Part shown: in pieces, positions 1 through 64,000 of the stretch
Layout: every line of letters begins with the position of its first letter
Position numbering within the stretch: position 1 is the stretch's first letter
Source: Octopus vulgaris
Lineage: Eukaryota
DNA: 64,000 bases
Assembly: GCA_951406725.2 (NCBI GenBank)
Contig: OX597816.1
Location: 166,842,001-166,906,000, forward strand
Direction: 5' to 3'
Translations under genes and position numbers: made by a program
The notes under the pieces: model-generated
The model's input: only the letters and a program-made list of their open reading frames with translations
The model's database searches: none
What the model was told of the DNA's origin: nothing

Positions 1-639
1 TTTCGGGGCTGAGATGGCATATCCGCCAGTGCGAGCCTCGTGAATCTGAGTGACTGTTCTAACGCATCTCCTTCGCTATCCACAACGCCTTTTCCATTTT
101 GTCTGTTGGGACCATGGGGCAAACTAACAAACGTCTTTAGATATTTCTTTACTGTGAGGAAGAAGAAAGATATGATGATTTACGAAAGGCCCTTCATCAT
201 AATTATAAAACTATCTGATCGCAACTGTTTTTCGCCAACGCGATGCATCGGTATAAGGAGACTTGTTTCGACCTGGTTGAGTCTCTCCTCAGTCGAAGCT
301 ACGCCACCGTACTAAGCCAGATCTAAAACAATGAGTAGCATAATTATTCTTAATATGTTCCGCATGTTTCTAGCAGAACAAGAGACTCCAAAAGCAAGAG
401 TTGAATTAGGTCCGTCCCTTGAAGTAGACAAAATTGATTTTTACTGGGAATTGAAATATGACAAAAATAATGAGCTTTTTTTTTAAACATATAACTATGA
501 TATATCTCTGAAAGAAAGTAAGAAAGTCCTTCCATAATTGCTTTTGGTGAAAATAATATTTAACTGGGCCCCACCCGATAAACCAACGGTATTGTGATAC
601 TATACTTAATGCTTATATGTTTGTAAGTATTTATGAATC

Positions 640-2835
<2,196 letters not shown>

Positions 2836-3035
2836 ATTGCTTTTTTTTTTTTTGTCTTTTGGTTACAGATAAATTGATGGCGATGTGATATCGAGAAGGA
2901 TTCCACAGTTTATATTATGATACCAATTGAGGGGAAGGACCATACTCTAGAATTTTAAAAACCCATATGTTTTCGGGTGGAGCTGTAATTCCTCTGATTC
3001 TTGAGATATATATATAGATATATATATATATATAC

Positions 3036-3114
<79 letters not shown>

Positions 3115-3220
3115 TCTGTGAGAGAGGGTGTATGTGTGTATCTACCAATCTATATATTATATATATATATATACACATGCATTCAAGCATACGTATATAC
3201 GTATGTAAATATACATACAC

Positions 3221-3264
<44 letters not shown>

Positions 3265-3600
3265 ATAATTTGTATATATGCATATATACACATACATATA
3301 TATATATATGCATATACATATACATATATGTATGTATATACATATATATATATACATATCTATATACTTATATGTGTATGTATATATATGTTATGTATGT
3401 ATGTAGATCCATATATATATATATGGGTATGTATGTATGTATGTATGTATGTGTGCGCGCGTGTGCTATATTATATACATATGGCCCCAAGCAAAAACAA
3501 AAACGGGGCAAATATGTTGGGAAGCACGGTAAAATGGTGTATATATATGTACATATATATATATACATATATATTTATATATGATATATATATGCACATA

Positions 3601-3673
<73 letters not shown>

Positions 3674-3690
3674 ATGTGTGTGTGTATATA

Positions 3691-3737
<47 letters not shown>

Positions 3738-4374
3738 TGCAATTTAAGATTTAAGTAGGTTATTTGTTCCAACTGCTACAATACTCCCCGTACACCCGCA
3801 CGCATTTTTAACAGCATTTTGAGGAGAAAAACCTGTGTTACAAAGTTGCACATAGAATTATATGAAGAAAAACGAAGCCCTCATAATTCCCATGTTTTCA
3901 TCTGGAAACAATAATTGCAGCCTTGAAAATAACCCTCTCCCTAACAGTCTTGGGTATTCCAAGGTATTATTTGGCTGTTTACGCCTTAGATGGTCACCAA
4001 TAGCTACAGATGAAAGTATACCCCATACCGTGATTCCATTTCCTTTGTTCTTCATAAATTGTTGAAATCCCTTCAGGGTGTGATCTCTCACCAGCTCTGC
4101 GAAATCTTGACTTGGGGACTTTCTCAAACTAGTTTGAAATCCAGTTACGATTCTTTGCCAAAATGTGCGATCTGTTCTTATGGATTTTCTGGATAGACAG
4201 AGATCACATGCTTGTACAAACAATCGATCCGGCTCCGACCAACGAGTTCACCACGTTCCTCACGAATGCCGAGGCGTAGAGTTCATGTTCGAAGTTTCGG
4301 TGGGAATACAGGTTCCCATATGGCCCCTAGTCACGTGTATTCACACCTTGGATTAGCTTGATCTGTGGCAGTCC

Positions 4375-4737
<363 letters not shown>

Positions 4738-5593
4738 CTAGTGTGGACTCTCATGGATGATCTCGTTCAGTCAGAAAGCTTCAACATGAGTGTAACATAG
4801 ATAACCAAAGTAGTCTATCTTAGAACAAACAACAGGTATTTTTACTGTCATTTTGAAGGGACGAGAAATAACGGAATACCTGATGGACAAAAGAAATGGG
4901 ATGCAGGTAAAAAAAAAAATCTAGATGTGACAACCTATGTAAACTCAGAGAAATTGGTTTGAAATGTTGACACATGGTCAGCAGTTTTAGGGGCTGTGGG
5001 TCTGCTGATGACATCAACTCCAATATTTGACTAGTACTTTATTTTGTCGATTCCGAAAAGATGAAAGGCAAATTCTTATTCGACGGGAACTGGAGCTCAG
5101 AAGGCAAAACCGGAAGAAAGACTGCTGAGCATTCCTTCCGGTATGCCAACGATTCTGCCAGCTCGCCGCCTTATGCTAATTCTGAGGAATTAATTAGCAA
5201 AGATGTGACCCACTTCATAAGTAGATTTCTGAAAATATCATCACATTACTTTTCATCAAATAGGCATGAGGTAGTGGCCCAAATATTGAACAACAGAATC
5301 CATACAAAGAATGGTCTTAAAAACTGAAATACATTAAATTACAGTGATAAAGAGGGTATATTATCCCATTCTATGAAAAACTATTGGTAGAATGTTCTTG
5401 TCACAGGCTCTTTATAACGTTGGTACAACGCAACAGACATAATGATTTGGGATAGAGAAAAACTGAGTGCACAGTTTTCCAGCGGATTTTAGCATAGTGT
5501 TAAAGATAAATGGAAAAGAAAATTAATAATAAATCTTTAATTTTCACGGTGAACAGCGAGAATCTGAAAGATGACTTTCATATTTATTCTTAA

Positions 5594-5964
5594 CTAGCAG
5601 TATCGCCCGGCGTTGCTCGGGTTTGTAAGGGAAATAACTATATAAGCATTTTTAGAGATGTAAAGTATAATAGCCATCTCAATATGGCTAACCACAAAGG
5701 GGGTGTGTTACTGTAGCTTTTTACGTTCTGAGATTTAATAATAAATTTTTAGAGAGTTACTTCCCTTATATATGCCAAAAATGCATTAAAATGGGGAAAA
5801 TTGATGATAAATTTTTTTTTTATCGTAGGCTCATCAGAAGGGCTCGATATTAATCACGACTATAAGATACCCGGTTTTGGTTAAACTGCACCGCAAAATG
5901 TGGGAGTAGTTAGGAATCTAAATCGTAGGAGACAGACACACAACTTCTCTTTTATATATAAAGA
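5594..5964 (-). mobile_element. Non-autonomous Helitron
   Basis: On - strand begins A|TC(TTTATATATAAAA) and ends with hairpin CCCGAGCAACGCCGGG then CTAG|T. Near-identical ends at 15061-15462. Confidence 0.8.
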
Positions 5965-6464
5965 TATATTTCGGCAGATTCGAACGTGAATAAATTTTTA
6001 GAGAGTTACTTCCCTTATATATGCCAAAAATGCATTAAAATGGGGAAAATTGATGATAAATTTTTTTTTTATCGTAGGCTCATCAGAAGGGCTCGATATT
6101 AATCACGACTATAAGATACCCGGTTTTGGTTAAACTGCACCGCAAAATGTGGGAGTAGTTAGGAATCTAAATCGTAGGAGACAGACACACAACTTCTCTT
6201 TTATATATAAAGATATATTTCGGCAGATTCGAACGTGAATAAATTTTTAGAGAGTTACTTCCCTTATATATGCCAAAAATGCATTAAAATGGGGAAAATT
6301 GATGATAAATTTTTTTTTTATCGTAGGCTCATCAGAAGGGCTCGATATTAATCACGACTATAAGATACCCGGTTTTGGTTAAACTGCACCGCAAAATGTG
6401 GGAGACAGACACACAACTTCTCTTTTATATATAAAGATATATTTCGGCAGATTCGAACGTGAAT
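5742..6464. repeat. ~249-bp tandem triplication spanning the Helitron 5' end and its flank
   Basis: taaatttttagagagttacttccc recurs at 5742, 5991 and 6240; third unit has an internal deletion. Confidence 0.92.
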
Positions 6465-6520
6465 ATGCTAATCGCTCTTGCATTTCGTCATTGTAGAACA
6501 ACTTCTTTCAGACGAATGTG

Positions 6521-6900
6521 TACTTACTTGTACTTGTACTTGTGACGGTGTTTACCCAGGGCGGGTTGAGCCGGCTTCTTATCTGGTCCTGGCGGCATCA
6601 CGAACCATGGTAGCCCACGCTCGACTGTCCTGTGCGAGAACACTGGAAATAGCGAGCCATTCGCGGTTCCATCTGCGCAGACCGACCACCTGCGGACCTG
6701 AGAGTTCGGAGAGGTCCTCCTGTATCGTCGTTGCCCAGGTCTTCAGCTGCCCGCCCGTGCGTTTGCGCCAGTTGAGAAGTGGAGGTGGGAGGAGGACATC
6801 GCGAATCAGCTGACCCTCTGGACACTGGGCCACATGACCGAACCACCTTAAGCGCCGTTGTAGAAGCACCGAAAGGAGGGACCGGAGATTCAGGGGATGA
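6521..6900 (-). mobile_element. RTE-clade LINE 3' fragment
   Basis: RRLRWFGHV...RKRTGGQLKTWATTIQEDL...AQDSRAW; (CAAGTA)n tail. Confidence 0.85.
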
Positions 6901-7388
6901 CGAATGTGTGTTCATATTACACTCGATTCATTAACATAAGGGAACTTTAAGAGACCCCGGTGTTTCGACATCAATGTGTCTACTCAGCCAAAGGTACTCC
7001 GGACTAACGAATTTAACAAGAGTTTGTGGCCCTTCTTTAGCAAACAAATTATTTGCTGATGCATGCTGATATCGGCCAAACCAATAATAAATCGTCATGT
7101 TCACGGTATACAGTGGTAATCAGAGCGATTTTTAATATGTTCCGATAGATTCGAACGTGAACAAGCTAATCGCTGTTGTATTTCGTCGTTGGAGAATAAC
7201 TTCTCTTTCCAGAAGAATATGTGTTTATAACACACTCGATTCACTGTAAATACAATACCCAAGATACGACATCATATTTATATACGTGATTCCTGTGTCA
7301 CGTGGTAATTTAACTAACCGCTCAGCGTCAATCTTGAAAAGCTGAGCGTCACAAAACCAGAAAAGACAGAGCTACCTAAAAATCTTGC

Positions 7389-7622
7389 AGTTGAAGAATT
7401 GGCAATAAAGCTTTGTTCAAACCTTACAACTGTTCATCGTCATCTTCAACAACTTGGAAAGGTTCCTAAACTTAGAAAATGGGTGCCTCATGAATTGTCC
7501 CAAAGCAACCGCAAATCCCAAGTTGACATCTGCTCTTCTCTCCATTCTCGATAACTCATTTCACCCTTTTTGGATAGACTTGTGACTGGTGACGGAAAAT
7601 GGATCTTCTATCGAAATGTTAA
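7389..7622 (+). mobile_element. Mariner transposase internal fragment
   Basis: VEELAIKL...TVHRHLQQLGKVPKLRKWVPHEL...FLDRLVTGDGKWIFY (WVPHEL linker, first catalytic Asp in TGD). Confidence 0.88.
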
Positions 7623-8239
7623 GACTAGTAACGGAACTGTAACACTATGTAAAAGATACCAGGAAATTAGTTTACAGTAATCAACATATACGCATATATA
7701 TGTAGAGTAGACATACATACATGAAAACATGTAGGTTGATGCACTCATTGGTTTGCATAGCATATATGCCCATTTACATACGTGCGTGCAGATATATTCA
7801 TAAATACTTGGCTGTGTGGTTGCTGTTGTCTCCATTTCAATGAAACCAGCACTCTCTCTGTTGGTGAGAAATTTCAGAAATAAACCTGGAATATGTATGT
7901 ATGTATGTATGCATGCATGTATATGTATATATAAATATGCAAAGTATGGAGGTTTACTTCACAGGTAATCTAAACGATTAGGTATGCTAGGTATGTGCTA
8001 TAACGGATTACTGGGGTTCCAAGGTTATAGCCGAGACGGTAGTTATGGAGCCATTGCAGATTTCCGATGCAGCGGTTATATAATTGTTAAATATTACGTC
8101 AAACATTAAGGCAAGGCAAACATCTCAAGTTGTATACAATATTATTATTGGAAGAAATTCCAAAATTTCTTCCTACAATAATATTGTATATGACTTGAGA
8201 CGTTTGTCTTGGCTTAATGTTTGGTGTCCTGTTTAACAC

Positions 8240-8309
<70 letters not shown>

Positions 8310-8314
<5 letters not shown>

Positions 8315-8856
8315 GTCAACCCATAAGTTCTGTCTCATTTTACCTTTTTTAAAATTGAATGAAATTTAATAGTATTTCTGAATGTCTAATGGAATTTAAA
8401 ATTATTTTTATGCATTTGTGTACATTTAAACTAATCAAATATTATTTTACAGAATAATAGAATTAAAATTTCTTTGATTAAACCCCTTTCTAACATGGAA
8501 GTATCCAAAGAGCATTTGAGGCACATAATGGTTTATGAGTACAAAAAAGGAAACTCTGCAGCCGAAACGACTCGAAACACACTCAGTTTATGGGACGGAA
8601 TGCTTGAATGAAAGAACTTGCAGAAGATGGTTTGCAAAATTCAGAAGTGGAGATTTCAGCCTTGAAGATGAAAATCGAAAAGGACGTCCAGTTGAGTTTG
8701 ATGATAAGCTCCTTGAGGCATTACTTGAAGAAAATCCTACATTATCAGTTGAAGAATTGGCAATAAAGCTTAGTTCAAACCTTACAACCGTTCATCGTCA
8801 TCTTCAACAACTTGAAAAGGTTCCTAAACTTAGAAAATGGGTGCCTCATGAATTGG
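8310..8856 (+). mobile_element. Mariner element 5' part (TIR plus frameshifted HTH region)
   Basis: TA-flanked end tcaggtcaacccataagt; ATG 8495 MEVSKEHLRHIMVYEYKKG; WFAKFRSGDFSLEDE..GRP; WVPHEL. Confidence 0.9.
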
Positions 8857-9964
8857 CGGAGTCTGGCAACAACTTGGGAGGAAGAGGCACGAACGGTTTC
8901 TTTGGAGATTTCATCCCAATATTTTCGTAAATGGTGCGCAGAAGCTCTGAGACTCGTGTGAGAATTAGCACAGGCTTTACTCTCAAGATAGACCATATGC
9001 CAAAGTCCATCGGATTCAGGTCGAGTGAAGAGTGGGGTGCAAAATTCTTTCGACCAGAACGCCTTGAAATTCTCTCGACACCATTCTTGAACTTTTTTAA
9101 CCGTATGAGATGTTGCGCTATTTTGTTGGGGAGTTATACCTTCATCCCTCATTGTTGCAATAACCCAAGGGACTCCTTTATCCTTTAACATGTCCAAATA
9201 AAATGAAGATTAGAAGGGTTTTCTTGCCATTTGAGGTCACATCAACCCACACCATTATGGATGCAGGTTTCTGCCGTTGAAAGGATAATCTTTGTTCGAC
9301 AGGAATGTCCTCTTTATTTACTGCATATATATTCAATCATTTTGTGGATTGTGACATGCTTGCGCACTGAATAACTTTTCATCTATGTACAGTATAGGCG
9401 GCTGCGTGCCATCATTCAGCTTTTGCAGAAGAGGCTTTGCTCTTTTTCTTTTTAGTTTTCATTGTGGTATCACACAAAGGATGTACTTTTGATGTGTGAA
9501 TAGCTGAAGATCATGTTTCAACAAATTATGTACTTCCATAGCTTGTGCCAGCTTCTGAAGCGAGTTTTTTTATGCTTGGGTTACGCCCGATCTTTTCTTT
9601 GATGTTTTTTGATGAGTTTTTGAGTTCCTACTGCTCGAGATCGAGTAATTCTCACTTTTGGTAAGCAAGAACCAGTCTCTTTTATTCGTTTTCGTTTCAT
9701 TACTTCATAGACTCCTGATCTGCTGACAGTGGGTTTTAAAATCTTGGAAATCTCTCTGGGAGTTATCCCTTTCTTGAATAACCCTTCAGTTCCTTTGCTT
9801 ATTCCACTCATGCTAACTTAGATATTAGCTTCAAGTATATTAAATTCCAAGAATAAATTAGCTTCAATACTACCTTAAATGTTAAGAGTATTAAATTCCT
9901 GAAATAAGAAAAGAAATGTTAATTAAATGTAAGGAAAATAAATGTTCACACTTGGGTTGATCAC

Positions 9965-9968
<4 letters not shown>
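8857..9968 (-). mobile_element. Tc1/mariner-superfamily transposon (maT/DD37D-like), degenerate and 3'-truncated
   Basis: End CAGGGTGATCAACCCAAG; GITPREISKIL..VSRSGVY HTH; QQNSATSHT; FWSKEF and a frameshifted SPDLNP-like motif. Confidence 0.8.
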
Positions 9969-10024
<56 letters not shown>

Positions 10025-10400
10025 TGTATGTATACACGTACATGCATAGACATATACACATACATTCGTAAATACATGCATACAGGCTCACATGCATATG
10101 CACATATACAAATATATACATACATGCACACTTACATGCATAAACATACATGCATACAAACATACATATACACATACAGACTCACGCACAAACATGCACA
10201 CAAACATGCATACATACATATATACATACATGCATGCATACATACATACATACATACATACATACATACATACATACATACATACATACATACATACATA
10301 CATACATACATACATACATACGTATATATACAAATACCTGCGTATACATACATTCACATAAGATCGTACATGCATACAAAAATTACTTGTGCTATGGAGG

Positions 10401-10608
10401 AGAAGAAGAAGAAGAAGAAGAAGAAGAAGAAGAAGAAGAAGAAGAAGAAGAAGAAGAAGAAGAAGAAGAAGAAGAAGAAGAAGAAGAAGAAGAAGAAGAA
10501 GAAGAAGAAGAAGAAGAAGAAGAAGAAGAAGAAGAAGAAGAAGAAGAAGAAGAAGAAGAAGAAGAAGAAGAAGAAGAAGAAGAAGAAGAAGAAGAAGAAG
10601 AAGAAGAA
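10401..10608. repeat. Pure (GAA)n tract, ~69 units
   Basis: Direct reading. Confidence 0.98.
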
Positions 10609-11539
10609 GGGGAACGCCGGTACAGTTTCTGAAGGAAGGTAAAAATCATGGAGAGGAAACAGTTTTCTTAATAAGTTTATTTAGTCTCAATTGTTATTTA
10701 CGTAGCCTCGTTTATTTATATTTTCTCTTTTAACCAAAGCTCTTGTGGCTTTTACTAAAAGCAACAAGCAATTAAAACATCAGGAATCGGAATTGTTCTA
10801 TAAACGGTGTAAGCCTGTCCCAAAGCACATATTACTTCTTTCTCTATTGACACGTTCACGTAAATGTTTTCATAACCAATCAACTGACACTTAACAACAC
10901 CAACCACCATCACCACCACCACTCCTTGACACTCCGTTATTTCTACCTCCCCTAATGATCACTGTGGACTTACCAACCAGGGTAGAATTGGGGCTGTGTT
11001 TTTAATTTGTTTATTTTTAAATTAGCTCTTTTGGGGATCCCTCTATTGAAATCTGTTCTTCAAAGAGCCATACTGTTTCAAGGATCGTTCAGTTTATGTG
11101 TTTACTTCTAGGCAGACGATTCGAGACCGAATTGCTAGATAGCCGTGCAGATATCACAGTGAGATCACTGTTGTTTCACGCGATCGGCCGATCAGCCGAC
11201 CAGTCAGCGTCAAACTATCATGTGACTCGACTTTATATAACTTTCTAATGAGCCCTATAAATATGTGGGGTCTTGGTCGCAACTTCAGAATGTTGAGGCA
11301 GTTGCTCTAACGACTCCATTCTCATTTTCCATTCATCAGCTGTGCAGATACAATGTACAGATTTTGCCATCATGAATATAGCGAGAGTATTTTCCTAGTT
11401 ATGGTGGACTTCTTAAAGATTGATACGTGTCCGTTATTTTGTCCTAGGTCTCTGTAGTGTACATAAACTTTCGCTTTTATTTTTCATCAACACAGAAAAT
11501 ATTATGTGCAGTAAATAAAGCTTCTGTTAATTATTCGTG

Positions 11540-11695
11540 AGTGGCTGAGTGGTAAGAAGCTTGCTTCTCAACCACATGGTTCCGGGTTCAGTCCCACTGT
11601 GTGGCACATTGGACACGTGTTTTTCTACTATAGCCTCGGGCCGATTAAAGCCTTGTGAGTGGATTTGGTAGACGGAAACTAAAAGAAGCCCGTCG

Positions 11696-11745
<50 letters not shown>

Positions 11746-11912
11746 TTGTTTGTGTCTGTGTTTGTCCCCGTCACTTAGCGGTTCGGCAAAAGAGACCGAT
11801 AGAATACGTACTAGGCTTACAAGGAATAAGTCCTGGGGGGTCGATTTATTCGACTATAGGTGGTGCTCCAGCATGGGCACAGTCAAATGACTGAAACAAG
11901 TAAAAGAATAAA
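11540..11912 (+). mobile_element. SINE family A
   Basis: Same head, internal (TG)n, tail gctccagcatgg..tgactgaaacaagtaaaaga. Confidence 0.88.
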
Positions 11913-12104
11913 AGGATAATAGAATTGTTAATCTTTTTTTCACGCAACCCTGGAAAGACATTTTCATTCTCCAGCAACATCAATGAACGACCACAACACA
12001 ACACACGACAGTGGGACCACTTTGTTGGAGTGTGTACTCAAAAGCAACCAAGGTATTTAAGGGATGGGTTCCTTTCATATTTGTACTTCATGATGACCGG
12101 AGTT

Positions 12105-12552
12105 TTTAAGGGATAAAATCTTCAAAGCCACAGTCGAACCAATTCTACTATATGGCTCAGAAACCTGGACGTTATCAAAGAAGCTTGAGAGGCGGTCGGA
12201 TGGAACTTACACTCGCCTCCTTATGAGAGCTCAAAATCTCTCGTGGAAGCGTCATCCAACCAAAATGCATATATATGGGGAACTATCACCTGTATCATCT
12301 CTTATGAAAGGTAGGAGAGTCCAGTTTGCTGGACACTGTTGTAGAGCTGAAAACGAGGTAATTTCTGCTCTTCTCCTCTGGAATCTATCTACTCGCGATA
12401 CCGGAGGGCGCACACTCTCCTACCCTGATGTAATCTCCAGGTATACAGGCATCCAGCAACAGGACTTAAGTAATGCTATGATGGACCGTGAAGTTTGGCG
12501 TAGCATAGTAAATTCCATTGTCTCGACCACGGTTGAACAATGATGATGATGA
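12105..12552 (+). mobile_element. RTE-clade LINE 3' fragment
   Basis: IFKATVEPILLYGSETWTL...RRVQFAGHC...MMDREVWR; (TGA)n tail. Confidence 0.85.
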
Positions 12553-13969
12553 AGGGATGTTTCTGTTATAAGAGTTAATTTCAAGGAGCCACATTATTTA
12601 AGGCACCTCTCCGTTTAAGTTATTTCAAGGCAGCCAAAGTGCTTACGGGATCTCTCAGTTAAGAGATGTTTTGACTATCTTGAAGTATTTGCAGTACTTA
12701 AGTGTACCAGATAAAGGTAAAGAAAACCCTATCAACCCCATTTTATTAGGTCATTTTTGCAACTGAAATTACCTTAATCGTCTTTGCTCTAACAAAATAA
12801 AGGGTTAATAATGCACGCATACAGAATACGATATAAGACATTAACTCAACAAAAATTATTTAAAGAAACAGTTACGATTACTTCAAAATAACCCTAGTTT
12901 CTAAGGAATTTCTCAATTTAAGTGTTTAGTTCAAAACAGCCAAAGTGTTTATGGGATGTTTCAGTTAAAAAATTCATGAAAGGCACAGAATTGCGGGATC
13001 TTCGTTTAAACGTGGTAGTGAAAATGATTAAGAGATCTCTCTGTTTAAACGAGACACTCGAACTGCATCTGTTTCGTAACATCATTTGTAACCACTGAAC
13101 TGAGGCTGTTCTTTCAAAGTGAATATTCTCACGTCTATTAACCAGTCTTTTTCCGCCATTCTTTCTCCCTTTCTTCTTCCCTACTTTTTCGCCTTTTATT
13201 TTCTTTCTCACTTCATTCATCCCGTCTCTCTCAATTACATCATCTGACGGAAATGAGGGAACATAGCAACTATAGTTAGATTATTATTCAAAGCATGCTA
13301 CAGTGTGAATCAAAAGAACCCAGACATTCCAGTTAACATCATTTACGCTCGGCACTTCAGGAGAAAGCAATACTTTTTGAAGGTGTTGAAATTGTAATGA
13401 CCTCTGTTTAACAGATGATGACGGAGATGTCTCAGAGTGCAAGTTGTATGTAAATAATACTAAAAAGATAACAAAAGCATAAAAAGGAATAGTTAATGCT
13501 TCAATGTTGTTGACTTGAGGCTTGCTTCGATATAGTATAACATGATTCGACAGTTTTTCTGTCTTCGTCAACTGTGAACTGGTTTAGTGTAAAACAATGG
13601 TATTTGTTGTTCAGGAAATACCAATGTCAGCAGAGAAATGCTAATAGTAATAATAATACTAATAAAACCACATCTGCTTTGAAATGTTAAACGGCAATTC
13701 AATAACATACATACGCAAAGTATTCTCCCTCTCGCTCTCAGCTTCTCTCCCTCTCGCTCTCAGCTTCTCTTCCTCTCTCTCTTTCAATATATATACGTGT
13801 GTGTGTGTTTGTGTGTGTCTGTGCTCCAGGATACACGAGATCAAAATGACTGAAACAAGTAAAAGAATAAAAGAATATACCTAGATAGATTGATAGATAC
13901 ATATACATACATACATACATACACACATACACACATACATACACACATATACACATACATAATGGTAGA

Positions 13970-14362
13970 TGGAAGCACTCCGTCGGTTACGACGATGAGG
14001 GTTCCGGTTGATCCGACCAACGGAACAGCCTGCTCGTGAAATTAACGTGTAAGTGGCTGAGCACTCCACAGACACGTGTACCCTTAACGTAGTTCTCGGG
14101 GATATTCAGCGTGACACAGAGTGACAAGGCCGGCCCTTTGAAATACAGGTACAACAGAAACAGGAAGAAAGAGTGAGAGAAAGTTGTGGTGAAAGAGTAC
14201 AGCAGGGATCACCACCATCCCCTGCCGGATCCTCGTGGAGCTTTAGGTGTTTTCGCTCAATAAACACTCACAACGCCCGGTCTGGGAATCGAAACCGCGA
14301 TCCTACGACCGCGATCCTACGACCGCGAGTCCGCTGCCCTAACCACTGGGCCATTGCGCCTC
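13970..14362 (-). mobile_element. tRNA-derived SINE, family C
   Basis: Head gaggcgcaatggcccagtggttagggcagcggactcgcggtcg..ggtttcgattcccagacc; near-identical to 62909-63293. Confidence 0.88.
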
Positions 14363-14539
14363 ACATACATAATACATACATATATAATACACACATACAT
14401 ACACACATACATACATAATACATACATACACATATATACATACAAACAAACTACCCTGTTGTTGATGTTGAAATTCCAATGAAGGTACCTTGGATCTAGG
14501 TTAGAAACCGGTTCTTTCCTCTATTGGCAAGAAATCTTG

Positions 14540-14794
14540 ATAAGGTTTATGGCTCAAAACCAGCAGCAGTCGATGAAAGAGGAAATTGAAAGACAATGTT
14601 TCGTAGTTCCAAGTGAAATGATTCGTAACGCTGTTGAATCTATTGGTCCGCGTTCAAGGCTGTGTTTTGGAAAGGGGTGGACGTCAGTTTCAACATTTGT
14701 AAACATGCATTTAGCCATTAGTCTTGTTTCTAAGTTCATAAACAATGCATTTATTGTCATTTGAAGAGTAAGCACATTTTTGGGGACACTCTGT
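14540..14794 (+). mobile_element. Tc1/mariner 3' end fragment
   Basis: MKEEIERQC..VPSEMIRNAVESI..RSRLC..KGGRQFQHL*, then TIR-like tttttggggacactctg-TA. Confidence 0.7.
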
Positions 14795-14825
14795 ATGTAT
14801 GTATAGTACACTTTCAGCTTCACAT

Positions 14826-14990
14826 AAATTATTATTAGAGCAATATGATACGTACCAACCTGTCTGGATCAAATGTAGCTGAACCTGAGATCTTGAGGAG
14901 AGAACGCAAATCCTTAATTCATACACTAGAAATGATCACAATATCTGGGACAATAAAACTCTGCAAGACCTTTTAAGATTTAAAGGATGG
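14826..14990 (+). mobile_element. RLE-type non-LTR retrotransposon 3' coding remnant (degenerate)
   Basis: Degenerate translation includes ISGTIKLCKTF, matching the copies at 16011 and 16660. Confidence 0.5.
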
Positions 14991-15060
14991 TGAACAAAGC
15001 GAGATGCCTTCCTTCACAACTTTACTACCAAGGAGGTGACCGATCAAAATTTATTCTAAA

Positions 15061-15462
15061 CTAGCAGTATCGCCCGGCGTTGCTCGGGTTTGTAAGGGAA
15101 ATAACTATATAAGCATTTTTAGAGTGTTATAGCCAAAGAAATAGCAAAAAAATGCATTAAAAATGGAAAAAAAAAAAATGATGGGAAATTTTTTTTTAAA
15201 TCGTTGACTCATCGTAGACATTTTTAGAGAGTTACTTCCCTTATATAATAGCGAAAACATGCATTAAAATGAAAAAAACTTATGGTAATTTTTTTTTAAT
15301 ATCGTAACTCATCGTAGATGCGCGCTAATACCCAGAAGGGCTCGATATGAATCACGACTATAAGATACCCGGTTTTGGTTAAACTGCACCGCAAAATGTG
15401 GGAGTAGTTAAAAATCTAAATCGTAGGAGACAGACACACAACTTGACTTTTATATATAAAGA
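15061..15462 (-). mobile_element. Non-autonomous Helitron (same family as 5594-5964)
   Basis: Same CTAG/hairpin end and TC start at an AT target; internal ~110-bp subrepeats. Confidence 0.8.
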
Positions 15463-16010
15463 TTAAAAAGAGAAAGAGAACATTAATTCATACATACATA
15501 CATACATACATACATACATACATGCATACGTGCATACATACATACATACATACATGCATACATACATACATACATACATACATACATACATACATACATA
15601 CATACATACATACATGCATACATACATACATGCATACATACATACATACATACATACATACATACATACACACATACATACATACATACATACATACATA
15701 CATACATACATACATACACATACATACATACATACATACATACATACATACATACATACATACATACATACATACATACATACATACATACATACATACA
15801 TACATACATACATACATACATACATACATACATACATACATACATACATACATACATACATACATACATACATACATACATACATACATACATACATACA
15901 TACATACATACATACATACATACATACACACATACATACATACATACATACATACATACATACATACATACATACATACATACATACATACATACATACA
16001 TACATACATA

Positions 16011-16180
16011 CTCGTTGGGGCACTGGGATATGTAACACACTGCCTAAATACCAATCTTGAGAAATTAAGCTTCTCAAAACCAGAAAGGGGAAAGGTAATT
16101 CGAAGACTACAGATCCAATACATCACTGGAAATGTAAAAATCTGTAAAAATCTTTTTTCCAGAAGTTTATCATTTAAGTA
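16011..16180 (+). mobile_element. RLE-type non-LTR retrotransposon 3' coding remnant within (CATA)n
   Basis: LVGALGYVTHCLNTNLEKL...LQIQYITGNVKICKNLF, a GALG-type RLE C-terminus. Confidence 0.6.
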
Positions 16181-16659
16181 TATATGAGTATGTCTACGTA
16201 TGTAACTATATGCATGAGAATACATACATACATGCATACATACATACATACATACATACATACATACATACGTACGTACGTACGTACGTACATATGTGCA
16301 TACATACATACATACATACATACATACATACATACATACATACATACATACATACATACATACATACATACATACATACATACATACATACATACATACA
16401 TACGTACGTACGTACGTACGTACGTACGTACGTACATATGTGCATACATACATACATACATACATACATACATACATACATACATACATACATACATACA
16501 TACATACATACATACATACATACATACATACATACATACAAAAATGCCCTGTTGTTGATGTTGAAATTCCAATGAAGGAGCCTTGGATCTAGGTTAGAAA
16601 CCGGTTCTTTTTCTATTGGCAAGAAATCTTGAAAAAAAAAACTGAATAATGACATACAT

Positions 16660-17017
16660 ACATTTGGAAATCAAACAGAAAGACGATTACTATGGACAAC
16701 TGCATCGAAACCACCAGCTCCTATATCCAGACTATAAGTTCACATTTATACCAATAATTGGTTCGCTTGGTTTTGTGACTGAATGCCCAAGTGACAATCT
16801 GGATAATGCTAGGGTCTTCAGAAAAATAAATCAACCAAGCAATTCGCACATTATAAATGCAATCTGTAAGTGGAACAGTTAAAATTTGCAAGACTTTTCT
16901 CACGTTTAAAATGTGACAGTTTTCGTTATCTACATTCCAACGATGGAGCCTTATATTTTTGGTAGAAACTAGCTCCTTCCACAGAGAAAGAATTTAAATA
17001 ATTAAAAACAGAAGAGA
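16660..17017 (+). mobile_element. RLE-type non-LTR retrotransposon 3' fragment followed by (CATA)n
   Basis: YYGQLHRNHQLLYPDYKFTFIPIIGSLGFV...GTVKICKTFL, then short UTR and (TACA)n. Confidence 0.6.
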
Positions 17018-17249
17018 ACATACATACATACATACATACATACATACATACATACATACATACATACATACATACGTACGTACGTACGTACGTACGTACA
17101 TACATACATACATACATACATACATACATACATACATACATACACACATACATACATACATACATACATACATACATACATACATACATACGTACGTACA
17201 TATATACATACATACATACATACATACATAATTACATACATAAATAACT

Positions 17250-17587
17250 GTGAAGGCGCATTGCTCAGTGGTTAGAACGTCGAGCTTACGATCGCGAGGT
17301 TGTGAGTTCGATTCACGGACCGGGCTGCGGGTTGTGTTCTTGAGCAAGACACTTTATTTCACGTTGCTCCAGTTAACTCAGCTGTAGAAATGAGTTGCGA
17401 CGTCTCTGGTGCCAAGTTGTATCGGCCTTTGCCTTTCCCTTGGATAATATCAGTGGCATGGAGAAGGGAAGGCTGGTATGCATGGGGGACTGTTGGCCTT
17501 CCATAAACACACTTGCCCGGACTTTTACCTCGGAGGGTAACTTTCTAGGTGCAATCCCATGGTCATTCATGATCGAAGGGGGTCTCC
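17250..17587 (+). mobile_element. tRNA-derived CORE-like SINE, family E
   Basis: A/B boxes (tgctcagtgg / gagttcgattc) and CORE-like ttcttgagcaagacacttta. Confidence 0.8.
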
Positions 17588-17904
17588 ACATACATACCAG
17601 GGTACTGCCCTTTCCTCCAGACCCAGCTAGTAAAAAGTAGGTAACTGGAAGTCAACCTCACATGTCTGACTGTTTGACCTCCTACTCGGCTCATGTCCAC
17701 TCTTTCATCTTTTCTTACTAGCTTATAAACTTATTATATACATACTAGCATATTACCGCACATATGACGGATATCTTTAGAAATATACTTTTGGCACCAT
17801 GGTAATATCAGGTAATATGGCATACATACGATAATTATAATTTAACTCTTATAAAATTTCTTGGTGCTTATACAAAATGATGAAATGAATACGAATTTTT
17901 AAAC

Positions 17905-18053
17905 GGTGTGGTAAGTAGCTTGCTTACCAACCACATGGTTCCGGGTTCAGTCCCACTGCATGGCACCTTGGGCAAGTGTCGTCTACTATAGCCTCGGGCC
18001 GACCAAAACCTTGTGAGTGGATTTGGTGGACGGAAACTGAAAGAAGCCCGTCG

Positions 18054-18135
<82 letters not shown>

Positions 18136-18353
18136 TGTGTTTGTGTGTCTGTGTTTGTCCCCCCAACATCGCTTGACAACCGATGCTGGTGTGTTTACGT
18201 CCCCGTAACTTAGTGGTTCGGCAAGAGAGTCTGATAGAATAAGTACTAGGCTTACAAAGAATAAGTTCTGGGGTCGATTTGCTCGACTAAAGGCAGTGCT
18301 CCAGCATGACCGCAGTCAAATAACTGAAACAAGTAAAAGAATAAAAGAATAAA
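17905..18353 (+). mobile_element. SINE family A
   Basis: Near full-length copy with internal (TA)n(TG)n. Confidence 0.88.
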
Positions 18354-18624
18354 GAAAATAATTACCTTAAAATAAAATTGAATAAAACAAATTTCTCATT
18401 TGTATAACTCTTGTCCTCAATACTCTGATTTACTCTCTTCTACTCTTCCTGCCACCAAGCGTAACACGTGCACACATCCTGAACTACTCCTTCGTTCACT
18501 CCCTCTGTATCTCTCTTTTACTTTCTCTCTCCCTCTCTCTATACGATATAAAAACTGACTGGAGGATTCAAACAATCAACCAACAACCCAACCTACATTT
18601 ATATCGGTTATTATTAAAAATAAA

Positions 18625-19420
18625 ACGGCGAGCTGGCAGAATCGTTAGCGCGCCGGACGAAATGCTTAGCAGGTATTTCGTCTGCCGTTACGTTCTGAGT
18701 TCAAATTCCACCGAGGTCGACTTTGCCTTTCATCCTTTCGGGGTCGATTAAATAAGTACAAATTACGCATTGGGGTCGATATAATCCACATAATCCGTTT
18801 GTCTGTCCTTGTTTGTCCTCTATGTGTTTAGCCTCTTGTGGGTAGTAAAGAAATAGAAATAGGTATTTCGTCTGCTGTTACGTTCTGAGTTCAAATTCCG
18901 CCGAGGTCGGCTTTGCCTTTCATCCTTTCGGGTCGATTAAATAAGTGCCAATTACGCATTGGGGTCGATATAATCGACTTAATCCGTTTGACTGTCCTTG
19001 TTTGTCCCCTCTGTGTTTAGCCCCTTGTGGGTAGTAAAGAAATAGGTATTTCGTCTGCCGTTACGTTCTGAGTTCAAATTCCGCCGATGTCGACTTTGCC
19101 TTTCATCCTTTCGGGGTCGGTAAATTAAGTACCAGTGGAGTACTAGGGCCGATGTAATTGACTCATCTCCTCCCTCCAAATTTCAGGCCTTGTGTTTATA
19201 GTAAAAAGCATTATTGAATAGAGACAAAGCTGCGAGCTGGCAGAATCGTTAGCACACCGAACAAAATGCATTTCGTCCATTTTTTTAGTTCTGGGTTCAA
19301 ATTCCGTTGAAGTCGACTTTGCCTTTCATTCTTTCGTGATGGATAAATTAAGTATCAGTTGAATGTTATTGACGAGCTCCTCCCACAACAGTTCAGGCTT
19401 TGTGCCGATAATGGAAAAGA
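18625..19420 (+). mobile_element. SINE family B, head-to-tail array
   Basis: Head ggcgagctggcagaatcgttagc; B-box-like gagttcaaattcc; core gcctttcatcctttcggggtcgataaattaagtaccag repeated four times. Confidence 0.85.
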
Positions 19421-19942
19421 TTATTAAATAGAGATAGCTATTGTTATTCAACATCAGGTCAAATTTGATCTACAAGATCTTTGACCAAAATCGAACCATC
19501 ATTGACCATCCTGTGATTTATCAGATATATAATGTCTATAACTACATCATCCTTTCTTCAAAACGAAAAAGTGTGACCTGAGAGAGATTTCTCTGCTATT
19601 TCTTGTGAGCCAAGAATCCACATAGAAACTTTTCCTTGTTCTAACTAATCGAGAGGATCGCAGAAACCCTGCTCTGAGATCCCACAGTTTCTATCATGCT
19701 GTTCTCTCTGTTGCTGCCATTCTTGTGATAATCACAGCGACGACGATTCCAACAGCTTACCAGAATATTTACTATTCTTTAGCAAACACTACAGAATAAA
19801 CCTTTGTCGTCTGTAAAAACAATTTTTATAGACGGCATCAATACATCATCGCCGTCTGTTTCTTCATTTCTACAGAAAACATGTCTTTTTAATTTCCTGC
19901 CATCCCTTCTATATATCTTCTTCACACTTTCAGCCCTCCACT

Positions 19943-20001
<59 letters not shown>

Positions 20002-20306
20002 GCTAATAGTGTTTGGGTTTTCATCCACTCTACGGTTGCAAAGAAAACATTTCCCATGCAAAACAAAAGATGAGAGGAATATAGGAATGGTAAAATGGAA
20101 GAACGGGGAATATATAATAATTGTCTTTGAGACAAAGAAGATTGTTTTACGATTTTAGCAATCTGAAATTTCTAAAAAAACGATCCCTGTTACGGTGAGA
20201 GGCGGTGTGTAAGTGTGTGTGTGAGGGGGGGGGGCGTTTGTGTATGTGTGTGTGTGAGTGTGTGTGTGCATGTGTAAAATATATGCGTACACAAGTGCAT
20301 ACACAC

Positions 20307-20373
<67 letters not shown>

Positions 20374-20493
20374 TGTATGTGTGTGTATGTGTGTGTATGT
20401 GTGTGTGTGAGTGTGTGTGCATGTGTAAAATATGTGCTTACACAAGTGCATACACACATGTATGTATATATGTGTGTGTGTGTGTTTGTGTGC

Positions 20494-20525
<32 letters not shown>

Positions 20526-20698
20526 ATGTATGCATGCATATATCCATGTATTTATTATATACATAAGTAAAAATAATACATATTCAGTCTTGCATATAAA
20601 CATACATAATGTACAGGCGCGTACATATATATATACATACACATACACACATATATATATATATACGTACACACACCCACAAACACACGCACGCACAC

Positions 20699-20756
<58 letters not shown>

Positions 20757-21041
20757 GCCATTAGCGTTAGAAACCATGTAGAAAGTAGACAATGTTAAAT
20801 ACAAAGAAAATTACCCAGAAAAGGAAAATAGGGAGAAAAAAAATCTTCTGGAATCCATGTGTTTGTTCTGGTAAGGAATCACAATGGCATCTGGTTTTAG
20901 TTTAGTGAGGAATAACAACGAACATATAACAACGAGCAGACGACAGACCGGAGATGGGCGGGGATGTACGAAACCCTTCGGAATCATTGTAACGCTCCTT
21001 CTTGCACTTCTTCGCCTCTTTCGCCACTTTACTTCTTCTGC

Positions 21042-21074
21042 TACTACTACTACTAATACTACTACTACTACTAC

Positions 21075-21150
<76 letters not shown>

Positions 21151-21214
21151 TATTATTATTATAATAATAATAGTAACAACAACAACAACAACAATAATAA
21201 TAATAATAATAATG

Positions 21215-21245
<31 letters not shown>

Positions 21246-21255
21246 TAATAATAAT

Positions 21256-21314
<59 letters not shown>

Positions 21315-21418
21315 TAATAATAATAATGATGATGATGATGATGATGATGCTAATAATAATAATGATAATAATAATAATGATGATGATGATGATGATGATG
21401 ATAATAATGATAATAATA

Positions 21419-21472
<54 letters not shown>

Positions 21473-21559
21473 CTAATAATAATAATGATAATAATAATAA
21501 TGAGGATGATGATGATGATGATGATAATGATGATGATGAAGATGATGATGATAATAATA

Positions 21560-21604
<45 letters not shown>

Positions 21605-21606
21605 CT
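21042..21606. repeat. Compound trinucleotide microsatellite (TAC/TAA/GAT/TTA)
   Basis: Direct reading. Confidence 0.97.
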
Positions 21607-21975
21607 ATGTATTCTTTAATCCCCACCTGGGTAACAAATACTGTGAAAGGAAGGAACGCATTACAGTCGTAATAAATAAATATATGGAGATATTATACAG
21701 ACAAGAAAGTATGCTGTTGCGTATACACACACACACACACACATAAATACAAATACAAGGGGCTTATTGTTGAAAAGCTAATAATGGTTTTTCTTTAAAA
21801 TATTTCAGTAGTATGTCTGTATGTCTGTCTGTCTGTCTGTATTTATGTATGTATGTATGTATGTATGTACGTATGTATGTATGCATGTATGTATTTATGT
21901 ATGTATATATGTATTTATGCACGTATGTATGTATTTATTTATGTATGTATGTATCTATCTATTTATCTATCAATG

Positions 21976-22031
<56 letters not shown>

Positions 22032-22050
22032 CTTATATACATATAGATAA

Positions 22051-22131
<81 letters not shown>

Positions 22132-22237
22132 CAGACAGATAGATAGATAGATTATGCATTATGTATGTATGTATGAATATATAAATACATCTACATGTGA
22201 GGGATGTGTGTATGTGTACGTGTATGCATATGTATGC

Positions 22238-22281
<44 letters not shown>

Positions 22282-22623
22282 AGGGTGCATTAATGCAGAT
22301 AGATACATAGATAGATGTATTCAGGGTTTTCGTGTTGAATATGACAGCTTGCATGAAAGGAAAAGAAAACGTGATATCCCATACAAAATAAAAGTATCTA
22401 AAAAAAAAATTTTTTTTAATCAAGTAGATTATGGCTGGGAGATAACAGCCGCTCGCGCTCTCTGACTCGCTATCTTTTTTTGCCCTCCCCTATTCCAAAT
22501 TAAAATAAGTTTCATTCTGTGAGAACGAGAAGGGAAACATGATAATTTCTTCCAACCAATCAGAACAAAATGAAGCCAACAGTAAAAATACTAAAAGACT
22601 TACCAATATTTTGCTACTAAGAA

Positions 22624-23305
22624 CGGCGTGCTGGCAGAAACGTTAGCACGCCGGGCGAAATGCTTTGCGGTATTTCGCCTGCCGTTACGTTCTGAGTTCA
22701 AATTCCGCCGATGTCGACTTTGACTTTCATCCTTTCGGGGTCGATAAATTAAGTACCAGTTACGCACTGGGGTCGATATAATCGACTTAATCCCTTTGTC
22801 TGTCCTTGTTTGTCCTCTTTGTGTTTAGCCCCTTGTGGGTAGTAAAGAAATAGGTATTTCTTCTGCCGCTACATTCTGAGTTCAAATTCCGCCGAGGTCG
22901 ACTTTGCCTTTCGGGGTCGATAAATTGAGTAGCAGTTACACACTGGGGTCGATGCAATCGACCTAACCCCTTTCTCGGTCCTTGTTTGTCCCCTCTATGT
23001 TTAGTCCCTTGTGGGCAATACAGAAATAAAATTTTTGCTTCCAAAAGAGGAGGGAGAGCAGACAGAATCGTTAGTACGCCGGGCGAAATACTTGCGGCAT
23101 TTTGTCCGTTTTCACGTTCTGGGGTCCAAATTCCGCCGGTATTTCTTCCGCCTATACGTTCCGAGCTCAAATTCCACCGAGGTTGACTTTGCCTTTCATC
23201 CTTTCGGGGTCGATAAATTAAGTACCAGTTGCGTACTGGGATTGATCTAATCGACTTGTTACCTCCCAAAAAACTTCAGGCCTTATGCCTTTAGAAAAAA
23301 GGATT
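22624..23305 (+). mobile_element. SINE family B array
   Basis: Three core copies in tandem. Confidence 0.85.
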
Positions 23306-23514
23306 ATTATTATTATTATTATTCTATGTTTGACTTTTGCTTTATGTCTGTACAAGTTGGCTCCAAGTCTCACCCAGAGACCTCAAGAGACAACAGGTTG
23401 GAAGTTCACGCTGTTGTTATGCCTAGTGTGCCATATTTTTTTTGGTGTTGTACTAGTGAATGTCTAATACATAAAAAAAAGTTTGTTTTCAACCTTGGGA
23501 TTACATAGAGAGTA

Positions 23515-23707
<193 letters not shown>

Positions 23708-24377
23708 GACGCATGGCGTTGTGGTTAGGGTGTTGCACTCATGGTCTAGCGATCGTGATTTCAATTCCTAGACCAGGTGGTGCGTTATGTTTTTAAGCAA
23801 AACACTTCATCTCACGTTGTTCCGTGATCATTTCGACACCTGACGTGTGGTAGACACCGTGCACCTGTTCATCCAACGTCGCTTTGATGGAAGACGTGAG
23901 TTAATGTGCGACACATACATTCGATTCTTATAAACAAATCATTTGTGTAGGTTGTTCGGCAAAAGCTAAAAAGCTCATTCGCCGTCTTCGATAGGAGAGT
24001 CTATCATCAATGTTGTTGTTTTCGTCATCGTCGTCATCATTATTATTCTTTTTATCTCAGGTCTTGTTGTAACTCCTGAAGTCTTACAATACGTAGCGGG
24101 CTTGCTACCTGCGGCCTACGGTATTATGGTATCGGTATCGAAGGCGGCGAGCTGGCAGAAACGTTAGCACGCCAGGCGAAATGCGTAGCTGTATTTCGTC
24201 TGCCGCTACGTTTTGAGTTCAAATTCCGCCGAGGTCGACTTTGCCTTTCATCCTTTCGAGGTCGATTAAATAAGTACCAGTTACGCACTGGGGGCGATAT
24301 AATCGACTTAATCCGTTTGTCTGTCCTTGTTTGTCCTCTCTGTGTTTAGCCCCTTGTGGGTAGTAAAGAAATAGGTA

Positions 24378-25935
24378 TCAATGCTATTTGTTCTTTTCAG
24401 CTATCTAACACTTTCCTGGTTATTATGGCCGTGCCAAGGAAGAAAACCGTTTATAGCAGTTCTACTGGGCACTCTATTCCGATTTCCTTTATATTCCTCT
24501 TGATGCCTTCTGACCCAACAATAATTGGCATTATCTTCACCTTCATTTTCCACAGCCGGACTATTTCGTACTTATTGTGTCGTATTTATCTACGTTTTCC
24601 CCTTCCTTCTTGATTATTCGTGGGTCGAAGGGATATGCAACGTCAACTATATAGCACATGTGGTGCATCTTGTCCACCACCACTAAGTCCGGTCTATTAT
24701 GCTCTAGCACCTGATCTGTTTGAATTGGGTAATCCCACAGGGTTTTGCAAGTCTCCGATTCCGCCACTCTCGGCAGTTTGTGCTCATACCTCGTCTTACC
24801 TCTCTCTAGCCCCCACTTTTCGCACAATGTAACACTATCACTACCTCATCGTGTCGCCACAATTTGTAGTAGTTTTGGGCAAGTGTAGTGCATTCTTTCG
24901 TGATGTGGGCAATAGTTTCATCCACTCTAATGCAGATGCGACACAGCGAAGATACTTGCTCATTCCTACGGTTGACCCTCCAATTCGTAGCCAAAGCTTG
25001 GTCTTGCGCTGCCAGAATAGTGCTCTCGGTCTCTTTTTTCAGTGTTCCTTTCTTCAGCCAATCCCACCTATGTTTTCCAGCAACTTCTGTTGTGACTGTG
25101 GAGGCGCACTGGCCCAGTGGCTAGGGCAGCGGACTCGCGGTCGGAGGATCGCGGTTTCGATTCCCAGACCGGGCGTTGTGTGTTTATTGAGCGAAAACAC
25201 TTAAAAGCTCCACTAGGCTCCGGCAGGGGGTGGTGGCGACCCCTGTTGTACTCTTTCGCCACAACTTTCTCTCACTCTTTCTTCCTGTTTCTTGAGTAAC
25301 GCTGCGATGGACTGGCGTCCCGTCCAGCTGGGGGGAACACATACTCCACAGAAACCGGGAAGCCGGGCCCATGAGCCTGGCTAGGCTTGAAAAGGGCGAC
25401 CGTTATCGTTTATCTGTTGTGGCTACATGGAATTAGTTGTGTAGTTCCTTCTGGCGTAATTCTTCTTCATGTCCTTTTTGTAATTCTTCCTTTGTTTTTT
25501 CCTCTTTTCTCTGGTTTTAATACTCCCTCACTCCCAGCTGACACTAGCAAGGTCTCCTTACGTTGGGATAGGTATCTCGTTAAGCTCCCGTGTTGGAAAC
25601 GTACGCAGTCTTCCACACTTACCAGCCCCCTTCCTCCACTTGCTCTCCTCATATATATAGGCGATCAATGTCTGCATGCGGATGATGGGCTCCATGCATC
25701 GTTAGGAGCTTTCTTACCTTCCTTTAGCTCCTCGTCTCTCCACTTCAGCATTCCAGCGCCATACCGAACTACTGCGACTGCGCGCGAGTTTATTGCCGAA
25801 ATTATGTTTCTGGCATTCATCTTTGAAGCCAATATTTTTCTCACTCACCACAGGTACTCTTCCTTTATCTTTTCTTTCATATCGTTGTGTTTAATTCCAT
25901 CTGCCTCAAGTATTCCCAGATATTTATAACCGGAT
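24378..25935 (-). mobile_element. Degenerate R4/Dong-like non-LTR retrotransposon (RT C-terminus, CCHC finger, restriction-like endonuclease), interrupted by a SINE
   Basis: YKYLGILEAD, GGRGLVSVEDC, CRIC...ETIAHITKECTTLAQNYYKLWRHD, LWDYPIQTDQVLEHNRPDLVVVDK, PFDPRIIKKE; frameshifted across three frames. Confidence 0.88.
25098..25399 (+). mobile_element. SINE with family C head and an alternative tail, inserted in the R4/Dong element
   Basis: C head and body, then gagtaacgctgcgatggactggcgtcccgtccagc..aaaagggcg, which is shared with 54984-55229. Confidence 0.8.
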
Positions 25936-26085
25936 TCAATGATGATTTTTGTAGGTGTTCTATATTTACATCTGTACCAGTCTTTTGAGTCATGTTGGTA
26001 GCTGGGTACTGATACTTCCAAGAATACCAATCACCATTGGTATCACATTGTATTCTTAAAAATTACTACTACTACTACTACTACA

Positions 26086-26130
<45 letters not shown>

Positions 26131-26230
26131 GAGTGAGAGAGCAGTTCATGCCATCAAAGTAACACTGGGGTAAAATATACGAAGCCCAGTATACCCATCA
26201 TGACTACCCGTCTGATAAGGGCACACCAGG

Positions 26231-26284
<54 letters not shown>

Positions 26285-26852
26285 CATTGGATGCTTTGTG
26301 AAGACGGTGAGCTAGTAGAATCGTTAGCGCATCGGACAAAATGCTTTTCGGTATTTCGCCTGTCGCTACATTCTGAGTTCAAATTCCGCGAAGTCGACTT
26401 TGCCTTTTATCCTTTCGGGGTCGATAAACTATGTACCAGTGGCATACTGGGGTTGATGTAATCGATTCATCCCCTCCCTCCTAATCTCAGGCCTTGTGCC
26501 TATAGTGGAAAGGATTATTGCATGCTTTGTATTTCGATAATCTCTCAATTTCTTGTTATTATCATATATTGGGACTGAAATCTCGATTAGACGGCAGTCG
26601 TTTTGTTTTGTTTTGTTTTTGGGTTTTTTTGTTTGTTTGTTTGTTTTTTTGTTTTTTTTTTGTAGTCCTTGACAACAATAACCAACAGATTCTCTTCTGG
26701 CATACAATTCCCAGAGAATGGCTGCTTTTGACATTTTCTGAGACCTTTTCTGAGGTATGTGCTATCATCTTTTTTCCTTTTTTTTTCCCATAGTACATGA
26801 AAAAGACATCGATAGAATAAGTACCAGGCTTTTGAAAAAAAAATAACTACTA

Positions 26853-28512
26853 AAATCAGCTACTGGCCCCGATGGATTCCCGGCAATCCTCCTAAAAGCA
26901 TGTAAGAGAGTCCTAGCAAGACCACTGCAGTTCCTCTTTCAGAGCTTCCTTGCAGCTGGCAAACTTCCAGGAAAACTGAAGGAAGGTAAAATATGCCCCA
27001 TTCATAAAGGAGGTAGCAGAGCGGAAGCCAAGAACTATAGACCTATCTCTCTGACCTCACACATCAGCAAGGTCATGGAACGAATAGTCAGAAGGAAGCT
27101 GATCACCTTCCTTGAAGAGAATGACTTGCTGCCCGACACCCAACATGGTTTCCGACCAGGGAGAAGCTGTTTAACTCAGCTCCTACAACACTATGACTGG
27201 ATGCTGAAACGGCTGCTCAACCACTCAAATGTGGAAGTGATATATCTCGACTTTGCAAAGGCCTTTGATAAAGTCGATCATGGAATGATATGTCACAAAC
27301 TGCGTGATCTCAGCATAGTTGGAAAACTGGGAGAATGGCTTCATGACTTTCTGAAAGATAGAAGTCAGGTGGTAGTAGCCAATGGGGCCACTTCCATTAA
27401 CACGCAAATAGTGAGCGGTGTTCCGCAGGGCACTGTTCTGGGACCACTACTGTTCATAATGGCCCTCTCAGACATGCCCTCAGCCACGCAGAGAGCCACG
27501 ATCACAAGTTATGCAGATGATACAAAAGTTTCACAGGCAATACAGAACCCTGAGGACACTAAACACCTGCAATGTGAGCTGGACAAAATATACAAGTGGG
27601 CCGAAAAGAATAGCATGCAGTTCAATGCTGAAAAGTTTCAAGCTCTATACTATCAGCATGCAAAACTAAATGCAATACCCAATGAATACACTGGACCCGG
27701 AGGAATAGCAATCCCAGAGGCACAATCAGTGCGTGACCTGGGTATTTACATGAGTGATGACGCGACCTTTCGTGTACATGTTGCTAAATTGGCAATGAAA
27801 TGTAGACGACTGGCCGGATGGATCCTCAGAACCTTTAGAACAAGAGAACAAGAAACCATGATGGTCCTCTGGAGGACACTTGTCCTAAGCCACTTTGACT
27901 ACTGCTCTCAGTTATGGTCACCATCCAGTGTCAAGTTGTTCACAGAGCTCGAGGCGATCCAACGTAGCTACACGAAGATAGCCTCTATGCAGAATGTAAG
28001 CTACTGGGAAAGACTCAAGAGATTAAAACTATATTCCCTGGAGCGTAGGCGGGAAAGATATGCCATAATATACATCTGGAAGATCCTGGAGGGACGTGTC
28101 CTGAACTTTGGCATCGAGAGTTACGCAAATGCCAGAACTGGGCGCCACTGCGTGGTGCCTAGGACTCCAAACTTGCCATCAAGATGTAGGACAAGATTCT
28201 GTGATAGCCTGGGCTTCCGAGGCTCACAGCTCTTCAATATCCTCCCGAAGAACCTGAGAGACCTGCATGAGGTGGATGCAGATGTCTTTAAAATGAAGCT
28301 GGATCTCTTCCTGTCAGGTGTCCCAGATGAACCAACTTCACGGCAGGAGGGGCAGATGAGGGCAGCTGCATCGAACTTTCTCATGCACCAAATGGCAGCT
28401 GCTAGAAAGCTTTCGTGAAGTGAAACCAAGTAGCAACACCAAATGGCGGTGCCCCAGCATGGCCACAGCTCATGGGCTGAAACTAGAATCAATCAATCAA
28501 TCAATCAATCAA
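26853..28512 (+). mobile_element. 5'-truncated CR1/L2-group LINE with open reverse transcriptase ORF (26853-28418) and (AATC)n tail
   Basis: KSATGPDG, KNYRPISLTS, QHGFRPGRSC, YLDFAKAFDKV, GVPQGTVLGPLLF, YADD, LYSLERRRERY. Short 3' UTR then aatcaatcaatc. Confidence 0.95.
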
Positions 28513-28682
28513 ATCGATTTGTTCGACTAAAATCCTTCAAGGCGATGCCCCAGCATGGCCGCAGTCCAATGGCTGAAATAAGTAAAAGATAAAAGGTAAG
28601 AAAAAAGAATCGAGAAATCCGAATTAAGAAAAATATTTTCAAATTCAATGAAAAACTCAAAAAATATAGAACGGATACAATT

Positions 28683-28985
28683 TTATTAATTCCAAATACA
28701 TTTATTGCTGTTGTAACGGAAGAGGAATCGTTGATGTTGAAGTGGTTGTTGTAATTCCAAGAATTATCAAAGGTAGTTCTTCGATTTTTTTTTTTGATTT
28801 TTTATCCAAAGAAACCAAGAGTTTAAAATATATTTTTCGTAATGTTTAAGAACAAAAAATATAACACGAATTACATTTAAAGACGAACCAAAAAAAAAAA
28901 GAAATTTACTAAACGGAGCACGACGTGAAATATGGCAGAATATGGGGAAATATCAATAAAATTTTATTTATTTATTTATTTATTT
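28683..28985 (-). promoter_or_regulatory. Candidate polyadenylation signals (AATAAA on - strand) for the beta-lactamase-like gene
   Basis: TTTATT hexamers on + at ~28683, ~28701 and a cluster at 28963-28985, 0.6-0.9 kb past the stop codon in an AT-rich 3' UTR-like stretch. Confidence 0.35.
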
Positions 28986-29553
28986 CAAATTGCAATGTAT
29001 TGATCTTATATGATGTATTGATTTTGTAAAGAATACATCGATTTCAAACAAATTTTGATGGTGGAAAATATGATGACGTTTATCAAAGCCAGACGTTAAG
29101 TAGTTTGTGCAAAGATGTTCATAGTATGTATCTGTGTGTGTGTATGGATGCTTCTGTTTATGTGTGTCAATGAGAGTGCATATGGGTATACCAGTGTGTG
29201 TTTGTGCGTGCGTACGCGCGCGTTTGTGATTTACTGGGGGTGGTTCGCTCAGTCTGGTAACCAGAGTTTGATGTATCAGTATTTGACTAGATGAGACACG
29301 ATGAGACACGATCACAGCTACGTCCTACTGAACCGATCTTTACAAAAGGAGGAAAACATTCGATGTAATGTTTAAATAATAGCTCAAATCGTAACAATAA
29401 TCTTCTTCGCTTTTTAATTGCGGAAAATGTTTTACAACCATAAAAAAAAACTATATTCATTTAAGTAATTTAATTTTTAATGACATTCCACCGCGTTTTT
29501 TAATAGTTTGTTTTATTTTCAATTGATAAGTCTGTGATGTTCTGTTGTCTTTT

Positions 29554-31577
29554 TTAGTTCACTTTTTTGTTTTTTAAAGAAGTTTTTCGCTCAAGATAAA
29601 CGGCATAATGCAAAACGCCCTTCTTATTTACGTAACCCACAAGCAGTTTCGGGAAATAGCTTCCTCTAAAGTAATGATAAGCGATAACTTCACCTACACC
29701 TGAAGCAGTAAGGTTATGTTTAAAGAGACCTTGTCTGGTAGTGTCTCTGCGATAAATTACCGAAAATCGAGGTTTTTTATAGCGGCTTGAGGAATCCAGG
29801 TATGTCATGACTCGGCCAGATTTGAAATTTAGCTTCATACTAAAGATAAGATCTCGTAAACTGATATTCATATACTCTTTAGAAAATTTAATGGGTTTCT
29901 TTTCCAGAATAAAGCATACCAATGGCTCGTGGTTTATGTGGAAAAAACTTTGAATCCTCGGAACGTAACCCTTCTCGTTATATACATGAGCGAAGAGTTT
30001 ATAACTTTGAGAATATTGCCGAATTCCGAATTTAATATCCACTGGGGGTTCGCTTTCCTTGTTAAAAAGTGCCATATATTTTTGCGTGCCTCCGTGTGAA
30101 TAACTTTTATATGTTTGTATCAATTTCAGGTAGGCATGACTTTCTGCGTAGACATGCTTGTAATGTAGAAGTCTCTTTTCCTCTAAACCATGTTCGAGGT
30201 AGAAGGCGTCTGGAGTTTGACCAGGATTAAAGTGGGCTATAACACTGAAAAAGGTTTTTTCTTTAAACTCATAAGCACTAATCCATTCCACTTTAAAGTC
30301 TTGTTCTCGGATGGCACTAACATATGCTGAAATATGTCTCTCTGGTACTTGATACTTAACGATACGCGATCCTTCGGCTGGAGTACCAATTTGAATGTCT
30401 GATAGATCGTAATTGAAATAATCAGGAGTATGAAGATCAAAATTCTTTGCAAAATGTAAAATTTCTTTGTTGAATAAATTTTTGTTCTTTCTTCCAACTA
30501 ACAGCATCACAAATGCATCAGCTGACGAATGTGTTGAGTTGTGGTGTTTATGCATAGACTTCAACAATCCTTTATGATAAAAGAGCATATCATCTGTGTT
30601 CATGTCACTTTCTTGCCAAATATGGCCATGTTTGTTGACATTGATCCCAGCTCCCATCCAACTATCGACATGTCCAACTACACGGCTTGGTTTCTCCAAG
30701 AGCATTCTTACTCCGGATGCGTTGAGAAGATGATGGTCGCCAGAATAATCCAAACAACGAGAAAAGCGCATTACATCATAAACGTTGGAGTGCCATTCAA
30801 CTCTGGCATGTTCTGGTGGAGCATGTAAGGTATTGGACGGCATATGTAATACAGCACCGTTCTTCTTGTTTTTCTCATCATGGTGGTGGTTAGCGATGCT
30901 ACCCTTTGTATGCCACATACCACACGGCTCCAGAATGTTCTTACGAACAAAATCAGCGTAGCCTAACTCTTGTACCTTCTCGATAATTCGTTCCAATATG
31001 ACGTAACCAAAATTTGAGTATGTTGAGTGTGTACCTGGTCGATCGTGAAGAGGAAGGGAAATGACATATCTGATGACGTCTCTCAGTTCTAATGGTCGAG
31101 ATAACTTCATGATGTCAGTTATGTTGGGTACACGGTAGCCTTTAGATAAATATACAGAGTTCAGCAGAGGATCAAACAGAGGTGGTTTGTTTGCGTTCCA
31201 ACCAGCAGCGTGGCGCAGCAGATCATCAATTGTTATATCATACAACAGTTTGTCAGTATGATGAGCGCCCCACGGTTTCAAATGACCTAAAATTCCTCTT
31301 TTACCAAATACTTTATTTGAGAGCACCAATTTGTTTTCTTCGGCTAATTTCAGAATGGAGACTGCAGTAAACATCTTGGCAATGCTTGAAACCGGGAACA
31401 ACGTTTCTGGGGTGATTTTGTGTTCTTTATGCAATTTCCCGTAACCTCTGGCATAAATAAGTTTGCCATGTCGTGATAAAGCAATCGCTGCCCCTTCGTA
31501 CTGATGTTTGTTCAAAAATTTATTGAATGCCTCATCAAATGATTTATTGGTTGGCAGTTGATGATCAACACACACAC
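29554..31577 (-). CDS. Exon 2 (main coding exon) of a secreted serine beta-lactamase/PBP-like hydrolase with five C-terminal BTRD1/polyglycine-hydrolase-like repeats
   Basis: Uninterrupted 683-codon ORF of normal composition. Motifs: GAAIALSRHGKLIYARGYG, F-x-x-S-SIAK (SxxK, 31386-31375), LLRHAAG, PG-x4-YSN (YxN, 31020-31012). Preceded by polypyrimidine tract and acceptor (tttctttctcttccatAG, AG at 31579-31578), phase 1. Confidence 0.93.
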
Positions 31578-32072
31578 CTATGGAAGAGAAAGAAAACAAA
31601 ATCATTTCAATTACTGGAATTTAATTAATGAAATACAAATACAAAATCATATTTTCATTCATCCTAAGAAGCAATTCATCTGTTTATACAGTTTGAGTTC
31701 AAATTCCGACGAGGTCGACTTTGCCTTTCCTCCTTTCAGAGTCGATAAAAAAAAGAACCAGTTGAGCCCTGAGGTCGATGTAATCGACTTACTCCCTCTC
31801 TCGAAATTGCTGGTCTAGTGCCAACATTTGAAACCAATGAGTAAGGCTGTTGCTGTTTTTTTTTTGTTTTTTTTTTCTTGCGAGCGAAGAACAGTGAAAG
31901 GGTAGGAAATCTTCGTTCGACTCCATTCTTTCATTTATTCATATAAAAAAAACACACAAATTACCACACAAGAACACGAGGTTTCTGCCCTTGACATGTA
32001 GCTTCAACCGTGTTTTCTGACGTGAATTTGCTACCCAGGTATCGATTAACCGAATTATCAATACTAGGATAA

Positions 32073-32154
<82 letters not shown>

Positions 32155-32211
32155 TGTATGTATGTATGTATGTATGTATGTATGTATGTATGTATGTATG
32201 TATGTATGTAT

Positions 32212-32952
32212 ACAATGGAAACACCTAGCATCAGACCATCATAATTTTGAAATATCTATAAAACCATCAAAAGCTTGTTTATTTTTGTTTTGGGATTTAT
32301 TATTTGTGTTGCTTAATATGTTTTGCTAAAATTGCTGTTTCTTTTCAGACATCAGAAAAAGGTAATTAAAATTCATTAAAATGACAGATCTATCGGACTT
32401 TCAAAGAGGTCAAATTGTTGGTGCTTGTATGGTAGGCGCTAGCGTAACGAAAACAGCTGAAATGTTTGGTGTATCAAGAAATACTGTCTCGAAAGTATTG
32501 ACACCCTTTGAGAAACCTACTCGTCGAAACAAAACTCCGAAAGAAAACCAAAACTTTCAGATAGGCACCGCCGGACTCTTACGCGAATTGTTAGAAAGGA
32601 TCACAAAAGTACAGCTCCCAAAATTACTGCAGAGTTTAATGACCTCCTCGATAACCTAGTTTCTACAAAAACTGTTCGCCGGGAGCTGCACAAAGCCGGA
32701 TTTCACGGGAGGGCTGCAATCAGAAAACCACTACTTTCAAAAACAAACGTTGCAAAGAGTTTAGAGTGGAGTAAAAACCTACAGAACTGGTCCCTAGAGC
32801 AGTGGAAGAATGTTATTTACTCGGACGAGACATCCTTTACCTTATTTCCGGCCACCGGCCGAATATACGTGTGGCGGCAGCCAAAGGAAGCATTTGACCC
32901 AGACTGCATTCTTCCAGCTGTTAAATATAGAGGATCTGTGATGATCTGGTGT
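32212..32952 (+). mobile_element. Tc1 (DD34E-type) transposon, frameshifted and 3'-truncated
   Basis: MTDLSDFQRGQIVGA..GASVTKTAEMFGVSR; TVRRELHKAGF..RKPLL; WKNVIYSDETSF; GSVMIW. Confidence 0.9.
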
Positions 32953-33112
32953 GTGCATATATATATATACACACACACGCACACTAGCATAGCTAGAGAG
33001 TGTGCCCCCCCCCCCGGACCTCACAAAAAACACATGTCTACAGCAGACCCAAAAGTACCGCCCCTATCGCCCCTACACGCACACACACTAGCTCCGCTAG
33101 TGTATATATATA

Positions 33113-34291
33113 CTAACTGAATTACCCGGTACTACCCGGAAAAACGGGTGTTATTTCCAGTTCCCGTTCCCATTACACTGTTTCATGTCCTATCCTGTTC
33201 CCTATTCATTTCCCGTTTAAATATTTCAAATAGATTTACAAATACACCGTGACGTGGAATAGATTTACAAATACTGGGAAATAATGCAGTTGAATCATAA
33301 AATTAATTGATTGAAATGGTAAAGTAATATCAAAGTTGAACTGGTGGATGGTTGGACGGATGAGAGGGTTCACGATGTGCGAGTATGAAACGATTGATTG
33401 ATGACCGATTACTAGCAATTTTGTAGAGCCTCTTGGTATACTACATATTTGATCATGTCCTCTGGAGTATAAATAAATAACTGATTTGGTTTGCTGACAC
33501 TTGAGTATCCTACATACAGTTGGCCATAGGAAAAAGCAGGTTCAGAGACCTATCTGTAAAGGAAGGCATGGTCTGACATAAAATAAACAGAAATTTATAT
33601 AAGATTATTATAGGCGCAGGAGTGGCTGTGTGGTAAGAAGCTTGCTTACCAACCACATGGTTCCGGGTTCAGAACCACTGCGTTGGCACCTTAGGCAAGT
33701 GTCTTCTACTATAGCCTCGGGCCGATCAAAGCCTTGTGAGTGGATTTGGTAGACGGAAACTGAAAGAAGTCCGTCGTATATATATATATATATATATATA
33801 TGCATGTGTGTATATGTTTGTGTATATGTGCTTGTCCCTCCAACATCGCTTGACAACCGATGCTGGTGTGTTTACGTCCCCACAACTTACCGGTTCTGCA
33901 AAAAGAGACCGATAGAATAAGTACTAGCCTTACAAAGAATAAGTTCTGGGGTCGATTTGCTGGACTAAAGGCGGTGCTCCAGCATGGCCGCAGTCAAATG
34001 ACTGAAGCAAGTAAAAGAAAGAAAGAAAAGAATTGTAAAAATTGCCCGACAACGACAGGCTATTTATTCATCTATGGAAGAAAATGAAAGACATTATCTT
34101 CAGTTTTCTTGTTTCAGTACATTGGTAAAATTTTAATAAATACGGTGATTTGAAAACAAATATAAAAACACATTGCCTTTCACTTGTTAGTTTTACATCT
34201 GTTGTTGGAGATGTAAAAATTTTGACTGAGCAGACGATAGTTAATTCACTAAAGCGCATGCGTTAACTGATAGGTAAAAATTCAGTAAACA

Positions 34292-34371
<80 letters not shown>

Positions 34372-34679
34372 TGCTCAGTCCCTATTTCGCCCTCTCTATA
34401 TCTTTTTGTTTCCTCCCCTTCTCTGATATCAGTCACGCTCATTGTATCTATCAACCACCACATTTCCCTCACGCTAACACTTCTGTACCTTTCTCATTCT
34501 ATCATATAATAGCCCAGCCCCCGTAGGGGGCCCACTAGCGATTTTTATTGAAATCAAATTAGCCTGTAATTGAACTGGATATTAGCTTGACATGTATGCA
34601 AACTTTCGTGAAGATTGGTTCGCTGATTTAGACAGTCAGATGGTAACAGACAGACAGAAATTGCCATCTATATACAAGA
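33113..34679 (-). mobile_element. Older Helitron-like element containing a nested SINE
   Basis: Ends actaactgaattacccggtactacccgg and gacagacagaaattgccatctatatacaagat resemble the Helitron termini above. Confidence 0.5.
33612..34027 (+). mobile_element. SINE family A (full length)
   Basis: ggcgcaggagtggctgtgtggtaag ... ggcggtgctccagcatggccgcagtcaaatgactga. Confidence 0.9.
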
Positions 34680-34705
34680 TATATATGTATGTATGTGTGT
34701 GTGTG

Positions 34706-35187
34706 TGGAGGCGCAATGACCCAGTGGTTAGGGCAGCGGACTCGCGGTCGCAGGATCGCGGTTTCGATTCCCAGACCGGGCATTGTGAGTGTTTATTGAG
34801 CGAAAACACCTAAAGCTCCACGAGGCTCCGGCAGGGGGGGGGGCTTACTGTACCCTTTCTTCCTGTTTCAGTTGTACCTGTATTTCAAAGGGGCCAGCCT
34901 TGTCACACTCTGTGTCACGCTGATTCTCCCCGAGAGCTACCTTAAGGGTACACGTATCTGTGGAGTGCTCAGCCACTTGCACGTTAATAAATTAGTTGCA
35001 ACGTCACTGGTGCCAAGCTGTGTCGGCCTTTGCCTTTCCTTTGAATAACATCGGTGGCATGGAGAGGGGAGGCCAGTATGCATGGGCGACAGCTGGTCTT
35101 CCATAAACAATCTTGCCCGGACTTGTACCACGGAGGGTAATTTTCTAGGTGCAATCCCATGGTCAGTCATAATCGAAGGGGATCACA
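34706..35187 (+). mobile_element. Chimeric SINE (family C body plus family E tail)
   Basis: C sequence to ~34985, then gttgcaacgtcactggtgccaag..ggtgcaatcccatggtca as in 17250-17587. Confidence 0.8.
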
Positions 35188-35189
35188 AC

Positions 35190-35276
<87 letters not shown>

Positions 35277-35372
35277 CACACACACATACATATACATATA
35301 TACATTCATACATATACACATACGCACACGCGCACGTACACACGCACGCATACACATGCACGCACACACGCG

Positions 35373-35433
<61 letters not shown>

Positions 35434-35679
35434 TCCATGCAAGCGGTGGTAGGTTCAGGCAGTAGAGTTGAAAACAGTGAAGAAACATGTTTGCTCTGAT
35501 TTCATTGACAGAATGTCAACAATGTCGGTCGTTTTCGTTGTTTTCCGTGTAAACACGTAAGACTTCGCCGCATCTCTTTGATCTTTAACTAATGTTGGCC
35601 ACAAAGGTTAAAGGGTCGGTTTCAAGTCTCAACAAGCTTCTCTTTGACTATTGTTATTATTATTATTATTACCATATAA

Positions 35680-35908
35680 AGGCGGCGTGCTGGCAGAATC
35701 CTTAGCATGCCGAGCGAAATGCTTAGCGGTGTTTCGTCCGTCTTCACGTTCTGAGTTCAAATTCCACCGAGGTCGACTTTGCCTTTCATCCTTTCGGGGT
35801 CGATAAATTAAGTTCCAGTGAAACACTGGGGTCGATGTAACCGACTCATTCCCTCCCCCAAAATTGACTGCCCTTGGGGCAAAATTTGAAACCATTATTA
35901 TTATTATT

Positions 35909-35970
<62 letters not shown>

Positions 35971-36175
35971 GAGCTGGCAGAATTGTTAGCACGCCAGGCG
36001 AAATGCTTATCGGTATTTCGTCCGTTTTCACGTTCTAAGTTCAAATTCCGCCGAGGTCGACTTTGCCTTTCATCTTTTCGGGGTCGATAAATTAAGTTCC
36101 AGTGAAAAACTGGTGTTGATGTAATCGACTCATCCCCTCCCCTAAAATGGCTGGCCTTGTGGAAAGATTTGAAAC

Positions 36176-36178
<3 letters not shown>
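35680..36178 (+). mobile_element. Two SINE family B copies separated by (TTA)/(TAA)n
   Basis: Both end ...aaatttgaaacc followed by (att)n. Confidence 0.85.
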
Positions 36179-36265
<87 letters not shown>

Positions 36266-36434
36266 TTTATGGCTTACTTAGAAAGGAAAGTATGTACCCA
36301 TGACATTCACCTACCCATTCTAACGTTCTAATATGGATATAGTCGATGTTCTGTAGTGCTTATAATATGTGCATATATCTGTGTGTGTGTATAGGTTTTA
36401 CCGTCTTTAAAAACCGAGGAAGAACAGCTTGGAT

Positions 36435-36671
36435 CAGTGTTTCTTAATCATTTTTAATCCATGGATCCCTTTGATTTCTATTTTATTCATGTGGACCCTC
36501 ATAAACATTCGCTGTTTAAAAATCCTATAATAGTTTCATAATCAAATATTATTAGGAAATATATTTAAAAATTGTTAAAATATTTTGTGTACTATAAAAG
36601 TATGAGCAATTTATTGCTCATAAGTTGTAATAACAAAATCTTATCTGGATACCCAAGGTTGAGAACGACTG
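36435..36671. mobile_element. hAT-like MITE
   Basis: TIRs CAGTGTTTCTTAA / TTGAGAACGACTG; degenerate 8-bp TSD gcttggat/gattagat; homologous to 48999-49618. Confidence 0.7.
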
Positions 36672-38054
36672 GATTAGATAATGTCGTACAAGCAACAAGT
36701 AAAATGGCGGATTTCTTACGGCTGCAATGCTTTTGTAGGTAGGATTGCTCGATCAGAGGAAATCAAGGGTCAAGGTTCAAATAACAAACAACAGGTAATA
36801 GAATCCATCCATCACCACCTGTATTTCATAAAGAAAACTTGAGAAAGATACCTCACATTATATTTCACGGTAGACCAACACAACCGCTACCAACAGCGTC
36901 GCTATCATCACTAACATCACCATCAGCATCTCCAAATCTACTACCAACGCTACCATCACCTCTACAACACCAACATCACAACAACCACTACCGCCACAAC
37001 CACCGCCATCATCACCACCACCATCACTATCACCACTGCTGCCACTACCACCATCACCACCAGGGCGCTGTTTTGAGAAGATCTTACACATTATTATGAA
37101 TGACTTAGCTGCTAAGATTATTCAGCGTAAAATTATATTCTGTATACTCAATATGGCCGAAGGACAAAAATACGAAAATGCCTGTCGAGGTGTTGGGGTA
37201 GCTCTGCTTACTAAATACAAGTATGGCAGAGTCTCACATATGGAATACAGGGGGTGAGTTGATAAATCTCGAGAAATGGAAATTTTTCTAACAATTTACT
37301 AGAAAAAGACTTCCTCTAAGCAATCTTCGATTTCCTGCTTGTAAAGAGGAATGCTAAACCTTGTCGACCTTATTGGCTGTTGGGCGGTGAGAGGGGCTTC
37401 GAAGGCGCTTGGGTACATCTCTCTTTTTCTAGAATATATATTTTTGATAAAATGGGGAGATAATCTCCACAAGATCTGTTAATTGAAACTTTTGATCAAT
37501 CTGAAGCAACGATTTTAGTAAAATATGCAGAGCTAATTTCGTGATTAATTTGAATTTACATTAATGATTTTTATATCATATTTAATCAATAGTTTAATTA
37601 GTGGGTAAAAGTGCGTTGCGTATCGAGTAGGTTGTTGTACTCACACTCGCTGGATCGTGGTGTCGTGGTTTCGATTCCCAGACCGAGTGGTGCATTGTGT
37701 TCTTGAGCAAAATACTTTATTCAACATTGCTCCAGTTCACTCAGCTCTAAATGAATAACTCTGCAATGGACTTGCGTCCAGTTCACGGGGTATGTTGCGA
37801 TCTCGGTCATTTAGACGTCATGAAAACAGGGTAACCATCTCAATGAGTCCAAGAACTCGAGACAGACTTCAATTTTCAGTCACTGAATGAAAGGAACTAC
37901 CAATGACCTCTGAGACTGGGATAGAGGTGCGAATTAAGTTATCCTTAAGCAGAAGACTTGGTCCGAATTCTTGCAACCGTGGATTCTCTTGAAAATATCT
38001 AAGGGCCAGATGGTGGGGTTAAACTAAGCTAAAGATTACCTCTCATATATGTAT

Positions 38055-38248
38055 CTTTTATTTGTTTCAGTCATTAGACTACGGCCATGCTGGGGCACTG
38101 TCTTTAGTCGAACAAATCGACCCCAGGACTTATTCTATCGGTCTCTTTTACCGAAGCACTAAATTACGGGGTCGTAAACACACCAGCATCGGTTGTCATG
38201 TGATGATGGGGAGGACAAACACAGACACACACACACACACACACACAC

Positions 38249-38291
<43 letters not shown>

Positions 38292-38412
38292 TTATAAGTA
38301 AGGGCAAGCCTTACTTATAAATTGTTTATAAATTTAACCTTTAAAGGTGTTTTTTAATATGTTGGCCATTGATAGAATTTTTTTTGAAGAAAAATTCTAT
38401 CCTATATTAGAT

Positions 38413-38480
<68 letters not shown>

Positions 38481-38639
38481 CAGGCTTCTTTCAGTTCCCG
38501 TCTACCAATCTCCCTTAGAAGGCTTTGGTCGGCTCGAGACTATAGTAGAAAACACTTGCCCAAGGTGCCAACGCAGTGGGTCTGAACCCGGAGCCATGTG
38601 GTTGGTAAGCAAGCTCCTTACCACACAGCCACTCCTGCG

Positions 38640-38643
<4 letters not shown>
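38055..38643 (-). mobile_element. SINE family A split by an insertion in its internal microsatellite
   Basis: 3' half 38055-38270, 5' half 38478-38643, with a foreign ~130-bp segment between them. Confidence 0.75.
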
Positions 38644-38682
<39 letters not shown>

Positions 38683-38939
38683 TTCTTCTTCTCTGCCAGA
38701 ATTCACAACGACCTCGAACCCACAAGAGTAAACAAGAGAGACAGAGACAGGCAGAAACAAGGAACGTGTCCCTTGTATTTGAATACTATCCAAATATTCT
38801 TTTTAAAAACTTTTCATTTAATTTTTTAAAAATTTAATTGTTTTCCATAATTACAGTTGAAAAAGTCTCAATGACCGAAACCGGTACGGAAATGATTTTT
38901 TATAAAATTATTTTAGCATTTTCTACCATGACTTTTTTT

Positions 38940-39002
<63 letters not shown>

Positions 39003-39157
39003 CACACACAGCACATACACACACGACGGGCTTCTTTCCATCTACCAAATGCATTCAAAAAGCCTTGGTCGACCCGACACTATATAGTGGGGGACACTTG
39101 GCCAAGATTTTACGCATTTTGGAAGCATTGTGCTTGGAAAGCAAACTTCTTACCACT

Positions 39158-39556
39158 CAGCTGGCAGAAACGTTAGCACACCGGGCGAAATGCCTAGCGG
39201 TATTTCGTCAGCCGTTACGATCTGAGTTCAAATTCCGCCGAGGTCGACTTTGCTTTTCATCCTTTCGGGATCGGTTAAATAAGTACCAGTTACGCACTGG
39301 GGTCAATATAATCGACTTAATCCGTTTGTCTGTCCTTGTTTGTCCCCTCAGTGTGTAGCCTCTTGTGGGCAGTAAAGAAATAGGTATTTCGTCTGCCGTT
39401 ACGTTCTGAGTTCAAATTCCGCCGAGGTCGACTTCGCCTTTCATCCTTTTGGGGTCGATTAAATAAGTACCAGTTACGCACTGAGGTCGATATAATCGAC
39501 TTAATCCCCTTGTTTGTCCCTTCTATATTTAGCCCCCTGCGGGCAATAAAGAAATA
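39158..39556 (+). mobile_element. SINE family B dimer
   Basis: Two cores with the tail gtttgtcc..aaagaaata. Confidence 0.85.
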
Positions 39557-41182
39557 TATTTTAGTATCTTTATTTAAGGGAGAAAAGCTGTTGTGTGAAA
39601 ACTAAAACTCTAATTTAGACACCCAGCAGGGTTTTTGCTAAATCCAATTTTGGAAATAGGAAAAGCTTGAAGACAAAATAAATAGAAGCATTGAAAGTGG
39701 GGCTTTTGGGTTCGGTCTGTTGGTTACGCAGCGACACCTGCATTCAATTTCCTGTGTCTGTGTCTCGACAAAATCTTCACACGAATTCTTTGATTCTTTT
39801 TTAGAAGCCAAGCCGGAGTGATTAGTAATGGTGCGGGGTGGAGTGACGGTGACGGCGATGGTGATGGCGGAGGTGATGGATGCGGCGGCGAAGGTGGTGG
39901 TGTTGGTGATAGAGGTGACGGTGGAGGTGTGGGTACTGTTGGTGGTGTTGGTGGAAGCGGTGTGGGGTGATGATGTGGAATGGTGCTGCTGCTGCTGCTG
40001 TTGGTGATGGTGGTGATGGTGGTGACGGTAGGCAATGACACACAAAAGTAGATTCCAAGTTATTTCTGAAACATTTGAAGTTGTTGTTGTTGTTGACGGT
40101 GGCGGCGGTGGCGGGGGGCGGCGGCGGTGGTGGTAGCGGTGGTGGTGGTGGTGGTGGTGGTGGTGGTGGTGGTGGTGGTGGTGGTGGTGGTGGTGGTGGT
40201 GGAGGTGGTGGTGGTGATGGTGGCCGCGGCGGCGGCGTTGGCGGCATCGGCGATGATAGAGGTGATGATGGTGGCAGCGGTTGTGATGGCTTTCGTCTTG
40301 TCGTAGTTGTTATTGTTGCCGTAGTATTCCAGATACCAATTTGAAACGTTACTTAGAAATAGATTGACTTCCTATCACAAGGATGTATGTGTAAGACACC
40401 GGCCCTTAAATAGCCTTGGGAAATTAAGGACCCAGGCAGCAAAAACAATTACCACAAGGAATTCTATCAAAAGTCCATAAAAAAACACTGCCACTCGAGC
40501 CATTAATGTTGTTCTAGCTCTCAAACAAAAGATAGGACTCCGGTTGGAAAATGCCTTTGACTATAAAGTCTGTTTGATCAGAGCCTGGAGCCAAGCAACA
40601 ACAACATCAATAGCAACAACAACATCAATAGCAACACCAACAACAACAACAGCAACAGCAACACAATCTCTGAGAAATATAATTCATTCTTATTCGGGTC
40701 GTGTGAGTTTCTCAGTGGTTTGGGAAAACTTACGATTTATCCAAAACAAACCTGACGTCTTTACCATAAAAGGAAACCAAAATCTCAGTTTTGTACCCAA
40801 CCCCTACCTTTTCCAGGTATTCTTATTATTCCTGTATACGGGGTCAATAGGTGTATATGATTTAATTATACATGCACCTACAGAATTGTGCGGGATGTAA
40901 AGAGAAAAGATAAGACCGTTAGTCTGAAATAATGCGTTGATTTCCTGTCATTCAATGAGGAAGTCTCTACATGGTTGCTCGCCATACAAGAATATGCAGC
41001 CATATTTATATCCGTCAAGTTACACTCCCAGTTGCCTTAACAAGTGAACGATACGTTGAATAATGTATTTCTAGATATACTGTGTTAATAAAAGATGGGG
41101 TGGTCACATTTGGAAAGCTTTTTGATCATAGGTCAGAACTGATTTGGATAGTCTACCTAAAACATTGAATCATTGGGTCACG

Positions 41183-41220
<38 letters not shown>

Positions 41221-41439
41221 TATATTGATAGAAGTAGATTTCATAAACTAAGATTACACTCAGGTCCAAGAACCTGAGGATGGATACAGAGTTGCAGAAA
41301 ATGCCCTCTGAGCACTCACATCAAATATAAAGGAGTATGTTGTTTCTTTTGTGTAACCCCATTTCCATCACACACACACACACAAACACACACACACCTC
41401 GGATTTTTCGTTCTATTTTCGTTGTTCCTCCTCCTCTAC

Positions 41440-42720
<1,281 letters not shown>

Positions 42721-42735
42721 GTATTTTATTTTATG

Positions 42736-42792
<57 letters not shown>

Positions 42793-43428
42793 TTATGTTT
42801 TCTTATGTTCTCTTTCAACACTCACAATAGGCAGGAAGCAAAGTAGGTTGTTCTTTCACCATAAAAGATGTCAAAACTGATGCCATGTAATAAAAAAATG
42901 CATAAACGAAAAACAAACAAAAACAACAAGAAAGAAAAAAAAAACAGAAAATTACAAGAAGTAGATGTGTGGAAGAAAAGAAATAAAAACTCTGAAGGAA
43001 TAAGGTTAATAGTTTTATAACAACGGATGTGAATGAGCAAGGCTAGTTTATCTGATGGAATGTTCTAGGTTTCGGGTTATGCCGCCATAACGCTTTCCTT
43101 CCTACACCCTAATGGCGGGTAGTAGAAGGGGGTTGTGATAGATCTTGTGCCAGGAATTCAACTTTCTTGACACAATATCCGGTAGCGAATCAGAAAGGGG
43201 GTTACTGGATGTAAAAGTAAATAACTTGGTTGTTAAAACAGAACGAAATTCCTACCTGGATTATTTCGGCTCAAATATGAAAGACGAAAATTGAGAAAAT
43301 AGACTTGGGAAAATTTTTTTTCAGAGGGAAACTTTCAAATTTAAGTTTTGTTCAGAATTTGTAATGCATGTATGTATGTATGTATGTATGTATGTACGTA
43401 TGTATGTATGTATGTATGTATGTATGTA

Positions 43429-43465
<37 letters not shown>

Positions 43466-43687
43466 ATGTATGTATGTATGTATGTATGTATGTATGTATG
43501 TATGTACACACAGAGTTATACGAAGAGTAGACAGACAGCAACTAATGAAGGGTCCTTTCTCTGTGTTTACTTGTCCTATTTTCAATATTTTTCTCCCATT
43601 GTTTACGTATTTCATGTTTTTGCACCTTTGGTGATGCCCTGTACTCATATATGCATATATGCATATAAGTATATATGCATATATGCA

Positions 43688-44070
43688 TGTAAGTAGCCTG
43701 CTTACCAACCACATGGTTCTGGGTTCAGTCCCACTGCATGGCACGTTGGGCAAGTGTCTTCCACTATAGCCTCGGGCCGACCAAAGCCTTGTGAATGGAT
43801 TTGGTAGACGGAAACTGAAAGAAGCTCGTTGGATATATGTATATATATGTATATGTATGTGTCTGTGTATGCTTGTGTGTCTGTGTTTGTCACCCCAACA
43901 TCGCTTGACAACCGATACTGGTGTGTTTACTTTCCCGTCACTTAACGGCTCGGCAAAAGAGACCGATAGAATAAGCACTGGGCTTACAAAGAATAAGTCC
44001 TGGGGTCGATTTGCTCGAGTAAAGGCGGTGCTCCAGCATAGCCGCAGTCAAATGACTGAAACAAGTAGAA
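43688..44070 (+). mobile_element. SINE family A
   Basis: Homology to the other copies. Confidence 0.88.
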
Positions 44071-44093
44071 GGAAGCATATATATATATATATG

Positions 44094-44134
<41 letters not shown>

Positions 44135-44174
44135 AATAAATTATTTATTTATTATATATATATATATGTATATG

Positions 44175-44232
<58 letters not shown>

Positions 44233-44410
44233 CATACATACATATATATACACACACAAACTCACACATGTTTTTATACACAATTCATACATCTATACAC
44301 TTACACGCACTGATTAAGATATGTACTAGACTTAAAAAGAATAAGTACGGCCCATCAAAGTGGTGCCCCAGCCTGGCCGTATGGCAATGCCTGAAACAAG
44401 TAAAAGACAA

Positions 44411-44467
<57 letters not shown>

Positions 44468-44848
44468 GTGCTGTGCTGTGCTGTGTTGTCATATATACGG
44501 TGGTGTCATGACACACTAAAAAAATGCGGCGACATGGGGGTGGTGTATACGGTTTGGGGTGAACGTCGGCTTAAATGACACAATTTTGCTTTTATCAGAT
44601 GTTACCTGCAAAAGAATGTGTTCGCCGAGTCATTGTCACAGCCCAGTGCGCGCAGGAATTTCAAATGATTGTATTTAAATTGCCTGAAAGTCTATAAGTA
44701 ATGTGTTTATCAGATTAGAAATATCAGGGGTCCCTAGAAGTAGTGCAAAGGCGTGAAAGAGAAGTTTGAAACGATTTGGCGCAGTCGTTTTGGCGCCGCC
44801 CATTTGAGCTCCGACGTTTTAAGATTTCTCTCCCTCTTTCTCACTCCT

Positions 44849-44923
<75 letters not shown>

Positions 44924-44981
44924 GAGTATATGTCTTTGTGTATGAAGAAGGTAAAAGTGTTTCTATGAATCGTGTTCATAT

Positions 44982-45396
44982 ACTCTTTTACTTGTTTCAG
45001 TCATTTGACTGCGGCCATGCTGGAGCACCACCTTTAGTCGAGCAAATCGACACCAGCACTTATTCTTTGTAAGCCTAGTACTAATTCTATCGGTCTCTTT
45101 AGCCGAACCGCTGAGTTACGGGGACGTAAACACACCAGCATCGGTTGTCAAGCGATGTTGGGGAGACAAACACAGACACACAAAAATATGCACACACACA
45201 TACATACATGTATACATATACATATATGCGACGGGCTTCTTTTAGTTTCCGTCTACCAAATCCACTCACAAGGCTTTGGTCGGTCGGCCCGAGGCTATAG
45301 TAGAAGACACTTGCGCAAGGTGTCACACAGTGGGACTGTACCCGAAACCATGTGGCTGGTAAGCAAGCTACTTACCACACAGCCACTCCTCCGCCT
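44982..45396 (-). mobile_element. SINE family A
   Basis: Reverse-complement full-length copy. Confidence 0.88.
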
Positions 45397-46116
45397 ATAT
45401 AATTATTTGTGATATCTCTGCCTCTTTCCTATTCTTTTGATCCGTGTATGCATATTTCTTTGTGTCTGTGTTTGTCCACCCCACCGCTCGAAAACTGGTG
45501 TTGGCTTTGTTTACACCTCCGTAACTAAGCGGTTCGACAAAACAGTCCGCTAGAATAAGTACCAGGCTTTTAAAATATAAAGTACTGGGGCTGATTCTTC
45601 GACTAAACTTCTTTAAAGCGGTTCCCCCGCATGGCTGTAGTCTAATGAGCGAAACAAGTATAAGAGAAACGATATGAAAATAACACCGCGATACAACATG
45701 AATTAACATATTTATGGCATAAACCAACCAATCATAAGGCGTCGTTTGGGATTTTTGGTTCGTGGGGCTTTTTCTTCTTTTTTTTAAAACTTTCTGGCAC
45801 CACTCTCGAAGGGAAGTTATTCAGCTCCAAGATGTCTTCTTTGATTGGGTAGTTTAACTCTTGTTTTTTGAATTTTTAAGAATCCATAGAATACATTCGA
45901 ACAGATGTAGCAATAGATATTGCGTTTGGAGTTAAATTAGTGAAGGGCAAAAAGAATCAAATTATTCAGACAAGCCCTTTCCGAGGCCATTGGACTAAAA
46001 AGCTTCTGGAGATTGCTGAGACATGAAACTCTGAGTTCGTACAACTTCCAAATGAAGACAGTGTGTGATGATTTGTACAACTTTACAAAGTAACGAGTTT
46101 CAATTATATATATATA

Positions 46117-46149
<33 letters not shown>

Positions 46150-47213
46150 TGTATGTATGTATGTATGTATGTATGGATGGATGTATGGATGGATGGATGG
46201 ATGGATGGACGGACGGACGGACGGACGGACGGACGGACGGACGGATGGATGGATGGATTCGTGTGTTTCAAGAACTAAACCAGGGTAACGACATCCCAAC
46301 GTTTCCTAAATAAAAGCTATCGTATTTACTCGTATTTACTCGTTTATAAGTCGCACTATTCTATTCTTGATTTTAAGTGGGAAGCAAAAAGCCTGGGTGC
46401 CACTTATAAACGGGCAAATATAAAATTATAAAGGGAAAAAAATTTGTACCAAGATTTAACACAAAATTAGAAGTGTGACTTATTACACTACTAAATAACT
46501 AAATCATTTGGCTATTTGATATCAGCTCTGATAAAGTTCTTCATGCTTCCGCTGTCAACTGAAATGTGTGTTGATTGAAAGTTAATTACAAAATAAACAA
46601 ACGCACGAGGATAAATGACTGTCTCATTAAAGCTGAAAAACTTAAACAGAGTTGAAGAGATTCATACGTTCGAGATTGGTTTATCGTCTGCTTTATAATG
46701 GCGTCCTGTAGAGTCATCACGTGATTTATAAACATGAAAAAACACGGCCGTTTTTATCTCACACTTGCGATATGACATATCTTGATGGGTATTTTCTGTA
46801 GCTATGTCTATACTCCAAACGAAAGAAAACTAAAACAAATATACTATGAGAAGCAACAGCTGAAATAGCTTGCTCAGATTCTGACTGCATTTTTCTTTGC
46901 AACTGTAATAGCATTTAAAAGGATATTCTGATTAACTGTTAGCATTCTATAAAGCTGAGTCTAACGTTATGGTTTGTGAGAATGCTGTTGCTTTTAAGTG
47001 GAACGTTTTATTTTTGAGTATAGTGTGTCAAGTATCCATTAAACAATTTTTTAAGCGACACACCCTTGGAAGCTGAACTCATGCCAAAAGTCTTAAGACT
47101 TGAAGAAATTGATCCCGTGTTTCTAGTGGCGGTTGCTCACAAGCTATAAGTTGATGTGTTAAAATACGCTCATCGACTGATTTAATGTGAATACTCTTTA
47201 TGCACTTCATCAC

Positions 47214-47424
47214 CTCTTTTACTTGTTTCAGTCATGTAACTGTGGCCATGCTGGAGCACCGCCTTTAGTCGAGCAAATCGACCCCAGGACTTATTTTTTG
47301 TAAGCCTAGTACTTATTCTAATGGTCTCTTTTGCCGAACCGCTAAGTTACGGGGACGTGAACACACCAGGATCGGTTGTCAAGCGATGTTGGGGGGACAA
47401 ACACAGACACACAAACATATACAC

Positions 47425-47481
<57 letters not shown>

Positions 47482-47645
47482 TACGACAGGCTTCTTTCAG
47501 TTTCCGTCTACCAAATCCACTCACAAGGCTTTGGTCGGCCCGAAGCTATATTAGATAACTCTTGCTCAAGGGGCCACGCAGTGGGACTGAACCCTGAACC
47601 GTGTGGTTGGTAAGCAAGCTACTTACTACACAGCCACTCCTGCAC
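47214..47645 (-). mobile_element. SINE family A
   Basis: Reverse-complement full-length copy. Confidence 0.88.
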
Positions 47646-47819
47646 CTTAAATACAATAGAAATATTTTTAAAGAATAAACAAGAAATTTGTAGTTTTAAG
47701 ATCGTGTATTTTTTTTTCCTTGAGTCCCAGGACTTATAAGGAGGCTTCCAATTTCATGGCGTGTAAGGGGCTGAGGTGACACCGTTCCTCCTGAACGAGT
47801 CGACGGTCCTACGCGGAGT

Positions 47820-48280
47820 TGAAAGCCAGTAATTTTGAAGGGGGGGAGTCGATTACATTGAACCCCACTCTCGGTAGTTGACTGGTATTTTGTTTTATCA
47901 ACCACGAAAAGGCCAGTCGATTAGATTGACCCCAGTACGTAACTGGTACTTAATTTATCGACCATGAAAGGATGAAAGGCAAAGTCGACCTCGGCGGAAT
48001 TTGAACGCAGAACGTAGAGACAGACGAAATACCTATTTCTTTACTACCTACAAAGGGTTAAACACGGAGAGGGCAAACAAGGACAGACAAACGGATTAAG
48101 TCGATTATATCGACCCCAGTGCGTAACTGGTACTTATTTAATCGACACCGAAAAGATGAAAGGCAAAGTCAACCTCGGCGGAATTTGAACTCAGAACGTA
48201 GCAGACGAAATACTGCTAAGCAGAGGAAATACCGCTAAGCATTTCGCCCGGCGTGCTAACGTTTCTGCCAGCTCGCCGCC
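47820..48280 (-). mobile_element. SINE family B array
   Basis: Reverse-complement cores. Confidence 0.85.
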
Positions 48281-48660
48281 TATTAATGACTTCATCTACT
48301 CTCTTTGCGAGATTTTAATTAGATTAAGAAATTTTGTGTAAGCTATTTGTGGGACGCACCTGTTTCTAGCGCCTCCGGCGACCGCCTACTTTGTGAAGTA
48401 TGTAACACCGTCCTTGATCTTCAAAAGGAACGATAAGATATCTGTACACCTAGAGTTTATTCAACAAATAATATCACAGCTCGATATCCGGTTTAAGTAA
48501 AGGCGGAGTACCCACACACCTTAAGATACTCGGTTATCAAAAGAACGCAAAAGTTACAAGTTCTTAGACAAAAGCATTACAGCATCATAAAGATATATTT
48601 CTAGATGCTTGACGATAATTAGTTTTTACTTATTTTTTAAATTTTATTTGAAAATACATT

Positions 48661-48883
48661 GGGGTTCCTATATACGAACATAGCGTAGCGTTCGTATATG
48701 CTCTCCCAGTACGTATACGCGTGCGTGGTCTACACGTGGTTTGTTATTCAAATTTCAACGCGTTGTTTGCTCGTGATTCGTGCATCAAATTTCAGCTCTT
48801 TATGGGGGTTTAATTTTTTTCAGAAAAACACTTCGTTATTCAATTTGTTCGTTTTTAGAGAACCGTTCGTATATAGGTACCCC
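48661..48883. mobile_element. MITE with 19-bp TIRs (PIF/Harbinger-like)
   Basis: GGGGTTCCTATATACGAAC ... GTTCGTATATAGGTACCCC (1 mismatch); 3-bp flanks att/act. Confidence 0.7.
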
Positions 48884-48998
48884 ACTATATGTGATTAAAG
48901 CGATACCATACCCACTTTCAATACGTTCAAGCAGATTCAAACGTGAATATCTTATCACCGTTGTTTTTTTCGTCATCGGAGAACATCTCCCCTTAGAC

Positions 48999-49618
48999 CA
49001 GTGGTGCTTAATCATTTTTTTACCTATGGACACCTTTGATTTCTATTGTATTCTACTGGACCTCTATGGCCATTCACTGAATTAAAAAATATATATATTA
49101 CTGTACTTCTAAAATTGAATATTACAGGTATCTAACCTCTTATCCGGAATTCATAAATCCGGAATTACCAGAAATCCGGCTATTTTTGAAACTGGCCAGC
49201 TTAGAATTTTGCGGGCTGTAGTAGTTCGCCGCGCGGCCGTTTTGTTTTGGTTTCCGTGGCGTATACGTCACCACAGGATGCCAGATCAAACAGAGCCTGC
49301 TTTAGAAATGTATTAATTTGTATATGTTACACAATTTTGTTCTTTACTTTTCGTTGTTTGTTTTATATTTTCGCTATATATTTAGCCTATGTCCAGAAAT
49401 CTGGAAAATCCAGAATTCCGGGAAATCAGAAATCCGGAAACTCCAGAAATTTGGATCACCTCCGATCCCAAGGTTGCTGGATAAGAGGTTTGCTACCTGT
49501 ATTAGGAATTGTATTTAAAAAATTAAAATATTTTGTAAGTAATTTATTGCTCATAAATTTTAACAAAATCTTATATGGAACCACAAGGGTCATATTGACC
49601 CCGGTTGGGAACCCACTG
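48999..49618. mobile_element. hAT-like MITE with a nested insertion
   Basis: TIRs CAGTGGTGCTTAA / TTGGGAACCCACTG; 8-bp TSD ccttagac/ttttagac. Confidence 0.75.
49125..49499. mobile_element. Tc1/mariner-pogo-type MITE nested in the hAT MITE
   Basis: TA|CAGGTATCTAACCTCTTATCCGG ... CTGGATAAGAGGTTTGCTACCTG|TA; subterminal ATCCGGAA repeats. Confidence 0.8.
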
Positions 49619-50079
49619 TTTTAGACGATGCGCATTCATAACGCCCATGATTCGCTGGATTAAAACGGAAATATAAATTCCTTACCGTTTTAGTTTAGTC
49701 TAACCCAGCAGACTTATTATGACTAATCGTTAACAAACCCATATTTCCTATTTTCGGGCGTATGGTGTACCTAGGAAAACATTACTCAATGCCTCTGTAT
49801 CGTTTTGTAAACAGCGGGGTTTAATTTGCGGTGAGGTTTGGCTGCTATTTTTAGCATGTCAAGTAGTCACGTTGGGCGATGGAGGAGGATGTTACTCATT
49901 GGTTTGTAATATTAGAATGTGGATATCTAAGTTGGAGATTTGTAAACAAAAGTGTCAAATATCAACACAACTGTCGAGAATCTATCTAAATATATAGTTC
50001 TTATAAACAGATTCTGCTTCTTCTTCTAATTATTATTATTATCATTATTATTATTATTATTATTATTATCATTATTATT

Positions 50080-51007
50080 AAAGCATTCGCCGAACTAGAA
50101 TCAAGCCTTCACCGAACTAGCAGAAGACGAATGTCTGGTGCTTTCAAATCACCAGTGCTCCGGGTAGGCTGAGGTCGTTAACCTTGGATGGCAATCAACC
50201 TAGGTGAAGGACCACTCTGGTTTCAAAACGAAGGGAACAAGGCCTCTTCCTCCTTGGGGGGCGACCTTGTTAGATAGAGATGGTGTCTCAATTAAAATAC
50301 CTATTTCTTTATTACCCACAAGGGGCTAAATACAGAGGGGACAAACAAGGACAGACATAGGTATTAAGTCGATTACATCGATCCCAGTGCGTAACTGGTA
50401 CTTAATTTATCGACCCCGAAAGGATGAAAGGCAAAGTCGACCTCGGCGGAATTTGAACTCACAACGTAACGCAGACGAAATACCGCTAAGCATTTCGCCC
50501 GGCGTGCTAACGTTTCTGCCAGCTCGCCGGTTGGTGGTAACCTAAAAGCGCAACTCCTTTATGAGTGAAAATGTGAAGCACAAATAGCTAAAGATAACGG
50601 TGTGGATAGGACTGGAACTAATGATGAAGGTGCCGCATCTGACAGGTGTCCCATTGTGCAGCAGGGAGGGCCCGGTCGTAATCCAGCCACTGCTAACCAC
50701 GTTGCGAGACAAAAGTGGAGTAAACAAGTAAACGTGGTGATTATGGAGTGTTACTATCGGAGCATTCCAGTTGATGCAAATGGCGTGCCAGTCGGAGGAT
50801 ACAGACAACGATGTGTTAGTACTCAACTACAAACACGGCTCAAAAAGATTGGTACAAATGTAAAGATAGAACACCTACAAAAGTCATCATTGCTTGGAAG
50901 TGCAAGGGTTTTCCGAAAAGCTTTTGAAGCATGATCAGTAAACAAGTGTCACCTTAGTCTGATGGCTGTAGATAGCAGCAAAACAAGCTAAAAGTTTTCA
51001 TCAAACA
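50080..51007 (+). mobile_element. Internally deleted R4/Dong-like element (ORF N-terminus fused to C-terminus), SINE inserted at ~50297-50528
   Basis: ORF 50602-50934 joins RQKWSKQVNVVIMECYYRS..GYRQR (Dong/R4-type N-terminus) to LQKSSLLGSARVFRK (RLE C-terminus). Followed by (TAA)n. Confidence 0.65.
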
Positions 51008-51013
51008 ATAATG

Positions 51014-51053
<40 letters not shown>

Positions 51054-51055
<2 letters not shown>

Positions 51056-51608
51056 GCCCTGATGTAGTACCAAGCAGTGGCTCTCGTGGCTTCTGATCTT
51101 CACTGATTGGAAGTGTTATCATGTACATTGTTTTTTCTTGGTATAAAAGATGGGCTACAGCAAATATTCTGCTCAATACCACAGATTTGCTTGTCAGTTA
51201 TTTTACCTTAACCAGTTGACCATGTCCCTTAGTGGCTGACAATATGTGCATCTCTGATCACGAGCAGAAGTAGTGGGGGAGCATCATAGCTATGGGTTGA
51301 GAGAATTTTGGGGGGTTTGAATAATTCACCTCTGGAAACATGGGTGTTTCGTTCAACATCCTTAAACAACCCTTATTCAGGGACCTATTGAGCGGGATGG
51401 GTTACTCGACCAGACGAAAATTCTAACTGGGTCCCACCTGCAAGGTCATGTGCTGTTTATCTTGTTATGAGATCACCATGTCGCGCACATATGGTTGTGA
51501 TGCATGTGCCTGATGTACCCTTATCAGACGGGTAGTCATGATGGGTATACTGGGCTTCGTATATTTTACCCCAGTGTCACTTTGATGGCATGCACTGCTC
51601 TCTCACTC

Positions 51609-51648
<40 letters not shown>

Positions 51649-52113
51649 TTGTTTTGTCTTGGTATAAAAGATGGGCTACAGCAAATATTCTGCTCAATAC
51701 CAGATTTGCTTGTCTGTTGATTAACCTTAACCAGCTGAGCATGTCCCTTGATGGTTGACGATATGTGCATCTCTGATCACGAGCAAGAGTAGTTGGGGAG
51801 CATCATAGCCATGTGTTGAAAGGACTTCTTAGAGGAATGGATAATTCACCTCTGGAAACATGGGTGTTTCGTTCAACATCCCTTATGAGCGGGATGGGCT
51901 ACTCAACCAGAACAAAATTCTAACTGGGCCCCACCTGCAAGGTCATGTGCTGTTTATCTTGATATGAGATCACCATGTCGCGCACATATGGTTGTGATGC
52001 ATGTGCGCATGTGCCTAGTGTACCCTTATCAAACGGGTAGTCATGATGGGTATACTGGGCTTCGTATATTTTACCCCAGTGTCATTTTGATGGCATGCAC
52101 TGCTCTCTCATTC

Positions 52114-52162
<49 letters not shown>

Positions 52163-52760
52163 TTGTTTTGTCTTGGTATAAAAGATGGGCTACAGCAAAT
52201 ATTCTGCTCAATACCAGATTTGCTTGTCTGTTGATTAACCTTAACCAGTTGAGCATGTCTTTTAGTCGCCGACAATATGTGCATCTCTGATCCCGAGCAG
52301 GAGCAGTGGGAGAGCATCATAGCCATGTGTTGAGAGGAATTCTTAGAGGTTTGAATAATTCATCTCTGGAAACATGGGTGTTTCGTTCATCATCCTTAAA
52401 ACAAACCTTATTCAGGGACCTATTGAACGGGATGGACTACTAGGCCTGAAGAAAGTTCTAACTGGCCCCACCTACAAGGCCATGCTCTGTTTCTCTTGAT
52501 ATTAGATCACCATATCGTGCACATATGGTTGTGATGTATATGCCTGGTGTACCCTTATCAGATGAATAGTCATAATGAGTACATTGGGCTTCGTATATTT
52601 GCACACCAGTGTCACTTTGATGGCATGCACTGCTCCCTCACTCAATAACAATAAAAATGCGTTCAGCTACAATACCAGGTAATGGCTTTCATGGTTTCTG
52701 ATCTTAACTGATTGGAAGTGTTAACATGTACACAGATTTGCTTGTCGGTTGCTTGATCTT
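51054..52760 (+). repeat. Tandem array of a ~470-560-bp non-coding interspersed element (family D) punctuated by (TAA)n
   Basis: Units ~51054-51610, 51647-52114, 52161-52645 plus a partial fourth; each ends in a ctctcactcaa-like motif followed by TAA repeats. Confidence 0.9.
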
Positions 52761-52828
52761 AACAATTAGTGTAGGGAAGATGAGGGAAAGTAAAGGGAGA
52801 GGAGGGTGAATGAGATAAAATTATACAT

Positions 52829-53115
52829 AGGCGCAGGAGTGGCTGTGTGGTAAGTAGCTTGCTAACCAACCACATGGTTCCGGGTTCAGTCCCACTGCGT
52901 GGCATCTTGGGCAAGTGTCTCCTGCTATAGCCCCGGGCCGACCAATGCCTTGTGAGTGGATTTGGTAGACGGAAACTGAAAGAAGCCTGTCGTATATATG
53001 TATATATATATGTGTGTGTGTGTGTGTTTATGTTTGTGTGTCTGTATTTGTCCCCCTAGCATTGCTTGACAACCGATGCTGGTGTGTTTACGTCCCCGTC
53101 ACTTAGCGGTTCAGC
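52829..53115 (+). mobile_element. SINE family A, 3'-truncated
   Basis: Intact head; ends after cttagcggttc. Confidence 0.85.
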
Positions 53116-53429
53116 CACTGAACAGAGAAACACAACCGTGTTAAAGTTGGTTGGTGGGGCGGTCCTCAGCCGATTGTCAGATGTCCTACACGCGTCAACA
53201 GCTGTTCGATAGAGAACTCCACAAGTCAGTAGTATTCCAGCATTCCACGAGTGCATGCATTACAGTTTCGTCCAAATTTTGGCACAAGGCCAGTAATTTT
53301 GAAGGGAGGGGGGCTTAATCGATTACAATGACCCCAGTTAGAACTTGAATGGTAATTCATGTTATCGCTCCCGAAGGGATGAAAGGCAAAATTGACCTCA
53401 GCGATATTTAGATGTCCTACACGAGTCAA

Positions 53430-53897
53430 AGGTGGCGAGCTGGCAGAAACGTTAGCATGCCGGGCGAAATGCTTAGCAGTATTTCGTCTGCCGCTACGTT
53501 CTGAGTTCAAATTCCGCCGAGGTCGACTTTGTCTTTCATCCCTTGTGGGTAGTAAAGAAATAGGTATTTCGTCTGCCCTTACGTTCTGAGTTCAAATTCC
53601 TTTCATCCTTTCGGGGTCGATTAAATAAGTACCAGTTACGCACTGGGGTCGATATAATCGACTTAATTCGTGTGTCTGTCCTTGTTTGTCCCCTCTGTGT
53701 TTAGCCTCTTGTGGGCAATAAAGAAATAAGAAACGTTAGCATGCCGGACGAAATGCTTAGCTGCATTTCGTTCGTCTTTACTTTCTGGCTTTGTCTTTCG
53801 GAGTCGATCAAATAAGTACCGGTTGGACACTGGAGTCGATGTAATTGACTTAGCTCCACCCCGAAATTGCTGGCCTTGTGCCAAAATTTGAAACCAA
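53430..53897 (+). mobile_element. SINE family B array with internal deletions
   Basis: Head plus three partial cores. Confidence 0.8.
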
Positions 53898-54983
53898 CTA
53901 AACATGATGTGAAGGCGCGTGGCCTAGTGGTTTTGCGTGTGGGTTAAGCACTCACGACGTCACGATCATGGGGTCGATTCCCAGACCAGTTACGCGCTGT
54001 GTTCTTGAGCAAAACAGCTCATTCTATGTTGGTCTAGTCCAATAAGCTGTAACTGGATACACTCTGCTTCGGACTAGCCTCCCAATCAGGAGGAACGTTA
54101 GCCTGTCCGCCTGGCACCACTCAAAAGCTAAAACGATGCAAAGCGAATTGTGACCAGCTCTGTATAACAACATCCTTTAGTCTGGTCGTTCACGTGATCA
54201 CGTGAACTAAGTATGATGCGTTTACGGAATTAGCCTGGAAAGTTAAAACTATGTTAAACGAAATTATTTCATTTCTAAGATGTAAACAACTTTGGTTGCC
54301 ATCTGGATTCTTGGCGCTCTGCCAATGAACTTTTGCATTAATTAGCACTAGACGGAATGGTAAATGGCACTTAGTGCGCAACAGAATTCATTGCATCTTT
54401 TTTTTTTCTTCTTGATAAGCTGATAGGATACAGGACTAAAACTATATCGATCTTTTGAAAATCGAAGAAAAGAATCATTAATTGAAATTTAAGCTTGATG
54501 CGTTGATTAATTGGCGGGCTGTTTTGCCATGAATGTGTGTGTGTGTGTGTTTGTGTGTGCATTCGTATGTGTGATGGTTATGTGTTTGTATGTGTGATTT
54601 TTGTGTGTGCGCGCGAGCATTTGTGAGTGTGTGCGTGTGTTTTAATGCAAATATATATGAATATATATATATATGTATGTTTATGTTTGTGCGTGTGTAT
54701 ATATATATATGAGTGTGTGTGTATGTGTTTCTTTATTACCCACATAGAAGGGACAAACAAGGACAGACAAATGGATTAAGTCGATTACATCGACCCCAGT
54801 GCATAACTAGTACTTAATTTATCGACCCCGAAAGGATGAAAGGCAAAGTCGACCTCAGCGGAATTTGAACTCAGAACGTAACAACAGACGAAATACGGCT
54901 ACGCATTTCGCCCGGCGTGCTAACGTTTCTGCCAGCTCGCCGCCTTGTATGTGCTAAATATAGGAAGAGCATGTGTATACCGT

Positions 54984-55229
54984 GTGGAGACGCGTGGCTT
55001 AGTGGTTAGGGTGTCAGCATCATGATCGTAAGATTGTGGTTTCGATTCCTGGACCGGGTGATGCGTTGTGTTCTCGAGCAAAACACTTCATTTCACGTTG
55101 CTCCAGTCCATTCAGCTGGCAAAAATGAGTAACGCTGCGATGGACTGACTCAATACCAGCTGGAGAACACATACACCATAGAAACCGGGAAACCGGGCCC
55201 ATGAGCCTGGCTAGGCCTTAAAAGGGCGC
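54984..55229 (+). mobile_element. CORE-like SINE (E-type head) with the alternative tail
   Basis: tggcttagtgg / ggtttcgattcc; ttctcgagcaaaacacttca; tail as in the 25098 copy. Confidence 0.8.
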
Positions 55230-55236
55230 ATTTATT

Positions 55237-55278
<42 letters not shown>

Positions 55279-55521
55279 CAGGAAATCAGTGCGATTTTTT
55301 TAATGTTATTTACATTTATATTCTGGTCATACACACACACACAAACATAAATATGTATGCAACGGGCTTCTTTCAGTTTCCGTCTACTAAATCCACTCGC
55401 AAGGCTTTGGCCGGCCCGAATCCTTAAAAGACACTTACCGATGGTGCCACGCATTGGAACTGATCACGGAACCATGTCGTTGGGAAACAAACAACTTACC
55501 ACACAGCCATATATGTATGCG

Positions 55522-55579
<58 letters not shown>

Positions 55580-55911
55580 ATGCGCGCGCGTGCAGAATGA
55601 AACGAAATTAGTGTCAGTTGCCTTCTCCTGCGTTGTGAGTTCGAATATCAGCGACTGCTTATATTCTTCATATTTTGGTGGAAGGAATGTTGCTGTTGCT
55701 ATTGCTGTTTAGCCCTAGGTCAGCTCTGACCATCCAGACTTTCCACCGGAAACTGTAGTTCTTTAGAAGACGGCATGATATGATTTGCCAATGTAAGGAA
55801 TGTTTCTACTGTGGATTTAGAGGTGGTTTGGTGTCATGCTTTTACCGGGGTATCGAAACCCTGGAAGATGAGTGAAGGGACAGTCACACATTGGACATAG
55901 TCTTTTGTGTT

Positions 55912-56127
55912 ACTCTTTTACTCTTTTTACTTGTTTCAGTCATTTGACTGTGGCCATGCTGGAGCACCGCCTTTAATCGAGAAATCGACCCCAGCACTTA
56001 TTCTATCGGTATCTTTTGCCGAACCGCTAAGTTATGGAGACGTAAACACACCAGTATCGGTTGTCAAGCGATGTTGGGGGGACAAACACAGATACACAAA
56101 CACACACACACACACATACACACACAT

Positions 56128-56176
<49 letters not shown>

Positions 56177-56353
56177 CATATACATATACATATAGAACGG
56201 GCTTCTTTCAGTTTCCGTCTACCAAATCCACTCACAAGGCTTTGGTCGGCCCGAGGCTATAGTAGAAGACACTTGCTCAAGGTGCCACGCAGTGGGACTG
56301 AACCCGGAACCATGTGGTTGGTAAGCAAGATACTTACCACACAGCCACTCCTA
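55912..56353 (-). mobile_element. SINE family A
   Basis: Reverse-complement full-length copy. Confidence 0.88.
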
Positions 56354-57325
56354 CTGTTGGGAACAGTAACAGGTTTTTAGGATTCTGGGTTACATGTGTA
56401 GAAATTATTAAGGGTAATTAAGCATTTAATGGTGGTGGTGGTGATGATGGTGGTAGTGGTGTAAGATGTGCGGTTTGGCATTGGTTGGTATTGCTTGTAT
56501 GAATTGTGCGTCATGTCCCAGGTAAATGGGTGAAGTTACAGTCATTGCGCATGCGTAGTCTCTCGCGTTGTGAATAGCGACATATTTTGAGGGCTTCGTG
56601 TATTCATAATTTTATTTTATATACAGTTGGCAGATTTATCATGGAGCTGTCAGGTATACATTCAGGGTGGGGTGGACAGTAGTGGCCGGGGAGGAGAGAG
56701 AAAGGAGTGATTTTTTTTTTACTAATTGGGGTGGTAACGGTAATAGCAATAGAACACGATGTCAATGGGGATGAAGGGTCTCTTGTGCTATTCTGAGAAG
56801 AACTTGAGTGGCCTGACTGTGGAGAAGAGCCAGGGATTATGTTGTTAATAGGTCATCAATTGTTCTAGTATTGAAGAGTGACTTCTAATGCAGATCTTGT
56901 TGTTGTTGCTATTGTTTAGTTATGGTAAAGGTTTTAACAGTAGAACATGACGACAATGGCGATGATGGTTCATTTGTGTTATTCCAAGAAAATGTGGAGG
57001 TGGATAGCTGAACTGTGAAGGGCTCTTGATTGTAGAGTTTAATAATTCATCAATTGTGCTAGTAATGAGTTGGTAGCCGTGATTGTTGTTGTTGTTTTTA
57101 TATTGTTGTTATATAAAATTTAAATTTTAATGTTGGGGGTGCTTTAATTCAGTGATATATCTTTCTGGCAATTTTGTGGGGTTTTCTTTAGATTTATTTT
57201 AGTTCTTTGTTCTTGATATGTGAAGAAACTTAACTTCAAGCAACATTTTTACAGATCAATTTTTAAACACTATTTTCTAAGTCTGGGAAAGGTACGTAGG
57301 GGACGTAATGCTGAATTTTGATTAG

Positions 57326-57960
57326 GGCGGCGAGCTGGCAGAAACGTTAGCACGCCGGGCGGAATGTCTAGCGGTATTTCAACTGTCGCTACGTTCTGAG
57401 TTCAAATTCCGCCGAGGTCGACTTTGCCTTTCATCCTTTTGGAGTCGATAAATTAAGTACCAGTGGAGTACTGGAGTCGATCTAATCGATTGGCCCCCTC
57501 CCCAACAATTTCGGGCCTTGTGTCTAGAGTAGAAAAGAAAGGCTAGCACACCGGGCGAAATGCTTAGCAGTATTTCGTCTGCTGCTACGTTCTGAGTTCA
57601 AATTCCACCGAGGTCGACTGCCTTTCATCCTTTCGGGGTCGTTAAATAAAGTACCAGTTACGCACTGGGGTCGATATAATCGACTTAATCCGTTTGTCTG
57701 TCCTTGCTTGTCCTCTCTGTGTTTAGCCCCTTGTGGGTAGTAAAGAAATAGGTATTTCGTCTACTGCTACGTTCTAAGTTCAAATTCCGCCGAGGTCGAC
57801 TTTGCCTTTCATCCTGTCGGGGTCGATAAATTAAGTACCAGTTACGCACTGAGGTCGATCTAATCGACTGGCCCCCACCCTCAAAATTTCGACTTAATCC
57901 CTTTGTCTGTCCTTGTTTGTCCCCTCTATATTTAGCCTCTTTGGACAATAAAGAAATAAA
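57326..57960 (+). mobile_element. SINE family B trimer
   Basis: Three cores carrying both alternative tails. Confidence 0.85.
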
Positions 57961-58228
57961 TATTGAATTTTGCACACACACACACACACCCCACAGAATT
58001 TTAGGAGGTACTAGTGCACCACCCCCGCACCCCCTGTTCCCGTCATCTTTTGTGTGTGTATGTGTGTGTGTGTGTGTCTGTGCTTTTATTGTGTACAACA
58101 ATATATAATAAGTATAGATGTGTCTGACACTGGATAAAAGCGCTCAGCCAGCCGTTGCTAAGATCTTTTTTTTCAATAAGATTTGAAAATAATCGAGGCG
58201 AGGAAAAAACAACAGCACAGCTTTCTCC

Positions 58229-58272
<44 letters not shown>

Positions 58273-58466
58273 TAACAATAATAATAATAACAATAATAAT
58301 AATAATAAATAAATATAAGAAAGTTTGAAACACGAAAATTTATTGCCATGTTGAGATGTGCTTTTTTCTAGCCATGGATGTTTGTCGTGACTGAAAGAAT
58401 TTTTCGATTTGTATTGTGTAGAAGCACACAACAGTGACACAGGGTTTTGTGTAATATTAATAGCTG

Positions 58467-58519
<53 letters not shown>

Positions 58520-58781
58520 GTGGTGGTAAATATTGGCTAAAAGGTCTGAAGGTAGCGTATGTAAAGACAGGTAGGAAGGTATGAAAGTAGGCAGGTAGGT
58601 AGGTAGGTAGGTATGGAGGGTGGGGGAGCTAGGGAGGGAGGTAGGTTAAACTAATTCACAAAATAGCAGTGTGTGCTTGTGACATACAGCAAACATGTTT
58701 GGTATGTAAACTTTTACCTTTTGTCCACAGTTTATACTCATGATGTGTGTATGTGTGTGTGTATAGGTATACACAAACACA

Positions 58782-58819
<38 letters not shown>

Positions 58820-59170
58820 AGACAAGGGAAGAGAAGGGGAGGACAGACGGGAGACAGACAGACAGACAGACACTGGAATAAACTGATTTGTAATAGTTTG
58901 GAATTGTTTCATTAAATTAGTGAGTCCAACAAAAGACGTCATGTTTCGTTCTTCAGGTAGATCCGCTATTTAAAAAAAAAACACAGACACACGCACGCAC
59001 GCGCGCGTTTTAAAGAAACATTCAATTTTATAATTTGTTATATATTTGTTATAATTAAAATAAAATCAATTTTATTTTTAAATGACTTTCTTGGTATGAC
59101 ACTAATCCGAATCTCTAATGAAAAATAAAATTATTAAAATAAGAGGAAAGCAACATGGTGTAATAAAAAA

Positions 59171-59419
59171 GGCCGGGAGATCTTTCGGTTTTGGTCTACA
59201 GACTGTCGGTATGAGGAGACAACATCATTCACCCTCTTTTTCAGTCTAGCTTCTTTATCTGTCACGAGGGAAGGTCGTGTGGGTGAGTACCGAAGGATTG
59301 CCGAGACAAGACCAGACTTTGGGTCTAATAGAGTGTAACAACTCCATTATATCAACCGTAGCGTGCCTAGTTGGGACACGAGGCGGGCCGCCTTGAGCAG
59401 CACTTTCAGTGAGGCGGCC
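59171..59419 (-). ncRNA. Candidate structured ~250-nt Pol III-type RNA of unknown family (alternative: solo LTR or TE fragment)
   Basis: On - strand: GGCCG...CGGCC followed by TTTTTT, no internal T4 run, TTAAATA at -30, and several nested complementary segments. Confidence 0.35.
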
Positions 59420-59879
59420 TTTTAGGGTCTACTGTGTGATCCTATTTAAGGAGCAACGCAGGGGCGGAAAAATCAAAGGCTACCCCGGGTGGCGCGTCAT
59501 AGCTATGCCACAGTATATCAAGGATACTTTAATGTATCGACCCCGAAAGAACCAAATTGACATCATCAGGAATTGAACTCTGTGCGTTCAGCACCGAAAT
59601 ATATACTGCAAGACATTTTGACCGACCCTTTAATGATTTTACAACACCCCTTCTCTTATTCTGTTTTTCGGGTGGGGGGGGGGGGAGCACAAGACCCGAA
59701 ATTAGTGGCGGAGTTGGAGACTATTGATTATATCGATTCCTGAGATTGATTGATATAATAATTTGTATCGTCCTCAGAAAGATGAAAAGCAAAGCCGACT
59801 TCAGCAGGATTTGAACTCGGAACGTCAAGAATCTGATAAAAAAAAGCACAAGATATTTTATCCAATAATAATAATAATC

Positions 59880-60278
59880 CTTTCTACTATAGGCACGGGG
59901 CCTGAAATTGTGGGGGAGGAGACTAGTCAATTACATTGATCCCCAGTGTTTCACTGGTACTTAATTTATCGACCCCGAAAGGATAAAAGGTAAAGTCGAC
60001 CTCGGCGGAATTTGAACTCAGAACGTGGCAGCAGACGAAATACCTATTTCTTTACTACCCACAAGGAGCTAAACATAGAGGGGACAAACAAGGACAGACA
60101 AACGTATTAAGTCGATTACATCGACCCCCAGTGCGTAACTGGTACTTAATTTATCGATCTCGAAAGGATGAAAGGTAAAGTCGACCTCGGCGGAATTTGA
60201 ACTCAGAACCTGGCAGCAGACGAAATACCGCTGAGCATTTCGTCCAGCTTGTTAACGATTCTGCCAGCTCGCCGCCCT
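59880..60278 (-). mobile_element. SINE family B dimer
   Basis: Reverse-complement cores. Confidence 0.85.
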
Positions 60279-60421
60279 TAATAATGATTATAATAATTAT
60301 AACAAGGGCTGAACACAAAACAGATAGGGACAGTACAATACAAGGGACAAGTGGAATGTTGAACAACGACGAGTATACAAAGAATAACAATAATAACAAT
60401 AATAATAACAATAACAACAAC

Positions 60422-60477
<56 letters not shown>

Positions 60478-60478
<1 letters not shown>

Positions 60479-60717
60479 CCCTTATTCAGGGACCTTTTGA
60501 GCGGGATGGGCTACTCAACCTGAAGAAAATTCTAACTGGGCCCCACCTGCAAGGTCATACGCTGTTTATCTTGATATGAGATCACCATGTCGCGCACATA
60601 TGGTTGTGATGCATGTGCCTGGTGTACCCTTATCAGACGGGTAGTCATGATGGGTATATTGGGCTTCGTACATTTTAGCCCAGTGTCACTTTGATGGCAT
60701 GAACTGCTCTCTCACTC

Positions 60718-60750
<33 letters not shown>

Positions 60751-60824
60751 CATATGATTGGTATACTGGGCTTCGTATATTTTACCCTAGTGTCATTTTG
60801 AAGGCATGCACTGCTCTCTCGCTC

Positions 60825-60826
<2 letters not shown>
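60478..60826 (+). repeat. Two 5'-truncated family D copies within (TAA)n
   Basis: Same 3' end (ctctcactcaa-like) plus (TAA)n, different 5' truncation points; a further copy is inverted at 26128-26232. Confidence 0.85.
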
Positions 60827-60879
<53 letters not shown>

Positions 60880-60899
60880 TTAGTAATAATAATACTTAC

Positions 60900-60957
60900 T
60901 CGACGTAAAAAGTGCAATAAGGAGAGTTGCACAGAAACTCAAATTTCGGTAATCCAT
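60900..60957 (-). CDS. Exon 1: signal-peptide exon of the beta-lactamase-like gene
   Basis: Reverse complement reads ATG GAT TAC CGA AAT TTG AGT TTC TGT GCA ACT CTC CTT ATT GCA CTT TTT ACG TCG A|GTAAGT = MDYRNLSFCATLLIALFTS + 1 nt. Perfect donor; phase 1 matches the acceptor (A+GT = Ser, then VCVDHQ). Confidence 0.78.
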
Positions 60958-61409
60958 TCTTACAGAGTACAAAAACCCAGGTTAAGATAAAAAGGCAGAG
61001 AGCGGAAAGCCCTTTAGTTAAATTGTTGTCAAGTTAGACAAACAGAGCAATGTCTTTTCGTATATAAATATATGTATATACGATAACTGTTTTGTTTTTA
61101 GTTAGAAATGTAGTACAGAAAGGAAACTATGAGCTTTCAGCTCCTTAACATTATTTCAACGAATGACTAGCTTACGTAGTGCCTGTAGTTTTGTGATTGT
61201 TGTAGCTTTATTGTTGTTGTAGCTTGTATGGTAATGAGATGTAGTGTGGGGGGTGCGGAATATAGACACGCTGGTTGGTTTGTTGTGATGCCGTCTTGCC
61301 TACCCTGTTCATGCTAGCACCCCTGCTTGCTTTTTACCTCGCTACTGGAGCAGTTAAATGAACACACGTACTCTCACTCTGTCTGTCTCTCTGTTTCTAT
61401 CTATCTCTA

Positions 61410-61446
<37 letters not shown>

Positions 61447-61629
61447 TACGTATACACGTTAATGTCGTTAGTTATTTAATACTGTTGCAGCCGTTTTAGT
61501 TGTTACCTTAGAGATAATCTGCGATGGTTTAACGAGAGGTGTTGCTTTTGTCACGCACATGTATAAGTATTTTGTGTGAATGAGTATTCGAGCCGCGCGT
61601 ACTTACACACAAATAAATATAGAGAGATG

Positions 61630-61704
<75 letters not shown>

Positions 61705-61726
61705 GGGTGGATAGATAGGTAGATAT

Positions 61727-61797
<71 letters not shown>

Positions 61798-61919
61798 TGT
61801 TTCTTTATTAGCCACACAGGGCTGCACACAGACAGGACAAAATTACAAGGTAGAGCTTTTCTTTTGTGGGTAAAAAAAGGGATTTTGGTTTTCGATCAAA
61901 AGGGATCGTAAAAGGAAAG

Positions 61920-61968
<49 letters not shown>

Positions 61969-62269
61969 CATAGATAGATAGATGCATACATGCGTACATA
62001 TACGTGATATACAAATATATATACGTATGAATATTACACATACGTGCATACGCATCACACTTCGCTCGAAGCCATTGTAAAAGTTTAATAAATATGTTGA
62101 CTACTAAAAAATATTGAGTAATACTTCAATTTAACATCAAATTGTTTCCGTTATAACGAGAAAAGTTTTGATATACGAGTGTGTGTGTGTGTGCGTGTGT
62201 GAGTGTGTTTGTGTGTGTGTGTGTGCGTGTGTGAGTGTGTTTGTGTGTGTGTGTGTGTCTGTGTGTGTA

Positions 62270-62326
<57 letters not shown>

Positions 62327-62432
62327 ATACATATATATATACATATATATATATGATCCTATATGGATGGATGGATGGATGGATGGACGGACGGACGGAC
62401 GGACGGACGGACGGACGGATGGACAGATGGAC

Positions 62433-62466
<34 letters not shown>

Positions 62467-62725
62467 ATGGATTGATGTAGGTAGGTATGTACACACTCAT
62501 ATACATTTTGTGGATCTTTTAGTCATTGAACTGCGGTACTTATTATATCGGTCTTTTTGCCGAACCACTAAGTTGCAGGGACGTAAACAACCCATCACCG
62601 CTTTTCGAGTAGGGGAGGGTCACAGAGGTGGTAGATAAGAACCTACATGCAGGACCGCCTTAGCAGCATTATTGACCTCCGAGCAATTCAATGTCTCTTC
62701 TATTTATCATGACATATTCATAAGT

Positions 62726-62808
62726 AGCACGATGGCCGAGTGGTTAAGGCGTTGGACTTAAGTTCCAATGGACGAATGTCCGCGTGGGTTCGAACCCCAC
62801 TCGTGCTA
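62726..62808 (+). tRNA. tRNA-Leu (anticodon TAA)
   Basis: Acceptor stem AGCACGA/TCGTGCT, D-arm TGGCCGAGTGGTTAAGGC, anticodon arm TTGGA-CTTAAGT-TCCAA, long variable arm GGAC-GAAT-GTCC, T-arm GTGGG-TTCGAAC-CCCAC, downstream T-run terminator. Confidence 0.96.
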
Positions 62809-62908
62809 AAAGGTTCTTTTTTTTTTCTACTGTATTTTTAAATTAAATACCGCAAGGATCTTATTGAACTAGCTCTCTATAATTTCAACTTAAATGGGCA
62901 CATATTTG

Positions 62909-63293
62909 GTGGAAGCACTCCGTCGGTTACGACGACGAGGGTTCCGGTTGATCCGATCAACGGAACAACCTGCTCGTGAAATTAACGTGTAAGTGGCTGA
63001 GCACTCCACAGACACGTGTACCCTTAACGTAGTTCTCGGGGATATTCAGCGAGACACAGAGAGTGACAAGGCCGGCCCCTTGAAATACAGGTACAACAGA
63101 AACAGGAAGTAAGAGTGAGAGAAAGTTGTGGTGAAAGAGTACAGCAGGGATCACCACCATCCCCTGCCGGAGCCTCGTGGAGCTCTAGGTGTTTTCGCTC
63201 AATAAACACTCACAACGCCCGGTCTGGGAATCGAAACCGCGATCCTACGACCGCGAGTCCGCTGCCCTAACCACTGGGCCATTGCGCCTCCAC
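62909..63293 (-). mobile_element. SINE family C (full length)
   Basis: Near-identical to 13970-14362. Confidence 0.88.
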
Positions 63294-63520
63294 AAAGGCA
63301 CATATTTATAGAGGCAACGAACCAACGGGAAAATCCTGTACGTGGTTGCTCACGTTCCTAGAAATAACAGCTAAATATCAAATTCTGGAGCACTGGCTTG
63401 AAGTGCTTAGTTGGACAAATCAACTTCAATACTTTTTTTAAATCTGGTACTTATCCCATCGATCTTTTGTGTTGAACCGCTAAGACCCATTAATTTATTG
63501 ACAGCCTACAGCATCATACG

Positions 63521-63701
63521 TAGATTAGTGTTGGGCTCCTAGATCAGAGTTGGGCCCCTAGATCAGTGTTGGGCCTCTAGATCAGAGGTGGGCCCCTAGA
63601 TCAGTGTTGGGCCCCTAGATCAGAGGTGGGCCCCTAGATCAGTGTTAGACCCCTAGATCAGTGTTGGGCTCCTAGATCAGAGTTGGGCCCCTAGATCAGT
63701 G
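63521..63701. repeat. 19-bp minisatellite, ~9.5 copies (TAGATCAGTGTTGGGCCCC)
   Basis: Units start at 63521, 63540, 63559 ... 63692; GTG and GAG variants largely alternate. Confidence 0.95.
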
Positions 63702-64000
63702 AGACTACCGGCCAAATCAGTGCACTGGATTCTATAGTATTTACTAATTGACAGGAAACCGCAACATACATAGATCAAAAATGAGCCCTTATACCAATGA
63801 AGCCCCCGGACACATCAATAATCCGGGCCCTGTAGTATTTATTTACTGACAGCAAACCACAGCATCCCTCGTTGGCTCATCCATATACACATACTTAACA
63901 CAGGCGGGTGCTATTTGAGGGTGGTGTGGTCGTTACTTCTAAATGAATAGTTAAGTCCCTGCTTTATCTCAAGTATAGCATCGAAAGTGCAAGTCATTGA

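Follow-up and report, generated by a model that had tools for sequence, protein, structure and literature searches.

A likely secreted S12-type serine hydrolase with a C-terminal five-repeat barrel in Octopus vulgaris, from an apparently undescribed animal family

The minus-strand frame 31577-29554 of the window (the whole 64,000-nucleotide stretch of Octopus vulgaris DNA that was analysed) is open throughout and forms exon 2 of a two-exon gene. The predicted protein of 693 aa combines a beta-lactamase/PBP-fold (S12-type) serine hydrolase domain with a C-terminal domain that is, on the basis of structural models, a five-repeat BTRD1-type barrel. Both domains are known, and the pairing of PF00144 with PF17660 is already visible in automatic annotation; the animal family to which the protein belongs is apparently old and undescribed. 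The family includes both members with intact catalytic residues, such as the gene described here, and many catalytically degenerate ones.

Gene structure and locus

The joined translation of exons 1 and 2 is identical to P0002, an NCBI "hypothetical predicted protein" of Octopus vulgaris; the 58 bases of exon 1 match its residues 1-20 and are followed by the donor GTAAGT. The features of the gene, all on the minus strand, are as follows.

60900..60957, minus strand: coding part of exon 1, with the start codon and a hydrophobic leader (19 codons plus 1 base)
31578..60899, minus strand: intron of 29.3 kb (GT-AG, phase 1)
29554..31577, minus strand: exon 2, a 2024-base coding exon with the entire mature protein and the stop codon
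30406..31539, minus strand: beta-lactamase/PBP-fold (S12-type) serine hydrolase domain, from PF00144 and Foldseek
31375..31386, minus strand: motif I, SxxK (SIAK), with Ser84 (codon 31386-31384) and Lys87 (31377-31375)
31201..31221, minus strand: LLxHxxG (LLRHAAG), structural, kept in dead members
31012..31020, minus strand: motif II, YxN (YSN), with Tyr206 (codon 31020-31018) and Asn208
30604..30615, minus strand: motif III position, Q-E-S-D (from Gln341 to Asp344) in place of bacterial H-x-G-S, from alignment with bacterial relatives
30229..30363, minus strand: repeat 1 of the BTRD1-type barrel
30055..30204, minus strand: repeat 2 of the BTRD1-type barrel
29896..30039, minus strand: repeat 3 of the BTRD1-type barrel
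29743..29883, minus strand: repeat 4 of the BTRD1-type barrel
29584..29730, minus strand: repeat 5 of the BTRD1-type barrel

In a contig from run X8, the exon 2 sequence stops at position 31577 and loose letters from the end of exon 1 come next; this junction of the two exons indicates that the 29.3-kb intron is spliced (the run is putatively RNA). Runs X1 and X2 gave no coverage of the gene, an uninformative result. The exon-1 leader is a putative signal peptide, and hydropathy does not exceed 1.44 in any 19-residue window beyond residue 30. The combination of a hydrophobic leader with the lack of any later strongly hydrophobic window makes secretion likely. The initial annotation had also called the protein secreted, but the leader responsible lies at 60957-60900, outside the stretch to which it assigned the gene.

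The chromosome around the gene is animal and repeat-rich, and the GC content of the gene (39%) is similar to that of the host. A LINE-type reverse-transcriptase ORF of 447 aa (27075-28418, plus strand; PF00078, E 1e-24) lies 1.1 kb beyond the stop codon on the opposite strand; Mariner/Mos1-type transposase remnants are present at 8535-9191 (HTH_48 match for 8535-8927), and a divergent tRNA-Leu(TAA) gene (62725-62809, plus strand) lies 1.8 kb upstream of exon 1. An NCBI-annotated isoform of 632 aa (P0140) exits exon 2 at 29761, within repeat 4, and its last exon is a small one at about 9901-9878 (minus strand), approximately 20 kb downstream; repeat 5 would be lost in this isoform.

Catalytic domain and C-terminal barrel

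The hydrolase domain matches PF00144 over 31539-30568 (E 1.6e-39; 136 bits against a cut-off of 27). Foldseek assigns a probability of 1.00 to many PF00144/S12-fold members, and its matches include the PBP homologue 2qmi, the DL-peptidase 9sn1, the R61 DD-peptidase, and class C enzymes; esterases, too, are among the top structural matches. The best sequence matches in the PDB are 2qmi, the fungal enzyme Fvan-cmp (7TPU; second best, catalytic-domain phmmer E 2.3e-16), an FmtA-like protein, an alkaline D-peptidase, and a DD-carboxypeptidase. Some of the nearest solved structures are D-peptidases, namely 4y7p (alkaline D-peptidase), 9s7k (DD-carboxypeptidase), and 9sn1 (DL-peptidase), and another, 7TPU, is a Gly-Gly endopeptidase.

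The active site was compared across 63 aligned family rows, from which five truncated rows were removed to leave 58 scored for the catalytic Ser, Lys, Tyr, and Asn. All four residues are kept in 23 rows (intact), and at least one is missing in the other 35 (dead). The initial annotation correctly placed SIAK, LLRHAAG, and YSN in a single open frame (31577-29554, minus strand) and named PF00144 as the profile to be matched, but it listed LLxHxxG side by side with the two catalytic motifs. The His and Gly of LLxHxxG are conserved in 43 of 46 and 45 of 46 rows, respectively, whatever the catalytic state; as it is kept in intact and dead rows alike, this motif is structural, and the place of the true motif III is taken by Q-E-S-D. 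The canonical [KH]-[ST]-G was not found at motif III of the Octopus protein, where Q-E-S appears opposite the bacterial H-x-G in the alignment, and across the family H/K-x-G occurs in a single row, with motif III non-canonical in 57 of 58. The Gln is present in 21/23 intact but only 8/35 dead rows, and the Asp in 23/23 versus 15/35, counts that come from related rows and so do not represent independent events; the co-occurrence of both residues with intact sites suggests an active site under selection.

The identification of the C-terminal domain as a BTRD1-type barrel is settled by family profiles and structure; evidence from the protein's own sequence is weak. Similarity between units is low: in profile comparisons, six of the ten pairs scored above all 30 column shuffles, two pairs were equalled by 1/30 shuffles, and two by 4/30, with a strong match between units 2 and 4 only (probability 87%, E 3.8e-6). 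A Pfam PF17660 scan of the Octopus protein gave no match above the cut-off, and a C-domain sequence profile retrieved nothing significant from the PDB (best E 0.014; 7TPU was missed). Among the C-domains of 13 family members, eight match PF17660 at E<=1 (best 6e-7); the curated cut-off is passed by 26 of 30 further family representatives, and eight further family fragments are without a BTRD1 match. Each of two AlphaFold models (pLDDT 81.5 and 84.1) contains five strand-helix-strand-strand units, as has been described for 7TPU. The sole Foldseek match of the C-domain model at E<=0.001 is 7TPU (E 1.4e-6, TM 0.69), and VIA-align superposes 254 residues on the same structure (Z 24.6, rmsd 3.3 A; next chain 5.5); the region of similarity in 7TPU is the repeat domain of the fungal enzyme. 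The five BTRD1 units that the initial annotation had delimited by eye are therefore borne out by structure, and its proposed PF17660 comparison succeeds for the family but not for the Octopus protein itself. The mature protein has a predicted pI of 9.5, and the barrel one of 9.7.

When a C-domain family profile was used as the query, it recovered BTRD1 proteins, starting at E 7e-17. In a 50% library the profile matched 226 proteins, and 138 of the best 150 were scanned (nine short fragments and three proteins already known were excluded). BTRD1 is present in all 100 lower-ranked non-family proteins among the matches listed. These 100 unnamed proteins are presumably mostly microbial, and as listed they pair the barrel with an M23 peptidase (30), an S12 domain (13), another peptidase (5), or another family (7), with nothing else detected in 45. 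The BTRD1 barrel is thus a mobile module. Among the matches listed (P0265-P0366), the commonest fusion is that of M23 peptidases with a C-terminal barrel (30/100), and further partners are astacin, M57, C39, CHAT, lysyl oxidase, CAP, and glyoxal-oxidase domains. In the ESM Atlas, a query with the full-length protein reached a score of 0.97 with PF00144+PF17660 clusters, one of which is mostly eukaryotic with Mollusca commonest; with the C-domain as the query, BTRD1/DUF7477 clusters came out at 0.83-0.85, which we treat as a lead only.

Animal family, domain order and degenerate members

Family members were found in molluscs (Octopus, Argonauta, Aplysia, Candidula, Bulinus, Haliotis, Crassostrea, Mytilus, scallops, Tegillarca, and Sinanodonta), a brachiopod (Lingula), a nemertean (Lineus), echinoderms (Strongylocentrotus, Diadema, Patiria, Asterias, Antedon, and Anneissia), hemichordates (Ptychodera and Glandiceps), and amphioxus (Branchiostoma); unnamed rows were counted as animal on the grounds of their position in the clade. 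An octopus-specific novelty was rejected. Among the named members returned by the searches, which cannot prove absence, none comes from a vertebrate, tunicate, arthropod, nematode, or cnidarian. Members are annotated as uncharacterised, as hypothetical, or by a domain name only, and no description of the animal family was found in the literature within reach (subscription journals and bioRxiv supplements lay beyond it), which agrees with the initial annotation of an uncharacterised animal family.

The animal catalytic domains form one branch with SH-aLRT 100 in both trees (39 rows out of 74 in one, 24 out of 71 in the other), which are quick IQ-TREE runs with SH-aLRT support only and an unresolved root. 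Within this branch, which is long, molluscs group together and echinoderms group together. As the orthologues broadly track animal phylogeny, their sequences fit vertical descent from the protostome-deuterostome ancestor. Every tree neighbour of the animal clade is an S12 protein of bacterial or microbial type, which makes it likely that the family originated in bacteria, with no named donor group claimed. The degenerate proteins P0237 (Lineus) and P0255 (Branchiostoma) pair in both trees, as either an ancient dead subfamily or a product of long-branch attraction.

The order of the two domains, catalytic then repeat, is typical of the animal clade. Among 112 new matches to the family profile, the catalytic domain comes first in 12 animal-clade proteins and one other, the repeats come first in 33 (myxobacteria, bacilli, and others), and 66 are without the repeat; two-domain matches outside the animal clade are therefore 33 repeat-first to one catalytic-first. 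Catalytic-first order also occurs in the microbial-type proteins P0283, P0350, P0433, P0282, and P0316 (two of them fragments), so it is not unique to animals. Thus, the reversed order pointed out in the initial annotation stands relative to the fungal and closest microbial repeat-bearing relatives, but not as an animal peculiarity. In a quick tree with weak deep forks and no fungal sequences, the main repeat-first clade (24 rows, SH-aLRT 100) does not include the animal clade. The EukProt protein P0484 (TCONS_00068162) has its five BTRD1 repeats N-terminal to an intact S12 domain, together with a hydrophobic leader; it nests within the microbial repeat-first enzymes and would represent a separate transfer or a contaminant.

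Intact rows include every named echinoderm, hemichordate, and brachiopod member, whereas the catalytic Tyr, at the least, is missing from each of the five named bivalve representatives. The Octopus genome holds one barrel paralog (G000:C3:166962908-166964944; L002/L004), on the same strand approximately 60 kb upstream of exon 1, in which the catalytic Ser is replaced by Asn and the Tyr by His; it is likely to be a pseudoenzyme partner of the intact gene. The paralog has the same two-exon plan and is spliced at the equivalent position in runs X4, X8, and X9. Its barrel is not basic (pI 7.8). Identity between two Octopus species is 95% for the paralog and about 95-96% for the intact gene, and identity to the respective Argonauta orthologues is 77.9% and 77.8%. 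Fifteen other exon-sized PF00144 matches in the genome (C4, C5, C6, C12, C14, C16, and C20; L005-L017) belong to multi-exon beta-lactamase-fold genes, in which the barrel is absent from the loci examined.

Candidate functions and comparison with known systems

Our preferred reading, to which we give a probability of roughly 40%, is that the protein is secreted and cleaves cell-wall peptides of bacteria as a D-amino-acid/glycine peptidase, by analogy with characterised relatives. Established S12 chemistry proceeds by acylation of the Ser, with Lys and Tyr as bases. From family knowledge, Ser84 would form the acyl-enzyme with Lys87 and Tyr206 serving as bases, and the pocket would prefer D-residues or achiral Gly; an acidic residue would sit where the Thr/Ser of KTG normally binds carboxylate. 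By analogy with Fvan-cmp, a site that has lost KTG would be ill suited to beta-lactams and terminal D-Ala-D-Ala, and with the acidic residue in that place the activity would be that of an endo- or aminopeptidase rather than that of a beta-lactamase or DD-carboxypeptidase. The targets would be cell-wall peptides of bacteria encountered in defence or digestion; the Gly-rich or pentaglycine substrates suggested in the initial annotation would be candidates only. The basic barrel might anchor the enzyme to a polymeric target or a partner, and the dead paralogs might retain a binding role as receptors, decoys, or regulators; both suggestions are more tentative than the catalytic steps.

A D-amino-acid/glycine specificity is favoured by the nearest characterised relatives, which prefer D-residues or Gly, and a cell-wall target by the company that the barrel keeps with M23 and S12 domains, by its basic surface, and by the proposal, in PMC2266909, that peptidoglycan digestion is the reason that animals retained PBP-type enzymes. 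Against a peptidase, S12 enzymes include esterases. Against a cell-wall target, bivalves filter bacteria and yet all five named members are without the Tyr, the paralog barrel is not basic, and the slow, tree-like conservation fits housekeeping as well as defence. In addition, a preprint cites a mutagenesis study that reportedly speaks against a substrate-binding barrel.

It is unlikely that the protein is instead a polyglycine-hydrolase-like endopeptidase acting on Gly-rich host matrix (skin, beak, sucker, egg, or shell), with the dead members as matrix components. Such a role would suit the position of 7TPU as second-best PDB sequence match and only structural match of the barrel, the catalytic degeneracy of the bivalve members, and the occurrence in bivalve shell matrix of gigasin-6, which is thought to be inactive; but gigasin-6, in the annotation available for comparison, has a transmembrane region and a name of its own, whereas family members are "uncharacterized", and the animal clade branches apart from the main group of repeat-first enzymes in the quick tree. 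Turnover or epimerisation of the animal's own D-residue peptides (achatin-type neuropeptides, D-Asp/D-Ala peptides) is a distinctly improbable reading, for which the D-stereospecific relatives and the persistence of one or two well-conserved genes since the protostome-deuterostome split nevertheless count, as does the occurrence of achatin-type D-residue neuropeptides in both protostomes and deuterostomes (PMC5818035). Small peptides are not obviously in need of a barrel of the polymer-binding type. As for the epimerisation part, S12 enzymes are not known to include an epimerase.

We also doubt that the family consists mainly of secreted binding or scaffold proteins in which residual catalysis (esterase or none) is secondary. 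The loss of at least one of the four catalytic residues in 35/58 rows, the near-universal divergence of motif III (57/58), and the dead octopod paralog, spliced in three runs and conserved like the intact gene (77.9% versus 77.8%), are what such a family would be expected to contain; yet 23/58 rows are intact at all four positions and also carry the clade-specific Gln/Asp; they span molluscs, a brachiopod, echinoderms, and hemichordates, and retention over such very long distances is hard to account for without catalysis. It is barely credible that the gene encodes a LACTB-type protein or a true beta-lactamase, or that it is a bacterial contaminant. PF00144 and class C profile matches and the single large coding exon could be read in this way; however, the match to LACTB spans just 60 residues (E 4e-7), with bacterial and fungal relatives far closer, and we rejected LACTB on this weak match, the lack of HTG, and the secretory-type leader, in line with the initial annotation, which had treated membership of a family such as LACTB as incompatible with its reading. 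The class C beta-lactamase profile (NCBIfam NF033085) reached 42 bits against a cut-off of 415 and was likewise rejected, and contamination was rejected on the splicing of the 29-kb intron, the repeat-rich animal chromosome that carries the gene, host-like GC (39%), and orthologues that broadly follow animal phylogeny.

Peptidoglycan is not made by animals, and the question of why they keep PBP-type enzymes has been put mostly about mitochondrial LACTB. The present family is a separate, apparently secreted PBP-type lineage retained in lophotrochozoans, ambulacrarians, and amphioxus, and it gives the BTRD1 barrel an animal setting. One octopus locus offers a natural active/dead pair and a clade-specific active-site motif, which makes the question directly testable. 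If the family does act on cell walls or D-peptides, invertebrate immunity, digestion, or neuropeptide chemistry would gain a further class of enzyme. A more speculative and improbable extension is that this would be a fifth animal PBP-type lineage, of bacterial origin, that predates the protostome-deuterostome split and has a domain order of its own, a rebuilt active site, and repeatedly derived dead copies, and that it supplies the missing extracellular D-peptide enzyme of invertebrates: it would degrade or epimerise achatin-type D-neuropeptides or strip D-peptides from bacterial walls, with the dead copies as D-peptide or cell-wall sensors.

The LACTB family is likewise animal, of low-molecular-weight PBP class B/S12 fold, and of bacterial descent (PMC2266909); unlike LACTB, the Octopus protein has a secretory-type leader rather than a mitochondrial location, is without [KH][ST]G, and carries a BTRD1 barrel. 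The LACTB, LACTB-like 1, LACTB-like 2, and esterase-like lineages are defined by all three motifs in the same source, a definition that the animal family fails, so it is set apart from these four lineages by definition and not by a tree. Gigasin-6, a bivalve shell-matrix protein thought to be inactive (PMC5854119, PMC6662379, and PMC5824581), is also molluscan and extracellular with a beta-lactamase domain, but in the annotation available it has a transmembrane region and no repeat family; it appears to be a different molluscan protein, a distinction drawn from annotation and not from sequence.

Bacterial "serine hydrolases" that combine BTRD1 with a beta-lactamase domain (Myxococcus xanthus, Archangium, Paenibacillus, and Bacillus thuringiensis) belong to the same S12 subfamily and repeat family. 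Bacterial S12 relatives are the closest non-animal matches, and most retain HxG, unlike the animal clade; for many of the nearest bacterial domains, standalone S12 domains included, the JGI name is N-acyl-D-amino-acid deacylase, and in one case the domain is joined to an amidohydrolase.

The fungal polyglycine hydrolases Fvan-cmp (7TPU), Bz-cmp, and Es-cmp are likewise two-domain proteins, with an S12 domain carrying SxxK and YxN and a five-repeat EHEE barrel. They are secreted, as the leader makes likely for the Octopus protein, and share with it a non-canonical motif III; Fvan-cmp departs from KTG (R563/D564), shows no nitrocefin activity, and cuts Gly-Gly (PMC9912923). The description of the Octopus protein in the initial annotation as an animal counterpart of these enzymes is apt for both domains, but probably less so for ancestry, given the position of the animal clade outside the main repeat-first clade. 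The barrel is C-terminal in the Octopus protein and N-terminal in the fungal enzymes, barrel identity is about 9-12%, motif III has Gln in the former versus Arg/His in the latter, and the animal clade, unlike the fungal enzymes, contains many dead members.
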